Source: an uncultured Patescibacteria group bacterium
Lineage (GTDB): Bacteria > Patescibacteriota > Patescibacteriia > UBA2591 > CALHIP01
Direction of reading: 5' to 3'
NCBI GenBank assembly: GCA_938030745.1
Contig: CALHIP010000001.1
Location: forward strand, 3,817 to 67,816
Length of the DNA: 64,000 bases
In this document: one piece after another, positions 1 to 64,000 of the stretch
Numbering within the stretch: the stretch's first letter is position 1
Layout: each line of letters begins with the position of its first letter
Notes under the pieces: model-generated
Told to the model about the DNA's origin: nothing
Databases searched by the model: none
Seen by the model: only the letters and a program-made list of their open reading frames with translations
Position numbers and translations under genes: made by a program

Positions 1-480
1 AATTAAATCTAAAAAAGTTAGACCATAACCAACAAATTTTTTAGCAATTGAAACAACTAATCTTAGATTTGACTCAACCAATTTTTGGGCTGCTGCTAAA
101 TCACCTTTTTCTTTCCTTTTCGCTAGTTCTATTTCTTCCTGAGGTGTAAGAAGAGGAATTTTACCAATCTCTCTAAGATACATTTGAATCGAATCAGGAG
201 AAATTTTGTCTAAATCAATTGTTTCGGGAGTAAAAGCTGTTTTTCCTATTTCTTCTTTTTCTTCTTCTAAAAGAGTGTCTTTTGATTCAAAAATTTTTAT
301 TCCTAATAAATCTAATCGATCTAATAGATCCTCTAATTCATTAAGATATTTTCCTAAATTGGCAGGAAAAGCATAAATAATCTCATCTTCAGTAACAAAA
401 CCACGTTCCCTTCCTTTTTTTATCAAAGCCTCAATTTTCTTTTGAGAATAAGTTATATATTTTTTTCTTTTTTTTGGCAT
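1..480 (-). CDS. rpoD: RNA polymerase sigma-70 factor RpoD, N-terminal part (gene continues beyond window start)
   Basis: Minus-strand translation from the ATG at 478-480 reads [36 protein letters not shown]...[65 protein letters not shown]. These are sigma-70 regions 1.2 and 2. It lies directly downstream of dnaG, the classic dnaG-rpoD order. Confidence 0.9.
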
Positions 481-486
481 AAAATT

Positions 487-2292
487 TTAGAGTTGTTTTA
501 AATCTTTAGTAAGTTCAGCTACCTCTTCAGAGATTTTTTTAATTTTCTCTTTATCTTTTTCTTTTTCAGCAATTTTTAAATCTTCAGTTAAGTTTTTTAT
601 CTTTTTAAGAATAAAATTTTTTTTAATAATTTTAAAAAGCAATTCTAATTCTTGATCAATAATCTTTCTTTCAACACCATCAAAATCTTTCTCAATGCCT
701 AAAATCAAAAAATCAAGATAAAGGCAAAGGTCTTCATCAGCTAATTCTTTTTTAAAATCATCAAGAGTAAGTTTTTCATTTTCCAAAGAAACCAAACTAT
801 AAGATTTTTTTAATTGTCTAATAATTTTTTTTAATTTTTCATTGATAAAAATTTCCTCATTTAACTCTTCGTAAAAAGAAGAAACTTGTTCTGGATGTTT
901 AATCAACAAACCAACAAATCTTTCTTGAGCAACTAATTCTTGATTTGGTTTTTCAATTTCTAATTCTTCTTCCTCTGGTTCTTTTTTCAAAATTTTCTTT
1001 AAATCTTCTCTTAAGACTTCATAAGAAACTTTTATTTTTTCAGCTAAATTTTTAAGCCAGAAATCTTGTTCAATTAAATTACCTATTTTTGAAATAATTG
1101 GTAGTAAATTTTTGACTGCCTTTTTTTTGTCCGACAAATTTTCAGGATCTAAATCTCTAAAAGTTGAAGAAAAATAATATTCCATGATTGGCTGTGAATC
1201 TTTTATTGCTTTTAGCCAGAGATTTTTATTTTTTCTAATACATTCATCAGGATCTTTACCTTCTGGTAGGGTCAAGACTTTTATATTCATCTCACAAGAG
1301 AGAGCTATATCAATTCCTCTTTTTGTAGCTGTCTCTCCAGAAGGATCAAAATCAAAAGCAAGAATTATGTTTGGAGAATATCTTTTTAAAATTTTTATTT
1401 GATGAAGTGTTAAAGCTGAACCAGAAACAGCAACTGTATTTTTTGTTCCTGCTGAATGAGCTGAAATGACATCAAAATTTCCTTCAACCAAAATTGTATA
1501 ATTTCTTTTTTTAATTTCTAATTTTGCCTTATCAAGACCGTAAAGGAGTCTGCCTTTGTTATAAATCAATGTTTCAGGAGTATTAATATATTTTGGAACA
1601 TCTTCTTTTTCTAAAGAAGGAAGGATTCTTCCAGAAAAACCAACAGGATTACCAAAAAGATCAAAAATTGGGAAAATAATCCGGCCACGGAAGCGGTCAT
1701 AATACTGTAAATCTTTTGGAATTTCAAAGTTCTCTTTTGTCTCTGTTCTTGGAATAATTAAACCTGCCTCTTTAATATCTTCTGCCTTATATCCTTTCTT
1801 TAACAAATTTTGATAAAGGACTCGCCATTCATTAGGAGCAAAACCAAGTTGCCATTCTTTAATTGTTTCTTTAGAAATTTTTCTCTCATTTAAATATTTT
1901 CTTGCTTCTTCAGCGTTTTTATTATAAAGAAGATACCAATGATAGAAATTAGCTGCCTCACGACATATATCTAAAAGTTTTGTCCTTTTACTGGTAAAAT
2001 GATAATCAGAAGTTTTTAAACTCACACCAGCCTTTTTAGCTAAAATTCTTAAAGCTTGAGGAAAATCAACACCTTCTATTTCCATAATAAAATCAAATAA
2101 CCCCCCTCCCCTTCCACAACCAAAACATTTCCAAATCTGTTTTTCTGGTGAAACAAAAAAACTTGGTACTCTTTCTTTGTGAAATGGACACAAAGCCTTC
2201 ATGTTAGCTCCAGCTGGCATCAATTTAATATATTCGGAGACAACTTCAACTAAATCTAATTTTGCTTTTATTTCATCAATTGGCGAAGCCAT
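487..2292 (-). CDS. dnaG: DNA primase DnaG
   Basis: 601 aa. CHC2 zinc finger CPFHKERVPSFFVSPEKQIWKCFGCGRGG and TOPRIM motif LVEGNFDVISAH. The length and layout are typical of primase. Confidence 0.9.
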   Translation of the reverse strand: MASPIDEIKAKLDLVEVVSEYIKLMPAGANMKALCPFHKERVPSFFVSPEKQIWKCFGCGRGGGLFDFIMEIEGVDFPQALRILAKKAGVSLKTSDYHFTSKRTKLLDICREAANFYHWYLLYNKNAEEARKYLNERKISKETIKEWQLGFAPNEWRVLYQNLLKKGYKAEDIKEAGLIIPRTETKENFEIPKDLQYYDRFRGRIIFPIFDLFGNPVGFSGRILPSLEKEDVPKYINTPETLIYNKGRLLYGLDKAKLEIKKRNYTILVEGNFDVISAHSAGTKNTVAVSGSALTLHQIKILKRYSPNIILAFDFDPSGETATKRGIDIALSCEMNIKVLTLPEGKDPDECIRKNKNLWLKAIKDSQPIMEYYFSSTFRDLDPENLSDKKKAVKNLLPIISKIGNLIEQDFWLKNLAEKIKVSYEVLREDLKKILKKEPEEEELEIEKPNQELVAQERFVGLLIKHPEQVSSFYEELNEEIFINEKLKKIIRQLKKSYSLVSLENEKLTLDDFKKELADEDLCLYLDFLILGIEKDFDGVERKIIDQELELLFKIIKKNFILKKIKNLTEDLKIAEKEKDKEKIKKISEEVAELTKDLKQL

Positions 2293-2359
2293 AATGAAAA
2301 TTATAAGGCGCTATAATAAAAAGGCCTTATTAAAAATTATAAACAAAAAACAAGGAATG

Positions 2360-3163
2360 TCAATTAATCATTTGTAAGTCTTTTTTAATCTGTTCTTTTA
2401 GCTGAAGTAGACTTTTAAATTTCTTAACCTCTCTAATTTTTTTAACAACCTTAATTTCTATTTCTTTTTGATAAAGATTACCTGAGAAATCTTTGATAAA
2501 AATTTCTAAAGATGGTCCCTCATTGAAAGTTTCTTTGTAACCAAAATGAAGTAGGCCTTGATATATTTTGTCATTAATTTTTGTCTGAACTAGATAAACG
2601 CCGTGAGGTATATCTAAATCTTTTTTATCTAAGTTGGCTGTTGGAAAGCCAAGTAATCTACCTCGTTTAACCCCGGCAATGACTTTAGCAACAAAAGTAG
2701 TCTCTTTTGCCTGGCCTTCGCTGACCACTTTATAAAAACAAAGTAACAAAATCAGAGAAGCAATGATCTGGATACTATTTAAAACATTCTTGTTCAAAAT
2801 ATAATCTAAAACAACGGCGGAGAGGGGCCAAAATAATTCGCAAATTGTTGAAACTGAAGCTGTTACTCTTTTTAAACCAAAATAATAGAGAAACATTGCT
2901 GTTGCACCACTGGTAAAAACAATAACAATAAAAAGTTTCCATTGGAAACCGCTGATTTGAGGAATTTTAAAAAATTCACCAGTTAACAAAACCAAAATGA
3001 GCATTATTAAACTGGTAATACCAAATCTTAAAGCAGTAGTTGATTTGAAATCTAAGTGATTAACAATTCTTTTGCCAAAAACTGTTGACGAACCGAAAGC
3101 AAAAGCAGCTAAAAAAGCAAAAAAAGCAGCGTGATGGAATAAATCAATCTCTGAAGGATTCAA
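2360..3163 (-). CDS. Riboflavin kinase domain (C-terminal) fused to the C-terminal half of an EamA/DMT-type membrane transporter; 3' part of a frameshift-split gene
   Basis: C-terminus reads AKVIAGVKRGRLLGFPTANLDKK...GLLHFGYKETFNEGPSLEIFIKDF, the riboflavin kinase (RibF C-domain) signature. The N-terminal part is polytopic membrane. The reading frame stays open upstream of the annotated start and joins the next ORF after one frame change near 3235. Confidence 0.7.
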   Translation of the reverse strand: MNPSEIDLFHHAAFFAFLAAFAFGSSTVFGKRIVNHLDFKSTTALRFGITSLIMLILVLLTGEFFKIPQISGFQWKLFIVIVFTSGATAMFLYYFGLKRVTASVSTICELFWPLSAVVLDYILNKNVLNSIQIIASLILLLCFYKVVSEGQAKETTFVAKVIAGVKRGRLLGFPTANLDKKDLDIPHGVYLVQTKINDKIYQGLLHFGYKETFNEGPSLEIFIKDFSGNLYQKEIEIKVVKKIREVKKFKSLLQLKEQIKKDLQMIN

Positions 3164-3170
3164 ACCACTC

Positions 3171-3623
3171 TTACCAAATGCCAGAAAATAAGAAGCGACA
3201 ATTGCTAGAACCGCCCAGAAATAAAATTTCCGGCTTTAATTTTTCCTTTAAAATCAACCGGGCTAAAATTAAAGCAAAAACTGGCTGAAGTTTTTGTAAA
3301 ATAATGACTGTAGCAAAAGTCACTTCGCCATGAACAGCAGCAAAAAAAGCTTTGGTAATTGTAATTGTACCAATTGCTCCACCAAATAAACAGACCCAAA
3401 AAACTGCTTCCCAATCTTTTAAACTTAACTTTTGAATTTTGAACCAGCCCAAAAACAAAAAAGGACTCAAAACTAGAAAACCAAAAAAATGTTCCAGAAA
3501 AACTACTAAATTAGCTGGCAATTCATAAAATTTCGGCCTAATGAAAGTGCCATCCAAACTCCAAAACAAAGCAGCCAGCATAATCGCCAGTGCACCGATA
3601 ATAATTTTTTTATCAATTGTCAT
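3171..3623 (-). CDS. EamA/DMT-family transporter, N-terminal half (5' part of the frameshifted EamA-riboflavin kinase gene)
   Basis: 150 aa with TM helices. The EamA-like repeat continues in the other frame as FWAVLAIVASYFLAFGKSGLNPSEIDLF..., which joins ORF 2360..3163. Confidence 0.55.
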   Translation of the reverse strand: MTIDKKIIIGALAIMLAALFWSLDGTFIRPKFYELPANLVVFLEHFFGFLVLSPFLFLGWFKIQKLSLKDWEAVFWVCLFGGAIGTITITKAFFAAVHGEVTFATVIILQKLQPVFALILARLILKEKLKPEILFLGGSSNCRFLFSGIW

Positions 3624-5077
3624 TTTATCTTTCTTATAACCCCCTTATTGGCATCTACCTCAACCAAATCTCCATCTTTTAGGACTTTGGTAGCAATTTT
3701 TGTGCCAATAATACAGGGAATATTAAGTTCACGAGAAACAATGGCAGTATGAGATAAGAATCCACCCTCGTCAGTAATAATTGCGGCTGCTTTTTGCATT
3801 GCCGGAACAAAAGTAGGATTTGTCATCGGTGTGACTAAAATCTCTCCTTTTAAAAATTTAGAAACTTCTTTGGTTTCTTTCAGTATGTGAACCTTACCTT
3901 TAATGATTCCGCCTGGGCAGGCTACCATACCTCGGAGTTCTGTAATTGGAACACTGATCTCTTTAATTTTTTCTTCCTGATAATATTTTTTTAATTCTTT
4001 ACCACTTAAAACCTCTGATTCACCATTGCTAAAAATAATAGCATGATCCTTTATTCTTTTTTGTACTTCTTTTCTAGGAATAACCAATTTATTTTTCTCT
4101 AAACTGCTAATTATTTCTGATAATCGAAGTGAAACAACCCCTTCATAGGAAATTTTTAACCTCTTAGCAATTTCATCAAACAATCCTTTTAAATGATAAA
4201 TATAGTAATTGGTTGCTTCATTAGCAAAATTCATCGCATAAGAAGCCTTTTTCATTGCTTTTATTATTTTTTTCTCGTAATTGCTAAAACCATAGATAGC
4301 TAAATTAATTTTTTTAGTTTTTATCTTTTTTATCTCGTTTTTAATATATTCTTGTCCTTGTTTTATTATTTCTTTCACCCTTTTCTCTATTTCTTGAAAT
4401 GTATAACCTTCGCCCCAAAAATAATATTTATTGACAAAAGCATATTTCTTTAAATGATCAAAAAGGCGTTTTTTTAGAATTTTCTTATTCTTTATACAAT
4501 CATTAGCTATTCGTAATAAATTAAGCCTTTCTTTTCCAACCATGGTTATTTTCTCAGGTTTAGAGATAAATTCTATTATTTCGTTTAAATTTTTTTTATA
4601 TTTATCTTTTAATTTATTAATGAAATCCCTAATAAAAATATCGTTGAAGAAAAAATAATAAGCATACGGGATTCCGCCGCCCCAAAGTTTCGATTGCAAG
4701 TCTGTCATTTCTTCTAAAATTTTCGCCAACTCTCTATTGGTTAATTTTTCCCATTTCTTTTTTCTTAGTTTATTAGTTTTTTCAATTATCTTATTAGCTA
4801 TTTTTTCCATTCTTTGCCCATAAAAATAAAAATAATCCGGTTTTTTCTTGTGGATCTTGCTTAATAAATTGATTAAATTTTGGTAATCATCTTCTCCAAG
4901 ATGGCGAGCGCCATTAAATTGACGATAATTTTTTATTTTATAATCTATGCCGTAGATTATCTTGGCATAATTTTTTTTAATTCCCAATCCAACTCCATCA
5001 ACGTATAATAAAGCATGATTTTTGCCTCGCCGAGCAACCGGAATCCATTTTATTTTTCTTTTTATCATATTTTGCAT
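3620..5077 (-). CDS. PEP-utilizing-enzyme mobile (phosphohistidine swivel) domain protein with divergent N-terminal domain of about 390 aa; no ATP-grasp domain (paralog 1)
   Basis: C-terminus reads AIITDEGGFLSHTAIVSRELNIPCIIGTKIATKVLKDGDLVEVDANKGVIRKIK. This is the PEP-utilizers phosphohistidine motif with the catalytic His. The N-terminal domain is weakly homologous along its whole length to the other paralogs. Confidence 0.75.
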   Translation of the reverse strand: MQNMIKRKIKWIPVARRGKNHALLYVDGVGLGIKKNYAKIIYGIDYKIKNYRQFNGARHLGEDDYQNLINLLSKIHKKKPDYFYFYGQRMEKIANKIIEKTNKLRKKKWEKLTNRELAKILEEMTDLQSKLWGGGIPYAYYFFFNDIFIRDFINKLKDKYKKNLNEIIEFISKPEKITMVGKERLNLLRIANDCIKNKKILKKRLFDHLKKYAFVNKYYFWGEGYTFQEIEKRVKEIIKQGQEYIKNEIKKIKTKKINLAIYGFSNYEKKIIKAMKKASYAMNFANEATNYYIYHLKGLFDEIAKRLKISYEGVVSLRLSEIISSLEKNKLVIPRKEVQKRIKDHAIIFSNGESEVLSGKELKKYYQEEKIKEISVPITELRGMVACPGGIIKGKVHILKETKEVSKFLKGEILVTPMTNPTFVPAMQKAAAIITDEGGFLSHTAIVSRELNIPCIIGTKIATKVLKDGDLVEVDANKGVIRKIK

Positions 5078-5252
5078 CTTTTAAAATTAATCTTGTTTAC
5101 TATTCTTTTGATAAAAATTTCTAAAGATAGTGCTTCATTGAAAATTTTTTATAACCAAGTTAGATAGTGTTTAAAACATTTTTATTTAAATAATCTAAAA
5201 CAATAACTGAAAAGCTATAATAATTTATAAATTGTTAAAACTCAAGTTGTTT

Positions 5253-6743
5253 CTAACCAGCCTGTTTTATTTTTCTTACCACCCCTTTATCTGCATCAAC
5301 TTCAACCAAATCTCCATCTTTTAGGACTTTGGTAGCAATTTTTGTACCGATAATGCAGGGAATCTTTAGTTCTCTGGCGAGGATAGCAGCATGGCAGATA
5401 ATGCCGCCCTCGTCAGTAACAATGGCTTTTATCTTTTTTACATAAAGAGATATTTCTGGAGTAGTCATGGAAATGACCAATATCCTATTTGGTTTAATCT
5501 TTTTGTATTGATAAACACTATGAAGAATTTGAACCGGACCACAAACTTTACCTGGAAAAGCTACCATTCCTTCAATCTTTTTTAACTTTTGATATTCCTT
5601 TGGCACTTTTTCTAATTTTTTCAAAGCTTTTCCAGTGTAGATTTTAAGTCTACCTTTTATAAACACATATCCATAACCCTTTTTCCTTTCTTGAATATCT
5701 TTTTTTGTGCCTTTATCTTTTAATATTTCATTAATGGTCAACTCAATTATCTCATCGTAATTTAATTTTCTTCGCCGAGCAATCTCAGCTAACAAAGGTT
5801 TTAAGTAATAATGGGCTATACTCAAATCTTCTATTCTGGTTTGTCGCCAGAGGGTGGTTTCTTGAAGAGATCTCACATAGATAAAAAAATAAGAAGGAAG
5901 ATTTAATTTTTTAAGTTGAGTTATTATTTTTTTAAAATTAGCCTTTTCTTTTTGATAATCAGCTATTAAAACTTTTAAAGTTTTATTTGGATTGTTTTTT
6001 AAAGCTTCTTTTAGTTCGAAAATAACATCATTTAAGGTATATTCTTTAGCATTTAGAAGATAACTTCCTCTCCACTGGTATTTTTTTTGAAAAACTAAAA
6101 TTTTGGAAAAAAGTTTTTTTGAAATTCTTTTTAAAATTTCTTTGACATCTTTTTTTATAAAAATTTTTTTTATTTTTCTCTTTTTATTAATTTGACAAGC
6201 TAATTTAAGGAGTTCCTTTTTGAATTTTAAGTTACGGCTCGGCCGAGGTAAGATATTAAGACGATAAATAATTTCAGTTATTTCACTTTGACTTTTTTTA
6301 TTTTTTAACATCTTTTCTAATTTTTCTATAAGAATTTCTTCAAATAGCCAAGGAGTATAGATATAATTCCAGGCTGGTAAATAAATCTCTAATAATTTAA
6401 CAAACAGAGTTTTCAACTGTTTGGTTGTCATTTTTTTAAGATCCATCTGACTAATTTTTTTACCAGCCATTATCATTTTTTTGTTTTGGAAATTTTGATT
6501 TTTGATTGCATCAATTAAAACCCAGGCCGATTTTTTTAGTTTCTTTAAATAGTAATTTTTTGCTTTTTTAAAATCTGATTCTGCCAAAAAAGTGTTTCCT
6601 CCTATTCTTTTATAAAAAGAAAAATCAGGACAGCCTTGAACTCTCCGAGTATATTTAGTTATGGAAGTATTTACTATATCAGTAACTAATAAAGGGTGTC
6701 TTCCTCTTCCTACAATTTTTCTCCATTTGATTTTTTCTGTCAT
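5253..6743 (-). CDS. PEP-utilizing-enzyme swivel domain protein, paralog 2
   Basis: C-terminus reads AIVTDEGGIICHAAILARELKIPCIIGTKIATKVLKDGDLVEVDADKGVVRKIK. The N-terminal domain is divergent but alignable with 3620..5077. Confidence 0.75.
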   Translation of the reverse strand: MTEKIKWRKIVGRGRHPLLVTDIVNTSITKYTRRVQGCPDFSFYKRIGGNTFLAESDFKKAKNYYLKKLKKSAWVLIDAIKNQNFQNKKMIMAGKKISQMDLKKMTTKQLKTLFVKLLEIYLPAWNYIYTPWLFEEILIEKLEKMLKNKKSQSEITEIIYRLNILPRPSRNLKFKKELLKLACQINKKRKIKKIFIKKDVKEILKRISKKLFSKILVFQKKYQWRGSYLLNAKEYTLNDVIFELKEALKNNPNKTLKVLIADYQKEKANFKKIITQLKKLNLPSYFFIYVRSLQETTLWRQTRIEDLSIAHYYLKPLLAEIARRRKLNYDEIIELTINEILKDKGTKKDIQERKKGYGYVFIKGRLKIYTGKALKKLEKVPKEYQKLKKIEGMVAFPGKVCGPVQILHSVYQYKKIKPNRILVISMTTPEISLYVKKIKAIVTDEGGIICHAAILARELKIPCIIGTKIATKVLKDGDLVEVDADKGVVRKIKQAG

Positions 6744-6823
6744 AAATTAAAAATATTTTTATAAAGTAGCAATTGATCTCGATTCAACAATATAAATTTT
6801 TTTCTTTATTATCTAATTATTTA

Positions 6824-7597
6824 TTATGATTTTAATTTTTTAACTACTCCCTTATTTGCATCAACCTCAATCAGATCTCCATCTTTAATTAATTTTGTCG
6901 CATTTTTTGTTCCAATCACACACGGCTTTTTCATCTCTCGAGCTACTATAGCCGCATGAGAAGTAATTCCTCCTTCGTCTGTCACAAAGCCAGCAGCTTT
7001 TTGCATAGCAATAATTAAATCGGGGTTAGTAGCTCGACTAACTAAAATTTCCCCCTTCTTAATCTTTCCTATATCTTCTTTAAGATTAATAATTCGAGCT
7101 ACTCCTTTTACTTTACCTGGATAAGCACAATTTCCCTTTATCTGGGTTGTTTGGATTTCTGGTTTTTCTCTAATTAATTTTAAATATTTTTTACTTTCTT
7201 TTAAAGATAAGATTCTTATTTTCTTATCCACTGTCAACGAAACGCATCCTTTTTTAAGACGATTTTTTATCATCGATTTTATTTTTTTATTTAATAATTT
7301 TTTGTTCAACAGATATTTTTTTATTTCTTCTAAAGTAATAAATCTTGTTTCTGGTAAAGAAAATCCTAATCGTCTTCCAATTTCTTTTAAAATTGGTTCA
7401 AAACAAAAATTAGAATAAATCAAAAATTCCTTTCGGTAAGCTTTAAGAAAAATCATCGATGCTATTTTATTAAGTAATGATATATTTTCTTTCTTTAATT
7501 TTAACTTACCTTTCAAAGTCCTTTTCTGTTGACTAATAATTTTTTTATAATTTTTAATTTCTTTTATTTTCTCTTCCGGATTTTTAATTAATTTCAA
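6824..7597 (-). pseudogene. PEP-utilizing swivel domain paralog 3, C-terminal part of a frameshift-split gene (6824..8318)
   Basis: C-terminus reads GFVTDEGGITSHAAIVAREMKKPCVIGTKNATKLIKDGDLIEVDANKGVVKKLKS. The ORF is only 257 aa. Upstream ORF 7701..8318 is in another frame and looks like the N-terminal domain of the paralogs. The two together are about 496 aa. A T7 homopolymer at 7671-7681 sits in the gap. Confidence 0.6.
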
Positions 7598-7700
7598 ATT
7601 ATTTTTTAAAATTTGAACGATATCATTTTTACTCCAGGCCGGACCAATATAATAATAAGAAAGCCAACCATATTTTTTTACATGTCTTTCGATAAGTTGA

Positions 7701-8318
7701 TTAATTTTTTTTGTTTTTCCACCAATTTTTATTTTTTAACTTTTGAATTAAAACCTGAATTTTATATAAATCTAATTCATGCTTACGTTGATAAGTTATT
7801 TGCGTTGGAGTTGTTAGTTTACTAATATATTCTTTAATTTTGGGATTTGGTCCAATTTGTTTTTCAATTTCTTTTTCGGCAATTTCAAAAATAGATTTAC
7901 TTCCCATATCAACAAAATTTGGAATCCAAGCATAGATCCTTAGGGCCAGTGTTTTTTCAATAAATTTATTATAAATTTTTATTAATTGTCGATCGTTTAA
8001 AATCTCAGGGTTAATTTTTTTTAATTGGTCTGAAAATTTCTTTAAATTTCTACACTCTTTTATCATTTCTTTTTTAACTTTTTTATGAAATAAATTATCT
8101 TCGATTAACTTTTTTTGAGTAAAATCACACATCCTTTGCCAAGATTTTTTATCAACATACATTTTTATATTAGTCCCTCGATAAATACTTATAATTCTTT
8201 TACAGGCTATACCCAACAATTTTTTCACCGAATGAGTAGCGGCCAAATCCATTAAGAAAATAGGGAAAAAACTTGTCTGTTGACCTTCGAATATTTTTAT
8301 TAGAGAGTTTTTCTTCAT
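7701..8318 (-). pseudogene. N-terminal part of split swivel-domain paralog 3
   Basis: 205 aa, K-rich. It occupies the position and has the composition of the paralog N-terminal domains. It ends about 100 bp before the 6824..7597 ORF in a different frame. Confidence 0.5.
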
Positions 8319-8322
8319 AAAT

Positions 8323-9846
8323 TTATTCTCTTTTTAAAATTTTAACTCGATTGTGATTTGTGTTTATCTCTATTAAATCGTTATCGTGAAGGACCTTAGT
8401 TGCAACTTTAGTAGCAATGATGCAAGGAATCCCAAGTTCACGAGCAACAATTGCTGCATGGCAAGTAATTCCACCTTCGTCAGTAACAATACCTGCTGCT
8501 TTTTTAATAAATGGCATCCAATGAGGTCGAGTCATTCCAGTGACTAAAATATCTCCTTTTTTAATTTTATAACCATCTTTAATATCTTTAACAATTTTTG
8601 CTTTACCAATTACTACTCCAGAAGAGGCACTAACTCCTTTTATTTCACCAATTAATTTTTTCTTTTCTCCTAAAAATTCTTGATGCCATTTTTCGGCTTC
8701 TTTACCAACTAAAATCTTATATCTATTTGGCCAAATTAAATAAGCACAACACTTCATTCTTTGATGAATTAATTTTTTATCAAATTTCTTTTTCAAAAGC
8801 ATTTCTTCAATTTTGTGATGATCGGTATAATACATTTCTTGAAGTGATAAACCTAATCTTTTGCCGATTTCTTTTAAAACAATTGTAATGTAATAATTTG
8901 CTTCATTCATTACTGCTTTTCTTTGATCATGAAGATAACCAAAAAATTCTATCCATTTTAAAAGTCTTTTTGTTTCATTGTCTAATTTCAATTTTTTAAT
9001 TAAATTTTTCTTTTTTCGTTGATAATTTTTAACAACATTTTTCAGTTCCTTTATTTTCTTCTCTAAATCAATATTTTCCTTAAAGTAGCGTTGGATTTTT
9101 TTTAAGAAATAATCTACAGATAATTTAATACCTTGAGCATAACTATTTTTAATCCAGAAAAATTTTTCTTGATGTTCTTGGATAGATGACCAAATTAAAG
9201 ATTTTTTAATTAACTTTTTTGCTTTTTTATAATCCTTCTTTAAAATTTCAGCTAATTTTTTGTTTTTCTTTATCTTTTTAGCTATTTCTAAAAGATTTAA
9301 TTCCTCTTCGTTGGCCCAAGATCTCTTTTTGGGAAAAGTTAAAATTTCTAAATATTGAGCAAATTTTCTCGGTTGATCAATTTTTTCTAAATATTTTTTC
9401 AATTTTTCAGTAATAATTTTTTCTGTATGAAGTCCAAACGGATCACATAATAAAGCTGGAGAATATTCTTCTTGATAAAGATTGATTAATTTTCGGAAAG
9501 TTTTTGCCAATTCTTGATCAGAAAGTTTTCTCAGACTAATTTTTGAAATTTTTCTTTCAAAGTTTTTTAATCTTTTAACCCTCTTTTTCCATAATTTTTC
9601 AAGATTTTTTAGAAAATTTGGTTCTTTCTTTATTCTTCTAATAATTGCTTTTGCCTGTTTGTGAATATCTGGCCAAAGATAGCCAAAATAATTAATCCGA
9701 CCATGAGCATTAACACCTGGAGAAAATGGCTTTTCCATACCTTTGCCGAAATCTTTTAAAGTGTTAACGGTTTCTGCTTCAGCTGCAATAAAAGAAAGAA
9801 GTAATACTCCATCCATTCTTTGAACAAAATATTTTGGTTCTTTCAT
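8323..9846 (-). CDS. PEP-utilizing-enzyme swivel domain protein, paralog 4
   Basis: C-terminus reads GIVTDEGGITCHAAIVARELGIPCIIATKVATKVLHDNDLIEINTNHNRVKILKRE. 507 aa. Its 3' end has diverged at the nucleotide level from the other copies. Confidence 0.75.
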   Translation of the reverse strand: MKEPKYFVQRMDGVLLLSFIAAEAETVNTLKDFGKGMEKPFSPGVNAHGRINYFGYLWPDIHKQAKAIIRRIKKEPNFLKNLEKLWKKRVKRLKNFERKISKISLRKLSDQELAKTFRKLINLYQEEYSPALLCDPFGLHTEKIITEKLKKYLEKIDQPRKFAQYLEILTFPKKRSWANEEELNLLEIAKKIKKNKKLAEILKKDYKKAKKLIKKSLIWSSIQEHQEKFFWIKNSYAQGIKLSVDYFLKKIQRYFKENIDLEKKIKELKNVVKNYQRKKKNLIKKLKLDNETKRLLKWIEFFGYLHDQRKAVMNEANYYITIVLKEIGKRLGLSLQEMYYTDHHKIEEMLLKKKFDKKLIHQRMKCCAYLIWPNRYKILVGKEAEKWHQEFLGEKKKLIGEIKGVSASSGVVIGKAKIVKDIKDGYKIKKGDILVTGMTRPHWMPFIKKAAGIVTDEGGITCHAAIVARELGIPCIIATKVATKVLHDNDLIEINTNHNRVKILKRE

Positions 9847-9860
9847 AATTGTTTAAAAAC

Positions 9861-10487
9861 TTAAGTTATTATAGATTTTTTTAATTTTTTTTCATTTTTT
9901 ATTATATCGTAGAGACTGCCTATTTCCCAATAATTATTTTTTTTACGAATACCAAGGTCATCATTCTTAATATGATAAACTCTTATTTTAAGATTTTCAA
10001 TACTTTGAGCGGCATTAAGAAAAAATAGACAATTTTCTAATTTATCGTCAGTATAAACAATTTCTTTATATCCTTCTTTTACTTTGTCTTCTAAAATTTT
10101 TGTAATCATTTCCTTAGTCTTTTTATTTGTATTACCAAAATCAAAGGTGCTAATAATTTCTTTAAAATAAGGTCTAATATCAAATAATCCTTTTTTTAAA
10201 AAATATTCAGCCCGCCAATCAATTTGTTCTTTATTACCGGTAGTAAAAACAATGTTATTTTTTGTCCAAGACAAAACTTTTTTAAAACCTTTAGCAATTT
10301 TTAACTTAAAGAGACCTTCTCTGTAAGGTCTTTCATAGGCTCGTTCATAATCAAGTGGCGAAATAGTTTTTAAATCATAACCAAGTGATTCAACATATTG
10401 ATCATAATTTTCAAAACCAGTACTTTTATCCCATTCTTCAGGAAACAAAGTATTAGCCAAATCCCAAATGTACAATCTCTTACTCAT
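9861..10487 (-). CDS. HAD-superfamily-like hydrolase (variant motif I), hypothetical
   Basis: N-terminal LYIWDLANTLF resembles HAD motif I (FDLDNTL) with the second Asp replaced by Ala. FTTGN fits motif II and VYTDDKLEN fits motif IV. The assignment is tentative. Confidence 0.35.
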   Translation of the reverse strand: MSKRLYIWDLANTLFPEEWDKSTGFENYDQYVESLGYDLKTISPLDYERAYERPYREGLFKLKIAKGFKKVLSWTKNNIVFTTGNKEQIDWRAEYFLKKGLFDIRPYFKEIISTFDFGNTNKKTKEMITKILEDKVKEGYKEIVYTDDKLENCLFFLNAAQSIENLKIRVYHIKNDDLGIRKKNNYWEIGSLYDIIKNEKKLKKSIIT

Positions 10488-10537
10488 TGATCAAAAGAGA
10501 AATGATTAATCAATTAAACTTAAAAGAAGTGAATACT

Positions 10538-10637
10538 TTATTTTAATTTTTTAACTACTCCCTTATTTGCATCAACTTCAACCAAATCTCCATCTTTTAG
10601 GACTTTTGTAGCAATTTTTGTAAAGATTTTTAAAAAG
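10538..10637 (-). pseudogene. Orphan 3'-terminal remnant of a swivel-domain paralog fused behind the ATP-grasp gene
   Basis: 10549-10625 is nearly identical at the nucleotide level to the last ~80 bp of paralogs 3620, 5253 and 12133. It encodes ...TKIATKVLKDGDLVEVDANKGVVKKLK. There is no upstream swivel domain. Confidence 0.6.
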
Positions 10638-11579
10638 CTATAACGTAGTGATCGGTCTTGACTGAACGATGTAGAATTTCTTTTTTTCATAAGCCCACTC
10701 AATATCGCAAGGAAAACCATAATGATCTTCAATTTCTTGACAGATCTTTGCTAACTCTAAAATTTTTTGATTTGGTAAACATTGTTTACTGGCAATCTTT
10801 TTTGGTACTTTAACAATCTTTGTTTTAGCGCCAACCCTAATTATTTTTGTTCTTTGCTCATTAATATTAATATCTATAATTTTCGGCTCTTTCCCTTTTT
10901 CTATAACATAAGTATCAGGAGTAACTTGACCAGAAACAACTGATTCACCCAATCCCCAACTTGCTTCAATAACCATCTGAGTTTGGTCACGAGTAACTGG
11001 ATGAACGGTAAAAGCTACACCAGCTACCTCTGATTCAACCATTTTTTGGACAACAACCGCCACTGAAACTTGTTTGCCATGCAATTTTTTTTCAATCCGA
11101 TAAAAAATTGCTCTTGGTGTAAAAAGTGATGACCAACATTTTTTAACTGTTTCAACAACCTTTTTTCGATCAACTCCTAAATAACTTTCTAATTCACCAG
11201 CCCAGGAAGCAACTCTTGAATCTTCAGCGGTAGCAGACGAACGAACAGCTACATACTTAGCGGATAGTTTATCAAAAGCAGATAAAATTTCTTTTTGAAT
11301 ATCTTTTGGTACTTCATATTGACTAATTATTCCCCTTAAAAATTTTGAAACTTTTTCTACGGTAGAAACTTTTTTAGGATTAACCTTCTTTAGTTGAGCA
11401 TCAATTTCAACATCGATATGATAATTTCTAATAAAATCTTCAAAAGCTTGACTTAAAACAACAAAACCTGGTGGAACAGGAATACCAACTTTAGTCATTT
11501 CTCCCAAAGAAGCTCCTTTCCCACCGGCAATTTTTATATCTTTCATATCCAATTCCTCAAATTTTTTTATAAATTTCAT
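10638..11579 (-). CDS. Stand-alone PPDK_N-type ATP-grasp nucleotide-binding domain protein (PEP synthase / rifampin-phosphotransferase N-domain family)
   Basis: MKFIKKFEELDMKDIKIAGGKGASLGEMTKVGIPVPPGFVVLS...VAVRSSATAEDSRVASWAGE...FPCDIEWAYEKKKFYIVQSRPIT. This aligns with the N-domain of the ppsA at 15510..17909. It stops after the ATP-grasp domain at 313 aa. Confidence 0.8.
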   Translation of the reverse strand: MKFIKKFEELDMKDIKIAGGKGASLGEMTKVGIPVPPGFVVLSQAFEDFIRNYHIDVEIDAQLKKVNPKKVSTVEKVSKFLRGIISQYEVPKDIQKEILSAFDKLSAKYVAVRSSATAEDSRVASWAGELESYLGVDRKKVVETVKKCWSSLFTPRAIFYRIEKKLHGKQVSVAVVVQKMVESEVAGVAFTVHPVTRDQTQMVIEASWGLGESVVSGQVTPDTYVIEKGKEPKIIDININEQRTKIIRVGAKTKIVKVPKKIASKQCLPNQKILELAKICQEIEDHYGFPCDIEWAYEKKKFYIVQSRPITTL

Positions 11580-12132
11580 AGTTTAAATTTAATTATTTTC
11601 GGCAAAATTTTTTTCTTTAATCTAGCAATCAATTATTTATTAAGATTTAATTCTAGTAAGGGTTTGACTGATTTAATCAAAATTTTTAAATCATTATTTA
11701 GAGATTTTAGATCATATCTCGACAATTTCCCGATACTTCTGCCAATTAATCAAATCATTTTTCAATAAGGTACAATAAACCCTTCTCGACTTTTTGGTAT
11801 ATTTTTTAATTTTTTCTACTGAATGAAAATTTATGAAAATAATTTTTCTCTAAGGGTTACTAAAAATCTTTAGCATACCATTCAGTTAAATTCCAAAGAT
11901 CAATATAAAAATGTTTAAAAACTTTTTCTCCATCAATAACTTAAAAACCCTTCTTCTCACCTCTATAGCTACTGTTTGGCGAGGAATTTTTGAGCTAATT
12001 CCTTATTTTCTATTATATTCGAAACAAAATTCTCAGTCAAGCTTTGATATTTTTCTTATTACAAATAAAAGTTGGTAGACAATTTTCCTAAAAAAGCAAA
12101 TATATATGTCGGCTTTTTGTATAGATCAAGAG

Positions 12133-13599
12133 TCATCTTTTTTTTATAATCTTCACCACTCCCTTATTCGCATCAACCTCAACCAAATCTCCATCTTTTA
12201 AAACTTCAGTGGCAATTTTTGTGCCAATAATACAGGGTTTGTTTAATTCTCTTGAGACAATGGAAGCATGGGAAGTTATACCTCCTTCATTAGTAACAAA
12301 AGCAGAGGCGCGTTTCATAATCGGAACAAAATCAACTGAAGTCATTGTTGTAACAATAATATCACCATCTTTAAATTTATGAAAATCTGAACTTCCTAGA
12401 ATAATTTTAGCGATTCCTTTCACTTTTCCTTTATTAGCAATCATACCTTTTATTTCTTTTACTTTGATTACTTTTTCTTTTTTAGGAATCACTATCTCTT
12501 TTAAAAATAATTTAACAATTTTTGGAGGAAGTAATCTAAAACCTTGTTTATTATTTGCATATTCTAAACCGGTAACCTTTCTCTTTGGTAAAACCTTTAA
12601 AACCTTTTTATCATTTTTGTAATATAATTTTTCAATCTCTGCTGGAGTTAATTTCCAAATCTCTTTCCATGATGATAAATTAAATTTATGAGCAATTTCT
12701 TGAAAAAGGGGTCGATAGGCTAAACTGGCTCGAGAAAAAACATTTTTTCGCCACTCATTAAGGTATGTTCCTATTTGAAGGGATAAGGCAATCTGAAGAA
12801 TTCTTGGATTATTGATTTTCTTTAAAATTTTATTTCGTTCTTTAATTTTTATTTGATGTGATTTTAGTAAAATTTTTATCTCTTTTTGACAATTAATTTT
12901 AAGAATTTCTTTAATTTGAGAAAAAATATCATCAATACTCCATGGCTCTTCATTGAAATTTACTGGGATATGACTATATTTTCTTCTATAAAGTTCAACC
13001 ATTTCATTAATTTTTTCATTTTCTTTAAAATTCTTGATCTCATTTTCTTGAATATATCTACCAATTTTGAGTAAAGAAAGTTGAGAATTAAAAAGAGGCG
13101 TGCGTTCTTTGGGATAAGTAATTTTACTTGCTATAAATTCAATCTCTTGTTTATTTTTTAAAGGATAGAGTTTTGCAAGTTCTTCAATTAAGAGTTCGTG
13201 CATTATTCTTCCTAGAGTAGCAGTTAAGGGTAAAGAAGGTGTAAATTTTTCGTATGCTTCTATAAATTCACGATAAGTTTTTAAAGAAAAATCTTTCTCA
13301 ATTTTTTTAGATGCTTCAAGTAATTTATTACCATAATTTTTATATATTTTTTTGAGACTTTTTATTCTAGGTGAAAGACAAAGTTGAGTAACGCTATTTC
13401 CAAAATTTCTCAATATTTCTTCATTGTTAAAAATTGTTGTCCGAGTACCATTTTCAGTAATAATTGGAATTTGATAGCGAGGGGAAACGCCGAAATTTTT
13501 TGCATATCTAACAACACCCATTGTCTCACAACAATCATGAAAAAATGACATATTCCGAGTGACAAAAACTTCCCAATTTTTGTTTTTATATCTAATCAT
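12133..13599 (-). CDS. PEP-utilizing-enzyme swivel domain protein, paralog 5
   Basis: C-terminus reads AFVTNEGGITSHASIVSRELNKPCIIGTKIATEVLKDGDLVEVDANKGVVKIIKKR. 488 aa with a divergent N-terminal domain. Confidence 0.75.
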   Translation of the reverse strand: MIRYKNKNWEVFVTRNMSFFHDCCETMGVVRYAKNFGVSPRYQIPIITENGTRTTIFNNEEILRNFGNSVTQLCLSPRIKSLKKIYKNYGNKLLEASKKIEKDFSLKTYREFIEAYEKFTPSLPLTATLGRIMHELLIEELAKLYPLKNKQEIEFIASKITYPKERTPLFNSQLSLLKIGRYIQENEIKNFKENEKINEMVELYRRKYSHIPVNFNEEPWSIDDIFSQIKEILKINCQKEIKILLKSHQIKIKERNKILKKINNPRILQIALSLQIGTYLNEWRKNVFSRASLAYRPLFQEIAHKFNLSSWKEIWKLTPAEIEKLYYKNDKKVLKVLPKRKVTGLEYANNKQGFRLLPPKIVKLFLKEIVIPKKEKVIKVKEIKGMIANKGKVKGIAKIILGSSDFHKFKDGDIIVTTMTSVDFVPIMKRASAFVTNEGGITSHASIVSRELNKPCIIGTKIATEVLKDGDLVEVDANKGVVKIIKKR

Positions 13600-13809
13600 A
13601 AGGTTGCAATTGATCGGCTTTGAACTATGTAAAGCTTATTCTTTTCCAAGGCCAATTCGATGTCTTAAGGTAATTTATAATGTTTTTCTATTTTTTCACA
13701 CAAATTAGACGATTCTAAGATTTTTTCATTACTTAAGACCTGTTTTGGTTGAAGTTTTAGTACCGCTAATGTCTTTGTTGTATCGACAAATTCTCTTAAT
13801 CATTGTTTT

Positions 13810-14340
13810 CTAGATGTTAACATTAATATCAATAATTTTGTTTTTTTTATCAACCACGTAAGTATCTGGCGTTACCTTACCTGCTACCACATTCTCTTCT
13901 AACTCACGGTTTGCCTCAATCACAAGTTGGTTCTTATCTTTGGTTACTGAAACTACGCCAGCAACTTCGCTTTCAATCAGTTTTTGAACTAATACTGCCA
14001 CTTCACCGGCCCAGGAAGCTAATTTTGAATCTTCAGCTGTGGCCGAGCTTCTTACTACCACATACCTTGCCTTTAATTGATCAAATCATTCCAAAATTTC
14101 TTTCTTTATATTTTTGCTGCTAAAATAAGATTTCTGATCAGTTTAGAAGTCATTTCTACTGTCGCAATTTCTTTTGGATTAACTTTCTTTATTAAGGCAT
14201 CAATCTCAACATTAATATCACTTTCTTTCAAAAACTTGACTTAAAACAACAAAACCTGGTGGAACAGGAATACCAACTTTAGTCATTTCTCCCAAAGAAG
14301 CTCCTTTCCCACCAGCAATTTTTATGTCCTTTTTTGTCAA
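13810..14340 (-). pseudogene. Decayed duplicate of the PPDK_N ATP-grasp domain gene
   Basis: 14225-14325 is nearly identical to 11440-11540, the 5' end of gene 10638..11579. It reads KKFEELTKKDIKIAGGKGASLGEMTKVGIPVPPGFVVLSQVFE, but the start ATG is changed to ACA, there is an in-frame stop soon after, and there are further frameshifts. Fragment 13810..14061 still encodes VRSSATAEDSKLASWAGE. Confidence 0.7.
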
Positions 14341-14368
14341 CTCTTCAAATTTTTTAAATTTTTAAAAA

Positions 14369-14968
14369 TTAAAGAATAATAACTTGAGAAATATTACCCA
14401 CCAATTCTTTGAATTTTTCTGGATCACCTGAAATTTCGGAAAAAGTGCCGTAGTGCATGGGGATGACTTTTTTTGGTTTAATCATTTTAACTGCTTCAGC
14501 AGCCTCTTCTTCATTCATTGTATAAGTGCCACCGATCGGTAAAAGAGCTAAATCAATTTCACCTAATTCAGCCATCTCTTTAATTTTGTCAGTATCACCG
14601 GCATGATAAATTTTTTTACCAGAAATTTCTAAAACGAAACCAACACCTTTACCTTTCGGATGAAATGGCTTAGCCAAATTATAGGCTGGAACAGCTTTTA
14701 TCTTTATTCCATTGACTTCTTTTTCTTCACCTTCTTTGATATTTTCACCACCTACTAAAACTTCAGTTTCTGTTTTTGAAAGAATCTCAATTGACTTCTC
14801 ATCTTTATGATCGAAATGATCGTGAGTAACCAAAATCAAATCTGCTTTCTCGCCAAAAGAGAGATTATAAGGATCAACATAAATGACTATTTGTGGAGTT
14901 TTAATCTTAAAACTTGCATGACCTAACCAGGAAATTTCCAAATTGTCTAAATTAATTGTTTTAGCCAT
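14369..14968 (-). CDS. Metallo-beta-lactamase-fold metal-dependent hydrolase (UPF0173-like)
   Basis: LGHASFKIKT...ILVTHDHFDH is the HxHxDH motif. 199 aa. Confidence 0.7.
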   Translation of the reverse strand: MAKTINLDNLEISWLGHASFKIKTPQIVIYVDPYNLSFGEKADLILVTHDHFDHKDEKSIEILSKTETEVLVGGENIKEGEEKEVNGIKIKAVPAYNLAKPFHPKGKGVGFVLEISGKKIYHAGDTDKIKEMAELGEIDLALLPIGGTYTMNEEEAAEAVKMIKPKKVIPMHYGTFSEISGDPEKFKELVGNISQVIIL

Positions 14969-14992
14969 ATTTTAAAGATTTAATGAAAAATA

Positions 14993-15077
14993 CGGAGGGT
15001 GTGGGAATCGAACCCACAAACCCCTTTCGGGGTCCACGCTCTCCAGGCGTGTGCCTTACCATTCGGCGCAACCCTCC
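14993..15077 (-). tRNA. tRNA-Ser (anticodon GGA)
   Basis: Reverse complement reads GGAGGGTTGCGCCGAATGGTAAGGCACACGCCTGGAGAGCGTGGACCCCGAAAGGGGTTTGTGGGTTCGATTCCCACACCCTCCG. Cloverleaf with a long variable arm and anticodon loop CTGGAGA. CCA is not encoded. Confidence 0.85.
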
Positions 15078-15193
15078 TTTTCTAATTATATTTTAATTAA
15101 ATTTTTAAAAAAATCAATTCTTTTTTATTTTCTGCCCTTCCATATTAATGTGTTAACACACTGAATGAGGATTTTTTTGCTCTAATAAAACAT

Positions 15194-15227
15194 AAAAAAA
15201 CGGTCCGGATTAAATTCCGGACCGACT
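15194..15227 (-). terminator. Rho-independent terminator hairpin
   Basis: Perfect 9-bp stem CGGTCCGGA-TTAAAT-TCCGGACCG. On the minus strand it is followed by a T7 run, just downstream of ORF 15239..15442. Confidence 0.6.
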
Positions 15228-15238
15228 AAAAATAATTG

Positions 15239-15442
15239 TTAACACCATCTTCTTAATTGAGGGTTGTTTAGATAGGTTTGGCCACGGCCACTTCCTCCTT
15301 TATTATTTTGCCTTAATTTCTTTTGCCTTAATTTCTTCTGAATTTTTCCCATCCATCTTCTATGTTGTCGTGAACGAGGATTAAATTTTTCTCCATATAT
15401 TTCTTCAAAAATTTCTAATTCTTCTTGTGTTGGTTTTTTCAT
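15239..15442 (-). CDS. Small basic hypothetical protein (67 aa)
   Basis: Good Shine-Dalgarno sequence (AAGGAGGAAGAA) before the ATG and a terminator hairpin downstream. Arg/Lys-rich. Contains a direct DNA repeat (15311-15343) encoding KKLRQKKLRQ. Confidence 0.4.
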   Translation of the reverse strand: MKKPTQEELEIFEEIYGEKFNPRSRQHRRWMGKIQKKLRQKKLRQNNKGGSGRGQTYLNNPQLRRWC

Positions 15443-15509
15443 TTCTTCCTCCTTTTTAATAATATTTTTGAATACTTTTTACCCCAAAAACGGGTAATTA
15501 TTTTAGGTT

Positions 15510-17909
15510 TTATCTCATAATTTCCTCCTTTTTATTTTTTTCTGTTTTTAAAACTTCAAGGGTGGTCTTTAACACTGTATCTGGATTTAAGGAAATTGAA
15601 TCAATTCCTTCTCTCACTAAAAATTTAGCAAAATCAGGAAAATCAGATGGTGCTTGACCACAAATACCAACTTTTCGGCCATATCGATGAGCAGTTTTAA
15701 TTAACTGACGAATAAGTTTTTTAATTGCCTCATTTCTTTCATCAAAAAGATGAGCCACCAGTTCTGAGTCACGATCAAGACCAAAAGTAAGTTGAGTTAA
15801 ATCATTTGAACCAATTGAAAAACCATCAAAAATTTTTGAAAATTCTTCAGCTAAAATAATATTTGAAGGAATCTCTGCCATCACATAAATTCGAAGCGGT
15901 CTTAAATTTTTTATTTTTTTTCTTAAGCCAAATGAATCAATAATTTTAATTACCATTTTTCCTTCTTCTGGTGTCCGGCAAAATGGGATCATCACTATCA
16001 CATTATCTAAGCCAAAAACTTCGCGAACTTTTTTAATAGCCAAACATTCCAACCCAAATGCTTCTTTAAACTTTTCATCATAATATCTCGAAGCACCGCG
16101 CCAACCAATCATTGGATTTGCCTCTTTTGGTTCATATTGGCTACCGCCAATTAAATTAGCATACTCATTGGTTTTAAAATCGGAAAATCGAACAATTACA
16201 TCTTTAGGATAAAAAGCAGAAGCAATTTTGCCAATACCTTCAGCCAATTTGTCAACAAAAAATTGTTTTTTATCTTGATAACCAAAAGTTAATCTATCAA
16301 TTTGTTTTTTTATCTCCTTTGGTTGTTTTTTATAATTAATTAAAGCTAAAGGATGGATTTTGATTTGATTAGCAATGATAAATTCCTCGCGGGCTAAACC
16401 AACTCCATCATTTGGAATAAAAGAAAGAGAAAAAGCCTGATCTGGTTCACCTAAATTCATCATTATTTTCGTTTTTGGTCTTTTAAACTTAGCTAAATCT
16501 ATCTTTTTGATCTTAAATGGAAGAATCCCTTGATAAACAAAACCTTTTTCACCTTCGGCACAAGAAACAGTTACTTCTTGGCCATTTTTTAAAACTTTCG
16601 TTGCTTTCATTGTTCCTACTACACATGGAACACCAATTTCACGGGAAACAATTGCAGCATGAGAAGTCCTTCCTCCAGTATCGGTAATAATTGCTGAAGC
16701 TATTCTCATAATTGGTTCAAAATCAGGGTTGGTTGTTTGAGCAACTAAGACTTCTTTTTCTTTAAAATTGACAAGGTCTTTTATCCTTTTTATTACCCGA
16801 ACTCTTCCTTGGCCAATTTTTGAACCAATAGCTAAACCTTCAAGTAATACCTTCCCTTTTTTCTTTAAAATATATTCTTCTAAAAAATCAATTTTTTTTC
16901 TTGAAACAACTGTTTCTGGTCTAGCTTGCAAAATATAAAGTTTTTTATCTTTACCATCTTTTGCCCATTCAATATCCATTGGCCGTTTATAATGATCTTC
17001 AATTAAGCAAGACCAGCGAGCAAGAGTTAAAATTTCATCTTCTGTTAAAGCAAATTTCCTTTGTTCTTTTTTAAAAACAGGAACATTTTTTGTCCCTTCT
17101 TTTTTATCATAAATTAATTTTTTTTCTTTTTTTCCTATTCTTTTCTCAATGATTGGTCTAAATCCTTTTTTTAAAGTTTTTTCAAAAACATAGTATTGAT
17201 CAGGTTCAACTCTTCCTTTAACCACATTTTCTCCAAGACCATAGGAAGCGTTAATCAAAACAACATCAGCAAAACCAGTTTCGGTATCGCAAGAAAACAT
17301 TACTCCAGAAGAAGCTAGATCAGAACGAACCATCTTTTGAATACCAACTGATAAGGCAACTTTTAAATGATCAAAACCCATATTTTCTCGATAGGAAATA
17401 GCGCGATCAGTAAAAAGAGATGCTAAACACTTTTTAACGGCCGTCAAAAGTTGACTATCTCCTTTGACATTTAAAAATGATTCTTGTTGGCCAGCAAAAC
17501 TTGCCCTTGGTAAATCTTCAGCAGTAGCTGATGAGCGGACCGCTACATCTAAATTTTTTGTTTTATATTTATAAGATAATTTTCGATAAGCTTTAATTAC
17601 TTCTTTTTCTAAATCTTTTGGCAATTCTGTTTTTAAAATTAGATCTCGAATCTGTTTTGATTTTTCTTTTAACTCTTTTATATTTTTAACATTTAAATTT
17701 TTTAAAATTTCTTTAATTTTTTTCTTTAAACCGGTTTTCTCTAAAAATTGCCAATAAAAAAAAGAGGTGGTAGCAAAACCATCGGGAATATTAATTTTTT
17801 TTCCTAAAGCCTTGATCATTTCACCTAAAGAAGCATTCTTTCCGCCAACTAGAGGAACATCTTTAATACTTATCTCTTTAAACCAACAGATCAATTTTTT
17901 CATAATCAA
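15510..17909 (-). CDS. ppsA: Phosphoenolpyruvate synthase (pyruvate, water dikinase), full three-domain form
   Basis: 799 aa. N-terminal ATP-grasp (VAVRSSATAEDLPRASFAGQ), central swivel domain (TDTGGRTSHAAIVSREIGVPCVVG) and C-terminal PEP/pyruvate TIM-barrel domain. Confidence 0.85.
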   Translation of the reverse strand: MIMKKLICWFKEISIKDVPLVGGKNASLGEMIKALGKKINIPDGFATTSFFYWQFLEKTGLKKKIKEILKNLNVKNIKELKEKSKQIRDLILKTELPKDLEKEVIKAYRKLSYKYKTKNLDVAVRSSATAEDLPRASFAGQQESFLNVKGDSQLLTAVKKCLASLFTDRAISYRENMGFDHLKVALSVGIQKMVRSDLASSGVMFSCDTETGFADVVLINASYGLGENVVKGRVEPDQYYVFEKTLKKGFRPIIEKRIGKKEKKLIYDKKEGTKNVPVFKKEQRKFALTEDEILTLARWSCLIEDHYKRPMDIEWAKDGKDKKLYILQARPETVVSRKKIDFLEEYILKKKGKVLLEGLAIGSKIGQGRVRVIKRIKDLVNFKEKEVLVAQTTNPDFEPIMRIASAIITDTGGRTSHAAIVSREIGVPCVVGTMKATKVLKNGQEVTVSCAEGEKGFVYQGILPFKIKKIDLAKFKRPKTKIMMNLGEPDQAFSLSFIPNDGVGLAREEFIIANQIKIHPLALINYKKQPKEIKKQIDRLTFGYQDKKQFFVDKLAEGIGKIASAFYPKDVIVRFSDFKTNEYANLIGGSQYEPKEANPMIGWRGASRYYDEKFKEAFGLECLAIKKVREVFGLDNVIVMIPFCRTPEEGKMVIKIIDSFGLRKKIKNLRPLRIYVMAEIPSNIILAEEFSKIFDGFSIGSNDLTQLTFGLDRDSELVAHLFDERNEAIKKLIRQLIKTAHRYGRKVGICGQAPSDFPDFAKFLVREGIDSISLNPDTVLKTTLEVLKTEKNKKEEIMR

Positions 17910-17942
17910 ATAATTTTAAAAAAAATTCTTCTCTTCTTTTTA

Positions 17943-18287
17943 TTAACTCTTTAACTTTTCTGTATATCTACCAAGCCAGGGCATTGTCCAACGCTTACCT
18001 TTTAAACCCATGATCATTCCTTTAATTGAAAAGAGAGTACAAATAACAAAAAGAATGATACCAATAATTTGACCAATGATTGGAATAGCAGAGATTAAAA
18101 CAGCAATAATTTCAGTCACAAAAAGAACAACTCCTTGTTTAGCATGAAAATAAATAAAAGCATTTCTTCTTTTTAAAAAATAAGGAACAAAAGCAAAGAC
18201 CCAGATATAAGCAGGAACCGTCCACAAGCGGGAAGCAAAATTAATTTTTTCTGTTTCTCCCTCTTTGAGGGCCTCTTCTTTCTCCAT
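17943..18287 (-). CDS. Small membrane protein (DUF4870-like)
   Basis: 114 aa with TM helices. YFHAKQGVVLFVTEI is typical of DUF4870. Confidence 0.45.
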   Translation of the reverse strand: MEKEEALKEGETEKINFASRLWTVPAYIWVFAFVPYFLKRRNAFIYFHAKQGVVLFVTEIIAVLISAIPIIGQIIGIILFVICTLFSIKGMIMGLKGKRWTMPWLGRYTEKLKS

Positions 18288-18335
18288 AAAAATAAAATTA
18301 AATCTAATTTATTTATCCAAATTATTCTAGAAGAT

Positions 18336-19967
<1,632 letters not shown>

Positions 19968-19973
19968 TTAAAA

Positions 19974-20267
19974 TTATTCGATGATACCAATAATATCTGA
20001 TTCGTCAATCACTAGATATTCTTCTTTATTAATCTTTATTTCATCAGGTGAATATTTTTTAAAAATCACTTTATCGCCAACTTTAACACTCATTGGAGCT
20101 CGCTGACCATTTTCTAAAAGTTTTCCTGGTCCAACCGCAATAACTTCACCTTTCTCTGGTTTTTCTTTTTCAACTGTATCAGGTAAAACAATACCTGCTT
20201 TTGTTTTCTCATCTTCTCGGATAGGTTTGATAATTACTTTGTCGTTTAATGGTCTAAGTTTAACCAT
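19974..20267 (-). CDS. groS: Co-chaperonin GroES
   Basis: 97 aa. LRPLNDKVIIKP...GIVLPDT...GEVIAVGPG. It lies upstream of groL on the same strand. Confidence 0.9.
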   Translation of the reverse strand: MVKLRPLNDKVIIKPIREDEKTKAGIVLPDTVEKEKPEKGEVIAVGPGKLLENGQRAPMSVKVGDKVIFKKYSPDEIKINKEEYLVIDESDIIGIIE

Positions 20268-20309
20268 ACTTTTTGATTTTATTAATCCTTCAATATTTTA
20301 TTTATAATA

Positions 20310-21626
20310 TTATACCAAAATTTCTTTTTTATTTTTCCACAGAAACCCAACATTTAGCCAAAATAATAATATTCCAAAAGGAAGGGAGAAAAGCCAATGA
20401 TCAAACAAACCAATAATCAAAAGAGGAATAAAGAAGATAGAGCCAACAAGATTAGATTTAAAAAGAGAAGAAAACAAAATTAATAAAAATGAGATTAAAC
20501 CAATAACACCAATTTCTGCTAAAATAAGCAAATAAATATTAGCTACAGGTTGATAATTCCACCAAGCAAGATCTGGATATTTCTCAAAAAGAGCAAAAGT
20601 ATAATTGCCAATTCCAATACCAAAAAGAAAATTTTCTTTAACAATTTTTATCGCCCGATAAAAATTTAAAATTCTCTCATTAATTGATTTTTCTTCTAAT
20701 CTACCTTTTATCTTAATTCTGATCATTAAATCTTTAAAAGAAAAAATAAAGAAAACTAAGATGATAATGACAACTAAACTAAAAAATTTAAAAAATGATA
20801 ATCGGAGATAATTTAAATTTCTTTTAAAAAGAGATAAGCAAGAAAGAATAAAAGTAAAAAATAAAGAAACAAAAGCAGATCGAGAATAGGTTAGAAAAAG
20901 GGTTAATGTCATCAGACCGGTTACTCCTAAAAGAAAATATTTTTGCCAATTTTTTTTAATTAGAAAGTATAAAACAAAAGAAAGAAAGATCAGAAAAACC
21001 AAAAAGCCAGCTAAAATATTTGGATGAGGTAAAGAGCCATAAACTCGAAGCAATCTTCCATCAACTGTTTCAACAACTGAAACACCATTTTTTGAAGGAT
21101 CTTGAGAAGCTATTCCTAACCATTTTGAGGCAAAAACTTTTTGGTTTATAAACTGATAAATCCCTAAAAAACTCTGAATTAGGCCAGCGAAAACAAGAGA
21201 AAAACCAGCTTTAATAAAATCAAACTTAATTTTTTGCAGTAGAAAAAATAAAATTATTCCTTGAAAAATCCTTAACCACCAATAAAAAGCTAATTCCAAT
21301 TTTTTTGCCCAGAAAATGCTTAGAAAAGAGATAATCAAAAAAAACAAGATCAGAAATGATGTTTTCTTCAGCAGTAAAGATTTTTTAATATTGTTGATTG
21401 ATTTACCTTTCTTATAAAGATTAAGACAAAATAAAACTAATAATAAAATAAAAATAATATCTATAGTATACAACGAATATCTCCCCCATTCCAATTTTCC
21501 TTGATTTAAAATTAATCTTGTTTGCCAAGGTAATAGAAAAAGAAAAAAGTAGAAAGTCAACTCAATTATTTTCTCTAATTTTTTCATAAATTTTTTCTCG
21601 ATAGAATTCTCTTTTATCTTTGTCAT
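20310..21626 (-). CDS. Polytopic membrane protein, O-antigen ligase/polymerase (Wzy_C)-like
   Basis: More than 10 predicted TM helices. TYSRSAFVSL resembles the Wzy_C motif. The true start may be an internal Met near 21587. Confidence 0.4.
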   Translation of the reverse strand: MTKIKENSIEKKFMKKLEKIIELTFYFFLFLLPWQTRLILNQGKLEWGRYSLYTIDIIFILLLVLFCLNLYKKGKSINNIKKSLLLKKTSFLILFFLIISFLSIFWAKKLELAFYWWLRIFQGIILFFLLQKIKFDFIKAGFSLVFAGLIQSFLGIYQFINQKVFASKWLGIASQDPSKNGVSVVETVDGRLLRVYGSLPHPNILAGFLVFLIFLSFVLYFLIKKNWQKYFLLGVTGLMTLTLFLTYSRSAFVSLFFTFILSCLSLFKRNLNYLRLSFFKFFSLVVIIILVFFIFSFKDLMIRIKIKGRLEEKSINERILNFYRAIKIVKENFLFGIGIGNYTFALFEKYPDLAWWNYQPVANIYLLILAEIGVIGLISFLLILFSSLFKSNLVGSIFFIPLLIIGLFDHWLFSLPFGILLFWLNVGFLWKNKKEILV

Positions 21627-22521
21627 GGAATTTTAAAATTTGATCACTTATTATCACACTCGTATTTTTATTCGCCATTTCTTTTAAATGTTTTGGCATA
21701 ATTTTTAATTGGAGCCAGCGATAAAATTTTTCTGAAAAGCCATTTAATTTTTTTGAATGAATTTTTTCACAATTTTTTTTAAAAAATCGAAAGATCGGTT
21801 TTAAAATAATCTTTCTTCTTAAAATCGGTTCGCAAGGAAAATAATTTGGTAAATATTTTTTAAGCCATGAATTTGCTTTAATAAATTTTTCCCAAATTCC
21901 ATCATCATAAATTGGATAAAGCCAAGCCAGCCAATAGATAAAATAAATATCAGGTAAACCATTTTTTTCTGGTAACATTATCTTCTCTAAGTTAAGATTC
22001 TCTTCTGTCAGAAAAAAATTAAGACAAATTTTATCTTTTTTATTAGCTATAGTTGGCCTAGCTTTGAAAATCTTTAAAACTAAAATTGATAAAAATCTTA
22101 CTAACCAAATTCGATTTTTTGCTGTAATAATAAATAAGTCAATATCATCCTCATCTTTAGCATTAGAATAAGAGAGTCCATTGGAAACAGCAATTAATCT
22201 AACAAAAGGAAGATGAGCCAAAATTTTAGCAATTTTTAATAATTTTTTATATTTTCTTTCAGCAATTAAATATCTTTTTTTACGAATCTTTACCAAATCA
22301 TCTCGCCATTTTAAAAAATAAAATCCATGTTTTTTATTAATCAATTTTTTTAACTCTTCACTTTTTTCTAAAACTTCTTGAATTTCTCTAAAATCAATAG
22401 TTTTAAGATTAGAAATTGAATATTGAAAATTATATTTGTATATCTCCCAAATGGTTAATGGATAATCAAAAAGGTCAAACCAAATAAGGGTAATTAATAT
22501 TGATCTTTCCAGATTATTCAT
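21562..22521 (-). CDS. Hypothetical protein, possibly nucleotidyltransferase-fold
   Basis: 319 aa. IAVSNGLSYSNAKDEDDIDLFII resembles the G[SG]...D.D motif of pol-beta-type nucleotidyltransferases. Weak evidence. Confidence 0.25.
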   Translation of the reverse strand: MNNLERSILITLIWFDLFDYPLTIWEIYKYNFQYSISNLKTIDFREIQEVLEKSEELKKLINKKHGFYFLKWRDDLVKIRKKRYLIAERKYKKLLKIAKILAHLPFVRLIAVSNGLSYSNAKDEDDIDLFIITAKNRIWLVRFLSILVLKIFKARPTIANKKDKICLNFFLTEENLNLEKIMLPEKNGLPDIYFIYWLAWLYPIYDDGIWEKFIKANSWLKKYLPNYFPCEPILRRKIILKPIFRFFKKNCEKIHSKKLNGFSEKFYRWLQLKIMPKHLKEMANKNTSVIISDQILKFHDKDKREFYREKIYEKIRENN

Positions 22522-22605
22522 TTTTTGTAATTTATGGATTTAAGTTTTTGGTTTATTAATTATATCATAATTTGACATTTCTTGAATCTCTGCTAAAATA
22601 ATAGT

Positions 22606-22827
22606 ATGCAAAAATACATTCAAATTGCTCAATTAATCATTTCTCTTTTATTAATCAGTGTCATTCTTCTTCAAGGTAGAGGAACAGGTCTCTCTCCAGC
22701 TTTTGGTGGTGAAAGTTCTATTTTCCGGACAAGAAGAGGAATTGAAAAAACTCTTTTTATTGTTACTGTTATCTTAGCTATTTTATTTTTAGGATTAGGT
22801 TTAGCAAATATTTTAATTTCTCGATAA
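22606..22827 (+). CDS. secG: Preprotein translocase subunit SecG
   Basis: 73 aa. QIAQLIISLLLISVILLQGRGTGLSPAFGG is the classic SecG motif, with two TM segments. Confidence 0.8.
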   Translation: MQKYIQIAQLIISLLLISVILLQGRGTGLSPAFGGESSIFRTRRGIEKTLFIVTVILAILFLGLGLANILISR

Positions 22828-22837
22828 TTTTTAAAAG

Positions 22838-24607
22838 ATGTTTAATTTTTTTAAAATTTTTTTTATTAAAAAAAGGAAAGAAGCTATTGAGATTATTAAA
22901 AAACATTTAGAATGGGAAAGAAATCTAATTAGAAAATTTTTTTCTCAAAAATTTAAGTTTCCTAATTTAAAGCAATTAAAATATCTTCCCTATCTTCTAA
23001 GCAAAGAAGAAAAAAGAAATATTTTTTTTCTTTTAATTTTATTAATTATTAGTTCAGGAATATTTTTTCTCCGAATTTATCTAAAGTTACCTCTTTTACC
23101 AGCTCCTGGTGGAGAATATAAAGAAGGAATTTTAGGCCAGCCAAAGGTTATTAATCCATTATTTAGTTCTTTAAACAATCCTGATTCCGATTTAACTAAA
23201 TTAATTTTTTCCAGCTTGGTTAAATGGCAAAATGGAAAAATTATCCCTGATTTAGCTGAGAAATGGAAAAAAGATAAAGAAAAAAAAGTTTACACTTTTT
23301 ATTTAAAAAAGAATGTATTCTTCCATGATGGTAAAGAATTAACTGCTGAAGATGTCATCTTTACCATCGAAGCAATCCAAGATAAAAAAATAAATTCACC
23401 CTTAAGAAAAAGTTTAATAAATTTAAAAGTAAAAAAAATAGATAATTATACTGTCCAATTTTTATTAGAAAAACCATTAGCTCATTTTGAAAATTTTCTA
23501 ACATTTGGAATTTTACCAAAACATCTTTGGGAAAAAATACCAAAAGAAAATTTTATTTCTTCTCAGCAAAATCTTTCACCAGTTGGTACTGGACCATTCA
23601 AATTCAAAAAATTATTAAGAGAGGATAAAAAAATTAAAAAGATAATTTTAGAAAGAAATAAAAAATATTATTTAAAACCCCCTTATTTAGAAAAATTAAA
23701 TTTGATTTTTTTTGAGAATTCAGAAGAACTAATTGATGCTTTAAGAACAAAAAAGATAGATGGTTTCGCCTATTTAAGAAAAAATCAGGAGATAGAAAAT
23801 GTTCCTAAAATTATAAATTCTTATCAAATTCCTTCCTCTTACTATACTGCTATTTTCTTAAATCAAAAAAGTGAAATTATTTCTTCAAAAAGAATCAGAG
23901 AAGCTCTTGCCTTAAGTTTAAATAAAGAAGAAATATTAAAGAAGGTAAGTAATGGAAAATCAATTGAAACAGCAATTGTCAATCCTTATTTTATTTTAAG
24001 GAATAGAAAATATGAATATTTACCAGAAAAAGCAAAAAAAATCTTAAAAGAAGAAGGTTGGATTAAAAAAGATGGATTATTAAAAAAGAAAGAGAAAATT
24101 TTAGAAATAAATCTAGTTACCATTAATACTTTACGGCATAAAGAAATTGGAGAAATAATCAAAAAAAACTGGGAAGATTTAGGAATAAAAATTAATTTAG
24201 AAATTTTAGAAAAAGAAAATTTTGAAAAAAGAGTTAAAGAAAAAAAATATGATGCCCTTCTTTATAGTGTGATTGAAGGCTATGATCCTGATCCATTTTC
24301 TTTATGGCATTCAAGCCAAATCGAAGAAGGATTAAATTTTTCATGTTTTAAAGATATAAAACTTGATGCTTTGATAGAAAAAATTAGAATAACTTTAGAT
24401 GAAGAAGAAAAGAAAAAGTACTACTTTCAATTTCAAGAAACAATTTTTAAAGAAATAGGAGCAATTTTCCTTTATCAATTAAATTTTGATTATTTTCAGG
24501 ATAAAAAAATAAAAGGATTTAGTGCTAGTTATCTGCCTTATATTTCTGATCGTTTTGCTAATATTGAAAATTGGTATATCTTTTCAAAAAGAGGGGTTAA
24601 AAAATAA
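22838..24607 (+). CDS. Extracellular solute-binding protein, family 5 (ABC transporter oligopeptide/nickel-type SBP)-like
   Basis: 589 aa. N-terminal TM/signal anchor. Overall pattern of SBP_bac_5 proteins (GGEYKEGILGQPKVINPLF...). Confidence 0.5.
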   Translation: MFNFFKIFFIKKRKEAIEIIKKHLEWERNLIRKFFSQKFKFPNLKQLKYLPYLLSKEEKRNIFFLLILLIISSGIFFLRIYLKLPLLPAPGGEYKEGILGQPKVINPLFSSLNNPDSDLTKLIFSSLVKWQNGKIIPDLAEKWKKDKEKKVYTFYLKKNVFFHDGKELTAEDVIFTIEAIQDKKINSPLRKSLINLKVKKIDNYTVQFLLEKPLAHFENFLTFGILPKHLWEKIPKENFISSQQNLSPVGTGPFKFKKLLREDKKIKKIILERNKKYYLKPPYLEKLNLIFFENSEELIDALRTKKIDGFAYLRKNQEIENVPKIINSYQIPSSYYTAIFLNQKSEIISSKRIREALALSLNKEEILKKVSNGKSIETAIVNPYFILRNRKYEYLPEKAKKILKEEGWIKKDGLLKKKEKILEINLVTINTLRHKEIGEIIKKNWEDLGIKINLEILEKENFEKRVKEKKYDALLYSVIEGYDPDPFSLWHSSQIEEGLNFSCFKDIKLDALIEKIRITLDEEEKKKYYFQFQETIFKEIGAIFLYQLNFDYFQDKKIKGFSASYLPYISDRFANIENWYIFSKRGVKK

Positions 24608-24690
24608 GGGCGAGTGGCGGAACGGTAGACGCACTAGCTTCAGGAGCTAGGGGGAGAAATCCCGTAGAGGTTCAAATCCTCTCTCGCCCA
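24608..24690 (+). tRNA. tRNA-Leu (anticodon CAG)
   Basis: GGGCGAGTGGCGGAACGGTAGACGCACTAGCTTCAGGAGCTAGGGGGAGAAATCCCGTAGAGGTTCAAATCCTCTCTCGCCCA. Long variable arm. Anticodon loop TTCAGGA. Confidence 0.85.
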
Positions 24691-24757
24691 AATAGAAAAT
24701 GTAGCTCTTGACAAAAATTAAAAAAATGATAGACTAAATAAATGTAAAAAGGAGGAA

Positions 24758-25189
24758 ATGATGACTATTTTTTTATCTTGGCCATATTTAATAGTCCTTC
24801 TTATCGAAGTAGGATTGATTGGATTCCTTTTTGGTATAAGCCGAGGAAATGCTCAGAAAAACCACTCTAAAGAGTATAGCCTAGGATATGCATGCGGAGT
24901 TGTAGATGCTTATCTCTCTATACTTCTATCTCCGGACATACCCTACGAAAAATGGAAGTGTTCTCTAATTTCATCAATTTGTCAAATGTGGAAGAAACTA
25001 TTTGAATCACGGAAAGTTCCTAAAGAAGAAGCAGAGAAAACAATTGAAGTTTGGATTAACAACTGGCAGAATTTGATTTACAACCAACAAAAAGAAGGAA
25101 AGCTCTCACCTGAAGAATACAAAGAGGCACTTGGCCGTCTTGAAGGACTTAAAGAAATACTTCTTAAATTGGTAAAAGAAATTTCTTAA
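24758..25189 (+). CDS. Hypothetical membrane-anchored protein
   Basis: 143 aa. N-terminal TM helix. SD sequence AAAGGAGGAAATGATG. Confidence 0.4.
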   Translation: MMTIFLSWPYLIVLLIEVGLIGFLFGISRGNAQKNHSKEYSLGYACGVVDAYLSILLSPDIPYEKWKCSLISSICQMWKKLFESRKVPKEEAEKTIEVWINNWQNLIYNQQKEGKLSPEEYKEALGRLEGLKEILLKLVKEIS

Positions 25190-25201
25190 AACAAGGAAAT
25201 T

Positions 25202-25225
25202 ACTCGGGTCTTTTAAGACCCGAGT
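25202..25225 (+). terminator. Terminator-like hairpin
   Basis: Perfect inverted repeat ACTCGGGTC-TTTTAA-GACCCGAGT, 13 nt after the stop of 24758..25189. Confidence 0.5.
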
Positions 25226-25295
25226 AATTAATCTTTTGAGATTCAATTAAAACTGATTGACTTTTTTTAAAAAATCTATAAAATAAATAAAATTT

Positions 25296-26645
25296 ATGAA
25301 TAAAAAATTATTAAAAAACTTAATTTTTATCTTTCTTATTCTTTTTTTTATTCCTTTGAAGAAAACAACAGCTATTCAGGCTACATTGAAAATTGCCCAT
25401 AATGATGGAATTCAATGTTATTTAAACGGTTATGAATTTATTAATACTTTAAATGAAGGACAAACTGAAAGATATTGGAACAAAGAAATTGATGTTTCAA
25501 ATTATTTAAGAGCTAACCAAAATCTTTTAGCTTGTCGGGTTAGTAATGGTGATGGGAATCCAGGAACTGGAATTGGCTATTTTGATGTTGAATTGGTCAT
25601 TAATTCACAAATAATTATTCAAAGAGGTAGTTCTGGATGGAAATACTTTGGCAGTGCTGGCTCAACAACTCCACCACCTGATGACGCTTTTTCTAGAAAA
25701 TGGTTCGCTGTTGATTACAATGATAGCTCTTGGCCTACTGCTTCTACACCTTTTGATGGACGAAGTGGACCTGTTTTAAAAAGAGCACCTGATGACGCTT
25801 GGTTTAGAAAATTTTTTTCTTTATCATCACAACATTCTTCTGGACAATCTTCTTCTGGTAATTGTTCTTTAATTACTAATCAAACTGAATGTTTAAACCG
25901 AAGTTGTTATTGGATTAATTCTGCTTGTTGGGAAAGTCGAGAAGATTTCTCTAATCAAACTGCTTATCGAATAAAAAATTTGAGCCGAAATGGTTGTTGG
26001 CAGCCAACCATTCATCGTCTTGATCATTATTTAAAGCCATCATTAAATCTTACTGAATTTATTTTTGAATCTCCAAAACCACTTATTACTGGCTTGGTAA
26101 AATATGGCAACCAAATTGAGATTTATGTTAATGATAAACCAATTGGTAAAGCAATAGTTAAAGAAGGTGAATTAACAGGTGTCGCTAATTTTTATTTTAA
26201 ACCAAAAACAAATCTCGTTTCCACTGATGAATATCTTATTCCTCAAAAATTAAAAATTGTCGCCTTTAACCCTTACGATGGAAGTGTTTGTCAAACAAAA
26301 GATCTAATTTTTATTATTAGACCTTATCCAGCACCAATTATTCATCGCTTAGGAGAAATTCCTTATGTGTTTCAGGCTGATCGATTGATTATTAAAACTA
26401 AAAAACCATTAATTACTGGTTTGGTAAAATATGGTTCGGTAGTTGATATTTTTATTGACGAAAAGTTTGTTGGTCGAGCCAATGTTAAAGAAGGTAAAAA
26501 TACTGGAGTAGCTAATTTTTACTTTACTTTGAAAGATCCTTTAACTCCTGGTGAACATCGTCTTTATGCTATAGCTAAAAAAGCTAATCAAGAGGATATT
26601 GTTTCTTTGCCATCACAAGTCTTTTATTTCACTGTGAAAGAATAA
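25296..26645 (+). CDS. Secreted protein with internal tandem repeats (Ig-like/adhesin-like), hypothetical
   Basis: Signal peptide MNKKLLKNLIFIFLILFFIPLKKTTA. Two ~45-aa repeats KPLITGLVKYG...VANFYF. Duplicated DDAF(S/W)RKWF segments. Cys-rich stretch. Confidence 0.5.
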   Translation: MNKKLLKNLIFIFLILFFIPLKKTTAIQATLKIAHNDGIQCYLNGYEFINTLNEGQTERYWNKEIDVSNYLRANQNLLACRVSNGDGNPGTGIGYFDVELVINSQIIIQRGSSGWKYFGSAGSTTPPPDDAFSRKWFAVDYNDSSWPTASTPFDGRSGPVLKRAPDDAWFRKFFSLSSQHSSGQSSSGNCSLITNQTECLNRSCYWINSACWESREDFSNQTAYRIKNLSRNGCWQPTIHRLDHYLKPSLNLTEFIFESPKPLITGLVKYGNQIEIYVNDKPIGKAIVKEGELTGVANFYFKPKTNLVSTDEYLIPQKLKIVAFNPYDGSVCQTKDLIFIIRPYPAPIIHRLGEIPYVFQADRLIIKTKKPLITGLVKYGSVVDIFIDEKFVGRANVKEGKNTGVANFYFTLKDPLTPGEHRLYAIAKKANQEDIVSLPSQVFYFTVKE

Positions 26646-26657
26646 AATTATTTAAAG

Positions 26658-28337
26658 ATGAAAAAAACTCAGTCAAGTTTAAAAATCATTCCTTTAGGTG
26701 GATCAGAAGAAGTTGGTAGAAACTGTACAGTTTTTGAATATGCTAATGAAATTATTGTCTTAGATTTAGGCCTTGATTTTCCAACCGAAGAGACACCAGG
26801 AGTTGATTATATTATTCCTAACATTGATTATCTGAAAAAGAATAAAAATAAAATTAAAGCTATTGTTATTAGTCATGGTCATTTAGATCATATTGGTGCT
26901 ATCCCTTATCTTATTTCAGAAATTGATTTTCCACCAATTTATGGTTTACCATTAACCATTGGTTTAATTCGTGAAAGACTAGAAGAGTTTGGTTTAGAAA
27001 AAAAAGTTAAATTAAAAACAATTAATCTTGATTCAACTTTAAAATTTAAAAATTTTTCTCTTTCTTTTTTTCATGTCAATCATAATATTCCTGACTCAGT
27101 AGGTGTTGTTTTTAAAACACCGGTTGGTTCTCTTGTTCATACCGGTGATTTTAAAATTGATTTAACACCAACTGACCAAAAGCCAATCGATTTAGAAAAA
27201 ATTAAAAAAATAGGTGAAGAGGGAGTCCTGGTTCTTTTTTCTGATAGTACTAATGCTACTGAGCCTGGTTCTACTCTTTCGGAAAAGAAAGTAGCGGAAA
27301 TGATTGATCAATTATTTTCTCAAATTAAAGGTCGGATTATCTTTACCACCTTTTCTACTTTAATCAGCCGAATTCAAGAGGTTATCAAATCAGCAGAAAA
27401 ATATCATCGTCGGGTAGCTATCGTTGGTTTAGCGATGGAAAAAACAATTCGTGTTGCTTTAAACCTTGGATATTTAAAAGTCAAACCGGAAACTATTATT
27501 TGGCCACAAAAAATAAAAAAAATTTCAGATGAAAAAATAGTTATTTTAGCTTCCGGATCACAAGGCATTGAATCATCAGCATTAGCAAGAATCTCATCTG
27601 GTAAGCATCAATTAGTCAAAATTAAAAAAGGTGATACAGTTATCTTTTCATCATCACCAATTCCTGGTAATGAAAGGGCTGTTCATAATTTAATGAATCT
27701 TTTAGTTGATCAAGGAGCGAAAGTTATTTACGAACCACTATTTGGTATTCATGCTTCAGGTCATGCTAGTCAGGAAGATTTAAAAATGATCATTTCTTTA
27801 ATTAAACCTCGTTATTTTGTTCCTGCTTATGGCGAACATTATATGTTTGCTGCTCATGCTGAATTGGCAAAAGAAGTTGGTATACCCCAAGAAAATATTT
27901 TTATTTTGAATAATGGTGATTGCTTAGAAATTGATAAAAATAAAAATGCTAAAATAATTAAGAATAAGGTTAAAAGTGAGGCAATTTTAGTTGATGGATT
28001 AGGTATTGGTGATGTCAAACATGTTGTTTTAAGAGATCGCAAAACATTGGCTGAGGCTGGAATTTTTGTTATCATTTTATTGGCGGACAGAAAGAGAAGA
28101 AATGTTAATAATTTAGAAATTATTTCGCGTGGTTTTGTCTTTCTAAAAGAATCAGAAAAGTTGATTAATGAAACGAAAAAGAAAATCAAAAAAATTGCTC
28201 AGAAATATCTTAAAACAAAGGCAAAAATCATTGACTGGGAACCGTTGAAAACTAAACTTCGTAATCAAATTAGTGATTATCTTTTTAGTAAAACAGGCCG
28301 TCGACCAATGGTTTTGCCATTAATTATTGAAATTTAA
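26658..28337 (+). CDS. rnj: Ribonuclease J
   Basis: 559 aa. IIPLGGSEEVGRNCTVFEY...ISHGHLDHIGAIPYL. This is the beta-lactamase/beta-CASP RNase J architecture. Confidence 0.85.
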   Translation: MKKTQSSLKIIPLGGSEEVGRNCTVFEYANEIIVLDLGLDFPTEETPGVDYIIPNIDYLKKNKNKIKAIVISHGHLDHIGAIPYLISEIDFPPIYGLPLTIGLIRERLEEFGLEKKVKLKTINLDSTLKFKNFSLSFFHVNHNIPDSVGVVFKTPVGSLVHTGDFKIDLTPTDQKPIDLEKIKKIGEEGVLVLFSDSTNATEPGSTLSEKKVAEMIDQLFSQIKGRIIFTTFSTLISRIQEVIKSAEKYHRRVAIVGLAMEKTIRVALNLGYLKVKPETIIWPQKIKKISDEKIVILASGSQGIESSALARISSGKHQLVKIKKGDTVIFSSSPIPGNERAVHNLMNLLVDQGAKVIYEPLFGIHASGHASQEDLKMIISLIKPRYFVPAYGEHYMFAAHAELAKEVGIPQENIFILNNGDCLEIDKNKNAKIIKNKVKSEAILVDGLGIGDVKHVVLRDRKTLAEAGIFVIILLADRKRRNVNNLEIISRGFVFLKESEKLINETKKKIKKIAQKYLKTKAKIIDWEPLKTKLRNQISDYLFSKTGRRPMVLPLIIEI

Positions 28338-28342
28338 ATTTT

Positions 28343-29323
28343 ATGAAGCGTGTTTTCTCTGGAATGCGACCAAGTGGCCAACTCCATATTGGCAATTATC
28401 TTGGCGCACTAAAAAATTGGGTTGAATTACAAAAAAAATATGATTGTTTCTTTTGTATTGTTGATTATCATGCTATTACTACACCATTTAAACCAGCTGA
28501 GATGAAAAGAAATATTTTAGAATTAGCAAAAAGTTATTTAGCAAGTGGTATTGATCCAAAAAAATCAGTTATTTTTATTCAATCTGATGTCTCAGAGCAT
28601 GCAGAATTAACCTGGATTTTAAATACCATCACTCCAATTGGTGAATTAAAAAGAATGACCCAATTCAAGGAGAAATCAAAGCAATATCCTGGATATATCA
28701 ATATTGCTCTTTTAGACTATCCAGTTTTAATGGCTGCTGATATTTTACTTTATAAAGCAGAGATTGTTCCTGTTGGTGAAGATCAGCTTCAACATCTAGA
28801 ATTAACACGAACTATTGCTCGTCGTTTTAATAAAATTTTTGGTCAAACTTTCCCTGAACCAAAAGCAATTTTAACAAAAGCACCACGAGTTATGAGTTTA
28901 ACTGATCCAACAAAAAAAATGAGCAAAACTGACGGTGAAGGTATTGCTTTAATTGATTCAAAAGAAACAATTTGGAAAAAACTTTCAACAGCTGTAACTG
29001 ATCCAGCAAGAATCAAAAGGACTGATCCTGGCGAGCCAAAAAAATGTAATATTTATACTTTACATCAAAGTTTCTCTTCAAAAGAAGAATTAGATTATGT
29101 TGCTGATGGATGCCGGAAGGCAAAAATTGGTTGTTTGGAATGTAAAAAAATATTAGCTGAGAATATCGCTAAAGAATTAGCGCCGTTTAGAAAAAAATAT
29201 ACTGAATTGTCAAAAAATGAAGATTTAGTTTATAAAATCTTAGTTGATGGTGCAAAACGAGCTAAAAAAATTGCTTCCCAAACTTTAATTGAAGTAAAAA
29301 GAAAAATTGGTTTGTTAATTTAA
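28343..29323 (+). CDS. trpS: Tryptophanyl-tRNA synthetase
   Basis: Class I motifs: SGMRPSGQLHIGNYLGAL (HIGH-like) and KMSKT. 326 aa. Confidence 0.9.
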   Translation: MKRVFSGMRPSGQLHIGNYLGALKNWVELQKKYDCFFCIVDYHAITTPFKPAEMKRNILELAKSYLASGIDPKKSVIFIQSDVSEHAELTWILNTITPIGELKRMTQFKEKSKQYPGYINIALLDYPVLMAADILLYKAEIVPVGEDQLQHLELTRTIARRFNKIFGQTFPEPKAILTKAPRVMSLTDPTKKMSKTDGEGIALIDSKETIWKKLSTAVTDPARIKRTDPGEPKKCNIYTLHQSFSSKEELDYVADGCRKAKIGCLECKKILAENIAKELAPFRKKYTELSKNEDLVYKILVDGAKRAKKIASQTLIEVKRKIGLLI

Positions 29324-29433
29324 TCTTTGCCAAAATTTGAGGAGGAAGGAAATTATAAAAAGTAAATGATGAACTATTGTTTAACTAGATTGGTTTGATT
29401 GTTCACTAACAAATTTGTAAAGATGTTTAAAAA

Positions 29434-29466
29434 AAGGATCGCAATTTTTAACGATCCTTTTTTACC
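29434..29466 (+). terminator. Rho-independent terminator
   Basis: AAAAAGGATCG-CAATTTTTAA-CGATCCTTTTTT hairpin plus T-run, downstream of trpS. Confidence 0.6.
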
Positions 29467-29538
29467 AACAATGAGAAAAGAATCTCTTATTTTAAAAATT
29501 TGAAAATTGTGATATAATTTAATATAATTTTCTTAAGA

Positions 29539-29949
29539 ATGGAAAATAAGTTATTCAAAAATATGAAAAGAACAAAAAAAATCAAATTGTCTCTCAAAAG
29601 AAAAAATCCGATAGGAAAACATGTAATTGCCGATTTTTGGTTTGGAAAGATAATAGAAGATAAAGAAGAATTGAAGGAGCTTTTAATTGAAGCAGCAAAA
29701 AAAGCAGCTAATACTCCACTTAAAATTTCAATTTATAAATTTAATCCTTATGGACTCACCGCAGTTTTACTATTGAAAGAAAGTCATATTGCTTTTCATT
29801 CTTGGCCAGAATTTAATTATTTAGCAATTGATATTTTTACTTGTGGAAAAAAATCTTTTCCTGAAAAAGCTCTTAATTATTTAAGGAAAAAGTTAAAGCC
29901 AAAAAAAATTAAAATTTTAAAAGTGGAAAGAGGAATCTATGGAAGATGA
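29539..29949 (+). CDS. speH: S-adenosylmethionine decarboxylase proenzyme (pyruvoyl-dependent, SpeH-type)
   Basis: 136 aa. LKESHIAFHSWPEFNYLAIDIFTCG has the E-S self-cleavage site and the HxWPE...D.FTCG signature. Confidence 0.75.
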   Translation: MENKLFKNMKRTKKIKLSLKRKNPIGKHVIADFWFGKIIEDKEELKELLIEAAKKAANTPLKISIYKFNPYGLTAVLLLKESHIAFHSWPEFNYLAIDIFTCGKKSFPEKALNYLRKKLKPKKIKILKVERGIYGR

Positions 29950-31054
29950 ATTAAAAAAACTTTATCTTCAATTTTTAAAATTTCAAGAAAAATTTTTTCT
30001 TAAAGATAAAAAAAAGTGGTTTGGAGTAAAAATGGTTAAACCAAAGGAAAAAGAGGTAAGAGAAGTTTTTTTTAATTATCAGAGGGATAGTTTTTTAAAG
30101 TTTTGTAAAAAAATAAAAGACATAATTTTTGCTAAGAATCCTTTAAAAGAAGCATTAGCTAAATGGTCAATGGATAATTGGTATCCATGGTATTATTTTA
30201 AATTTTTAAAAGAAAAGGATGTAATTGATCTTAAAAGAGATGGAAGGGTGATTTTAAGAGCAAGAAAAATGTTGAAGATTTTACCTCGACCTTTAAAAGA
30301 GAAAGAAATAAAAAAGAAAATTGAGGAAAAATTAAAAATTAAATTAAATCTCCAAAATCCTTCAAATTATTTATTTAAAACAAAAATTAAAGCTCACTAC
30401 GATCAATTTCCAATCTCTGTTTCTTCTGCTATTTTTCTTGTTTCAAAAATTTTAGAATATTTACCTCTTTACCAAAAATTTCTTTTTGTTGGAGATGATG
30501 ATTTAATATCTTTTTATTGTTGTTTAGCTGATAAAAATTTTAAAGCTAAAGTAATTGATATTGATGAAGCTCTTTTAAAAAAGATTGATGAGATTTCAAA
30601 AAAATACAACTTAAAAATAGAATTAGAAAAGGTTGATATTTCCAAAAAGAAAAAATTAAATGAAAATTTCGTTGGTTTTTTAACCAGCCCTGTTTATACA
30701 TATGAAGGTGTAAAAATCTTTGTCAATTTTGCTGTCAATCATCTAAGTAAAGATGGAGGTTATGGATTTTTGAATTTATCAGATGAAGCTATTGGTAATC
30801 GATATCTTTTTTTAGAAGAATTTTTTAATAAAAAAAATTTAATTATTGAAGAAGTAATTAAAGGAAAAATTTATTACCCTTGGCAAATTGTTCAACCAGA
30901 TGATGAAATCATTTTGAATAAATACAAAGAATTTTTTTCTAAAAAAGTTGTTGAAAGCTCTCCTATCATTTCTTCTTCTTTATGGATCTTTAATTATGTT
31001 CCTTTCAAAGTTCCAAAACCAAAAAAACAAACTTTTTTTTATGCTTACCTTTAG
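29939..31054 (+). CDS. Putative aminopropyltransferase of the DUF43/BpsA-like family (polyamine synthase), overlapping speH stop
   Basis: 371 aa. FLFVGDDDLISFYCCLADKNFKAKVIDIDE is a Rossmann-like GDDDL(S) motif followed by an acidic DID strand, as I recall for DUF43/BpsA. Translationally coupled to speH. Confidence 0.45.
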   Translation: MEDELKKLYLQFLKFQEKFFLKDKKKWFGVKMVKPKEKEVREVFFNYQRDSFLKFCKKIKDIIFAKNPLKEALAKWSMDNWYPWYYFKFLKEKDVIDLKRDGRVILRARKMLKILPRPLKEKEIKKKIEEKLKIKLNLQNPSNYLFKTKIKAHYDQFPISVSSAIFLVSKILEYLPLYQKFLFVGDDDLISFYCCLADKNFKAKVIDIDEALLKKIDEISKKYNLKIELEKVDISKKKKLNENFVGFLTSPVYTYEGVKIFVNFAVNHLSKDGGYGFLNLSDEAIGNRYLFLEEFFNKKNLIIEEVIKGKIYYPWQIVQPDDEIILNKYKEFFSKKVVESSPIISSSLWIFNYVPFKVPKPKKQTFFYAYL

Positions 31055-31090
31055 ATTTTTTGTTTTCTAAACTTTTAAAGAAACAATTTT

Positions 31091-31113
31091 AGGGACCACT
31101 ATTTAAGTGGTCC
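31091..31113. terminator. Bidirectional terminator hairpin between convergent genes
   Basis: GGGACCACT-ATTTA-AGTGGTCCC, followed by TGTTTT. Confidence 0.5.
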
Positions 31114-31118
31114 CTGTT

Positions 31119-31562
31119 TTATTTTAAATCATTTAAATTACTAATAATAAAAACAGAATCACCAATCTCTGTCCAGCTGAAAAGCCATTTCGCATCATTT
31201 TTTGAAAGCCTGATACATCCATGAGACGCTGGGTAACCTAATTTTTTCTCATAGCTTTTTCCTTCTAAAGCATGGATTCCGTTTCGTAATGGAGATGGTT
31301 CAGTAATAGACTGCCAATAAACCATCAAGGTTTTCCATTTTTTAGACCACACTCGTTCTCTTTTAGTTAAGATGCAATATTTGCCGAGAGGTGTCTCATA
31401 ACCTTTTCTTCCTGTCGAAATAGTAAATTCTTTTACTAAACTATCATCTTCAAAACAGAGCATCTTTTGAGGCCGAACATCACGGAGAACAATGATTTTT
31501 CTAAAAGTCTTTGTTTGAGAATTACTAATTAGAAACAAAAGAACAATTATTATTCTTATCAT
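31119..31562 (-). CDS. L,D-transpeptidase (YkuD domain)
   Basis: Signal peptide. Catalytic motif SHGCIRLS. Confidence 0.75.
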   Translation of the reverse strand: MIRIIIVLLFLISNSQTKTFRKIIVLRDVRPQKMLCFEDDSLVKEFTISTGRKGYETPLGKYCILTKRERVWSKKWKTLMVYWQSITEPSPLRNGIHALEGKSYEKKLGYPASHGCIRLSKNDAKWLFSWTEIGDSVFIISNLNDLK

Positions 31563-31671
31563 GGTCCCTCCTTTTCTTTAAAATTTTTTAATGATTTCCT
31601 TATAAATTGGTCCTAAGGAAAGAATGTGAATTTTTTCTGGAATCTTTAAATCAGATGGAGGAGAGATAGAA

Positions 31672-32508
31672 TTAGTTAGTAATAATAGCTTCCACCTCAT
31701 CAACAATCTGGGAAAGAGCATTCTTTTTAATAAGAAAAGAAACCATATGGGTAACAAGAAGAATAATTTTGTTCGCTCCTTTTTTCTTAAGAATTTTTAA
31801 TCCTTGAAGAAGTGTTTTCCCTGAGGCGAGAATATCATCCCACATCAAAATGTTTTCTCCTTTTTTTATTTTTCCTTTAATTCCATAAAAATTGATTTTA
31901 CCGGAAAAATAATCTCTTCTTTTATCAAGAATACTTAAAGGAGAGGTAAATAGCGAAGCAAGAATTTTATTTTTTCTTTTAGCTCCTTTATCAGGTGAGA
32001 CTACTCTTAAATTTTTAAGAAGATGAGAAAAATTTTCTTTAAGATACTGATAGAAAAGATTGGTTGGTAAAATATTTTCTGCAGAAGGAAAAAGATTCAG
32101 TGCCTTTGGGTTATGAATGTCTATAAATATTATTAATTTAACAGTCCGCGAGATTGAATCAGCAATCCATTTAAGAGAAAAAGGAGCACCTTCTACGTCA
32201 ACTCTGTCTTGACGAGCATAGGCAAAATATGGCGGAAAAACAATGATTTCAGAATCTCTTTTTAAAGAATTTTCCAAAGTGTTTAGAGTAAGGAAAAATT
32301 CAAGAAGGTTTTCTGATGGTGGATAAGTTGATTGAATATAAATTATCTTTGTTTTTCTTCCAATGACCTCTTTTGGAACTACTGGTTTTATCTCTCCATC
32401 TGGAAAAATTTTACAATTCACAGGAATAGCAGGAATTTCAGGAAAAATTTTTTGAAGTTCCATTGCTATTTGTTTACCTGTTTTGCCATACAAAATAATT
32501 TTCTTCAT
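31672..32508 (-). CDS. prs: Ribose-phosphate pyrophosphokinase (PRPP synthetase)
   Basis: 278 aa. PRPP-binding loop MWDDILASGKTL. Prs-like N-terminus. Confidence 0.75.
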   Translation of the reverse strand: MKKIILYGKTGKQIAMELQKIFPEIPAIPVNCKIFPDGEIKPVVPKEVIGRKTKIIYIQSTYPPSENLLEFFLTLNTLENSLKRDSEIIVFPPYFAYARQDRVDVEGAPFSLKWIADSISRTVKLIIFIDIHNPKALNLFPSAENILPTNLFYQYLKENFSHLLKNLRVVSPDKGAKRKNKILASLFTSPLSILDKRRDYFSGKINFYGIKGKIKKGENILMWDDILASGKTLLQGLKILKKKGANKIILLVTHMVSFLIKKNALSQIVDEVEAIITN

Positions 32509-32603
32509 ATTTCCTCCTTGTTTATTTTAATCTTTAAAAATCTAGAAATCATTAAAAATAAAAAATCTTATTTAGCTATCGCAAAAAATTGAATAATTCA
32601 ATT

Positions 32604-33230
32604 TTAACTCTTAAGCAACTTTTCAATTAACTCGCGAAATTCCTTCTCTTCTTTTAGTAGACCAGCATCTTTTTCTCTTTCATAGGCATTACCAATCCGA
32701 TAATAACGGCAACCAAAAACAAAAGTTGGAATTGAACCAGTTGGATTAAATTCTTGATAAATAGCTTCTTCTTCTGGAGGAATCGCTTTTTCTACTTCTT
32801 CAGTTAGACCATCATCATTGGTATCTAAATACCAATGATAAGCAACAATTTTTTTCTTTTTCATGTACTCTTTGGCGACTTTATCAAAAGTCTCTTTGAT
32901 CCATTCACAATGGGGACACCAGGTTGTAGCAAAAAGTCGAATGATTGGTTTACCATCTTTTTTGCAAATCGGTTTGCCAGTATCGATAAAAGAACCAAAA
33001 GATGTTCCAGAAGGTGGTGCTAAAGGAGGTTGAGATGGTTGATTGACAATTTCCTTTGGCTCTTCTGGAGCATTAATTACTACTTTTTGACCAGTGCCTA
33101 TTTTGGTTAAAGCTAGGAAAGAATAAAGAAAGACCAAAATAGCAAAAATAGCTATGCCAGTCACGACACCGAAAACAAACATTAACTTCGGCGAAAAAGT
33201 ACATTCTTTTTTTGTTTGTTTCTCTTCCAT
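32604..33230 (-). CDS. Membrane-anchored thioredoxin-fold thiol:disulfide oxidoreductase
   Basis: N-terminal TM. WCPHC active site. Confidence 0.65.
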   Translation of the reverse strand: MEEKQTKKECTFSPKLMFVFGVVTGIAIFAILVFLYSFLALTKIGTGQKVVINAPEEPKEIVNQPSQPPLAPPSGTSFGSFIDTGKPICKKDGKPIIRLFATTWCPHCEWIKETFDKVAKEYMKKKKIVAYHWYLDTNDDGLTEEVEKAIPPEEEAIYQEFNPTGSIPTFVFGCRYYRIGNAYEREKDAGLLKEEKEFRELIEKLLKS

Positions 33231-33281
33231 AAATTAAGAATTATTTTTTGATAAAATATTTTAAAATATTTTTAAAAAATG

Positions 33282-34082
33282 TCAAATATCAGCTAATTTA
33301 ATTTCTATTCTCTGACCTAGCCATCGTCGAGCAATTTCTTGAAATTTCGGTGTTGGATCTGAAAGATAGAATTGATGATTCTTGTTTTTTGCTAATTCTT
33401 TCTCAATTGCTTTATTTTTTTCTAAAAATTCTTTAAGTTTTAAAACAACCTCTTCTCCTGGATCGACAAGTTTTATTTTCCGACCAATTTTTAACTGAAT
33501 CTGTTCACGTAATAAAGGATAATGGGTACAGGCCATAATTAAAGTATCAATTTGAGCCATCTTTAAAGGATATAAATAAGATTTAATAATTCTTTTTGTC
33601 TCTCCTTTCTTTAACCAACCTTCTTCAATCAAAGGTACTAAAAGTGGAGCAGGTTGAGAAAAAACTTTGATCTCTGGTTTTTTTTCTTTAATCAATTTTT
33701 CATAAATTCCAGAATTGACTGTTGCCCTTGTTCCAATTATACCAATTCTTTTATTTTTTGTGATTTGAATTGCTTTCTCTACTGCCGGTGTAATTACTTC
33801 AAAAATTGGTAAAGAAAATTTCTTCTTTAACTCTTGACTTGCAGTTGCTGAAGCAGTGTTACAAGCAATTACAATAATTTTAGCACCTTTTTTAATTAAG
33901 AATTCAGAAGCTTCAATTGAATATTTTTTAATTATCTCGCTACTCCTTTCACCATAAGGCATTCTTGCTGTATCACCAAAATATAAAATTTGATATTCTG
34001 GTAAGATTTCGAACATCTTTTTAACAACTGTTAATCCGCCAATTCCCGAATCAAAAATCCCAATTTTGTTTTTATTTTTCAT
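33282..34082 (-). CDS. murI: Glutamate racemase
   Basis: IGIFDSGIGGLTV and IVIACNTASA are the MurI signatures. Confidence 0.9.
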   Translation of the reverse strand: MKNKNKIGIFDSGIGGLTVVKKMFEILPEYQILYFGDTARMPYGERSSEIIKKYSIEASEFLIKKGAKIIVIACNTASATASQELKKKFSLPIFEVITPAVEKAIQITKNKRIGIIGTRATVNSGIYEKLIKEKKPEIKVFSQPAPLLVPLIEEGWLKKGETKRIIKSYLYPLKMAQIDTLIMACTHYPLLREQIQLKIGRKIKLVDPGEEVVLKLKEFLEKNKAIEKELAKNKNHQFYLSDPTPKFQEIARRWLGQRIEIKLADI

Positions 34083-35416
34083 TTTATTATTTTTTTTAAC
34101 TCCTTCAATTTCTTTTCTAATAGTTCTTTTGTTTTTGCTTCGACTGTTAATCTAACAACTGGTTCAGTCTGCGAAGGTCTTAAATTAAACCACCAATTTT
34201 TATATTGGATAGTTAAACCATCAAGTAAATCAATTTTCCCATTTTTATATTTTTCTTTTAATAAATTGAAAGTCTTTTTTTGATCAGTGACTTTGATTTT
34301 TGGCAAATGAATTTTATGATAAATTTTATATTCTTTAACTATTTCTGAAAGTGGTCTGTTTTCTTGGGAAATGATTTCTAAAAAAATCAAGAAGGCAATA
34401 AAACCAGAATCAGCATAAAAATTGTCTTTGAAGGCAAAATGACAAGAAGTTTCTCCACCAAGAATTGCTTTATTTTTTACCATTGCTTTAACAGTAAAGA
34501 AATAACCAACTTTTGCTCTGATTGGTTTACCATTCATTTTTTTAATAAATTCAGGAACTGATTTTGATTGATCAACTTTATAAACTATTCTTGCATTTGG
34601 ATTTTCATTTAAAAATTTTTTAGCTAAAAGAATAAGTTGCAGATCACCAAAAAGTGGACTCCCTTTCTCATCTATTAAAACAATTCTGTCAGTATCGCCA
34701 TCGAAAAAGACACCTAAATCTGCCTTTTCTTTTTTTACTTTTTCAATCAATTTATCTAAAGCACCTCTTTCAAAAGGATTTGGTGGGTGGTTTGGGAATC
34801 TTCCGTCTAATTTAAAAAAAAGAGGAATAATTTGGCAAGGAATCCTTTTTTTAATTAAAGGAATAACTTTACCTGCTAAACCATTGCCAGCATCAACAAC
34901 AATTTTTAATCGTTTTATTTTTCCAACATCAACAAAAGAAAAAATATGGTTTAAAAATTTTTGCCAAAAATTTACTTTTTCTATCTTACCTCTTTTTTTT
35001 GCTGGTTTTATTTTTTTACCGATTAATTGAGCTATTTTTCTTCCACTGATTGGCTCTATCCAACCTTTTTTTCGCCAAAGAATCATTTTAAGACCATTAT
35101 ATTGAAAAGGATTATGACTGGCAGTAATCATTATTCCAGCTCCAAAATTATTTTTTGGCACCATTGAATATAAAAAATCAATAGGAATCAAACCGGCATC
35201 AGAGACATTTACTCCTTGTTCAATTAATCCTTTAACTAAACCTTTAAAAATTTTTTCTGACGAGACTCTCATATCGCGACCAACAAGAATTCTCTTTACT
35301 TCACTTAAATCAGCAAACACTCTGCCAATTTGATAGGCTATATCTTCATTAAAATCATCAGGGTAAATACCCCGAATATCATACTGATGAAAAATTGTTT
35401 GATTAATCTTTGCCAT
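34079..35416 (-). CDS. Phosphohexomutase (phosphoglucosamine/phosphomannomutase family)
   Basis: Active-site loop GIMITASHNP and metal-binding FDGDTDR. 445 aa. Confidence 0.8.
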   Translation of the reverse strand: MAKINQTIFHQYDIRGIYPDDFNEDIAYQIGRVFADLSEVKRILVGRDMRVSSEKIFKGLVKGLIEQGVNVSDAGLIPIDFLYSMVPKNNFGAGIMITASHNPFQYNGLKMILWRKKGWIEPISGRKIAQLIGKKIKPAKKRGKIEKVNFWQKFLNHIFSFVDVGKIKRLKIVVDAGNGLAGKVIPLIKKRIPCQIIPLFFKLDGRFPNHPPNPFERGALDKLIEKVKKEKADLGVFFDGDTDRIVLIDEKGSPLFGDLQLILLAKKFLNENPNARIVYKVDQSKSVPEFIKKMNGKPIRAKVGYFFTVKAMVKNKAILGGETSCHFAFKDNFYADSGFIAFLIFLEIISQENRPLSEIVKEYKIYHKIHLPKIKVTDQKKTFNLLKEKYKNGKIDLLDGLTIQYKNWWFNLRPSQTEPVVRLTVEAKTKELLEKKLKELKKIIK

Positions 35417-35423
35417 TTAAAAT

Positions 35424-36251
35424 TTATTTATTTCCAAGAAGTTTTACTATTTTTTCTCTTTCCTTATTTAAATAATTTTTTATTCCTTCAGTTTCAGGAG
35501 TTAATTTTTTATTTAACTCTTCCTTCTGAGAAGAAATAATTTCTAAAAGATTTTGACAATCTTTTCTATCTTTATCGTCAAATTTAATTGAAGATGAAGA
35601 AAATTGAGAAATTTTTTGTAATTCTAATTTTATTTGGTCTAAAAATTCGGAAAAAACAGCAATAAAAACTGGATCATCTTTTATTTTTTCTAGCTCTTTA
35701 TTTTTGATTTTTTCATAAAATCTGACCATTATTTCAAATCCAACATCTAGTGGTAAATAAAGTACTAATCTTATAGTTCGAGGATTAAATTCTCTTTGAG
35801 GTGGCGGAACTTTTAAAGAGCTTGGATTATCGTGATGAAAAAAGGCATATTTGTCTTCTAATATTTCATGATTTTTATTCATTGTTAAATCAACAGAGAA
35901 AAGCAAATCTTTTTCTTTATGATAGATAATTAAATCTTTTCCTTCTTTATCATCTTCATAAGAAGCAAGAAAAATTTCAAAATCTTTTCCTAAAAATTGG
36001 TTAAAGACCTCACCTAAGACATTTTCTAATTCTTTTCCTGGTTTTCTTTCCTCAATGCTTCGACGATGAATTATATTCTCCCAATTTCTTCTCCAACACC
36101 CCAATCTTCTTTCTTTTTCTGATTTTTTTAAGAAGAGTAAAATTATTTTTTTATTCTTTTGATCTTCATGAAATTCATTATACTTATTTTGTGCTTCAGG
36201 AAAAAAAATTTTTTTATCAAAAAAATTTTTTTCTCTTGTTTCTATTGACAT
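35424..36251 (-). CDS. Hypothetical protein
   Basis: 275 aa ORF with no recognisable motif. Confidence 0.3.
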   Translation of the reverse strand: MSIETREKNFFDKKIFFPEAQNKYNEFHEDQKNKKIILLFLKKSEKERRLGCWRRNWENIIHRRSIEERKPGKELENVLGEVFNQFLGKDFEIFLASYEDDKEGKDLIIYHKEKDLLFSVDLTMNKNHEILEDKYAFFHHDNPSSLKVPPPQREFNPRTIRLVLYLPLDVGFEIMVRFYEKIKNKELEKIKDDPVFIAVFSEFLDQIKLELQKISQFSSSSIKFDDKDRKDCQNLLEIISSQKEELNKKLTPETEGIKNYLNKEREKIVKLLGNK

Positions 36252-36265
36252 AATTAAAAATTATA

Positions 36266-36994
36266 TCATTTTTTAGCTATTACCACAAGATTTAAACCTT
36301 TAAGCCAATTCGATTTTTTACCTTTATATTCATAATAAATATCTTTGATTTTAAAACCTATCTTTTCTAAAATTTTTCTTAATTCTTTTTTTGTAAAAGC
36401 ATGATAAAATCTCTGAATAATTTCACCCGAAGAAAGATGCCAAGGAATAAAATAATCTTTAAAACTTAAATCACGGTATAATTTTTGATTTTTCAAACGA
36501 TAAATCAAATTTTTAAAAAATAGTTTTGGCTGAAAAAGATTCCAACAGGTAATAAAAATATTTCCTTCTTTTTTTAAAACTCGATATGCCTCATAAATTG
36601 CCTTTTCTTGGAGTTCTCTGGATGGTAGATGTGGCAGAAAAGCAATCATAAAAACATTATTAAACTCCTCATTTTGAAATGGTAATGCTAATGCATCAGC
36701 AACTATAAATTTTTGAGGTTGGAAATTAGAAACTGGAAATCTTTTTTTTGCTATTTCAATCAATTTTTCTGAATTATCAACCCCAATATATTCAACGTTT
36801 TTCTCTCTTATTAAATCATAAAGTCGGCCATTGCCACAACCAATATCTAGAATTTTATCGCCTTCTTTAATATATGCTAAAAAAGATTTCATTATTTCCC
36901 AATGTTTTTCTCTTGTTCTTGAAAATTCTTCAGCAATTTTATCAAAATTCTTTTTCGTTTCATCTAAAATTTTTTTTACTGTCTCTGGCTTCAT
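36266..36994 (-). CDS. Class I SAM-dependent methyltransferase
   Basis: ILDIGCGNGRL motif I. Confidence 0.7.
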   Translation of the reverse strand: MKPETVKKILDETKKNFDKIAEEFSRTREKHWEIMKSFLAYIKEGDKILDIGCGNGRLYDLIREKNVEYIGVDNSEKLIEIAKKRFPVSNFQPQKFIVADALALPFQNEEFNNVFMIAFLPHLPSRELQEKAIYEAYRVLKKEGNIFITCWNLFQPKLFFKNLIYRLKNQKLYRDLSFKDYFIPWHLSSGEIIQRFYHAFTKKELRKILEKIGFKIKDIYYEYKGKKSNWLKGLNLVVIAKK

Positions 36995-37048
36995 ATTCTA
37001 ATTTTATATTATAGAAAAATTTTGAAAACATGCTAAAATATCTAAATT

Positions 37049-38173
37049 ATGAAAACTTCTAATTTTTTAAAAGCTTGGGCAACTTTTACCGGAACAATTA
37101 TTGGTGTTGGAATTTTTGGCTTACCCTACGTAGCAATGAAAGCTGGATTTTTTGTTGTTCTTTTTTATTTTTTTGTCATTGTTTTTTTAGCTATTGTTAT
37201 TCATTCTCTTTTAGGTGAAGTTGCTCGCGATACTCATAAAATTGCCCGCGTCCCTGGCTATGCTGAAGAATATCTTGGAAAAAAAGCAAAAAATTTTTCC
37301 TTTGTTGTCTCTTCACTCTCTTTAATTGGTGCTTTACTTGCCTATTTAATTATTGGCGGTGAATTTTTATATTTATTTTTAAAAAATTATTTAGGTGGCC
37401 CGGTTATTCTTTATACCCTTTTATTTTTTCTTTTTGGTGCTTTTTTAATCTATCGTGGAATTGAAATTATTTCTCGTTTTGAATTAGCAATGCTTATTGT
37501 TTTTGTTTTGATTCTTTTATTTTTTCTTTGGCGAGCAATTCCTTTTATCAAGTTTGAAAATTTTCTGACTTTTAATCCCCAATTTTTAACCTTTCCTTAT
37601 GGAGTTATTCTTTTCTCTTTATGGGGTATGGCCCTAATTCCTGAAGTCAAAGAAATGGTGGAAAGAGACCGGAAAAAATTAAGATGGGTCATTCTTTTAG
37701 GAATTTTATCAGCAGCCTTATGTTATCTAATTTTTATTTTTGCCATTTTGGGTGCTTCTGGTTTAAAAACTTCGGAAAACGCTATTTCAGGTTTTGCTTT
37801 TACTGTAGGTGATCAAATTATTGTTGTTGGTTATCTTTTCGGTCTAATTACAACTTTTACTTCTTTTATCACCTTAGGTCTGACCTTGAAAAAAATCTTT
37901 TGGTATGATTTTAAACTTCCAAAAGAGATTTCTTGGTTTTTAACTTGCTTTATTCCTTTATTTTTATATTTTTTAGGTTTTAAAAATTTTATTGAGGTTA
38001 TTGGCTTTACCGGTGCAATTGCTTTAGGTCTTGAGTCAATTATTGTTATCTTTATTTATAAAAATTTTATTCAAAAAAGGTTTCAAAGACCTACTCCTTG
38101 GTGGCTTTATCCATTAATTATTGCTTTAATCATCGGTATTGGTTTTGAAATTATTTATTTCTTTTCAAAATAA
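37049..38173 (+). CDS. Amino acid permease (aromatic amino acid/Trp-Tyr permease-like)
   Basis: 374 aa, 11 TM helices. N-terminal WATFTGTIIGVGIFGLP resembles amino acid transporter motifs. Confidence 0.5.
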   Translation: MKTSNFLKAWATFTGTIIGVGIFGLPYVAMKAGFFVVLFYFFVIVFLAIVIHSLLGEVARDTHKIARVPGYAEEYLGKKAKNFSFVVSSLSLIGALLAYLIIGGEFLYLFLKNYLGGPVILYTLLFFLFGAFLIYRGIEIISRFELAMLIVFVLILLFFLWRAIPFIKFENFLTFNPQFLTFPYGVILFSLWGMALIPEVKEMVERDRKKLRWVILLGILSAALCYLIFIFAILGASGLKTSENAISGFAFTVGDQIIVVGYLFGLITTFTSFITLGLTLKKIFWYDFKLPKEISWFLTCFIPLFLYFLGFKNFIEVIGFTGAIALGLESIIVIFIYKNFIQKRFQRPTPWWLYPLIIALIIGIGFEIIYFFSK

Positions 38174-38241
38174 AAGAATTCCTCTTGACAAATTTTAAAA
38201 AATAAGTTAAACTAAAATTAGATTTAACAAAGGAGGAAAAA

Positions 38242-38955
38242 ATGAATAGAAGCTTTCTTTTTATTTTAATAGTTTTATTATTATCATTATTATCACGATC
38301 ATTGTACTTATTAAACATCCAGTGCACTGGAGAAAAAAAACAGTTCATTACTGGAAAAATAGTAAATCTAGCTAATGGCCAAAAGGTTAATAACATCGGA
38401 ATTCAAGCAACTATTGGAACTCAACAAATTACTGTTATCCCAGATACAAATGGTAATATCTCTTTCTCTGTGCCTTATTCTCTTCCTTCTAATGCTACCA
38501 TTACTCTTGTATTTAACCATCCCACATTTTCTGGTTATAATCCTTCTTACCTTTCTCATACAATTGCTATATCTAAGGAGTCTTTAGGAACAAAAGATAC
38601 ATATGATCTCGGAAAAATATTTCTTATTCCGAAACCAACAGAAAGTTTGCCACAGACAGCTTATATTGTTGTAAAAAAAATGGGTTTTCACAAGATTCTA
38701 CCGAATAAGAAAATTTCGATTAATCTCCCTCCAGAGGCAATCTTCATTTTCGGCCTTTCAGAACCAAGTACAAAAAGTATAAAGATAAAGAACTTATCAA
38801 CTGACGAAAAAGTAGAAATAATAAAAAACCGGATTAAAAACACAGGATGGGTCATTATTACTTTTTTTCAGCCACTTACTCCTGGAAAGTATGAAATCTC
38901 AGCTATTATTTCTGGAGAGAAAATAAAATGGATATTTGAAATTCCAGAAACTTAA
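38242..38955 (+). CDS. Secreted hypothetical protein
   Basis: SD sequence AAAGGAGGAAAAAATG. Signal peptide. Beta-rich sequence. Confidence 0.45.
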   Translation: MNRSFLFILIVLLLSLLSRSLYLLNIQCTGEKKQFITGKIVNLANGQKVNNIGIQATIGTQQITVIPDTNGNISFSVPYSLPSNATITLVFNHPTFSGYNPSYLSHTIAISKESLGTKDTYDLGKIFLIPKPTESLPQTAYIVVKKMGFHKILPNKKISINLPPEAIFIFGLSEPSTKSIKIKNLSTDEKVEIIKNRIKNTGWVIITFFQPLTPGKYEISAIISGEKIKWIFEIPET

Positions 38956-38967
38956 AAGGAGGAAAAA

Positions 38968-38992
38968 GGGGGCTAAATTAGCCCCTTTTTTC
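38968..38992 (+). terminator. Rho-independent terminator
   Basis: GGGGGCTAAATTAGCCCC hairpin followed by TTTTTT. Confidence 0.7.
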
Positions 38993-39028
38993 GTTGACAA
39001 TTTAGTAAAATTTCATTAAGATTGATAA

Positions 39029-40639
39029 ATGATTTTAGAAAACCAAAAAATAATAAAAATTGTTAAAGAACTTAGTCGAAAGAAAATCAAATCCCACGAG
39101 GATTTTTTAGTTTTATTAAAAAAATTAATAAAAAAATATCATATTCCTTTGCCAAGTAATATCGAAATCTTAAATTCTTATAAATTACTGCGACTCCATC
39201 GAAAAATAAAAGCTTCAGAATTTTTTGAGGACTTATTAAAAAAAAGACCAATTCGTTCACTTTCTGGTGTTGCTGTTATTTCTGTTTTAACCAAACCATA
39301 TCCTTGTCCAGGTAAATGTCTTTATTGTCCAATTGAGAAAGGAATTCCAAAAAGTTATCTCTCTGGTGAACCAGCTGTAGAAAGAGCAAAAATTTTAAAA
39401 TTTGATCCATATTTACAAGTCAAAAAAAGAATAGAGATGCTTCAAAAACAAGGACATCCAACTGATAAAATTGAGTTAATTATCATCGGTGCTTCTTGGA
39501 CTGCTTATCCAAAAAAATATCAAGAATGGTTTATTACTCGTTGTTTTCAGGCAGCTAATGAAGAAAGTTCCAAAATAAAATATAAAAAATCAAAAAAAGA
39601 AATTAAATTAGAAAAAGTTCAAAAATTAAATGAGCGAGCTAAAAATAGAATAATTGGTATTAGTGTAGAGACACGACCAGATTTAATTACACCAGAAGAA
39701 ATAAAAAGAATGCGTCAATTAGGTATCACAAAAATTGAATTAGGTGTTCAAACACTGGATGAAAAAATTTTAGATAAAAATCAACGTGGTCATGGTTTAA
39801 AAGAGATCATTCGAGCAACAAAAATGTTAAGAAATGCTGGCTTTAAGATTTGCTACCATTTAATGCCAGGTCTTTATGGTTCTTCTCCTAGAAAAGATTT
39901 GGCAACTTTTAAAAAATTATTTTCTGATTCGCAATTTCGACCTGATTATTTAAAAATTTATCCTTGTGTTGTTACTGAGGGTTCAAGACTTTATGAGCTA
40001 TGGAAGCAAGGTAAATACAAACCATATTCTGATAAAGTTTTAATTGATCTACTTATTGAGATAAAAAAAATTGTTCCGCCTTATGTCAGAATTATTCGGA
40101 TCTTTCGTGATATTCCGTCGTCAAAGATTTTAGCTGGAACAAAAATTTCTAATCTACGGCAAGTTATTCAAAAAGAAATGGTAAAAAGAGGATTAAAATG
40201 TCGATGTATTAGATGCCGGGAAATCAAGAATATAGAATATAGAATGAAGAATGTAGAATTAAAAAAATATGAATATATAGCCAATGATGGCAAGGAAATT
40301 TTCCTTTCATTTGAAGATAAAAAAAATGATCGGCTTTTAGCGTTTCTTCGTTTGCGCTTACCAAAATTCCAGCTTACGAATTCTGGATTTCGTGTTCTAA
40401 ATGGCGCTGCCATTATTAGAGAACTCCACACTTATGGTGAATTAGTAGAAATTGGAAAAAAAAGAAAAAATGCTTCTCAACATAGAAGTTTTGGTAAGAA
40501 ATTGGTAAAAGAGGCAGAAAAAATTGCTAAAAATTTTGGTTATAAAAAAATTGCTGTTATCTCAGGCATCGGTGCTAGGGAATATTGGCGAAAACTAGGG
40601 TACAAACTAAAAGAGACCTACATGGTCAAAAATATTTAA
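39029..40639 (+). CDS. elp3: Elp3-family radical SAM / GNAT acetyltransferase (tRNA wobble-uridine modification)
   Basis: Radical SAM cluster CPGKCLYCP. C-terminal HAT domain ...QHRSFGKKLVKEAEKIAKNFGYKKIAVISGIGAREYWRKLGYKLKETYMVK is nearly identical in pattern to the eukaryotic/archaeal Elp3 C-terminus. Confidence 0.85.
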   Translation: MILENQKIIKIVKELSRKKIKSHEDFLVLLKKLIKKYHIPLPSNIEILNSYKLLRLHRKIKASEFFEDLLKKRPIRSLSGVAVISVLTKPYPCPGKCLYCPIEKGIPKSYLSGEPAVERAKILKFDPYLQVKKRIEMLQKQGHPTDKIELIIIGASWTAYPKKYQEWFITRCFQAANEESSKIKYKKSKKEIKLEKVQKLNERAKNRIIGISVETRPDLITPEEIKRMRQLGITKIELGVQTLDEKILDKNQRGHGLKEIIRATKMLRNAGFKICYHLMPGLYGSSPRKDLATFKKLFSDSQFRPDYLKIYPCVVTEGSRLYELWKQGKYKPYSDKVLIDLLIEIKKIVPPYVRIIRIFRDIPSSKILAGTKISNLRQVIQKEMVKRGLKCRCIRCREIKNIEYRMKNVELKKYEYIANDGKEIFLSFEDKKNDRLLAFLRLRLPKFQLTNSGFRVLNGAAIIRELHTYGELVEIGKKRKNASQHRSFGKKLVKEAEKIAKNFGYKKIAVISGIGAREYWRKLGYKLKETYMVKNI

Positions 40640-40697
40640 AAATTGACTACTATATCATTTGGCGCGGCCGCGTAAAAGAGTATAGGAGTACTTAAAA

Positions 40698-40770
40698 TGT
40701 CCCCAGCAGGAATCGAACCTGCATTCTTTGGCTCCGGAGGCCAACGTTTTCTCCATTAAACTATGGGGAC
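40698..40770 (-). tRNA. tRNA-Arg (anticodon CCG)
   Basis: Reverse complement reads GTCCCCATAGTTTAATGGAGAAAACGTTGGCCTCCGGAGCCAAAGAATGCAGGTTCGATTCCTGCTGGGGACA. Anticodon loop CTCCGGA. Confidence 0.8.
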
Positions 40771-40772
40771 AT

Positions 40773-41603
40773 TTATTTAAGATAAAATATTCCTTGGATA
40801 ATAGAAATTAAAATTAGAACAATGATGATAATTTCTAAAATTTCCATCCGACGAGCATTAATAATTTCTAAAATTGTTGCCATGTGATTCTTCAAAAGAG
40901 AAATTTTTTGTTCTAAAACAGAAATTCTTTCTGGAAGTTCCAATTGTTGAGAGAAATCAAAATAAAGATCATTATAATCTTTCCTTTCCCAAGCTGTCTC
41001 TGGTTTATCTAAAATCTCTAAATTAGCAATTAGGTCTTGATGAAGAAAAATTGCTTGTTGAATATCTTTAACTATTTTAGAAATACCAGGAGAAAAAATT
41101 CTTCTTAAAGTAAAAGTAAGATTTTGAAAACTTTGTAAAAATTCAATCAAAAGTTCATCAATTTTTTTCTCGTAATTCTCAAGAGCTAATGACTGAGCTA
41201 AAAGAATTCCCAAAATTTCTCCATATTTTTCATCATCTTTTGAGAGAATAACTTTATTAAATAAAACTTTATTTTCAATTTGTCTTTCATCAATAACAAT
41301 TTTAATTTTTTCGAAATTATAAACTACTTTTTCTTTTACAAAAGGCTGAATTAAAGAAAGCATTTTTTTCTCAAAAATTTCTGAATTATTGATCAAAACA
41401 ATAACTCCGTAACTTAAGACAAGAAGATATTGCCTTCTTTTCGGATGAACAAGAAAATAAATCTGAGATGGATTATAAGAAATAACAGAAAATATTTTTT
41501 TAAAATGGAGATAAATTTCTTTAATATCAAAACTCTTAGCTATTTGAATAGCCTTTATTTCTCTTATCTCTTTTTTTGATTTTATTTCCATAAAACTATA
41601 CAA
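40773..41603 (-). CDS. Hypothetical protein with C-terminal TM helix (possibly DUF155/RMD1-like)
   Basis: 276 aa. C-terminal hydrophobic helix. Weak family resemblance only. Confidence 0.3.
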   Translation of the reverse strand: MYSFMEIKSKKEIREIKAIQIAKSFDIKEIYLHFKKIFSVISYNPSQIYFLVHPKRRQYLLVLSYGVIVLINNSEIFEKKMLSLIQPFVKEKVVYNFEKIKIVIDERQIENKVLFNKVILSKDDEKYGEILGILLAQSLALENYEKKIDELLIEFLQSFQNLTFTLRRIFSPGISKIVKDIQQAIFLHQDLIANLEILDKPETAWERKDYNDLYFDFSQQLELPERISVLEQKISLLKNHMATILEIINARRMEILEIIIIVLILISIIQGIFYLK

Positions 41604-42549
41604 ATTTTTTCCCTAATAAATAGAGTTTATACCAGATTTGATCAAAAACTAAATCGAATGTTCCTGGGTATTCTATTATTTTTCCGCCAAAACTTTTTTT
41701 AAAACGAGTTACTCCAGGCCATTTTTTTTCATCGATTCCCCAGAAATCATAATACTTTAAACACATTCTTTTTCCTTCTTTAATAACTGTCCAATGAAGA
41801 AGATAGGGAGCCATCAAATTTTTATATTCATCATCTGAGGCACCATATAAATAGGTAACTGTATCAGCAAAAAAAATCATTAAATTACCAGCGATAATTT
41901 TGTTTTGATAATCAGCAAGATAAAGTTTAACAAAATTTTTATCTAGCTGAATCAATTTTTGGTAATATTCAAGTGGGTGAGTTTTAAATTTATTACGATG
42001 AGCAGTCTTTTTTAAAAGATTAAGAAAAATTTCAATTTCTTTTAACGTTTGACCAATTTTTATTCTGACTCCTTTTTTTTCAGCAAGACGAATGTTATAT
42101 CTTGTTTTAGGATGCATTTCTTTTAAAATTTCTTCTTCTGATTTAGTCAGGTTAAGAAGAATTGTCCGTGAAGGTTGAAAATCAGTAATTTTTTTAAAAG
42201 GAAAATTTTTAAAGATCTGAGCATTAAATAAATCTACTCGCCAAAAAATTGAATTTTCTTGCTGAGCTATTTCTTTTATTTTATTCAAAAAAATTTCGGC
42301 TGGAACAATCTCGGTTAAAATTGGAAAACGAGGTGAATAAAGATAACTTTTTTGAAATGGTAAGTTGTTTTTAATAAGCATCAATGCACCAACTAATTTA
42401 TCATCTTTATAAACTCCAAATCGCCAGATTTTTCGATTCAAATTCTTTTGAAATTCTCCCCATAACCAAGAGTGCAAGAATTGAGCCATTTCAAAAGAAG
42501 AAACAAATTCATCCCAAATTTCTTTTTCTTTAATTTCTTGAATTTCCAT
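41596..42549 (-). CDS. FemAB-like peptidoglycan aminoacyltransferase / GNAT-fold family
   Basis: 317 aa. N-terminus EIWDEFVSSFEMAQFLHSWLWGEF resembles FemABX/Fmh proteins. Confidence 0.45.
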   Translation of the reverse strand: MEIQEIKEKEIWDEFVSSFEMAQFLHSWLWGEFQKNLNRKIWRFGVYKDDKLVGALMLIKNNLPFQKSYLYSPRFPILTEIVPAEIFLNKIKEIAQQENSIFWRVDLFNAQIFKNFPFKKITDFQPSRTILLNLTKSEEEILKEMHPKTRYNIRLAEKKGVRIKIGQTLKEIEIFLNLLKKTAHRNKFKTHPLEYYQKLIQLDKNFVKLYLADYQNKIIAGNLMIFFADTVTYLYGASDDEYKNLMAPYLLHWTVIKEGKRMCLKYYDFWGIDEKKWPGVTRFKKSFGGKIIEYPGTFDLVFDQIWYKLYLLGKKFV

Positions 42550-42660
42550 TGTTTTAAATTATACCTCAATTCTAAAAGTAGTCAATTCTTAATCAACGTG
42601 TTAACACATTAAATTTTGATTAATTAGACAAAAAAAATAATTGATTTATAATTAAACAAT

Positions 42661-43920
42661 ATGAAATCTCTCATAAAAACTGATCGAAAAGTGGCTGAGA
42701 TTATTAAAAAAGAAATTGCCAGACAAAAAAACGGCTTGGTTTTAATTGCTTCAGAAAACTTCGCTTCAGAAGCAGTTTTAGAGGCACTTGGCTCACCCTT
42801 GACAAATAAATACTCGGAAGGTTATCCAGGTCGACGTTACTACGGCGGTAATCAATTTATTGACCAAATAGAAAATTTAGCTATCGAAAGAGCAAAGAAA
42901 CTTTTTCTGCCAAAATCTCAATGGAAGAATTGGCAAGTTAATGTCCAACCATATTCTGGTTCGCCGGCTAATTTTGCTATTTATACTGCTTTACTTCAAC
43001 CAGGTGATAAACTAATGGGAATGATGCTTTCTCATGGTGGACATTTAACTCACGGCCATAAAGTTAGCTTCTCAGGAAAATTTTTTAAAACTGTTCAATA
43101 CGGAGTTGACCCGAAAACTTATCTTTTAAATTATAAAGAGATTTTGAAATTAGCGAAAAAAGAAAGGCCAAAAATTATTGTTTGTGGTTATACTGCTTAT
43201 CCGAGGAAAATTGATTTTAAAAAATTTGGTCAAATCGCTAAAGAAGTTGGTGCTATTTTATTAGCTGATATTTCTCATCTTTCTGGTTTAATCGCTGCTA
43301 AAGTTTATCCTTCACCTTTCCCTTATGCTGATGTAGTTATGACAACAACTCATAAAACTTTACGCGGTCCAAGAGGAGCTGTAATTTTTGCTAAAAATAA
43401 ATATGCTGAAGCAGTTAATCAAGCAGTTTTCCCTGGTTTACAAGGTGGTCCTCATGATAATGTAACAGCAGCAATGGCTGTTGCTTTTGGTGAAGCTTTA
43501 AAACCAGGTTTTAGAAAATATGCAATTCAGATCATTAAAAATGCTAAAGTTTTAGCTCAAACTTTGAAAGAAAATGGTTTAGAAATCGTTACTGGTGGAA
43601 CTGATTCTCATTTGCTTTTAATTGATTTAACTGGAACTGGTCTCTCTGGAAAAGAAGCAGAAAAATTATTAGAAGAGGTTAATATTTATGTCAATCGAAA
43701 CACTATTCCATTTGATCCAAAACCACCTTTTGATCCTTCTGGTTTACGTTTAGGTACACCAGCTTTAACTACCCGTGGAATGAAAGAGAGAGAAATGAGA
43801 ATAATTGGTGAAATGATTGCTGAAATAATCTTTAATCCAAAATCAGAGAAGATAAAAAAAGAAATAAAAAAAAGAGTTTGGGATTTAACAAGAAAGTTTC
43901 CTCTTTATAAAAATTTTTAA
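42661..43920 (+). CDS. glyA: Serine hydroxymethyltransferase
   Basis: PLP site VVMTTTHKTLRGPRGA. 419 aa. Confidence 0.95.
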   Translation: MKSLIKTDRKVAEIIKKEIARQKNGLVLIASENFASEAVLEALGSPLTNKYSEGYPGRRYYGGNQFIDQIENLAIERAKKLFLPKSQWKNWQVNVQPYSGSPANFAIYTALLQPGDKLMGMMLSHGGHLTHGHKVSFSGKFFKTVQYGVDPKTYLLNYKEILKLAKKERPKIIVCGYTAYPRKIDFKKFGQIAKEVGAILLADISHLSGLIAAKVYPSPFPYADVVMTTTHKTLRGPRGAVIFAKNKYAEAVNQAVFPGLQGGPHDNVTAAMAVAFGEALKPGFRKYAIQIIKNAKVLAQTLKENGLEIVTGGTDSHLLLIDLTGTGLSGKEAEKLLEEVNIYVNRNTIPFDPKPPFDPSGLRLGTPALTTRGMKEREMRIIGEMIAEIIFNPKSEKIKKEIKKRVWDLTRKFPLYKNF

Positions 43921-43923
43921 AAG

Positions 43924-44337
43924 ATGAGAAAAGTTTTAGTTTTTGGCACGTTTGATAAATTGCATCCTGGCCATCTTTATTTTTTAAATCAGGCAAAAAA
44001 ATATGGCCAGCTTTTTATAGTAGTAGCCAGAGATAAAACAGTTAAGGAAATAAAAAAGAAAACTCCAAGTCAAAATGAGAAAGAAAGAGTTAAGAATTTA
44101 AAAAAAATAAAAATTGCAAAAAAAATAATTTTAGGCAATTTAAATGATAAATATCAAGTTATTAAGAAAATAAGACCTGATATTATTTGTCTTGGCTATG
44201 ACCAAAAATTTTTTGTCAAAAATCTGCCAAAAAAGATAAAAGAATTTGGTTTAAAAACAAAAATTATCAGATTGAAACCATACAAACCGAATCTTTATAA
44301 AACCTCTAAATTGGCAAAATTTTTTGCCAAATTTTAA
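43924..44337 (+). CDS. Cytidylyl/adenylyltransferase (RibL-like FMN adenylyltransferase family)
   Basis: VLVFGTFDKLHPGHLYFL is the (H/T)xGH nucleotidyltransferase motif. 137 aa. Confidence 0.55.
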   Translation: MRKVLVFGTFDKLHPGHLYFLNQAKKYGQLFIVVARDKTVKEIKKKTPSQNEKERVKNLKKIKIAKKIILGNLNDKYQVIKKIRPDIICLGYDQKFFVKNLPKKIKEFGLKTKIIRLKPYKPNLYKTSKLAKFFAKF

Positions 44338-44403
44338 TTTTCAATTTATAACCCTTTATTAATGCGGTTTTTAAAGACCCCTTTTTTGGTGACTGTCACC
44401 TTT

Positions 44404-44487
44404 TGCCGCGGGTGGGACTCGAACCCACACGGAGTAAAAACTCCATTGGATTTTAAGTCCAACGCGTATACCATTCCGCCACCGCGG
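44404..44487 (-). tRNA. tRNA-Leu (anticodon UAA)
   Basis: Reverse complement reads GCCGCGGTGGCGGAATGGTATACGCGTTGGACTTAAAATCCAATGGAGTTTTTACTCCGTGTGGGTTCGAGTCCCACCCGCGGCA. Long variable arm. Confidence 0.85.
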
Positions 44488-44489
44488 CT

Positions 44490-44969
44490 TTACAAAAGCA
44501 TTTTTAAAAATTTATCTAAATTTGGAACAAAATCAAAGTTTTTTAATTCTTCTGGTTTAATCCATTGATATTTTATATGCTCCCAATCTAATTTTATCTT
44601 TGGTCTATTTTTTAATTCTACCAAAACAGGATGAACAATCCAGATCTTATTTATTTTTTTATCTTTAAATTTATATGTTTTAGCAATTTTGAAAGAGGAA
44701 ATATCATTTAAATTTATCCCCAATTCCTCTTTAATTTCTTTTTTAACCATTTCTTTTAAAGGTTTTAATTGATCATAATAACCACCAATCCCATGCCATT
44801 TTCCTTTATAATCTCTAACTTTTTGACTCCTTTTCAGAAGAAGAATTTCATCTTTATATTTTAAAAAACAAATTAGAACAGCTGCTTCCTTTGAAAAAGA
44901 GTAATTTATTCGGCCATCTGGAAAATGAGGTAATTTTTTAAAAAATTTTTTAACAATTGAAGGAATCAT
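44490..44969 (-). CDS. NUDIX hydrolase
   Basis: GGYYDQLKPLKEMVKKEIKEELGI approximates the Nudix box (KE..EELG). Confidence 0.55.
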   Translation of the reverse strand: MIPSIVKKFFKKLPHFPDGRINYSFSKEAAVLICFLKYKDEILLLKRSQKVRDYKGKWHGIGGYYDQLKPLKEMVKKEIKEELGINLNDISSFKIAKTYKFKDKKINKIWIVHPVLVELKNRPKIKLDWEHIKYQWIKPEELKNFDFVPNLDKFLKMLL

Positions 44970-44991
44970 CCAAAGATTTAATTTTGGATTG

Positions 44992-45063
44992 AGCGGGAGA
45001 CGGGATTCGCACCCGCGATCTCTTCCTTGGCAAGGAAGCGTTCTACTGCTGAACTACTCCCGC
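44992..45063 (-). tRNA. tRNA-Gly (anticodon GCC)
   Basis: Reverse complement reads GCGGGAGTAGTTCAGCAGTAGAACGCTTCCTTGCCAAGGAAGAGATCGCGGGTGCGAATCCCGTCTCCCGCT. Confidence 0.85.
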
Positions 45064-45096
45064 TTTTTTATTATCTTAGTCAATTTTTTGGTTTTG

Positions 45097-46170
45097 TCAA
45101 ACCCCTACTTCAATTTTTTTTAAAACTCTTTCCAATTTTTTTTCAAAAACAACATTCTTTACTTGTTTGTATTTATCTAAATTTTTTTCAAAAATTGATA
45201 AGTGATTTAAGAATTTATCCAAAACATCTTTTTCAATTTTTAAAGAAAAAATTCCATAACCGCTTTTTTCTACTAAAAGGCCATTAAGAATTTGCTCAAA
45301 ATCTCCTTTAATTGGTAAAGATAAAATTGGTTTTTTAAGATAAATTGCCTCACTGATTAAGGTAAAACCGCCATTTAAAATTACTCCTTTACATCTTGAG
45401 AGATCATTAAAAAATTCTTTTTCAGAAAATTTTTTTAAAATAATATTTCTTGTTTGTGATGGTAATCCTAAATTATAACAGACAAATTTTTCTTCTGGTT
45501 TTTCTCTAAAAATTTTAAATAACTTTTTCTTATAAATCGGTGCTGTTTGATAAACTAAAACAAAATTTTCTTTTTTTGATTGAAGTTCGAAAATCTCCTT
45601 TCTTAAAATCGGTGGAACAACAAAAGTATTAGGATGAAAAATTTTTCTAACCGGTGTAAGTTTTAAATTAAATGAAGTAATAAAACGATAATCACCTAAA
45701 GGATAAAAAAATTCTAACGTTCTTATTCCAATAAATTCTGGAAAATATTTAAGTGGAAATTTAATTCGACAAAGTTGACTTATTAATTGATTATCAATAG
45801 TAATTAAAGGAATATCTAAAGCTCGAGCAAACCATCTGGAAAATGGTTCAAAATCACTGATCACTAAATTAATTTGAAAATTTTGGACAATTTTTTTAAA
45901 AAGAGAAAAGTTTTTACTAATAAATAAAGGTAAACTTTGTAAAAATTTAATAATCAAACCGGTGACAAAAATTCGACCGGCTAAAAAATAATGGCGATAA
46001 CCTTTAATTCCAATTACATCATCAGGAAACCATTTTTTCATTAATCCAAGACTTTGACCATAAGTAGCAATTTTTACAAGATGACCTCTTTTCTTTAAAA
46101 ATTCAATAACAGTTTTACTTCGAATGGCATGACCAAAACCTTGACCAGAAAGAGTGTAAAGGATATTCAT
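45097..46170 (-). CDS. Glycosyltransferase (GT28/MJ1255-like family)
   Basis: N-terminus MNILYTLSGQGFGHAIRS is typical of this glycosyltransferase group. 357 aa. Confidence 0.55.
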   Translation of the reverse strand: MNILYTLSGQGFGHAIRSKTVIEFLKKRGHLVKIATYGQSLGLMKKWFPDDVIGIKGYRHYFLAGRIFVTGLIIKFLQSLPLFISKNFSLFKKIVQNFQINLVISDFEPFSRWFARALDIPLITIDNQLISQLCRIKFPLKYFPEFIGIRTLEFFYPLGDYRFITSFNLKLTPVRKIFHPNTFVVPPILRKEIFELQSKKENFVLVYQTAPIYKKKLFKIFREKPEEKFVCYNLGLPSQTRNIILKKFSEKEFFNDLSRCKGVILNGGFTLISEAIYLKKPILSLPIKGDFEQILNGLLVEKSGYGIFSLKIEKDVLDKFLNHLSIFEKNLDKYKQVKNVVFEKKLERVLKKIEVGV

Positions 46171-46198
46171 AAAAAAATTTGCATTAATTTAGTTGTTT

Positions 46199-46705
46199 TT
46201 ATTCCTTCAATTTTTCTAAAATTTTTAGTTCAAGTTTATCAGTCTTAGTGTCATATACCGCAAAAGTTGCTTTATAAAACATTCCAGCTAAATTACCAGG
46301 ATTGACTAACCTTGTTTTCCCAATTTTTTCCTCCCACGGCTTATGATCATGGCCATAAAAAATGAGATCGTATTTTTGAGTTTTGGCTAATTCTTTTGCT
46401 TTTTCAGGATAATGAACAAAAGCAATTTTTTTATTATCTAATACTATTTCACCTAAATCACCATAATATTTAACATTTTTAAATTCTTTAACCTTCTCTT
46501 TAAGTAATTCCTTATCACCAACATTGCCATAAATAAGATGAATTTCACCATCAAAGGAGACTGCTAATACTTTTGTTAAAAAACTAGGTGCACATAAATC
46601 ACCACAATGAATAATTAAAGAAATATCTTGCGATTTTAACCAAGAGAGAGTTTTTTCTAAATTAGGAATATTATCATGAGTATCAGAAATAATAGCAATT
46701 TTCAT
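46199..46705 (-). CDS. Metallophosphoesterase (YfcE/MJ0936 family)
   Basis: MKIAIISDTHDN, GDL and GHDH motifs. Confidence 0.75.
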   Translation of the reverse strand: MKIAIISDTHDNIPNLEKTLSWLKSQDISLIIHCGDLCAPSFLTKVLAVSFDGEIHLIYGNVGDKELLKEKVKEFKNVKYYGDLGEIVLDNKKIAFVHYPEKAKELAKTQKYDLIFYGHDHKPWEEKIGKTRLVNPGNLAGMFYKATFAVYDTKTDKLELKILEKLKE

Positions 46706-46711
46706 ATTATT

Positions 46712-48001
46712 TTAATCTTCAATTATTACTTGATTTTTTAGCCATTGGATAATTTTACGATTTAATAAAAAATTTCTTAAATAATTCTGATATTCATCAG
46801 TTCTAATATTTCTTTGTGCTTCAAGATCATATTGATAATATTTAAGTAATCGATTTATTTCCTGACCTAATTCTTCATCACTTACAAAAAATTTATATTC
46901 TTGGGCAATTTTTCCAATAATTAAAGCAGTTTTAACTCTTTTTTCTGCTTGGGGAGTAAATTCTTCTTTTAATTCGTCTTTCGTCTTCTTTATGTGGAGG
47001 AGATAATCTTCAAATTTTAAATTTGACATTTCTAAACTCTTTTCTAACTCTTCAATTATTTTCTCCTTTTCTTCATTTATAATTATTTCCGGGATTTCTT
47101 CGAAATCAGAATTTTTAATTATTTGATCAAGCATCTCCAATTCTAACCTTTCTTCTTCTTTATTTTTTTCTTCTTCTTCCAAATTTTTTCTTAACTGTTC
47201 TTTTAATTCTTCTAAATTCTTAAAATTTCCTACACTTTGAGCAAAATTATCATCTAAATTTGGCAGCTCTACCTGATAAATAGAATTGATTTTAACCCTA
47301 AAATCAATTTTCCTTCCCGCTAATTTTTTATCATAAAAATTTTCTGGATACTCTAAAGAAAATTCTTTAATTTCTCCTTTTTTCATTCCAATCAATTTTT
47401 CTTCTAAGCCAGGAATGTAATAAGATTCACCTAATAAAAATGAGACATTTTTTCCTTGACCATTTTCAAGTGGAACTTTATTAAAAAACATCTCAAAATC
47501 AATCTCTAAGCGATCTCCTTTTTGAGCAGGTCTTTCAACTAAGATTTCCTTTCTTCTGGAAATCCTTAATTCATTTAGAAGTCTTTCAACTTTTTCTTCT
47601 TTAATTTCTATTTTTTTTCTTTTAACTTTTATTTTTTTAAAATCACAAATTTTTACCTGAGGAAAATTAAAGAAAGTTGCTTTATAAATAAACGGATTAT
47701 CTTTGGCTAATTTCAGAATTTCAATTTTTGGCAAATTAATTGGTTCTAAATTCTTCTCTTTGATTACTTGCCAATAGGTTTCTTCGATAGCCATTTGAGC
47801 TGCTTTTTCATAAATTTTTGCTTCAGAGATTTCTTTTTTAAAAAGATTAATTGGTGCCTTACCTGGACGAAAACCAGGAATAGAAATCTTTGAAGCAAGC
47901 TCAGATTCAGCTTTTTTTAGAAAAGAATTAAATTCTTCTGAATTAAGTTCAATAATTAATTCAATAGTACTTTTTGGTAATTTTTGAATTTTTATTTCCA
48001 T
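46712..48001 (-). CDS. tig: Trigger factor
   Basis: N-domain signature IPGFRPGKAP. 429 aa. Confidence 0.85.
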   Translation of the reverse strand: MEIKIQKLPKSTIELIIELNSEEFNSFLKKAESELASKISIPGFRPGKAPINLFKKEISEAKIYEKAAQMAIEETYWQVIKEKNLEPINLPKIEILKLAKDNPFIYKATFFNFPQVKICDFKKIKVKRKKIEIKEEKVERLLNELRISRRKEILVERPAQKGDRLEIDFEMFFNKVPLENGQGKNVSFLLGESYYIPGLEEKLIGMKKGEIKEFSLEYPENFYDKKLAGRKIDFRVKINSIYQVELPNLDDNFAQSVGNFKNLEELKEQLRKNLEEEEKNKEEERLELEMLDQIIKNSDFEEIPEIIINEEKEKIIEELEKSLEMSNLKFEDYLLHIKKTKDELKEEFTPQAEKRVKTALIIGKIAQEYKFFVSDEELGQEINRLLKYYQYDLEAQRNIRTDEYQNYLRNFLLNRKIIQWLKNQVIIED

Positions 48002-48036
48002 ATTTTTAATTATAACAAATTTTTTATTAAAAGAAA

Positions 48037-48061
48037 GGGAGGGCTTTGCCCTCCCCTTTTT
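48037..48061. terminator. Bidirectional terminator hairpin
   Basis: GGGAGGGC-TTT-GCCCTCCC flanked by A and T runs, between hppA and tig. Confidence 0.65.
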
Positions 48062-48079
48062 ATTTTTATTCTTTTTTAC

Positions 48080-50230
48080 TTAGAAATGGATTAAATTAAG
48101 AACTGCCAACCCAACAGTCACAATTGAAGCCATTGCCATCAGTTTAATCAAGATATTAAGGGAAGGTCCAGCGGTATCTTTGAAAGGATCTCCAACTGTA
48201 TCACCAATAACACTTGCTTTATGTCCCAAAGAACCTTTTCCGCCAAGATTTCCTGCTTCAATATATTTTTTAGCATTATCCCAAGCAGCACCTGAATTAG
48301 CCATCATAATAGCTATGGCAAATCCACTCGCTAAAGCACCAATAAGAAATCCAACTACACCACTTACTCCTAAAATCAGTCCAATAATAATCGGAAAAAT
48401 AACGGCCATTAAAGAAGGAAATATCATTTCCCTTTGAGCTGCTTTAGTGGCGATATCGACAGCTTTACCATAATTAGGTGGAACCTCGCCAGTCATTATC
48501 CCTTTAATTTCTCTCCATTGTCGACGAACTTCTTCAACCAGATCTGCTGCTGCTCGGCCAACTGCTTTAAGAGTAAATGAGCAGAAAAAGAAAGGTACCA
48601 TTACTCCTAAGAACAATCCAGTTATGACTTTTGGATTAAGAAGATGAATTTGGTAGTAATATATCAAATCAGTAAACTTAACCTCAGCTAAAGGAATAAG
48701 TTTTTCTCCAATTTGAATGACTTTAACTCCAATTCTTTCTAAAGCAGCTATTACTTCTTGAAAATAAGCAGCGATTAAAGTAAGAGCAGTTAAAGCAGCT
48801 GAGCCAATAGCAAATCCTTTTCCAATCGCAGCTGTCGTGTTACCTAAAGCATCTAAAGCATCTGTTCTTTTCCTAACTTCTTCAGGCTGACCTGTCATTT
48901 GAGCATTACCTCCAGCATTATCAGCAATTGGACCATAGGCATCACTAGCTAAAGTAATTCCTAAAGTTGAAAGCATTCCTACCGCAGCAATACCAATTCC
49001 GTAAAGTCCTAAAGACGGATCTTTAAATCCACCAGCTAAACCGAAAGCTAAAAGAGTTGCAATCGCTACAGTAAGAATTGAGAAAAATGTAGTGTTCATT
49101 CCTAGAGAAAGTCCTTCAAGAATAACTGTAGCTGGTCCACCTTTTGATTGAGAAGCAAGCTCTTTTACTGGCTTGAAATTCGAAGAGGTGAAATATTCTG
49201 AGGATTTGCCAATAATTATTCCAGCTCCTAATCCAGAAAGAATTGAGCCGAAAAGACCTAAATGGTTTGGTAAAAAGAAATAAATAATCAAACCTGAACC
49301 TAAAACAATCAGGAAAGAAGAGAAATTAATTCCGCGAGAAAGAGCGTCTAAAAGATTTTTTTGAGTTGCCTCTTCTTTACTTCTCACCAGGAAAATGCCA
49401 ATTAAAGAGGAAATAATTCCTAAACTGGCAATCAACATTGGTAAAAAAACACCCTTTAGTCCTAAACCAGCGGTAACACCTAAAACCATTGCTGCTAAAA
49501 TTGAACCGACATAAGATTCATAAAGATCAGCACCCATACCAGCAACATCACCGACATTATCACCAACGTTATCAGCAATAACTGCTGGATTTCTTGGATC
49601 ATCTTCTGGAATTCCCTCTTCAACTTTTCCAACTAAATCAGCACCAACATCTGCTGCTTTGGTATAAATTCCGCCACCGACTCTGGCAAATAAAGCCTGC
49701 GATGAAGCACCAATTCCAAAGGCAAGCATTGTCGTTGTCACAGTGAAAAGATCATAACGAAGGATAATTCTAAGAACAGTAAACCAGATAGCAATATCAA
49801 GTAATCCCAAACCAACAACTAATAATCCCATTACTGCGCCGGAGTTGAAAGCAATCTTTAAAGCAGAATTTAAAGATTTTTTTGCTGCCTCGGTTACTCT
49901 TGAAGAATTTCCTGTTGATGTCATCATTCCAAGGAAACCACAAAGACCAGAGAAGAATCCGCCAGTTAAGAAGGCAAAAGGTACCCAAGGAGATTGGATT
50001 TTCAAGACAAAAGCAAGGAATGCAAAGAAAAGAGCAGCAAAGACAAAGAATATACTCACCGTTTTATACTGTCGCTTAAGATAAGCAATCGCTCCTTCTC
50101 TAATTGCGTCTTTAATCCTTATCATATTTTCATCACCAGCGGGTTGGCTCGTTGTGTAACGGTAAAGAAGAAAAGCAAATAAAAGAGCAATTAATGAACT
50201 AATTGGAACTAAATAAAAGAGATTTTCCAT
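48080..50230 (-). CDS. hppA: Membrane-bound ion-translocating pyrophosphatase (V-PPase), K+-dependent type
   Basis: 716 aa. [18 protein letters not shown] and [17 protein letters not shown]. The Ala in GNTTAA indicates the K+-dependent subfamily. Confidence 0.9.
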
Positions 50231-50280
50231 AATTACCTCCTTTTTAATTAAGTTTTTTATTTCGACCTTTTATTTTTTAA

Positions 50281-51363
50281 TTATTTTTTTTCTTTTTCAT
50301 TACCTTCTTTCTCAATCTCAATTTTCCAGCCAGTTAATTTTGTCACTAATCTAACATTTTGACCACCTTTACCAATTGCTAAAGATAATTGCTCAGGTCT
50401 AACCTTAACCTTAGCAATTTTTTTTTCTTCATCAATTATTTTTAAAGAACTAATTTTTGCTGGAGAGAAAGCATTGGCAATAAATTTAGCTGGATCTTCT
50501 TGATATTCGATAATGTCAATTTTTTCTCCACCTATTTCAGAAATAATTGTCTGAATTCTTGATCCTCTTGGCCCAATACAAGTGCCAACTGGATCAATAT
50601 TTTTTTCGCTAGTGGCAACAGCAACTTTTGAACGAGAACCTGCTTCGCGGGCAATATTTTTAATCTCAACAACACCGCTAGCAATTTCTGGAATTTCTAA
50701 TTTAAAAAGTTCTCGAATAATTTCTGGATGGGCGCGAGAAACAATTACCTCGGGCCCCTTAGATGTTTGTTTTACTTCTAAAACATAAACTTTTATTTTT
50801 TGGCCAGGTAAATATTTTTCTTCTTTTATTTGTTCATAAAAAGGCAAAATAGCTGTTACCTTTCCTAAATCAACAAGAACATTTCCTTTTTCTTTTCTTT
50901 GGATAATCCCAGATAAAATTTTTCCTTCTTTCCCTTTGAATTCTTCATAAATAACTTCCCTTTCTGCTTCCCGAAGTTTTTGAATAATCACCTGTTTAGC
51001 TGATTGGGCTGCCACTCTACCGAATTTAGATGGAACCTCAAGGGGGGTAATAATTTCATCACCAACTTTTACATCTTTTTTTATTTTTTTTGCCTCAGAT
51101 AAAGGAATCTCTTTTTTTGGATTAAACCTCCTTTGGGCCTCACCTTCTTTTATTCCATCTTCAACCACTGTTTTCAGATCAAAAACCTCCATCTTTCCAG
51201 TTTTGAGATCAAGTTTCACTTTTATATTTTGATCTTTTTTACCAAAATCTTTTCGATAGGCAACAGCTAAAGCATGCTCTATTGTTTGGAGAACCCTTTC
51301 TTTAGGAAGATTTTTTTCCTTACAAATCTCCTCAATCGTCGCAATTAAATTCTCCAATTCCAT
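50281..51363 (-). CDS. nusA: Transcription termination/antitermination factor NusA
   Basis: S1 plus two KH domains (GPRGSRIQ, IGKGGQNVRL). 360 aa. Confidence 0.85.
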   Translation of the reverse strand: MELENLIATIEEICKEKNLPKERVLQTIEHALAVAYRKDFGKKDQNIKVKLDLKTGKMEVFDLKTVVEDGIKEGEAQRRFNPKKEIPLSEAKKIKKDVKVGDEIITPLEVPSKFGRVAAQSAKQVIIQKLREAEREVIYEEFKGKEGKILSGIIQRKEKGNVLVDLGKVTAILPFYEQIKEEKYLPGQKIKVYVLEVKQTSKGPEVIVSRAHPEIIRELFKLEIPEIASGVVEIKNIAREAGSRSKVAVATSEKNIDPVGTCIGPRGSRIQTIISEIGGEKIDIIEYQEDPAKFIANAFSPAKISSLKIIDEEKKIAKVKVRPEQLSLAIGKGGQNVRLVTKLTGWKIEIEKEGNEKEKK

Positions 51364-51447
51364 AATTTTAAAAAATTAAAAACTAGTATTAATCCAACTA
51401 GTTTTTTCATTGAAATGATCTTAACAAAATATTTAAAAAAATCAAGT

Positions 51448-51807
51448 TTAGATTTCCACAGCTTGATAATGGCGGATAACTGGTTTTATGTTTTTTTTAA
51501 ATTCAATAGCTATTAAATCGACTCGCCAATTTTCATCTTTTATTTTCTTTTCCATTAGATAACTTTTAATTGTTTTCTTTAATTTTTTCTTTTTATAAAA
51601 ATTAAATTCTTCTTCTGGTAAACCAAAATAAGGATTAGTTTTTAATTTTACCTCAACAAAAACTAATTGATTCTTATCTTTAGCAATTATGTCTATTTCA
51701 CCGAATCTATTTTGGAAATTTTTCTCCAAAATTTTATATTTTTTTCTCTTCAAAAAATCTTCAGCTATTTCTTCACCAAACCTACCAATCTCTTTCTTTG
51801 TTGACAT
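51448..51807 (-). CDS. yraN: YraN/UPF0102 family endonuclease
   Basis: GEIDIIAKDKNQLVFVEVK. Confidence 0.7.
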   Translation of the reverse strand: MSTKKEIGRFGEEIAEDFLKRKKYKILEKNFQNRFGEIDIIAKDKNQLVFVEVKLKTNPYFGLPEEEFNFYKKKKLKKTIKSYLMEKKIKDENWRVDLIAIEFKKNIKPVIRHYQAVEI

Positions 51808-51813
51808 ACCAAA

Positions 51814-52374
51814 TTATTTTTTAAAAACAAGACCAAAATGATAAGGGCCAGCCTGAAATTCTCTTTCAAAGGAAAAACCAACTTTTTCAGCTAATTTTTT
51901 TACTTCTTCTGGCTTAACTCTCATTTCCAAGGGTGGTCCTAAAGGTGTTGCTGTCCTTACCCAGTCAGCAAAGAAGACTTTGCCACCATTTTTTAAAATT
52001 CTTAATGCTTCTTCTAAAATCTCCTTATGCTTCTTTGTCTGAAAAAATAAATTAGTAATGATCACAAAATCAATTGATTCATTTTCTATTTTTGTTGAAC
52101 CAGGAATCTCCAAATCAGCCCAGATTGTTTTGATGTTGTTTAAATTGTAAAACTTTGCCAATTCTTCAACCGATTGTAAAACATTCTTTAAAATATCAAT
52201 AGCATAAACAAAACCATCTTTTCCAACCAATCGGCTAGCTTGCAAGGTAAAATAAGCTCTTCCACCACAGCCAAAATCAGCTACTTTCATTCCCGCTTCA
52301 ATTCCTGCTTTTTTTAGAACTTCTTCAGCATTCATTAATTCTGCTCCACCAGGAATTTTTGAAATAATAACCAT
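51814..52374 (-). CDS. Class I SAM-dependent methyltransferase
   Basis: VADFGCGGRAYF motif I. Confidence 0.6.
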   Translation of the reverse strand: MVIISKIPGGAELMNAEEVLKKAGIEAGMKVADFGCGGRAYFTLQASRLVGKDGFVYAIDILKNVLQSVEELAKFYNLNNIKTIWADLEIPGSTKIENESIDFVIITNLFFQTKKHKEILEEALRILKNGGKVFFADWVRTATPLGPPLEMRVKPEEVKKLAEKVGFSFEREFQAGPYHFGLVFKK

Positions 52375-52378
52375 AATT

Positions 52379-52984
52379 TTATTTTAACCTAAAACTTCTT
52401 CGATGACAAGGAGAAGGACCATATTTTTTAATAAGATGGTAATGCTTTTTTGTTGGATACCCTTTATTCTGAGTAAATTGATATTTCGGAAATTTTTTAT
52501 CTAAATTTTCCATTATCTTATCTCTTTTTACTTTTGCTAAAATTGAAGCAGCACTGCAAGAAAAAATTTTCTTATCAGCATCAACAATTGATAAATAAGG
52601 AATTTTTAAATCATTTAAATTTATTTTTCCATCGACAATCAAAAAATCAGGTTTAATTTTTAGTTTCTTAATTGCCAATTTCATTACTTCTCGGTTAGCC
52701 CAAGAGATACCTTTTTGATCAATAAGTTTAGAACTTATTTTAGCAAAACTCCAATCAAGAGCAATTTTTTTAATCTCTTTAAATAATTTTTCTCTTAATT
52801 TTGGAGCAACTAATTTAGAATCATTAATTTTTTTTAAATTAATTTTTTTAACTTTTGATTTTTTAAAAATCACGGCTGCTGAAACAATTGGACCAGCTAA
52901 TGAACCTCGACCAGCTTCATCTAAACCAGCAATATATTTAAACCCTTTCTGCCAAATTTTTCTTTCAAACCTTAAATCTGGCAT
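52379..52984 (-). CDS. rnhB: Ribonuclease HII
   Basis: AGLDEAGRGSLAGPIV. Confidence 0.9.
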   Translation of the reverse strand: MPDLRFERKIWQKGFKYIAGLDEAGRGSLAGPIVSAAVIFKKSKVKKINLKKINDSKLVAPKLREKLFKEIKKIALDWSFAKISSKLIDQKGISWANREVMKLAIKKLKIKPDFLIVDGKINLNDLKIPYLSIVDADKKIFSCSAASILAKVKRDKIMENLDKKFPKYQFTQNKGYPTKKHYHLIKKYGPSPCHRRSFRLK

Positions 52985-52986
52985 CT

Positions 52987-53649
52987 TTAAAGAAGTTTAA
53001 AATTATTTATCTCTAAACCGAATTTATAACCTAAGTATTCAGCTGCTTTTCGGCAAAAAATCATTCTTTGGGTAAAGATTTCAAAATATTCCATAATTGG
53101 GCAGAATTTTGTATCAACTTTTAAGACCAATTTAATCTCCTTATTTTTTTTATTAATTTTTAGTCTTGAATCTTTTACTGCATAATTAACTCGATCGTGA
53201 AGATCTTTTTTAATTTTTTCTAAATCTTTTTCTCTTACTCTACTTCGGTGAACATCACTTTTATCAGCTAAAACGACAACTGCTGAGACTGGATTAGTAA
53301 ATTCCATTTCTGCTCGATCATGATTAGCAATTGCCTGAATAAGAATTGCCAATTCATTTGGTGAAAATTTTTCCTTAAAAAGCTGAGCAAAAATTATGGC
53401 TGCCCATAAATGATGACCCGAGCGATTAAGAAAGTTTCCTATATCATGACAAAAGCCAGCAATGGCAGAGAGTTCCTGTTCTTTTTTAGAAAGACCAATT
53501 TCTTTAGCAACATTTCTTGCTCGATCAGCAACCAAATTAGCATGTCTTATTCCATGATCAGTATGACCAATTGCATCTAAGGCCAAATCCGTTTGATAAA
53601 TAAACTCTAAAATGTAAGGATTTTTTTTAATTTGAGAAAGACTAAGCAT
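52987..53649 (-). CDS. HD-domain phosphohydrolase
   Basis: GFCHDIGN (HD motif) and additional His residues. Confidence 0.7.
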   Translation of the reverse strand: MLSLSQIKKNPYILEFIYQTDLALDAIGHTDHGIRHANLVADRARNVAKEIGLSKKEQELSAIAGFCHDIGNFLNRSGHHLWAAIIFAQLFKEKFSPNELAILIQAIANHDRAEMEFTNPVSAVVVLADKSDVHRSRVREKDLEKIKKDLHDRVNYAVKDSRLKINKKNKEIKLVLKVDTKFCPIMEYFEIFTQRMIFCRKAAEYLGYKFGLEINNFKLL

Positions 53650-53837
53650 ATTTTATTGAATCCTTATAATTTTACCATTTAAATAACGACAGCTAAGATA
53701 ATTAATTTGAGGTAATTTGAGGTGACAGTCACCTAAAGATGATCTTTTAGAAGCCTCATCAATATTAACTTATAAAGGGAAAAATTGAATTTGGCAAAAA
53801 TTTAATCAAATTTTTGTTTTCGGAAAATTTTCTTTTC

Positions 53838-53940
53838 TAATTTTATTTGGCAAAAATTTTTGCCATTTTTAAAAATTTTGCTTATTTGATAGATTTGATG
53901 CGGGTTTTACTTTATCACTTTTCGGTGACTGTCACCTTTT
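53838..53940. repeat. Intergenic element copy A, about 103 bp: TGGCAAAAATTTTTGCCA palindrome plus distal GGTGACTGTCACC palindrome
   Basis: About 93% identical to 60551..60654. Additional half-site copies (ATTTGGCAAAAATTT) at about 53790 and GGTGACAGTCACC at 53721-53733. Confidence 0.7.
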
Positions 53941-54328
53941 TAATTTCCATGATGTCTGAATGGGGTAGAAGGTCTATAGCAAAAAGTAAAATTAACCAAA
54001 AAATAATAATTATCGCCCATTGAAAAGGTAATAACTTTTGATGGTAAAAAAGGATCATCTTTTTCCTTAATTGTTGCAGTTGTTGAATTGCTCTCCAAAC
54101 AGCAGAATAGGCAGCAGACAATTGAGGTGAAGAAATTTTTTCTTCTGGAACTTTCTTAAAAGTTTTACTTAACATAGTGATTGTTACCGAGGGATTAAGA
54201 ATGTGATAAGCCCAGTTTTTAGTTTTTTCTATTTTCCGATAGTGCTCTTTTATGATTTCTCTAACTTCTTCAGTGATTTCAGGAATTAAAGTAGAAAGCC
54301 GATAGAGTAAAGAAAATAGAACTAACAA
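53915..54328 (-). CDS. Hypothetical membrane protein
   Basis: 137 aa ORF with a TM helix. Its 3' end overlaps the GGTGACTGTCACC palindrome, which would read VTVT. Confidence 0.3.
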   Translation of the reverse strand: MLVLFSLLYRLSTLIPEITEEVREIIKEHYRKIEKTKNWAYHILNPSVTITMLSKTFKKVPEEKISSPQLSAAYSAVWRAIQQLQQLRKKMILFYHQKLLPFQWAIIIIFWLILLFAIDLLPHSDIMEIKKVTVTEK

Positions 54329-54480
54329 TAATTTCTCGATACCCTTCTATCTGAAGGTTAAAGAAAAATATAAAAAGGGAATATAAAATAATAAAAATAA
54401 AAATTATAACTAGATAATTCCTCATATTTTTATTTTAACATCATAAGAGAAAAAAGCAATATTGCTCCGATGGAAAATGT

Positions 54481-54569
54481 CGGAGGTGGGAGGATTCGAA
54501 CCTCCGATCCGCCTAATGGCGGATAGTGGTTTTCGAGACCACCCCAATCGTCCACTCTGGCACACCTCC
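54481..54569 (-). tRNA. tRNA-Ser (anticodon CGA)
   Basis: Reverse complement reads GGAGGTGTGCCAGAGTGGACGATTGGGGTGGTCTCGAAAACCACTATCCGCCATTAGGCGGATCGGAGGTTCGAATCCTCCCACCTCCG. Long variable arm. Confidence 0.8.
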
Positions 54570-54607
54570 TTTTTAATTTTCTCAGATTTTAAAAGAAAAT
54601 CAATATT

Positions 54608-55834
54608 TTAAAGATTTATCATCAAACCAACAATTAACCAGAAAAGGATTGATAAATCATTTTTAAAATAAGGAGTATCAACTAATCCATGGATTAAAAT
54701 TACCACCATTGATGATAAAATGGCAATAATTAAGATTTTATCACTTTCCGCTAAATCTGGATTCCTGAATAATTTTTGAAATCCTAATTTAAAGAATTGA
54801 AAAATAATTAAGGCGAAAACAATTAAACCTAAAATACCCAATTCAGACCAAATAGCTAAAAACAAATTGTGCGGATAAGGATGAAATTCATTAGAAATTA
54901 TACCTTCAACTCCAGGTAAATAAAATGGTTTTTGATATTGGGGAATCAATTTTTGATAGCCACGAAGACCAGCACCAAAAATTGGTTGTTTTTTAATCAA
55001 TTTAATCGCTCCTTCCCAGATATTTACTCTTAATTGACCAGACAAATCTTTAAACGCAATTTTTTGCCAAAGATAATTTCGCTGAGGTGAGATAAATAAC
55101 AAATAATAAATGATAAATAATAAAATTAAAATAAAAATTAATCTTTGTTTTTTCTTAAAAGAAAATAAAAAAAAGAAAATTAAACCTATTGCTATTCCTA
55201 AAATTGCACCTTCACTTTTAGCAAAGATGATGGCTAAAATACTGAAAATAATTACCAATAACCAATAACCGATATTTAAAAAATTCAATTTATAATTTTT
55301 GATTAACTGACCAATGGCTAAAATCAATATTGGTCCGAGATATAGACCTAAAAAATTTGAATGTGGAAATGGGCCAGTTGAACGAATAATTGTCTTTAAA
55401 GGATATTGCCAACTCTCTAAACTTTCCATTCCTTGACCAGTTATTTTTTGCCAGATTGCAAAAGAAGAAATATAAAGAGCAGAAAAGCTCAGACTATAAA
55501 AGACAAAATTTAGATCTTTTTTTGTTTTAATTAAATCTAAAAAAACAATTAAAAATAAAATTGGTTCAAGAAAATAGGCTCGCCAATGACCTAAAGCTAA
55601 CCATTTATCAGGCGAAACAAAAACAGCAACAATCCCAATGATTAACCAGATAATAATAAATTTCCAATTGCCAATTGCCAATTGCCAACTACCAACCTTT
55701 ATTTTTTTTATTAACCACCAAAAGAATAAAGTCAAAATCATTATTTCTAGTAATGTAGTTGGCAGACCGAAAATTTTAAACCTGATTTGATAGGTTGGTA
55801 AACTAAATAAAATCAAAAACAAAAGCCACTTCAT
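54608..55834 (-). CDS. Polytopic membrane protein, O-antigen ligase/polymerase (Wzy_C)-like
   Basis: 408 aa, about 12 TM helices. Related in architecture to 20310..21626. Confidence 0.4.
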   Translation of the reverse strand: MKWLLFLILFSLPTYQIRFKIFGLPTTLLEIMILTLFFWWLIKKIKVGSWQLAIGNWKFIIIWLIIGIVAVFVSPDKWLALGHWRAYFLEPILFLIVFLDLIKTKKDLNFVFYSLSFSALYISSFAIWQKITGQGMESLESWQYPLKTIIRSTGPFPHSNFLGLYLGPILILAIGQLIKNYKLNFLNIGYWLLVIIFSILAIIFAKSEGAILGIAIGLIFFFLFSFKKKQRLIFILILLFIIYYLLFISPQRNYLWQKIAFKDLSGQLRVNIWEGAIKLIKKQPIFGAGLRGYQKLIPQYQKPFYLPGVEGIISNEFHPYPHNLFLAIWSELGILGLIVFALIIFQFFKLGFQKLFRNPDLAESDKILIIAILSSMVVILIHGLVDTPYFKNDLSILFWLIVGLMINL

Positions 55835-55886
55835 ATTTTAATTTTATCATTTAATCATTGATTGGTAAATTTAATTTGCTTTAAAA

Positions 55887-57443
55887 ATGGTTTGTGATAT
55901 AATAAAATTTATGGAAAAAGAAAAAAAATCAGCAAGTTGGCGAGAAATCATTGTCAGTATTATTGTTGCTTTTATTTTAGTTATTATTATCTCTTTTCTT
56001 TTAAGATTCTTAGAGAAACTTCTAGTTAAAGAAGCAGAGGCAAAAATTTTGGATTATCAGGCAAAAAGGATTGAACAAAATCCAGTTGAAGTTATCAATA
56101 TAGAAGCGAACAAATCAATTACTTTTTTAGTGAAATTTAAAAATGTTGGCCAGAAAGATTGGCTTAAAGGAAAAGTGGCTTTAAAAACTGCTACCCAAAA
56201 AAAGAGTTTATTTGCTCATCCTGATTGGCCAAGTCAAAATACTTGTTATATTGTTAAATGGGGAGTGCCAAAAAATACTGTTGGCACTTTTAAATTTGCT
56301 TTGAAGGCACCCCAAATAAATGGCCTTTATTGGGAGAAATTTCAATTATTTGTTGGTGATCAAAAAATTCAAGATGGAGAAATAGAAATTGGAATGAAAG
56401 TTTATGGAGGAAAAAATCCAGAACCTATTTTAGAGCAAGAATCTTCTAATGGTCTTTTTTGGCGATCTCTCTCTTCAGATTATCAGATCATCGAAGAAAA
56501 AAAATATGATCAGCAACCTCAAATTAAAGTCGGTCTTTTTTATGTTGAAAAAAAAGATGATCAAAACCAAGAAGGTATTTCTCGTTTACCAATTAAGATC
56601 AAAACTTTATATGGAGTTCCTTATCAGGTAAAAACGAAAAGTAATTATTTAATTTTAACTCAAACGAAAGGTGAAGAAACAGAAATAGATTTTAATTTTG
56701 AAAATAAAAGATACTTTATCAATGTCAATGGTCAAAGAATTGCTTCAACTGATGAATCAATAAAATTTATTCCTCTTTTTGATGGAACAATTTTCCAGAT
56801 TTCCTCATGGTATCGTGGTCCATTCTGGGGACAGGAAGTAAATGACAATGAATATCGGGGAACCTTAGAGATTCGTTTTAATCCAGTAACTAATCGTTTA
56901 TGGTTAATTAATGAATTACCAATTGAAGAATATTTAAAAGGTGTAGCTGAGGTTCAAGATTTTTATCCATTTGAAATGCTTAAAGCCCAAAAAATTGCTG
57001 CCCGAACTTATGCCTTTTTCCGCTATCTATTTCCAAAATATATTAAGGTTCCAGAAGGTGAAGATCCAATTTTTGCTGTAAGAGCAACCCAAGTTGATCA
57101 AGTTTATCGTGGCTATAAATGGGAATTACGTTCGCCAAATACACAAAAAGCAGTTGAAGAAACAAAAGGAATGGTAATTTTTTATGGCCAAGATCCAATT
57201 CTTGCCTATTATTTTGCTCAATCAGATGGTCGAACAAGATCTTCTTGTGAAGCAAAAATGACAAAAGAATGTTTACCCTATCTTGTCTCAGTTTTAGATC
57301 CGCCAGGTAAAGGAAAAACTTTAAAAGGTCACGGAGTAGGAATGCCACAACAAGGAGCAAAAGTAGCTGCTGAAGAAGGAGCGAATTTCCATCAAATTTT
57401 AAGATATTATTATCAAGGAGTGCAAATAAAAAAGATTTGGTAA
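55887..57443 (+). CDS. SpoIID/LytB-domain protein (peptidoglycan amidase enhancer-like)
   Basis: EEYLKGVAEVQDFYPFEMLKAQKIAARTYA matches the SpoIID/LytB signature. N-terminal TM anchor. Confidence 0.7.
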   Translation: MVCDIIKFMEKEKKSASWREIIVSIIVAFILVIIISFLLRFLEKLLVKEAEAKILDYQAKRIEQNPVEVINIEANKSITFLVKFKNVGQKDWLKGKVALKTATQKKSLFAHPDWPSQNTCYIVKWGVPKNTVGTFKFALKAPQINGLYWEKFQLFVGDQKIQDGEIEIGMKVYGGKNPEPILEQESSNGLFWRSLSSDYQIIEEKKYDQQPQIKVGLFYVEKKDDQNQEGISRLPIKIKTLYGVPYQVKTKSNYLILTQTKGEETEIDFNFENKRYFINVNGQRIASTDESIKFIPLFDGTIFQISSWYRGPFWGQEVNDNEYRGTLEIRFNPVTNRLWLINELPIEEYLKGVAEVQDFYPFEMLKAQKIAARTYAFFRYLFPKYIKVPEGEDPIFAVRATQVDQVYRGYKWELRSPNTQKAVEETKGMVIFYGQDPILAYYFAQSDGRTRSSCEAKMTKECLPYLVSVLDPPGKGKTLKGHGVGMPQQGAKVAAEEGANFHQILRYYYQGVQIKKIW

Positions 57444-57447
57444 GACC

Positions 57448-58332
57448 ATGAAATATATTGATTTACATCTTCACTCTTATTATTCTGATGGCATTTATTC
57501 ACCAAAAGATTTAGTCAAGAAAGCAAAAAAAGAAGGTTTTTCTATTATTTCCTTAACTGATCATCAAGTAATTGATGGAATCAAAGAGGCAATCAAAGAA
57601 GGAAAAAAATATCGAATTAAGATTATTCCTGGTGTTGAAATTAATACAAGATTTAAAAATTATTCCTTTCATCTATTAGGTTATGGAATTGATTTAAAAA
57701 ACAAAGAATTAAATTTAGTTCTTGAAAAAATGCAAAATGAAAGAAAGAAGAATGTTGAAAAATGTATTTTCCAACTAAAAAATCAGGGATTTGAAATTGA
57801 AGAAAATAAAGTTTTTAAAACACCATCAAAAGATATAGGATTAGGTTGGATTACAAGTTTTCTTTATCAAGGTAAAAATTGGAAAAAAATAAAAAATGAT
57901 TTTAAATTAAAAAGGGGGCAAATTATCACTCTACCAGAAATTTATAAAAAATATTTTCTCATCAATGGAAAAGAGATTCTTTCTCCTTCACAAATTCCTT
58001 TTGAGAGAGCTGTTTCTTTAATCAAAAAAGCTAATGGCTTAGTTGTTTTAGCCCATCCTTCTCAGCAACTCTCATGGTCTGATGATTGGCTTTTTCCAAT
58101 TTTAAAGAAGAAGGGTCTTGATGGAATTGAAGCAATCTCCTCTCATCATAACTGGTCTAATATCGAACATTATCAAAAAATTGCTAAAGAACTAAAGCTT
58201 TTAATTACAATTGGTTCTGATTATCACGGTGATCTACCTTTAAAATGGGGATTTCCAATTAAAAGTCTTTGGCAATATTTTAAAATTGAAATTAATAAAG
58301 AAATAAAAAAATTAATTGCTGTTCTCTCATAA
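57448..58332 (+). CDS. PHP-domain metal-dependent phosphoesterase
   Basis: IDLHLHSYYSDG is the N-terminal PHP motif. Confidence 0.75.
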   Translation: MKYIDLHLHSYYSDGIYSPKDLVKKAKKEGFSIISLTDHQVIDGIKEAIKEGKKYRIKIIPGVEINTRFKNYSFHLLGYGIDLKNKELNLVLEKMQNERKKNVEKCIFQLKNQGFEIEENKVFKTPSKDIGLGWITSFLYQGKNWKKIKNDFKLKRGQIITLPEIYKKYFLINGKEILSPSQIPFERAVSLIKKANGLVVLAHPSQQLSWSDDWLFPILKKKGLDGIEAISSHHNWSNIEHYQKIAKELKLLITIGSDYHGDLPLKWGFPIKSLWQYFKIEINKEIKKLIAVLS

Positions 58333-59788
58333 TTTTATGAATGTTCTTTATGCAACTTCTGAATTAACACCAATCGCTAAAGTTGGTGGTCTAGGAGATG
58401 TTGCTGGTAGTTTACCAAAGGCAATTAAAAATTTAGGAGTTGATATTCGAGTTGTCTTACCTCGATACGATATAATTGATGAAAAAAAATATTCTCTACA
58501 ATTTTTAGGTGAGAGGAAAATTAAATTTGGCCAAATTGATGAATTAGTAAAAATTTATCAAACAAAAATTCCTGATTCTTCAGTGCCTGTTTATTTAATA
58601 GAAAATAAAAGATATTTAACTTCCGGAGGAATTTATTTTGAAAAATCTGCATTTGTCGAAAAATTCGCTGAGATCGAAAGATTTTTATTTTTTTCTTATG
58701 CAGTCTATCAATTATTTGGAGAAGAATCTAAATTATTATGGCAACCAGATATTATCCATTGTCAGGACTGGCATGTAGCAATCATTCCTTTATTAATAAA
58801 ATTAAAAAAATTAAAAATTAAAACTTTACTTACAATTCATAACTTAGCTAATCAAGGAAAATGGAATGCTCAAGAAATTTTTGATTTTTTAGGAATAAAA
58901 GGTGATGAAATAGATTCTTTAAAAATTAGATTTAATGGAGATTTAAATTTAATCCAACAAGGAATTTTAAATGCTGATTTTATTAATACTGTTAGTCCTT
59001 CCTATGCTCAAGAAATTTTAACAAAAGAATTTGGCGAAGGATTAGAAGAGACAATTTTAAAAAGGAAAAATAATTTATTCGGTATTTTAAATGGTATTGA
59101 TGAAGAAAGATTTTCTCCAGAAAAAGATAAAGAAATAAAAGTTAATTATTCAATTAGAAGTTTAGAAAAGAAAAAAGAGAATAAAAAAGATCTCCAACAA
59201 ATCACTAATTTATCAATAACTGATGAACCTCTTTTTGGTTTTATTTCTCGATTAACTGATCAAAAGGGTTCAGAGTTAATTTATCAGATTGCTGACAGAT
59301 TGGTCAAATTGGGTTGTCAAATTGTTTTTTTAGGTCAGGGACAAGATTACTATGAAAATCAACTTAAAGAATTAATAAAGAAATATCCAAAAAATATTTT
59401 CACTAAAATTGGTTTTGATCCTTCTTTAGCTCAAAAAATTTATGCAGGTGCAGATATTTTTCTAATGCCTTCCCGTTTTGAACCTTGTGGTTTAGGTCAG
59501 ATGATTGCAATGAAATATGGCACTGTTCCAATTGTCCGAGCAGTTGGTGGACTAAAAGATTCTGTTGAAGATACTAAAATAGTAAATGGAAAAGTCTTTG
59601 GAACAGGTTTTGTTTTCAAAAAATATGAGGCGGAAGAACTTTTCCAAACAATTAAAAGAGCTTTAAATTTTTTTCAAAATAAAAAAATCTGGCGAAAAAT
59701 CCAAGAAAATGGAATGAGAAAAGATTTTTCCTGGAAAAGTTCAGCAAAAAAATATCTTCAATTATATAAGAAATTATTTAAATCTTAA
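58316..59788 (+). CDS. glgA: Glycogen/starch synthase
   Basis: KVGGLGDVAGSLPKA is the ADP-glucose-type synthase signature. 490 aa. Confidence 0.85.
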   Translation: MLFSHNFMNVLYATSELTPIAKVGGLGDVAGSLPKAIKNLGVDIRVVLPRYDIIDEKKYSLQFLGERKIKFGQIDELVKIYQTKIPDSSVPVYLIENKRYLTSGGIYFEKSAFVEKFAEIERFLFFSYAVYQLFGEESKLLWQPDIIHCQDWHVAIIPLLIKLKKLKIKTLLTIHNLANQGKWNAQEIFDFLGIKGDEIDSLKIRFNGDLNLIQQGILNADFINTVSPSYAQEILTKEFGEGLEETILKRKNNLFGILNGIDEERFSPEKDKEIKVNYSIRSLEKKKENKKDLQQITNLSITDEPLFGFISRLTDQKGSELIYQIADRLVKLGCQIVFLGQGQDYYENQLKELIKKYPKNIFTKIGFDPSLAQKIYAGADIFLMPSRFEPCGLGQMIAMKYGTVPIVRAVGGLKDSVEDTKIVNGKVFGTGFVFKKYEAEELFQTIKRALNFFQNKKIWRKIQENGMRKDFSWKSSAKKYLQLYKKLFKS

Positions 59789-59793
59789 TTTTA

Positions 59794-59864
59794 AGCGGGA
59801 TACCAGAGTCGAACTGGCGCCTACTCCTTGGAAGGGAGTCGTACTACCGTTATACTAATCCCGC
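59794..59864 (-). tRNA. tRNA-Gly (anticodon UCC)
   Basis: Reverse complement reads GCGGGATTAGTATAACGGTAGTACGACTCCCTTCCAAGGAGTAGGCGCCAGTTCGACTCTGGTATCCCGCT. Confidence 0.8.
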
Positions 59865-60548
59865 TTATAATTTTAAGTTTAAATAATTTCGAGCAAATTT
59901 CAATCTTTCTTCAGTGCCGATATCGATCCATTTACCTTTATGAATATAACTGTAAAGTTCTCCTTTTTTAGCAAGTTTTGGTAAGAGTTCAGTCTCAAGT
60001 AAAAATTTTCTCTTTTTAATTTTTTTAAATATATCTGGAAAGAAGATGTAAAAGCCTGCATTAATATAACCAGCTATTTTCTTTTTTGGTTTTTCTAAAA
60101 AATTTGTTACTTGACCATTTTTTTTAAATTTGACTAAACCATAAGAAAGGGCGTTTTTTACTTTATAAAGAGCAACAATATTTTTTTTAGTTTTATGAAA
60201 AAATTTAAGAAATTTTTTTAAATTAAGATTACTTATTACATCACCATTGATAACTATGAAAGGTTCTTTTAAATCTTTTGAAGCAAATTTTATTGCTCCA
60301 CCAGTCAATAATGGTCTTTTTTCAATTACCCATTCAGATTTTATTTTTTTCTTTTTTAAAAATTTTATAATTTGATCTGCTCTTTCACCTAAACTTAAAC
60401 GAATATCATCAAAACCGTATTTTTTCAACAAATTTAGTTGCCATTCTAAAACACTTTTACCTTTTATCTTAACCAAAACTTTTGGAATTCTTTTTGCTGA
60501 AACAGGAAGACGGGTTGCTTTTCCTCCAGCTAAAATAATTACTTTCAT
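59865..60548 (-). CDS. Sugar-phosphate nucleotidyltransferase (NTP_transferase family)
   Basis: MKVIILAGGKATRL is the GGxGTRL-type motif. Confidence 0.7.
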   Translation of the reverse strand: MKVIILAGGKATRLPVSAKRIPKVLVKIKGKSVLEWQLNLLKKYGFDDIRLSLGERADQIIKFLKKKKIKSEWVIEKRPLLTGGAIKFASKDLKEPFIVINGDVISNLNLKKFLKFFHKTKKNIVALYKVKNALSYGLVKFKKNGQVTNFLEKPKKKIAGYINAGFYIFFPDIFKKIKKRKFLLETELLPKLAKKGELYSYIHKGKWIDIGTEERLKFARNYLNLKL

Positions 60549-60550
60549 AT

Positions 60551-60654
60551 CTAATTTTATTTGGCAAAAATTTTTGCCATTTTTAAAAATTTGGCTTATT
60601 TGATAGATTTGATGCTGGTTTTAGCCTATCACTTTTCGGTGACTGTCACCTTTT
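60551..60654. repeat. Intergenic element copy B, about 103 bp (same as 53838..53940), directly upstream of the nucleotidyltransferase start codon
   Basis: CTAATTTTATTTGGCAAAAATTTTTGCCATTTTTAAAAATTTGGCTTATTTGATAGATTTGATGCTGGTTTTAGCCTATCACTTTTCGGTGACTGTCACC. Confidence 0.7.
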
Positions 60655-60659
60655 AAAAA

Positions 60660-60733
60660 TCGGGGTACTGGGATTTGAACCCAGAATCTCCTGCTCCCAA
60701 AGCAGGTGCCTTAAACCGTTAGGCCATACCCCG
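60660..60733 (-). tRNA. tRNA-Pro (anticodon UGG)
   Basis: Reverse complement reads CGGGGTATGGCCTAACGGTTTAAGGCACCTGCTTTGGGAGCAGGAGATTCTGGGTTCAAATCCCAGTACCCCGA. Confidence 0.85.
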
Positions 60734-60746
60734 TTTAATAATTTTT

Positions 60747-61256
60747 TTACCATTTACTTTTTCTAATGTCAAGCCAAAAACCAAGATGATTAATTAAAAT
60801 ATGTAAGAAAAAATTTAAAATAAAAGAAAGGAAAATAAATTCAAAAGAGGGTTTAAAAATAAAAGAGATAAAAACAATAGCGCCTAAAGTATAATCAATC
60901 TGATCAAAAGGGATCCATCTTTCTCCAGGTAATTTTCCAACCCTTCTTTTAAAAAAACTTTTTATTAAATCACCAAATAAAGCACCAAAACCAAGACAAA
61001 AACCAATAAGTAAAAAATTTTTTGAATAATCTAAATAAGAAATTTTTTTGAAAAATGGAAATTCAAAAAAAAGTCTTTGAAGAGAAACAATAAAAAGAGA
61101 AAAAATTATTCCCGAAAAAAATCCAGCATAAGTTTTATGAGAACCGAAAATTTTTTTTGAAATAGGAAAATCTAAAAATTTTAATTTAAAAATTGAAGCG
61201 GTTATATTTGCCGCATACGCTGGTAGAAAAAACCAAATAATTTTAAGAAAAATCAT
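60747..61256 (-). CDS. CTP:phosphatidate/archaetidate cytidylyltransferase-family membrane protein (short CdsA/CarS-like)
   Basis: 169 aa, 5 TM helices. GSHKTYAGFFSGII resembles the CdsA PKKTWEGF.GG motif. KRRVGKLPGERWIPFDQID resembles the C-terminal cytidylyltransferase signature. Its short length is like the archaeal CarS (DUF46) form. Confidence 0.4.
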   Translation of the reverse strand: MIFLKIIWFFLPAYAANITASIFKLKFLDFPISKKIFGSHKTYAGFFSGIIFSLFIVSLQRLFFEFPFFKKISYLDYSKNFLLIGFCLGFGALFGDLIKSFFKRRVGKLPGERWIPFDQIDYTLGAIVFISFIFKPSFEFIFLSFILNFFLHILINHLGFWLDIRKSKW

Positions 61257-61783
61257 TTTTTTTGATTAGTAAAATAATCAATAGCAGTAATAGCAATAAT
61301 AAAAAAAGTTAAATAAGCCATTGTATATTTAAAAGGAGAGTTAATAATAAAAAGAGCTAAATTAGTATAGACAAAATATGAGTTGATAGTGGTACTTGGA
61401 CGTCGGCCTGGCAAAGTAATTTTTTTATTTTTTATTGTATGTTTTAGAACACTAACAAAAACCAATAATGTAGCAATAATAATTCCTATTTTAATAAGAA
61501 GTGTAAATTCATTAAGAAAAAAAAGTGGGATAACTGCACCATAAACGAGAAAAAGATCAGCTAAACTATCAAGAGTCTCTCCTATTTTTGAAACAAGTTT
61601 AAAACGTCTAGCTAGATCGCCATCCAAAAGGTCAGTAGCAACACCAATTAAAAAAATAACAAAAGCCTGGCGACGATAGCCGGAAAAAATCAATCCTAAA
61701 ACAATAAATGCCAAAACTATTCTTAAGATTGTTAAACTATTGACAAAGTAAAAAAGAAATTTTCTTCTCTTCTCAGAGATCAT
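61253..61783 (-). CDS. CDP-alcohol phosphatidyltransferase
   Basis: DLLDGDLARRFKLVSKIGETLDSLADL fits D-x2-DG-x2-AR-x8-G-x3-D-x3-D. Confidence 0.85.
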   Translation of the reverse strand: MISEKRRKFLFYFVNSLTILRIVLAFIVLGLIFSGYRRQAFVIFLIGVATDLLDGDLARRFKLVSKIGETLDSLADLFLVYGAVIPLFFLNEFTLLIKIGIIIATLLVFVSVLKHTIKNKKITLPGRRPSTTINSYFVYTNLALFIINSPFKYTMAYLTFFIIAITAIDYFTNQKK

Positions 61784-61792
61784 TTTTAGTAA

Positions 61793-61864
61793 TGCCGAGG
61801 GGCAGAATCGAACTGCCGACGCCAGGATTTTCAGTCCTGCGCTCTACCACTGAGCTACCTCGGC
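61793..61864 (-). tRNA. tRNA-Phe (anticodon GAA)
   Basis: Reverse complement reads GCCGAGGTAGCTCAGTGGTAGAGCGCAGGACTGAAAATCCTGGCGTCGGCAGTTCGATTCTGCCCCTCGGCA. Confidence 0.85.
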
Positions 61865-61874
61865 TAAAAATAAC

Positions 61875-61947
61875 TGGGCGGCGATGGATTCGAACCATCG
61901 ACCTCTCGCGTGTAAGGCGAACGCTCTTGCCCCTGAGCTAGCCGCCC
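61875..61947 (-). tRNA. tRNA-Val (anticodon UAC)
   Basis: Reverse complement reads GGGCGGCTAGCTCAGGGGCAAGAGCGTTCGCCTTACACGCGAGAGGTCGATGGTTCGAATCCATCGCCGCCCA. Confidence 0.8.
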
Positions 61948-61963
61948 AAAAAAGTAAGGTAAA

Positions 61964-62035
61964 AGGCCAGGACGGGAATTGCACCCGTGTATAGCTGTTT
62001 TGCAGACAGCTGCCTTACTACTTGGCTACCTGGCC
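61964..62035 (-). tRNA. tRNA-Cys (anticodon GCA)
   Basis: Reverse complement reads GGCCAGGTAGCCAAGTAGTAAGGCAGCTGTCTGCAAAACAGCTATACACGGGTGCAATTCCCGTCCTGGCCT. Confidence 0.8.
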
Positions 62036-62102
62036 AAAGGTTTATAAATACCAAAATTTTTTCGCTTAATTGAAAAGCGAAAGAAAAATTCTTGTCAAAG
62101 AT

Positions 62103-62384
62103 TTAGATTCCTCTTCTGGTGTTTTCTTCAATTGAGATAAGAAGTTGTAAAAATTCAGCAGCACCATTGAAAACAATGTAACCAAAAATACCGTAGGCAA
62201 GATAATAAAGACTGGAGAAAAGTTCTCCACCATGAACTGCCGGTACTTTTACTCCTAAAACACCAACATCAAATCCTCCTATTAGAATCACAATAAAAAC
62301 AATAAAACCTCCAATTAACCAAAGCCATGCAAAAACCTTAGCAATTTGGGCAAGGATCAAAAGATAAGGAAATTTTTCTTTCAT
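62103..62384 (-). CDS. Small membrane protein (2 TM helices)
   Basis: 93 aa hydrophobic ORF. Confidence 0.35.
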   Translation of the reverse strand: MKEKFPYLLILAQIAKVFAWLWLIGGFIVFIVILIGGFDVGVLGVKVPAVHGGELFSSLYYLAYGIFGYIVFNGAAEFLQLLISIEENTRRGI

Positions 62385-62456
62385 AAATCACATTTAAAAT
62401 TTAAACCGACCTTTATAAAACATTCTACTAAATTAAAAATAAAAGTAAAGAGTGTT

Positions 62457-62987
62457 TTATTTCTCAAGAGTTTCTCTAACTAAATTATTTATTTTTCGAG
62501 CAACCTCATCTGGATTTTTAACATCGAAAAAAACAAATCTCTCTTTAGTACCAGCTGTTTGGATATAAACATTACCAAATTTAAAAATGGTAGGAAAAAA
62601 TCCTTTTATTTCAACTGTTATATCCTGAACTCTTGATAGAGGTTGTTTAGCAAGAGTACGGTTGAAAAGTCCAGTTTGCTGAATGTCGATAATCTGTTTA
62701 TCAGTTACTACCCATATATCAAAATAATAATCTATCCAAGCATGAAATAAGGCAATCCAGATAAAGATCAACCATAAACTGGCTAAAAGAACTAAAAGAG
62801 GATAAATAATTTCATTTTCTAAAAAGGCTGGAAAATAAATTTTTAAAACAAAATAAGTTAAGAATGGTAAAGAAGCAAAAATAAGATAACTCAGACTTTT
62901 TTTAAAGAAAATAAAAGGATGGCGCCGAAGAAAGAAAATTATTTTTTCATCAATATCAAGTTGCAAAAGTGATCTTTTTAGTTTCAT
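62457..62987 (-). CDS. Membrane protein with bacterial PH-like (DUF304/YdbT-like) domain
   Basis: Two N-terminal TM helices followed by a soluble domain. The architecture is typical of bPH_2 proteins. Confidence 0.35.
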   Translation of the reverse strand: MKLKRSLLQLDIDEKIIFFLRRHPFIFFKKSLSYLIFASLPFLTYFVLKIYFPAFLENEIIYPLLVLLASLWLIFIWIALFHAWIDYYFDIWVVTDKQIIDIQQTGLFNRTLAKQPLSRVQDITVEIKGFFPTIFKFGNVYIQTAGTKERFVFFDVKNPDEVARKINNLVRETLEK

Positions 62988-62989
62988 AA

Positions 62990-63283
62990 TTATTTTGGAA
63001 GAAATTTTAATTCAAAATTAGTTATAGCTGGAATCTCTATTTCTATTCTTGGTAATTTAAAAGAAATAATTGGTTGATGCCAATTTATTTTTATAATTTC
63101 TTGATAAGAAGAAAAAAGAATAATTACTAAAACTGCTAAAAAGAAAAAAGAAGCAAAAACTGTTTCCCAATCAAGTGAACCAAATTTAAAAAGATGATAA
63201 AAATTAAATAAAAGATAGATAAAACAAACAAAAATAAGAGCTAAATAGACAATAAGGAAAATATAAAGTGGGATCTCTATCAT
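62990..63283 (-). CDS. Small membrane protein
   Basis: 97 aa with 2 TM helices. Confidence 0.3.
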   Translation of the reverse strand: MIEIPLYIFLIVYLALIFVCFIYLLFNFYHLFKFGSLDWETVFASFFFLAVLVIILFSSYQEIIKINWHQPIISFKLPRIEIEIPAITNFELKFLPK

Positions 63284-63289
63284 AAAAAA

Positions 63290-64000
63290 TTAGAATAAAG
63301 TTGATTTTTTAAAGCCAAAATATTCTTTTGCTGCTGAGGTAGCTACCCGACCACGAGGTGTCCGGTCTAAAAAACCAATTTGCATTAGAAATGGCTCATA
63401 AATTTCCTCAATTGTCTCTTCATCTTCAGCTAAAGCAGCAGCTAAAGTTTTAATTCCTGTTGGTCCTCCACCAAATTTTTCAATTAATATTTTTAATAAT
63501 TTTCGATCGCCTGGAGTTAGACCTAATTCATCTATTTCTAAAAGATTTAAAGCTTCTTGTACAACTTTTTTGTCAATTTTTTTTATTTCTTTTACCTGAG
63601 CAAAATCTCTTACTCTTTTTAAAAGTCGATTAGCAATTCTTGGTGTTTTTCTTGCTCTTTTAGAGAGTTCTTTAATTGCCTCTTTGTCTATATCAATTCC
63701 TAAAATTTTGCTTGATCTTTCAACAATTTTTTCAATTTCTTCATCTTGATAAAAATCTAAAGAATAAGTTACGCCAAATCTATCTCTTAAAGGTGAAGTT
63801 AAAAGAGAAGGTCTGGTTGTTGCACCAATCAAAGTAAATGGTGAAAGTTCTATTCTTAAAGTTTCAGCCATTGCTCCTTTACCAACAACTAAATCTAAAA
63901 CATAAGATTCCATAGCCGGATATAAAATTTCTTCAATTAAAGGATTTAAACGATGAATTTCATCAATAAAAAGAATCTCTCCTCTTGAGAGATTGGTCAA
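63290..64000 (-). CDS. ruvB: Holliday junction ATP-dependent DNA helicase RuvB (C-terminal two thirds; N-terminus beyond window)
   Basis: [25 protein letters not shown]...[20 protein letters not shown] is the RuvB sensor/arginine-finger region. Confidence 0.9.
   Translation of the reverse strand: [236 protein letters not shown]

Follow-up and report, generated by a model that had tools for sequence, protein, structure and literature searches.

Our results suggest, with a probability that we place at roughly 0.6, that a gene cluster from an uncultured Patescibacteria group bacterium encodes a two-component small-molecule dikinase resembling rifampin phosphotransferase (RPH), with a hub-and-spoke layout in which one ATP-grasp protein would serve many subunits. 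The array is conserved and probably phosphorylates several metabolites. Its features, and those next to it in the analysed stretch of 64,000 nucleotides (the window), are the following.

3620..5077, minus strand: paralog A, 485 aa, RPH-like central domain and His swivel domain
5253..6743, minus strand: paralog B, 496 aa, central and swivel domains
6759..6806, minus strand: probable relic of an ATP-grasp 3' end, 16 codons (KKKIYIVESRSIATL*), 15 nt upstream of the start of B
6824..8318, minus strand: paralog C, about 497 aa, broken by a single surplus A in a poly-A stretch
8323..9846, minus strand: paralog D, 507 aa, the conserved core subunit
9861..10487, minus strand: X208, 208 aa, a protein with a HAD fold whose family has no Pfam model
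10540..10621, minus strand: orphan tail, the 3' end left of a deleted gene for a swivel subunit, in a different frame from the ATP-grasp gene immediately upstream
10638..11579, minus strand: stand-alone ATP-grasp (PPDK_N) subunit, 313 aa, the only intact copy besides the one within ppsA
12012..12040, minus strand: promoter-like site, TTGACT and TATAAT separated by 17 nt, within the 553-nt spacer that precedes the ATP-grasp gene
12133..13599, minus strand: paralog E, 488 aa, intact despite the decayed ATP-grasp upstream of it
13599..14361, minus strand: ATP-grasp pseudogene upstream of E, with several frameshifts and an internal deletion
15510..17909: ppsA, full three-domain PEP synthase (NF005057, 1207 bits)

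All open reading frames named in the preliminary description, including the complete ppsA, were found where it had placed them. Its count of five or six genes of about 490 aa came down to five, the sixth being an 82-nt remnant of a deleted gene, located at 10540-10621, which at the DNA level matches the 3' ends of A, B, C and E with 84-90% identity and corresponds to profile positions 489-517. The proposed C-terminal PEP-utilizing swivel domain with its catalytic His was recovered in every paralog: Pfam placed PF00391 at the C termini of A, B, C (the 6824-7597 part), D and E with E values of 1e-23 to 1e-28 (A, 7.5e-26 at residues 410-479; B, 1.7e-23; E, 2e-24), and the motif T[DN]EGGxxxH was present in 5/5. 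The family profile matched A, B and E with E values of 1.4e-126, 9e-135 and 4.6e-125, respectively, and D carried all family-conserved residues, including D307/R309/K310 and His463. The Pfam scan of the five paralogs gave no domain besides PF00391, in agreement with the claim that they lack a nucleotide-binding domain; ATP-grasp was absent from all of them, as was PF02896 (the C-terminal PEP/pyruvate-binding TIM-barrel), which within the window occurred only in ppsA. Full-length identity between the paralogs (485-507 aa) was 30-35%, with means of about 54% for the swivel domains and about 26% for the preceding domains, which had been described as homologous and extremely divergent. Gene A overlaps an EamA-flavokinase fusion gene.

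The earlier view that only the C-terminal 100 aa or so are recognisable did not hold, because the N-terminal domains of A to E match RPH/PigC-type central domains both by profile and by structure. RPH was the sole solved structure that aligned across the entire large subunit, and the divergent domain is structurally homologous to its rifampin-binding domain; the profile check, too, related it to an RPH-type substrate-binding module. Arg666, Glu667 and Lys670 of RPH are required for the second phosphotransfer (PMC4844700), and in the profile alignment the Q-D-E-R-K of the family falls on R666-E667-Y-P-K670, in a register that is uncertain at 18% identity; this would put the conserved D-x-R-K on the RPH helix that bears these residues. 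Within the family motif D-x-R-K, the R-K pair is kept in D, E and C. Neither A nor B has a clean version of the motif, the R/K being absent from A (its motif columns read N/A/N), and judging from these residues both may be catalytically different or inactive.

The interruption of C, which had been taken for a split gene, comes down to one base in a homopolymer (A8 versus A7, at 7705-7712). An independent assembly (L037) has the same sequence over 3.7 kb except for A7 in place of A8, and there C reads through for at least 494 aa. Profile searches and three-frame translation showed that the two ORFs in the window span profile positions 32-211 and 225-517.

The gene at 10638-11579 encodes PF01326 as its sole Pfam domain (E 5e-101, positions 2-311 of 328), which bears out its reading as an ATP-grasp alone. 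Its orthologs share 58-82% identity and its 120 closest homologs are 305-350 aa long with PF01326 alone; judged from these homologs, the stand-alone ATP-grasp of 310-320 aa is a conserved family in its own right. The promoter-like site at 12012-12040 fits the consensus at 11/12 positions in an AT-rich region where such sites are not enriched over shuffles, and as a promoter of the ATP-grasp gene it is only suggestive. The decayed second copy is real and extends further than the 13810..14340 originally given, to about 13599-14361: by HMM and three-frame translation it covers model positions 6-312 across several frames, with a deletion at about 131-173, and its DNA is 74% identical to 11193-11576 and 66% to 10649-10931. 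It has its own stop just ahead of the start of E, indicating that the decayed grasp was a separate gene. A short stretch at 6759-6806 is a probable third remnant, as it matched ATP-grasp model positions 299-313 by hmmsearch (E 0.0015 in a small search) and could be aligned, as peptide and as DNA, with the intact and pseudogene copies. Since E is intact behind the pseudogene and B behind the probable relic, these copies appear to have been redundant. The array probably grew by duplication of pairs consisting of an ATP-grasp gene followed by a subunit gene, with later decay of the redundant ATP-grasp copies, a course that is shown in part.

The HAD-like protein reported inside the array, X208, was predicted with high confidence to have a HAD Rossmannoid core and a small cap. 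Its motif I is W-D-[LM]-A-[NGD]-T (DxAxT, with Ala11 nearly invariant) and not the canonical DxDx[TV]; TTG is found at 82-84, K123 and D147 are invariant, and D148 is nearly so. By their position in the predicted fold, TTG, K123 and D147-D148 would correspond to HAD motifs II, III and IV. HADs without the Asp+2 general acid include phosphonatase, L-2-haloacid dehalogenase and P-type ATPases, and X208 has Ala at Asp+2, as does phosphonatase. X208 shares with these proteins the core, the nucleophile Asp, the Thr/Ser motif, the Lys and the DD pair, and differs from them in matching no HAD Pfam model; neither Pfam nor NCBIfam gave a match even at E values up to 1, and its hhalign comparison with the classical HAD of the cluster was not significant. 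The absence of a general acid is in keeping with a substrate whose leaving group is good, for instance phospho-His or an aryl, enol or acyl phosphate. The family appears largely confined to Patescibacteria-labelled records and, in loci that were themselves found via X208, is always embedded in the dikinase array.

To survey relatives, we used 29 species loci of 20 kb found via X208, with paralog counts taken from 141 paralogs in 30 loci. All 29 had X208 and 1-10 tandem paralogs on one strand. Exactly one stand-alone ATP-grasp lay within 10 kb in 17/29, and 12/29 had none within the 20-kb stretch; an archaeal locus (L002) had a lone paralog. The ATP-grasp gene directly adjoined a paralog in L001, L004, L014, L022, L036 and L039, and in all of these except L039 the canonical order was the grasp followed immediately by one paralog. 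Minimal versions were also found, one consisting of a paralog, X208 and a grasp (L034) and another of a D-ortholog beside the grasp (L039). The largest orthogroup always adjoined X208; in L032 a D-type subunit was fused to it, and another paralog (P0277) was fused to a classical HAD. D and X208 were strongly conserved, and comparative genomics shows D, the ATP-grasp and X208 as the conserved core. At 45% identity, 50 of the 141 paralogs were singletons, and at or above this level the 30 loci held no full-length counterpart of A, B or E; C, split in the assembly, was left out of this full-length scoring, and its best partial match was 41%. The hosts of the clade are Patescibacteria and DPANN-type organisms.

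By analogy with homologs, the ATP-grasp protein (10638-11579) would bind ATP and pass the beta-phosphate to the swivel His of a separate subunit, with release of AMP and Pi; the swivel would then swing to the RPH-type central domain of its own subunit, where the phosphate would be transferred to the bound small molecule. The very different central domains and similar swivel domains suggest that A to E probably use the same ATP-grasp on five different substrates, and the identities of the grasp (58-82% across relatives) and of the swivel (54%) and central (26%) domains among the window's paralogs fit a common docking partner combined with diversified substrate sites. From gene counts within 20-kb loci, not whole genomes, we infer that one ATP-grasp is common to many subunits; the substrate classes put forward earlier (antibiotics, metabolites, surface chemistry) are likewise conjectural. 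The target of X208 would probably be either the phospho-enzyme or the phosphorylated product made by the D-type subunit, a role that is speculative.

Real decay is present in the cluster (the ATP-grasp pseudogene, the orphan swivel tail, the probable relic and the C frameshift), and the array could be read as a non-functional graveyard of genes that once encoded ATP-grasp, central and swivel domains in full. This explanation is largely refuted and we consider it highly improbable. In 3339 cluster representatives, as in the 141 paralogs, the usual architecture is about 500 aa long and its central domain begins at residue 1-60. Fusion to an ATP-grasp was found in none of the 141 paralogs in 30 loci and in none of the best 150 of 3339 central-domain relatives, in line with the proposal of a truly split system; Pfam found no PPDK_N in the ten longer relatives (686-1500 aa) among those 150. 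Moreover, the decayed grasp has its own stop ahead of the ATG of E, the genes A, B, D and E are complete and carry every swivel motif, and the independent assembly lacks the C frameshift. None of the three outcomes that the preliminary description had named as fatal to its hypothesis was obtained. A second explanation, which we regard as unlikely, is that only the grasp-adjacent subunit uses the ATP-grasp, the others being small-molecule phosphotransferases or charged from another source, for example PEP or PpsA. HpeH on its own can pass phosphate from 4-phosphoacetophenone to acetovanillone (PMC12167813), so some paralogs might not need an ATP-grasp; the canonical order in relatives, the 12/29 loci and the archaeal locus without a nearby grasp, and the complete ppsA 2 kb away point in the same direction. 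However, in the window the adjacent partner has been reduced to the 82-nt tail while the grasp is still intact and conserved, and therefore the grasp must serve non-adjacent subunits if it serves any. The intact state of E and B after loss of their own grasp copies, and the far better conservation of swivel than of central domains in all paralogs, also argue for a shared ATP-grasp.

Two further explanations concern the products. The subunits might be PigC/RedH-like activating ligases, in which phosphate would activate a carbonyl or enol oxygen for condensation toward a metabolite or envelope component. The best full-length NCBIfam matches of the D central domain were the prodigiosin ligase PigC (103 bits, positions 451-881) and RedH, and related clusters contain several conserved proteins (about 265, 288 and 347 aa) that have no Pfam match and could be pathway enzymes. 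We consider this rather doubtful, as the scores are far under the family cut-offs (103 versus 1300 bits), the accessory genes are missing from the window's own cluster, and the recurrent HAD-type partners suggest phospho-ester products. It is improbable, too, that the array is a varied set of detoxification or resistance enzymes, inactivating antibiotics or host toxins in the manner of RPH, and not a metabolic salvage system. Members of the RPH family inactivate rifamycins and the family has been described as a proto-resistome (PMC4844700), and the paralogs turn over rapidly, as the 50/141 singletons and the lack of full-length counterparts of A, B and E indicate. Against this, the RPH equivalog models (NF041857/NF000283) gave 46-86 bits versus a cut-off of 999, placing the paralogs outside the RPH class, and no PADLOC defence model was matched by the array. 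The context is one of housekeeping or salvage, with the EamA-flavokinase fusion in the window and a phosphoribosyltransferase and a nucleoside phosphorylase in L001, and the core of D and X208 is strongly conserved.

Among known enzymes, RPH carries its ATP-grasp fused into one chain of about 865 aa (PDB 5FBS/5HV1; PMC4844700), whereas the paralogs lack an ATP-grasp, share 18% identity with it and do not conserve its substrate pocket. The prodiginine ligases PigC/RedH/HapC and the PRK06241 family ('PEP synthase-like'), the best profile matches to the D central domain, belong to the same ATP-grasp/central/swivel superfamily; their three domains are fused in proteins of about 880 aa, which act in condensation via a phosphorylated intermediate, and their matches are far under the cut-offs. 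The stand-alone ATP-grasp shares 42% identity with the N-terminal domain of ppsA, and the swivel domains of the array share 34-45% with that of ppsA, while the paralogs have a helical RPH-type domain in place of the PEP-utilizers_C TIM-barrel of PEP synthase/PPDK.

The preliminary description had treated the splitting as unprecedented; as such it is already known from the characterised two-component phenolic dikinases HpeHI, CreHI and PpsAB (phenylphosphate synthase), which have a separate ATP-grasp, an essential His and AMP as product (PMC12167813). The array resembles these systems in its separate ATP-grasp protein of about 35-40 kDa, in a second protein that joins an RPH-like substrate-binding domain to a His swivel at the C terminus, in the conserved T/SxxGGxxxH motif and in its neighbouring component genes, the grasp and paralogs lying in the same cluster and, in the window, on the same strand. 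It differs in the size of the large subunits (about 490-510 versus 600-640 aa), in having 1-10 large-subunit paralogs per ATP-grasp gene instead of one, and in its dedicated X208 and lack of aromatic-catabolism genes. PRK08296-type NCBIfam models, which we take to represent the PpsA/HpeH type, matched the swivel only (residues 395-506 in D), with 55-98 bits versus 578-730, suggesting that the large subunits form a clade different from PpsA/CreH/HpeH. As the central domains do not match PpsA/HpeH-type profiles, assigning the mechanism of those enzymes to the array means extrapolating. What appears to be new is that the large subunits form a clade of their own, that the layout in Patescibacteria is one-grasp-to-many-subunits, and that the system has a HAD-like protein as dedicated partner.

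All of the minus-strand open reading frames that the preliminary description had listed are present between 3620 and 14361, and the region also includes relics of further genes, with ppsA nearby:

3620-5077, minus strand: paralog A, PF00391 at the C-terminus
5253-6743, minus strand: paralog B, PF00391 at the C-terminus
6759-6806, minus strand: probable remnant of an ATP-grasp C-terminus, 16 codons including the stop, just upstream of B
6824-7597, minus strand: paralog C, second half, PF00391 at the C-terminus
8323-9846, minus strand: paralog D, PF00391 at the C-terminus
9861-10487, minus strand: X208, a 208-aa HAD-like protein with motif I W-D-[LM]-A-x-T
10540-10621, minus strand: orphan tail, the 82-nt 3' remainder of a swivel-subunit gene that was deleted
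10638-11579, minus strand: stand-alone ATP-grasp, PPDK_N (PF01326, E 5e-101)
12133-13599, minus strand: paralog E, PF00391 at the C-terminus
about 13599-14361, minus strand: decayed ATP-grasp, DNA identity to the intact copy 74% and 66%
15510-17909: ppsA, all three PEP synthase domains (Pfam), NF005057 at 1207 bits

The swivel domains of A to E matched PF00391 with E-values of 1e-23 to 1e-28 (Pfam), and no other Pfam domain was found in A, B, the second half of C, D or E. The phospho-His motif T[DN]EGGxxxH was kept in all five paralogs, in agreement with the proposal that every copy retains the catalytic histidine. Likewise, PF01326 was the sole Pfam match in 10638-11579, as expected of a gene coding for the ATP-grasp domain only, and the full-length, three-domain ppsA reported nearby was recovered. 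Whole-length identity among the five paralogs was 30-35%, with means of 54% for the swivel domains and 26% for the central domains, and no additional copies were found outside the array in the 64 kb.

The view that only the C-terminal ~100 aa are recognisable has to be abandoned, since the NCBIfam profiles of PigC, RedH, RPH (rifampin phosphotransferase) and PRK06241 align to D well past the swivel domain, PigC positions 451-881 pairing with D residues 79-503. A profile built from 46 family members aligned with residues 651-866 of RPH-Lm, relating the N-terminal domains to RPH. The nearly invariant residues of the family's central domain include D307-x-R309-K310, which the alignment places on the helix predicted to correspond to that carrying Arg666/Glu667/Lys670 in RPH, where the second phosphotransfer requires both Arg666 and Glu667 (PMC4844700). 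The R-K pair is kept in D, E and C and is absent in A and B.

Scanning one genome per species with an X208 profile gave 29 loci, which were fetched as ~20-kb stretches; their labels were mostly Patescibacteria or named CPR lineages, with three Gammaproteobacteria, one Ignavibacterium and two given just as 'bacterium'. All 29 carried between one and ten central-plus-swivel genes on the same strand, the fetched stretch included a single stand-alone ATP-grasp in 17 of them, and none contained an open reading frame fusing the ATP-grasp with the central domain. Related CPR genomes share the arrangement. As far as architecture and conservation go, the split, modular reading is supported, and the alternative that the array is a set of decayed fragments of full-length genes is refuted. 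In L001, the nearest of the relatives with long contigs, the D ortholog is 73% identical, seven paralogs stand in tandem together with X208, and a PPDK_N gene (311 aa) precedes one for a swivel protein of 350 aa; two more distant loci have five and eight paralogs, both with X208, and in one of them PPDK_N is followed by a 494-aa paralog. Minimal forms consist of one paralog, X208 and the ATP-grasp (L034), or of a D ortholog directly followed by the ATP-grasp (L039).

The largest orthogroup, present in 18 loci, invariably adjoins X208, and classical HADs occur in 11 related clusters. Two independent fusions of a dikinase subunit with a HAD fold were observed: a 746-aa frame joining a D-type subunit and X208 (locus L032, 8393-10630), and a central-plus-swivel protein fused to a classical HAD (protein P0277, PF13419). 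Proteins of ~265, 288 and 347 aa that lack Pfam domains recur in related clusters, in 6-8 loci each (for example L004 12820-15277, L001 14614-15639 and L006 13715-14755), and are absent from the window; they may be further pathway components. Pfam searches on accessory proteins of ~265, 288, 320 and 347 aa gave only a weak M29 peptidase match and a classical HAD.

The remnants bear on how the array formed. A decayed second ATP-grasp copy had been described at 13810-14340; the copy is real and its extent is larger, with an internal deletion and several frameshifts, and it closes with its own stop ('SIATL*') just ahead of the ATG of E. The orphan tail was also seen, and its frame differs from that of the intact ATP-grasp gene. 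In addition, the spacer of 80 nt preceding B codes for 'KKKIYIVESRSIATL*', which matches the ATP-grasp C-terminus 'KKKFYIVQSRPITTL*'; the match is short, and this probable remnant points to an ancestral duplication unit of an ATP-grasp gene followed by a subunit gene. Taken together, the decayed copy, the orphan tail and the putative remnant indicate that the array expanded through duplication of such pairs, that two of three ATP-grasp copies were lost afterwards without damage to E and B, the subunits encoded behind them, and that the partner gene of the surviving ATP-grasp was deleted. Intact, pseudogenised and relic copies in one window offer a rare snapshot of array formation. Gene conversion is not needed for the near-identical 3' ends of the paralogs, where the same peptide is a family-wide consensus; their 80-90% DNA identity can be explained by amino-acid constraint and AT-rich codon bias.

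Gene C, described as split, does form two ORFs in this assembly, and one frameshift, in a poly-A run (7705-7712; T8 when read on the plus strand), divides them. An independent assembly from another read set (L037, ERR9287632) is identical to window positions 6836-10569 except for one base, having A7 against A8 in this run, and so lacks the split. Since the frame of the A7 version stays open for at least 494 aa, gene C is probably intact or else varies within the population. The one-base difference is due either to an error of assembly or to slipped-strand changes in run length that turn the gene on and off.

A profile of the central domain only retrieved 3339 cluster representatives (clusters at 50% identity), 1759 of them at E 1e-10 or better. 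Almost all of the best 150 were 470-525 aa long with the central domain beginning at the N-terminus; the longer proteins among them were two to four fused paralog copies and never contained PPDK_N. Five relatives of 1500-2309 aa (P0195, P0196, P0198, P0278 and P0290) hold three or four central-domain copies in one frame, and could be real polyproteins, the outcome of gene calling through reassigned stop codons, or artefacts of assembly. An apparent fusion to UDP-GlcNAc 2-epimerase (PF02350) in some homologs was rejected, as it fell below the gathering score and overlapped the swivel domain. The stand-alone ATP-grasp forms a tight family, its best 120 matches being 58-82% identical, 305-350 aa long and with PF01326 only. 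Among the paralogs, 50 of 141 were singletons at 45% identity; across 30 surveyed loci, full-length counterparts of at least 45% identity exist for D but not for A, B or E, and C, split in this assembly and not scored full-length, had a best partial match of 41%. With ~3300 clusters and up to ten copies per ~1-Mb genome, the family takes up ~1% of coding capacity in organisms noted for extreme gene economy. No papers describing the family or the arrays were found in the literature searched.

X208 had no sequence match in Pfam, NCBIfam or the PDB, and its homologs formed 71 clusters, all named ones labelled as Patescibacteria/CPR lineages except one 'Ignavibacterium sp.' record. It is much better conserved than the paralogs, its identity reaching 75%, 69% and 50% in loci where most paralogs were only 30-40% identical. 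X208-bearing contigs labelled as other phyla (L006/L008, Ignavibacterium sp.; L021, L023 and L034, Gammaproteobacteria) encode proteins 39-75% identical to the Patescibacteria protein, and these labels are probably mis-binning, horizontal transfer being less likely. Alignment of the homologs showed Asp9, the predicted nucleophile, a TTG motif, an invariant K123 and D147-D148, with Ala in motif I in place of the general acid/base Asp, which sets X208 apart as a family of HAD fold whose active-site motif is unusual. Elsewhere in the HAD superfamily, phosphonatase has the same replacement, and P-type ATPases have Thr at this position; HADs without the general-acid Asp suit good leaving groups or long-lived aspartyl-phosphates. 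Speculatively, the missing general acid would be in keeping with the activated phosphates, aryl or enol, that the dikinase superfamily makes. Comparison by hhalign gave no significant match of X208 to the 221-aa neighbour in an archaeal locus or to the classical HAD of related clusters.

Downstream of A, an EamA-type transporter lies in two minus-strand ORFs. Its first half, 3171-3623, overlaps A by 4 nt, and its second, 2360-3163, is a fusion with a riboflavin kinase domain (PF01687, E 1.7e-31). The 7 nt separating the halves could reflect a frameshift or a true division of the gene, and the pair may be a module, co-transcribed with the array, that imports and traps riboflavin. Between the ATP-grasp gene and E, 553 nt of non-coding DNA (11580-12132) form a spacer that is unusually long for a compact genome and has a near-consensus promoter-like site at 12012-12040, with no gene remnant or Rfam element detected; such sites were not enriched in the promoter scan (67 vs 61 ± 8 in shuffles). 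As a clue to a ligand, Rfam gave only tRNA and a sub-threshold RsaF-like match at 15121-15231 (31.5 bits vs a gathering score of 60, E 0.009). This match coincides with a strong GC-rich terminator hairpin (15201-15224), downstream of a very basic 67-aa ORF (15239-15442) with no Pfam match, and is most likely just the terminator. Anti-phage defence was rejected, PADLOC giving no meaningful match.

By analogy with its homologs, the best reading of the array is a two-component RPH-type dikinase, and we give a hub-and-spoke mechanism a probability of about 0.6. The ATP-grasp protein would phosphorylate the swivel histidine on a separate subunit, yielding AMP and Pi, and the swivel domain would then pass the phosphate to a small molecule in the central domain of the same subunit, both steps being modelled on the characterised HpeHI, CreHI, PpsAB and RPH. 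One ATP-grasp would serve several subunits, as suggested by the one-to-many gene ratio, by the conservation gradient from the hub through the docking domain to the substrate domain, by the persistence of E and B although the ATP-grasp genes that belonged to them are gone, and by that of the ATP-grasp although its neighbouring partner is lost. The HAD partners that keep recurring point to phospho-esters as products, and genomic context weakly hints at a salvage role, through the EamA and riboflavin kinase ORFs next to A and through L001, which holds a phosphoribosyltransferase and a nucleoside phosphorylase. More tentatively, and on balance doubtfully, in Patescibacteria and some DPANN archaea one conserved ATP-grasp 'charger' might load phosphate on the swivel histidines of up to ten fast-diversifying carrier/specificity subunits, each trapping or activating a different scavenged metabolite at a cost of two phosphoanhydride bonds, with X208 coupled to the universally conserved subunit. 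If true, such a network would be a major unrecognised part of metabolite acquisition in reduced, host-dependent cells. The substrates of the array would reveal what CPR bacteria phosphorylate among the molecules that come from the host or the environment.

The logic of the proposed network is loosely analogous to that of the PTS. The split architecture in itself is not new, since PpsAB, CreHI and HpeHI have been described as a subfamily of two-component dikinases (PMC12167813). Judging from these homologs, the array would work alike; however, it lies outside their clade, PRK08296-type profiles, used as a proxy for the PpsA/HpeH type, matching the swivel domain only, and its paralogs fail the cut-offs of RPH, PigC and PEP synthase alike. 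It differs from PpsAB, CreHI and HpeHI in the size of the large subunit, in having many paralogs around one ATP-grasp, in its dedicated X208 and in its hosts. If one ATP-grasp does serve many subunits, two-component dikinases would go from isolated catabolic pairs to a combinatorial system.

What the first reader, a model, noticed from the sequence alone, without database searches (positions are those of the whole stretch)
10538..11579. ATP-grasp domain gene terminated right after the nucleotide-binding domain and followed by an orphan swivel-domain tail
- The 313-aa ORF contains a complete PPDK_N domain and then stops.
- About 15 bp downstream, in another frame, lies the final ~25-codon segment shared by all paralogs, with nothing of the ~450 preceding codons.
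- This pattern implies an internal deletion or recombination within a formerly full-length ATP-grasp/substrate-binding/swivel gene (RPH-like).
- It is direct evidence of how the split architecture arose.
Basis: seen in the sequence. Interest (0 to 1): 0.55.

Follow-up and report, generated by a model that had tools for sequence, protein, structure and literature searches.

The report
Leftover gene tail beside kinase subunit
An intact, naturally stand-alone ATP-binding subunit gene of a two-part small-molecule kinase is followed by an 84-base leftover of a deleted neighbouring partner gene, which is ordinary gene loss in a fast-changing gene family and not a record of how the two-part design arose.

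Summary
A 313-aa ORF (10638-11579, minus strand) is a complete PPDK_N ATP-grasp domain. Sixteen bases after its stop, in another frame, lie the last 27 codons plus stop of a swivel-domain gene (10538-10621). This relic is 84-90% identical in DNA to the 3' ends of four of the five paralogs in the window.

The ORF was not cut short by this event:
- All 120 best homologs are stand-alone proteins of 305-350 aa.
- In 31 loci the gene stops at the same ...QSRPITTL* boundary.
- A decayed second copy in the window (13596-14361) stops at the homologous codon, and its TGA overlaps the ATG of the next gene.

The split into an ATP-grasp subunit and a substrate-binding/swivel subunit is therefore old and conserved in Patescibacteria. 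It matches the known two-component dikinases HpeHI, CreHI and PpsAB. What was deleted was a separate downstream partner gene of about 1.4 kb.

Close relatives show every state at that position: intact gene, broken gene, relic tail (a second case, L006) and nothing.

An assembly artefact is unlikely but could not be excluded at read level.

Interest is low to moderate. The more notable feature is the array itself: one ATP-grasp gene with five diverged partner genes.

The parts
10638..11579 (-). Intact stand-alone ATP-grasp (PPDK_N) component gene, 313 aa. It corresponds to HpeI/PpsB of two-component small-molecule dikinases.
   Evidence: Pfam PF01326 E=5e-101. PDB matches: RPH 5fbs residues 4-316 and HpeI 9goj, E=3e-53. 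All 120 best homologs are 305-350 aa stand-alone proteins at 58-82% identity.
10622..10637 (-). 16-nt junction between the PPDK_N stop codon and the relic (CTTTTTAAAAATCTTT). This is the left breakpoint of the deletion.
   Evidence: No homology to paralog sequence upstream of their tails.
10538..10621 (-). Relic of the 3' end (27 codons plus TAA) of a deleted central+swivel (CS) partner gene. It has no start codon and no catalytic histidine, and it is out of frame with the upstream ORF.
   Evidence: blastn 84-90% identity to four paralog tails, E=7e-27 to 7e-21. tblastn with L001 CS475 residues 447-475 gives 79%. The relic is a mosaic: its 5' 54 nt match the CS496 tail (53/54), and its 3' end is identical to the tail of 6824-7597.
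13596..14361 (-). Decayed second copy of the ATP-grasp gene (pseudogene). Its TGA overlaps the ATG of 12133-13599 in an ATGA overlap.
   Evidence: blastn 74% (14002-14361) and 66% (13611-13881) to the intact gene. blastx shows at least 3 frame changes, several in-frame stops, and 43- and 4-codon deletions. The junction is read. The independent Logan contig L076 matches at 99.86% with no gaps.
12133..13599 (-). CS488: partner component with a central RPH-like substrate-binding domain and a C-terminal phosphohistidine swivel domain (TNEGGITSH).
   Evidence: PF00391 E=2e-24. AF2 model pLDDT 94. Foldseek top hits are rifampin phosphotransferase 5fbu/5fbt/5fbs, E=7e-15, TMq 0.55.
8323..9846 (-). 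CS507, a paralogous partner component.
   Evidence: PF00391. NCBIfam alignments cover PigC 451-881, RedH 412-878 and RPH 647-864.
6824..8318 (-). Paralogous partner gene. In the window it is split into 205-aa and 257-aa ORFs by one extra A in an A-run near 7705-7712. It is intact in an independent assembly.
   Evidence: Logan contig L077 has one A fewer and an open frame of at least 494 codons.
5253..6743 (-). CS496, a paralogous partner component.
   Evidence: PF00391 E=2e-23.
3620..5077 (-). CS485, a paralogous partner component. It occupies the position just before the EamA/flavokinase gene that CS475 holds in L001.
   Evidence: PF00391 E=8e-26. Synteny is shown.
9861..10487 (-). 208-aa gene directly downstream of the relic. 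It is only weakly similar to the HAD-family gene embedded in the L001 array.
   Evidence: No Pfam or NCBIfam hit. tblastn with the L001 HAD protein gives 30% over 90 aa, E=0.003.
11580..12132 (.). 553-bp non-coding spacer between CS488 and the intact ATP-grasp gene, with one strong promoter-like site at 12040-12012 (-).
   Evidence: TTGACT-17-TATAAT, 11/12. The total count of such sites is not above shuffles.

Best explanation
The 313-aa ORF is the intact ATP-binding (ATP-grasp) subunit of a two-component, RPH-type small-molecule dikinase. In Patescibacteria this enzyme is normally encoded as separate genes.

By analogy with RPH, PpsAB and HpeHI, the subunit presents ATP to the conserved histidine on the swivel domain of a separate ~490-aa partner (CS protein). 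The swivel then carries the phosphate to a substrate bound in the partner's variable central domain.

The gene ends at its native stop. The 84 bases that follow are the last 27 codons of a separate partner gene that once lay directly downstream, as it does in relatives. About 1.4 kb of that gene was deleted, from about its start codon to 27 codons before its stop.

The remaining intact ATP-grasp gene presumably serves the five CS paralogs of the array in trans. The second ATP-grasp copy, upstream of CS488, has decayed.

Shown: domain identities, the conserved stop position, the reality of the relic, the pseudogene, and the states in relatives.
Inferred: enzymatic mechanism, trans-service of several partners, the ancestral gene order at this locus, and how the deletion happened.
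For: 1. Native stop. All 120 best homologs are 305-350 aa with PF01326 only. 31 loci end QSRPITTL plus 0-2 aa and a stop. This is the domain boundary in RPH and PEP synthase structures.

2. The split predates the event. The pseudogene ends ..QSRSIATL* at the homologous codon with an ATGA overlap onto CS488. Its lesions are confirmed by an independent assembly.

3. The relic is real: E=7e-27 to paralog tails.

4. Ancestral adjacency. PPDK_N is followed directly by a CS gene in L001, L005, L011, L018, L023, L078 and L079.

5. A loss series occurs at that position in the closest clade:
- intact CS475 (L001)
- split CS with the catalytic His changed to Tyr (L005)
- relic tail (window, and L006 from another sample)
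- nothing (L007/L008, L009)
L001 and L007 are 90% identical yet differ in this state.

6. Partner identity. The CS488 model (pLDDT 94) matches RPH over its full length. CS507 aligns to the PigC/RedH/RPH central+swivel regions. The T/SxxGGxxxH motif is present.

7. Two-component dikinases with this division of labour are characterised biochemically (PMC12167813).
Against: - No read-level check of the junction was possible. The two independent Logan contigs stop short of it: they cover 14264-11508 and 10569-6836.
- The window contig carries at least one, probably two, single-base homopolymer errors, so its base-level accuracy is imperfect.
- The gene order of the array differs from every relative, so the exact ancestral arrangement at this locus is inferred.
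- Trans-service of several partners by one ATP-grasp subunit is untested.
- Two relics starting within 6 nt of each other in the tail (window and L006) hint at a constraint or mechanism that simple random deletion does not explain.
Confidence: 0.8

Rival explanations
1. A fused ATP-grasp/central/swivel gene (RPH-like, ~810 aa) suffered an internal deletion that created the stand-alone ATP-grasp ORF and left the tail, thereby showing how the split architecture arose.
For: - Fused ~800-830-aa relatives of the CS488 subfamily do exist in Patescibacteria: 16 of 120 hits carry PF01326+PF00391.
- The relic lies only 16 nt after the stop.
Against: - The stop is at the position shared by 31 stand-alone loci and 120 of 120 best homologs.
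- Fused proteins carry a 15-30-aa linker after RPITTL that is absent here.
- The paralogous module in the same window already had separate, overlapping genes (ATGA) at the same codon.
- The pseudogene and the intact gene resemble stand-alone proteins more than the N-domains of fused ones (43-46% against 35-39%).
Confidence: 0.04
2. Assembly artefact. The contig mis-joins the end of the ATP-grasp gene to the repeated tail of another CS gene, and in the real genome a complete CS gene (or something else) follows.
For: - The tail is a repeat: 53/54 and 33/33 nt are identical to two other tails.
- Independent Logan contigs break inside it, at 10569, and inside the 5' end of PPDK_N, at 11508.
- The contig has homopolymer indel errors.
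- The mosaic tail could itself be a graph-walk chimera.
Against: - The left junction (10622-10637) is not inside any repeat, so a repeat-driven mis-join would not produce it.
- The whole relic plus spacer (~100 nt) is shorter than a typical read, so it should be spanned by single reads.
- An independent sample (L006, SRR22387781) shows the same kind of relic directly after its PPDK_N stop.
Confidence: 0.06
3. The tail is retained for a function. It might carry expression signals for the downstream gene, or serve as a homology tract for gene conversion or cassette shuffling among CS paralogs. It would then be more than neutral debris.
For: - Two probably independent relics (window and L006) begin within 6 nt of each other and keep an open 25-27-codon frame.
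- Among the four similar paralogs, codon identity at conserved residues is higher in the tails than in the swivel core (65% against 42%, Fisher p=4e-5; pairs are not independent).
- The relic is a mosaic of two paralog tails (9:1 against 1:9 informative sites, p=0.001 before correcting for choice of breakpoint).
Against: - No promoter- or terminator-like site lies in the relic, and no Rfam match.
- Most relatives have no relic: 2 of about 29 distinct loci have one.
- Strong protein-level conservation of the tail plus AT-biased codon use explains much of the DNA identity.
- The sample is only two relics.
Confidence: 0.1

Closest known systems
Two-component small-molecule dikinases: HpeHI (Rhodococcus), CreHI (Corynebacterium), phenylphosphate synthase PpsAB (Thauera) (PMC12167813)
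   Same: - A separate ATP-grasp component (HpeI/PpsB; 9goj matches the 313-aa ORF at E=3e-53).
- A separate component with an RPH-like substrate-binding domain followed by a C-terminal His swivel domain carrying T/SxxGGxxxH.
- The genes are usually adjacent.
   Different: - The partners here are ~490 aa, not ~600 aa.
- One ATP-grasp gene accompanies five or more diverged partner paralogs (~30% identical to each other).
- The host is a Patescibacteria MAG with no aromatic-catabolism context.
- Substrates are unknown and activity is untested.
Rifampin phosphotransferase RPH (Listeria RPH-Lm, PDB 5FBS/5FBT/5HV1; PMC4844700)
   Same: - The same three domains in the same order: ATP-grasp, central substrate-binding, His swivel.
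- RPH is the best full-length structural match of CS488.
- The ORF aligns to RPH residues 4-316.
   Different: - RPH is one fused ~865-aa chain.
- NCBIfam RPH models score 273 against a cut-off of 999 for the ORF.
- There is no evidence for rifamycin as substrate.
Prodiginine ligases PigC/RedH/HapC
   Same: Fused ATP-grasp/central/swivel enzymes. CS507 aligns to PigC 451-881 and RedH 412-878.
   Different: They are fused. All scores are far below the equivalog cut-offs (103 against 1300). No prodiginine pathway genes are nearby.
PEP synthase PpsA (a bona fide copy lies in the window at 15510-17909)
   Same: Shares the ATP-grasp and swivel domains. The ORF is 42% identical to the N-domain of the window's PpsA.
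   Different: PpsA has the order ATP-grasp, swivel, TIM-barrel PEP-binding domain (PF02896). The ORF scores 347 against a cut-off of 598 for the PpsA equivalog, whereas the 799-aa gene scores 1207.

Membership tests
PPDK_N ATP-grasp domain (PF01326) | Significant full-length match to the domain profile | tested here: met
   E=5e-101, 338.6 bits against a cut-off of 27, profile positions 2-311 of 328.
Two-component small-molecule dikinase (HpeHI/CreHI/PpsAB type) | ATP-grasp domain encoded as its own gene ending at the domain boundary | tested here: met
   The ORF ends ...QSRPITTL*, as in 31 loci and 120 of 120 best homologs. It matches the HpeI structure 9goj.
Two-component small-molecule dikinase (HpeHI/CreHI/PpsAB type) | Separate partner with an RPH-like substrate-binding domain plus a C-terminal swivel domain carrying the catalytic His (T/SxxGGxxxH) | tested here: met
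   CS488: PF00391, motif TNEGGITSH, AF2 model pLDDT 94 with RPH as the only full-length PDB match. CS507 aligns to the PigC/RedH/RPH central regions.
Two-component small-molecule dikinase (HpeHI/CreHI/PpsAB type) | Partner gene adjacent to the ATP-grasp gene | tested here: inconclusive
   In the window the adjacent partner is reduced to an 84-nt relic. Intact partners lie 0.55-7 kb away on the same strand. Adjacency holds in L001, L005, L011, L018, L023, L078 and L079.
Two-component small-molecule dikinase (HpeHI/CreHI/PpsAB type) | Both components required for ATP-dependent phosphorylation via a phosphohistidine, yielding AMP and Pi | not testable with these tools
   Needs enzyme assays.
Rifamycin-inactivating phosphotransferase RPH (NF041857 / NF000283) | Full-length match above the equivalog cut-off (single fused chain of ~865 aa) | tested here: not met
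   ORF: 273.5 bits against 999, and 181.5 against 1700, N-terminal third only. CS proteins: 46-86 bits.
PEP synthase (NF005057 / TIGR01418) | Score above the equivalog cut-off, including the PEP-binding TIM barrel | tested here: not met
   ORF: 347 against 598. There is no PF02896. The true PpsA of the window is 15510-17909, at 1207 bits.
Gene relic (pseudogene fragment) of a CS paralog | Significant homology confined to a terminal fragment, with no start codon, no catalytic motif, and no conservation as an ORF in relatives | tested here: met
   84 nt at E=7e-27. The His motif is absent. The only other case (L006) has a different upstream frame that closes after 21 codons.

The most novel reading that the evidence does not exclude
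In Patescibacteria a single conserved ATP-grasp subunit acts as a shared phosphoryl-donor hub for an array of five to eight rapidly diverging substrate-binding/swivel subunits. It is a one-to-many two-component dikinase system.

The array is remodelled at gene boundaries by recombination or gene conversion in the highly conserved 3' tails. Orphan tails, the decayed second ATP-grasp copy, and positional replacement of partners between close genomes would be the footprints of that turnover.

The partners at the same syntenic position are ~30% identical, while the flanking genes are 65-83% identical.
Probability: 0.35. Interest if true: 0.6.

Novelty: new member of a known kind. Interest (0 to 1): 0.3.

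Why it matters
For the finding as posed, the value is corrective. The relic documents loss of a partner gene, not the birth of the split architecture. An annotator should call the 313-aa ORF an intact ATP-grasp dikinase component rather than a truncated PEP synthase or RPH.

More broadly, the locus shows that small-genome Patescibacteria keep large, fast-turning-over arrays of RPH-type partner genes around one ATP-grasp gene. If one subunit really charges many substrate-specific partners, this would be a modular way to phosphorylate many small molecules (antibiotics, host metabolites) with little coding cost. It would also extend the recently defined two-component dikinase subfamily well beyond aromatic catabolism.

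Tried and rejected
- Exact-sequence look-up of the ORF's product found no record, so the source contig could not be re-fetched.
- The metagenome scan returned only distant relatives, at most 61% identity. The genome scan did not return the source genome.
- Look-ups of CS488 and of the 208-aa neighbour gave Logan contigs that stop at 11508 and 10569, short of the junction.
- Rfam found only a tRNA at 14993-15077.
- The promoter/terminator scan gave counts no higher than shuffles, and nothing in the relic.
- I tested whether the pseudogene derives from a fused gene. It is closer to stand-alone proteins.
- I tested whether the window and L006 relics are one inherited event. The junctions and downstream genes differ, and the two are not sisters in a small NJ tree, so they are probably independent. 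The tree is too small to be firm.
- I considered frameshifting or read-through joining the ORF to the tail. I rejected it because the tail lacks the histidine, the alternative frame would destroy the conserved FYIVQSRPITTL end, and in L006 that frame closes 21 codons upstream.
- Microhomology idea: the 10-mer ACAAAAATTG occurs at four tails and also at codons 6-9 of CS488 (13583), with only one other occurrence in 64 kb. A slip between such repeats would give the observed structure. However, the 16 nt left at the junction do not resemble a CS 5' end, so this remains a suggestion only.

Full report
**1. What is in the sequence**

All genes discussed are on the minus strand.

- ORF 10638-11579 encodes 313 aa. 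It is a complete PPDK_N ATP-grasp domain: PF01326, E=5e-101, profile positions 2-311 of 328.
[quoted passage not shown] It also aligns with PEP synthase 8a8e up to residue 362 and with 9goj at E=3e-53. 9GOJ is HpeI, the ATP-grasp component of a two-component kinase.
- The ORF ends ...FYIVQSRPITTL, TAG at 10640-10638.
- Sixteen bases later (10637-10622), in a frame offset by one base, the sequence reads TKIATKVLKDGDLVEVDANKGVVKKLK* (10621-10538).
- blastn of this stretch within the window hits the 3' ends of four paralogs at 84-90% identity over 82-86 nt, E=7e-27 to 7e-21. The fifth paralog, 8323-9846, is much more diverged in the tail.

**2. The neighbourhood**

The window holds an array of ~490-aa proteins with a C-terminal PEP-utilizers swivel domain (PF00391) and no ATP-grasp domain: 3620-5077, 5253-6743, 8323-9846 and 12133-13599. 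I call these 'CS' proteins, for central+swivel.

A fifth member is 6824-8318, which the window splits into 205-aa and 257-aa ORFs. That split is a single extra A in an A-run near 7705-7712. An independent Logan assembly of run ERR9287632 (L077, identical to the window over 3.7 kb apart from that base) has one A fewer and an open frame.

CS identity was checked three ways:
- CS507 aligns with the central and swivel regions of PigC (451-881), RedH (412-878) and RPH (647-864).
- An AlphaFold model of CS488 built on 83 homologs has pLDDT 94.
- In the PDB that model matches over its full length only the RPH structures (5fbu/5fbt/5fbs, E=7e-15 to 2e-13, TMq about 0.55). All other hits cover just the swivel domain.

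The swivel motif with the catalytic histidine (e.g. TNEGGITSH) is present in all five. A bona fide PEP synthase lies separately at 15510-17909 (1207 bits against a cut-off of 598).

**3. The stop of the ORF is native, not the product of the deletion**

- All 120 best database homologs of the ORF (58-82% identity) are 305-350 aa with PF01326 only. Where named, they come from Patescibacteria MAGs.
- In the loci I fetched, 31 (about 29 distinct) carry a stand-alone gene that ends QSRPITTL followed by 0-2 residues and a stop.
- The window has a second, decayed copy of the ATP-grasp gene at 13596-14361. It is 66-74% identical in DNA to the intact one. It has at least three frame changes, several in-frame stops, and 43- and 4-codon deletions. 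The independent contig L076 confirms these lesions at 99.86% with no gaps.
- That pseudogene ends ..QSRSIATL* at the homologous codon, and its TGA overlaps the ATG of CS488 (TTATGATT, an ATGA overlap).

The two-gene organisation, with the break exactly at this codon, therefore already existed in this gene family before either copy was damaged.

Fused ~800-830-aa proteins do exist among CS488 relatives: 16 of 120 hits. They carry a 15-30-residue linker after RPITTL. Both window copies resemble stand-alone proteins more than those fused N-domains (43-46% against 35-39%).

**4. What was deleted**

In relatives the ATP-grasp gene is most often followed directly by a CS gene: L001, L005, L011, L018, L023, L078 and L079.

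The closest clade shows every state at that position:

| Locus | PPDK_N identity to window | State just downstream of PPDK_N |
|---|---|---|
| L001 | 79% | intact 475-aa CS gene |
| L005 | 82% | CS gene split in two, catalytic His replaced by Tyr (GGITSYAAIV) |
| L006 (a different sample) | 77% | orphan tail (IIATKVLRDSDLVEVDANEGVVRKIK*) immediately after the TAA |
| L007/L008 | 76% | nothing |
| L009 | 81% | nothing |

L001 and L007 are 90% identical in the ATP-grasp protein yet differ in this state. The window and L006 are not sisters in a small NJ tree. Their junctions and downstream genes also differ, so the two relics are probably independent.

The simplest reading is repeated loss of a separate partner gene next to the ATP-grasp gene. 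In the window, the loss removed about 1.4 kb, from about the start codon to 27 codons before the stop.

**5. How the system most likely works (inference from characterised homologs)**

In RPH, PpsAB and HpeHI the ATP-grasp domain or subunit presents ATP. The swivel histidine is pyrophosphorylated, then loses the gamma-phosphate. The swivel domain then delivers the beta-phosphate to a substrate bound in the central domain. In HpeHI the two functions sit on separate proteins, and both are required (PMC12167813).

The window fits this two-component scheme, with one intact ATP-grasp gene and five partners. The partners are only ~30% identical to each other. They are also only ~30% identical to the gene occupying the same syntenic position in L001, although the flanking genes are 65-83% identical.

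The inference is that the single ATP-grasp subunit serves several partners in trans. This would also explain why the second ATP-grasp copy could decay. That inference is untested.

**6. Secondary observations on the tails**

- The relic is a mosaic. Its first 54 nt match the CS496 tail (53/54). From about GTTGATGCA onward it is identical to the tail of 6824-7597 as far as the last sense codon. At the sites where those two tails differ, the relic agrees 9:1 with CS496 to the left of the best breakpoint and 1:9 to the right (Fisher p=0.001, before correcting for the choice of breakpoint).
- Among the four similar paralogs, identical codons at conserved residues are more frequent in the tail (65%) than in the swivel core (42%).
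- This suggests gene conversion among tails. Strong protein conservation across genomes, AT-biased codon use, or an assembly walk through repeats could contribute.
- The 10-mer ACAAAAATTG occurs at four tails and at codons 6-9 of CS488. A slip between such repeats would give the observed structure, but the 16 nt left at the junction do not support this directly.

**7. Artefact check**

I could not inspect reads. Independent Logan contigs cover 14264-11508 and 10569-6836 and break at the repeats. The stretch 10570-11507, which includes the junction, therefore has no second assembly.

Three points argue against a mis-join:
- The left breakpoint is not in a repeat.
- The relic plus spacer is about 100 nt, which is shorter than a typical read.
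- L006 shows the same phenomenon in another sample.

I put the artefact at about 6%.

**8. Verdict**

It says nothing about the origin of the split, which is ancient, conserved and already described for this enzyme family.

The relic itself is ordinary gene decay. The more interesting feature, outside the finding as posed, is the one-to-many array of RPH-type partner genes and its rapid turnover in Patescibacteria.

Noticed in passing
window 13596-14361 (-): Decayed second copy of the stand-alone ATP-grasp gene, directly upstream of CS488 with an ATGA stop/start overlap. Together with the relic at 10538-10621 it looks like reciprocal decay of two ATP-grasp+CS modules: one kept the ATP-grasp gene, the other kept the partner.
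   Followed up: yes
window 7705-7712 (A-run); L077 position ~2857: The window has A8 where an independent Logan assembly of ERR9287632 has A7. The extra A splits an otherwise intact ~498-aa CS gene (6824-8318) into 205-aa and 257-aa ORFs. This is likely a homopolymer error or a population variant.
   Followed up: yes
window 2360-3623 (-), indel near 3235-3245: The EamA-transporter/riboflavin-kinase fusion gene (425-431 aa in L001, L006 and L007) is split into 150-aa and 267-aa ORFs by a one-base difference in TTAAAGCC. This may be another assembly error.
   Followed up: partly
window 10538-10621 compared with 5265-5345 and 6824-6910: The relic is a mosaic of two paralog tails. Synonymous codon identity is higher in the tails than in the swivel core, which is suggestive of gene conversion among the 3' ends of otherwise ~30%-identical paralogs.
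   Followed up: partly
window 13583, 12222, 10621, 5345, 3703 (-): The 10-mer ACAAAAATTG sits in four swivel tails and also at codons 6-9 of CS488. It has only one other occurrence in 64 kb (39728, +). It is a candidate microhomology for start-to-tail deletions.
   Followed up: partly
L005 3074-4495: In the closest relative (82%) the CS gene after the ATP-grasp gene is split (156 aa and 260 aa) and its catalytic histidine is replaced by tyrosine (GGITSYAAIV). This is an intermediate stage of partner-gene decay.
   Followed up: partly
L016 ~6000-9400, L021 ~1960-5800, L024; proteins P0129, P0137: Very long fused ORFs in which an ATP-grasp domain (or a CS-like N-terminal part) reads on through one swivel domain, a central domain and a second swivel domain. 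This two-swivel architecture was not examined further.
   Followed up: no
L001 13736-16684 compared with window 487-2292: The DnaG primase of the relative L001 is 982 aa with Hint/intein hits. The window's DnaG is 601 aa without them.
   Followed up: no
window 9861-10487 (-): A 208-aa gene embedded in the array has no family match. It is only weakly similar (30% over 90 aa) to the HAD-type hydrolase at the equivalent place in L001. A phosphatase inside a kinase array would be worth a look.
   Followed up: partly
window 14993-15077 (-): A tRNA gene lies between the metallo-beta-lactamase-fold gene (14369-14968) and the PEP synthase gene.
   Followed up: no

Follow-up and report, generated by a model that had tools for sequence, protein, structure and literature searches.

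The window analyzed here is a 64,000-nucleotide stretch of contig CALHIP010000001.1 from an uncultured Patescibacteria group bacterium. Its GC content is 29%, and nearly all homologs of its proteins are found in Patescibacteria (CPR), and a few in DPANN archaea. The features that concern us are listed below in the order in which the minus strand is read; G stands for the stand-alone ATP-grasp (PPDK_N) genes, H for their swivel-domain partners, and psiG for the G pseudogene that is the subject of most of what follows.

15510..17909, minus strand: PEP synthase, canonical and full-length (three Pfam domains: PPDK_N, swivel, PEP-utilizers_C)
14993..15077: tRNA-Ser(GGA), between the PEP synthase gene and the MBL gene
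14369..14968, minus strand: MBL-fold hydrolase (Pfam Lactamase_B_3, E-value 3e-36)
13596..14367, minus strand: psiG, pseudogene of a PPDK_N ATP-grasp subunit of the stand-alone type (tblastn of G313, indel map)
14227..14331, minus strand: patch within psiG, putative gene-conversion tract (97/101 identical, 79 nt exact)
12133..13599, minus strand: H488, intact partner with RPH-like helical substrate-binding and phosphohistidine swivel domains (PF00391, AF2 model)
11580..12132, minus strand: noncoding spacer of 553 nt between H488 and G313 (no homology)
10638..11579, minus strand: G313, intact stand-alone ATP-grasp (PPDK_N) gene, presumed trans-acting (Pfam PF01326)
11439..11543, minus strand: partner patch within G313, encoding DIKIAGGKGASLGEMTKVGIPVPPGFVVLSQ (repeat family D4; exact run 11447-11525)
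10541..10627, minus strand: relic of a deleted H gene, its last approximately 27 codons and stop, 87 nt (repeat family D2)
9861..10487, minus strand: 208-amino-acid ORF (no Pfam match)
8323..9846, minus strand: H507 (PF00391)
6824..8318, minus strand: frameshifted H (PF00391)
5253..6743, minus strand: H496 (PF00391)
3620..5077, minus strand: H485 (PF00391)

The PEP synthase gene, 1.1 kb upstream of psiG, encodes a protein only 42% identical to G313. A small ORF also lies between it and the MBL gene. The stop codon of the MBL gene is 1–2 nt from the former start of psiG, and promoter-like sites are present upstream of the MBL gene (15156-15090). It is probably the first gene of a unit that still carries H488, in which case co-transcription would run through psiG. 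A scan for promoters and terminators gave counts at chance level, from which only two sites stand out, neither of them in itself a sign of function: a promoter-like TTGACT-17-TATAAT in the spacer (12040-12012, 11 of 12 positions) and a strong hairpin at 15201-15224. The spacer has no protein or Rfam homology when compared with the ORFs of related loci, the neighbors of the related locus L038, and Rfam.

Downstream of G313, the four genes H485, H496, H507, and the frameshifted H have no G of their own, and outside the swivel domain they are about 30% identical to one another. No further copy of G or H occurs in the other 44 kb of the window. An HAD-like assignment for the 208-amino-acid gene was considered and rejected, as it has no Pfam match and does not resemble the HAD gene of the related locus L004. 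Beyond the H array, the minus strand carries an EamA/riboflavin-kinase gene and dnaG. The GC content is 0.33 in both psiG and G313, 0.28 in H488, and 0.27–0.29 in the other H genes.

G313, H488, and Two-Component Dikinases

The product of G313 consists almost entirely of one domain (PF01326, residues 16-312, E-value 5e-101) and is 60%–82% identical to hundreds of PPDK_N-only Patescibacteria proteins of approximately 313 amino acids. Residues 3-313 match the ATP-grasp domain found in rifampin phosphotransferase (RPH; 5hv6/5fbs, E-value about 1e-55), and the ATP-grasp domain of PEP synthase is matched as well.

In H488, the swivel domain (PF00391, residues 409-480) is the sole domain found by sequence. 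The AF2 model of the protein (pLDDT 94.5) has rifampin phosphotransferase 5fbu as its best Foldseek match (E-value 1.7e-14, TMq 0.53, about 580 columns), and the match takes in the helical domain, which is of the rifampin-binding type, as well as the swivel domain. All residues that are invariant in the family (85-sequence alignment A2) are retained, together with the nearly invariant His444, which belongs to a swivel motif of the TxxGGxxxH type (TNEGGITSH; T436, G439, G440, H444). H488 is 75% identical to an ortholog of the same length, with identities of 81%, 89%, and 60% at the first, second, and third codon positions, and it differs from an independently assembled contig, L001, by two SNPs, both synonymous. 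By these sequence measures, H488 is intact and conserved. PEP-utilizers_C (PF02896) is missing from H488 and from the other H paralogs; in the window it is present only in the PEP synthase.

What kind of enzyme might G and H form? The ATP-grasp component is a separate protein, and the second component combines a substrate-binding domain with a histidine swivel domain, the organization of two-component RPH-like enzymes. Three such homologs, HpeHI, CreHI, and PpsAB, are biochemically established: the ATP-grasp protein places a phosphate on the swivel histidine of its partner, and the partner then phosphorylates the substrate (PMC12167813). The likeness includes the separate ATP-grasp protein (G313, psiG), an RPH-like domain followed by a T/SxxGGxxxH histidine swivel (H488), and the adjacency of the genes. 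There are also differences. Both components are smaller here, as G has 313 amino acids and H about 490, versus roughly 40 and 71 kDa in the characterized pairs; one G accompanies five to six highly divergent H paralogs here, versus a 1:1 pair; and the hosts here are Patescibacteria and DPANN archaea, whereas those of HpeHI, CreHI, and PpsAB are degraders of aromatic compounds. As HpeH and HpeI form no stable complex (PMC12167813), partner specificity is not readable from sequence.

The single-chain enzyme RPH-Lm (PDB 5FBS/5FBU/5HV1; PMC4844700), which provides the best structural match for the H488 model, has the same three-module logic, and G313 aligns to its residues 4-316. RPH-Lm is a single polypeptide, whereas the enzyme here is split, and the sequence identity is only about 16%. 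Rifampin is the substrate of RPH-Lm; there is no sign of it as a substrate for G and H. PEP synthase and pyruvate phosphate dikinase have the ATP-grasp (PF01326) and swivel (PF00391) domains in common with G and H, but PEP synthase has a PEP-utilizers_C TIM barrel that H488 lacks, and the body of psiG is much nearer to stand-alone G than to PpsA. By analogy with these enzymes, we take G and H together to be a split rifampin-phosphotransferase-like dikinase, with a chemistry that would follow that of the characterized pairs.

The Pseudogene Upstream of H488

An earlier note on this sequence described a decayed copy of an ATP-grasp gene directly upstream of H488, at 13810-14340. Homology over the full length and multiple lesions bear out the pseudogene, and the homology within that interval is real. 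The interval itself is too narrow; the relic extends over 13596..14367, up to an overlap with the start of H488. It measures 771 nt, compared with 942 nt in intact G313. In tblastn searches, residues 5-313 of G313 are all matched in psiG, in two frames and with stops (residues 5-249, E-value 2e-57; residues 230-313, E-value 1e-17).

The pairwise alignment against G313 that had been proposed as a check maps ten indels (-1, -11, -9, -1, -129, -12, -6, +1, -3, and -4 nt) and several in-frame stops. Five of the indels shift the frame, or six if the terminal -4 is counted; the 9-nt deletion is in-frame, and the 129-nt deletion removes 43 codons. The frameshifts that the note had seen before the VRSSATAEDS segment correspond to the 11-nt deletion after codon 47 and the 1-nt deletion after codon 92. 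No ATG is left to psiG as a start, and both ATGs of the start region of G313 are missing. Here the note was right about the loss and wrong about the register: the ACA that it took for the former ATG is aligned with Asp11 (GAT), while the ATG of Met12 is aligned with AAA and the annotated ATG of G313 with TTT or TAA. The sole possible initiator is a TTG at 14338-14340, which yields a 40-codon ORF (14218..14340) ending at TGA 14218-14220, where the 11-nt deletion shifts the frame; this is the stop that had been placed about 45 codons in. Upstream of the TTG there is an in-frame TAA and nothing recognizable as a ribosome-binding site.

psiG is thus homologous to the stand-alone PF01326 proteins of approximately 313 amino acids over their whole domain and lacks the intact frame and the start codon of a functional member of that subgroup. 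An alternative genetic code was considered as a rescue and rejected, since the frameshifts and large deletions persist under any code; the long genes around psiG read correctly in translation table 11. psiG is a pseudogene of a stand-alone PPDK_N ATP-grasp gene, real and fairly ordinary. For a compact genome that is prone to deletion, it is a little surprising that a pseudogene of 770 nt has lasted through ten indels.

The 3′ end of psiG tells us how the gene was once arranged. It reads ...LYIVQSRSIATL-TGA and is homologous in position to the end of G313, ...IVQSRPITTL-TAG (...QSRSIATL* compared with ...QSRPITTL*), and its TGA (13598..13596) overlaps the ATG of H488 (13599..13597) in the sequence ATGA. 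Because psiG has its own stop at the position where a stand-alone G ends, and because this stop overlaps the start of H488, psiG was formerly the upstream member of two translationally coupled genes and did not belong to a fusion. Nowhere across the psiG-H488 junction do ATP-grasp and H lie in one frame without an intervening stop. Fused forms of approximately 810 amino acids (PF01326 and PF00391) are found among the homologs of H488 elsewhere. The suggestion that H488 was once the distal part of a three-module gene is therefore not upheld. The related idea, that a nucleotide-binding module is being lost now that a second copy exists, keeps its plausible part: intact G313 is present, and the loss of a redundant G is credible, from an ancestor of two genes, not a fused one.

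Age of psiG and the Patch Shared with G313

Outside the patch, psiG and G313 are 65% identical, with 69%, 79%, and 45% identity at codon positions 1, 2, and 3. Pairs of functional orthologs (G313 and the G genes of the related loci L004 and L006) have 77%–83%, 86%–88%, and 48%–55%. Third positions are 81% A+T, so that random identity there is approximately 35%; at 45%, the third positions of psiG are essentially saturated while its second positions are still conserved. Read at the codon level, the pattern is one of long divergence under protein-level selection and not of neutral decay of a fresh duplicate. Positions 1 and 2 of psiG have also fallen below the values of the functional pairs, as is expected under relaxed constraint, and by this comparison psiG has picked up, as an upper bound, roughly 8% more change at its constrained positions after it was inactivated.

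Comparisons with other genomes agree. psiG is equally distant from the three orthologs (G313, L004, L006), and at the protein level its body is 46%–48% identical to its own G313 and up to 51% identical to G proteins of other genomes. Using a frame-corrected, patch-free translation of 205 amino acids, we found no relative more than 51% identical among 5.8 billion proteins, whereas living G proteins are at least 57%–60% identical to one another. The top matches are all stand-alone, PF01326-only proteins of approximately 311–317 amino acids. The N-terminus of PpsA was rejected as a source of psiG (77 bits, versus 215–240 for stand-alone G proteins). We conclude from these comparisons that psiG descends from an old stand-alone G paralog. 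The same search demonstrated neither a horizontal origin nor an intact pair of psiG's functional ancestor (here called G′) with H488 elsewhere. An exact-sequence look-up of G313 returned no record and thereby yielded no further copy of the locus. The nearest match to G313 in the GTDB species representatives, a set that does not include the source genome, is 81% identical and lies on a 2.9-kb contig, so that this set offers no true sister locus against which the decay could be dated.

Against this background, one short segment is strikingly different. Positions 14225-14325 are identical to 11437-11537 at 97 of 101 positions, at an offset of 2,788 nt. The earlier note had seen this duplicate and its identity correctly, with a partner (11440-11540) that was off by 3 nt. 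Its longest stretch without a mismatch measures 79 nt (14235-14313 and 11447-11525). Given a background identity of 65% between the two genes, such a run has a chance of approximately 1e-12 to 2e-12, and still only approximately 2e-11 at 73%, the identity of orthologs in the patch motif. Over the 91 nt of 11447-11537 and 14235-14325, identity is 98.9% (100%, 100%, and 97% by codon position), versus 66%–75% in the flanks, and it drops abruptly at both edges. The 3′ edge is the 11-nt deletion and the 5′ edge is the divergent start region. In the same segment, third positions of G orthologs are only approximately 50% identical to each other, and the L004 and L006 orthologs are equally distant from the G313 patch and the psiG patch, which favors neither copy as the donor. 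Because the near-identity includes third positions, protein constraint cannot explain the patch.

An abrupt break in identity that includes synonymous sites is the signature of gene conversion, and we infer from it that the patch is best read as a recent, short conversion tract between G313 and psiG. As the body of psiG is long diverged, the 97% identity of the patch points to conversion and is no sign of youth. The patch coincides with the family's most conserved motif, GGKGASLGEM...PPGF, at which paralogs would keep enough identity to seed recombination. Conversion tracts within otherwise diverged paralogs are known from the concerted evolution of tufA and tufB in enterobacteria and from CYP21A2 and CYP21A1P in humans. 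The psiG patch is like them in that silent sites are included, a conserved segment may serve as the seed, and an indel forms a boundary. It differs in that psiG and G313 have one tract only.

Origin of psiG and of the H Array

G313 has lost a neighbor of its own. About 10 nt past its stop codon begins the H relic, in which tblastn with a swivel query matches residues 65-93 at 86% identity; in a register alignment, the homology ends at about 10622. In the closest relatives (L004, L005, L038), an H gene directly follows G. The H gene that once stood behind G313 has been deleted except for its last 87 nt, with approximately 1.35 kb gone, a loss that mirrors that of psiG. The last approximately 85 nt of the H paralogs are 77%–89% identical, whereas identity is 58%–65% in the adjoining 100 nt; the H relic is a mosaic. 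The locus as a whole thus seems prone to conversion among the conserved ends of its genes.

In 30 related loci, a single stand-alone G usually shares its strand with one to seven or more H genes, which makes the loss of a redundant G plausible. Two of these loci contain remnants: in L023 an ORF opens with the last approximately 80 residues of G and continues into H, and in L033 frameshifted fragments of G lie beside H genes. The distribution supports, short of proving, a scheme in which one G would charge several H subunits in trans and surplus copies of G would repeatedly be lost. No G stands upstream of the H488 orthologs of L002 and L003, so the pairing of G′ with H488 is seen in the present lineage only.

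Putting these observations together, we think it likely that psiG is what remains of G′, the upstream gene of an old coupled G′-H488 pair and a paralog of G313, and that the patch was added later by gene conversion. G′ would have been a long-diverged paralog of G313, paired upstream with H488 in a split RPH-like dikinase. By analogy with RPH, HpeHI, and PpsAB, G would bind ATP and then phosphorylate the swivel His444 of H, and the swivel domain would carry the phosphate to a small molecule held in the helical domain of H. If a single G can serve all H subunits, G′ would have been freed from selection; it would then have lost its start codons and gained ten indels and several stops while H488 was kept intact, and H488 would presumably now be phosphorylated in trans by G313. 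More recently, nonreciprocal recombination between G313 and psiG may have homogenized about 80–105 nt, ending at the 11-nt deletion.

Could the segment instead have arrived from elsewhere? A foreign or relocated cassette of G′, H488, and the spacer might have been inserted by Campbell-type homologous recombination at the 5′ motif of a resident G, the two copies of the patch being crossover-associated direct repeats and G′ being dead on arrival or dying later. The geometry fits, as direct repeats 2,788 nt apart exactly flank the body of psiG, H488, and the spacer. The locus is moreover recombinationally fluid, given that the order of H genes varies among the window, L004, and L038; the orthologs of H488 in L002 and L003 stand in quite different neighborhoods, a tRNA-Ser gene is close by, and the body of psiG is equidistant from all sampled G genes. 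Yet the near-perfect patch would make the event recent, and with ten indels in the body of psiG, G′ would have had to arrive dead. The GC contents of psiG and H488 fit those of G313 and the other H genes, the search of 5.8 billion proteins turned up no lineage that could be a close living donor, and mobile-element genes are absent. We regard such an insertion as rather unlikely.

Much less probable still, and contradicted by the data, is that G313 was recently duplicated in tandem and that the copy then decayed neutrally and very rapidly, with the patch as a stretch that has so far escaped divergence. A recent, decaying duplication was the alternative offered by the earlier note, and it would suit two copies that lie near each other on the same strand and share a segment of 97%–99% identity. 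Neutral decay, however, should strike all codon positions equally, as the 69/79/45% pattern does not; psiG is no nearer to G313 than to orthologs of other species; and identity falls abruptly from 99% to about 65%–75% at both edges of the patch.

Equally hard to credit is a function of its own for the 5′ end of psiG, as a 40-residue peptide translated from TTG 14340 or as a cis element or leader for H488. In its favor, the one ORF that is left (14218..14340) is matched almost exactly by the patch, and any transcript that reaches H488 from the side of the MBL gene has to pass through psiG. Against it, the ORF has no ATG and no recognizable ribosome-binding site, and it is preceded by an in-frame TAA; selection on a peptide would not keep synonymous sites identical to those of a paralog; and the indel at which the patch stops is in keeping with a conversion tract.

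There remains the question of whether the lesions are errors, as homopolymer errors would be if they vanished in other assemblies. The Logan contig L001 (run ERR9287632) corresponds to 11508-14264 of the window with four SNPs and no indels, and it repeats every indel of psiG over 13600-14264. One of its SNPs places a psiG-type base at position 11526, which makes the exact repeat 91 nt long, and both ends of L001 lie exactly 30 nt inside this repeat. Ends that reach k-1 nt into a repeat are what a k=31 graph gives when it breaks at a true repeat, so both copies, with distinct flanks, were present in the reads. L001 and the window may share an environment of origin, and perhaps even a study, so that L001 excludes assembler error and not population-wide polymorphism. 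A second intact ATP-grasp gene, hidden by sequencing or assembly errors or by a chimeric mis-join at the patch, is therefore scarcely conceivable: the source is a metagenome assembly and two other genes in the same 15 kb have a single frameshift each (one at an A-run), but homopolymer error is impossible for deletions of 129, 12, 11, 9, and 6 nt, both start ATGs are gone, and an independent assembly has the same lesions. The pseudogene call survives.

psiG is a further example of known things, a PF01326 pseudogene with a conversion tract in a two-component RPH-like cluster. For annotation, it illustrates that a patch of 97% identity can make an old dead paralog look like a recent duplicate, and that such a patch also breaks short-read assembly graphs. 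Resistome surveys may mis-score H genes as rifampin-resistance or PEP-synthase genes. For the family, the loss indicates that the ATP-grasp subunit is dispensable for an individual pair in split RPH-like systems, which supports the view that one G serves many H.

The surrounding array of one G and many H genes in CPR and DPANN genomes is more interesting than psiG itself, and it draws attention to an unstudied group of RPH-like substrate subunits that have expanded abundantly in Patescibacteria and DPANN archaea. It is tempting to hypothesize, quite tentatively, that the locus is a snapshot of consolidation in these groups, in which dedicated G-H pairs would give way to one G charging a fast-diverging H array, redundant G copies would decay (psiG, L023, L033), and the conserved ends of the genes (5′ in G, 3′ in H) would be hot spots of recombination and conversion. 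If so, the H array would represent an uncharacterized, possibly large repertoire of small-molecule phosphorylation, for detoxification or salvage, in these ultra-small symbionts.

A relic of H behind the intact G gene

Besides psiG, the wrecked pseudogene of the ATP-grasp subunit G that lies directly upstream of H488, the window carries a remnant of H, the swivel-domain partner of G:

10541-10627, minus strand: H-gene relic, the final approximately 27 codons of a swivel-domain gene, immediately 3' of the stop codon of the intact ATP-grasp gene

The remaining approximately 1.35 kb of this H gene has been deleted. The relic and the intact ATP-grasp gene form the mirror image of the psiG/H488 pair. 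A 64 amino acid ORF called across the relic (10538..10732) is spurious.

The 3' ends of the H paralogues (compared at 3623-3709, 5265-5351, 6830-6916, 10541-10627 and 12142-12228) share 77-89% mutual identity over the final approximately 85 nt, compared with 58-65% across the adjoining 100 nt; the paralogue H507 is the exception. The relic itself is a mosaic, in which 36 nt match one paralogue exactly and 39 nt another. Judged from these alignments, the shared ends and the mosaic relic suggest concerted evolution or conversion.

Other disrupted genes and intergenic elements

Two further genes are broken:

6824-8318, minus strand: frameshifted H paralogue, break at approximately 7701-7735, leaving ORFs of 205 and 257 amino acids
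2360-3623, minus strand: EamA transporter/riboflavin-kinase fusion gene, one frameshift at approximately 3219-3247, giving two ORFs

The single frameshift in the H paralogue is located in an A-run (…GGAAAAACAAAAAAAATTAA…), and the stretch between its two ORFs retains H-like coding. Slippage or an assembly error could account for the break, or the gene may have become a pseudogene only recently. At the related locus L038, the H gene following G is also broken (156 and 254 amino acids). The fusion gene, an unbroken 428 amino acid ORF in the syntenic locus L004, is the third gene disrupted inside 15 kb.

Three intergenic features were recorded, the last two in the gap that separates the PEP synthase block from the block of MBL (an MBL-fold hydrolase gene), psiG and H488:

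11580-12132: spacer of 553 nt in a genome elsewhere tightly packed
14993-15077, minus strand: tRNA-Ser(GGA) gene
15201-15224, minus strand: strong, GC-rich terminator-like hairpin

No coding or RNA homology was detectable in the spacer, which holds the region's top promoter-like site (TTGACT-17-TATAAT, 12040-12012, minus strand).

G and H in related genomes

Unusual architectures were found at two related loci:

L023 44-3313: 1089 amino acid ORF with an ATP-grasp domain and two swivel-domain matches
L023 4612-6396: H gene whose ORF starts with the final approximately 80 residues of G
L033 9977-10275: frameshifted G fragments 3' of an H gene

Remnants of G are therefore a recurring feature among relatives. 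Runs of 4 to 7 or more successive H genes occur in L004 (1-12369) and L002 (3347-8883), with at most one G alongside, and these H genes are highly divergent (approximately 30% identity outside the swivel domain). Despite G identities of 79-82%, gene order is not conserved among the window, L004 and L038. The window dnaG (487..2292, 601 amino acids) lacks the Hint/intein insertion of its L004 homologue (13736-16684), which is 982 amino acids long and has Hint/intein domain matches.

At L003 (5691-14010), an H488 orthologue (71% identity), with no G found at the locus, is surrounded by RNA-repair genes; its neighbours are archease, RtcB, a ThiI/NFACT-R-like gene, His_Phos_1, RtcA and DUF763. This neighbourhood may be a clue to the substrate or pathway, or else a coincidence.
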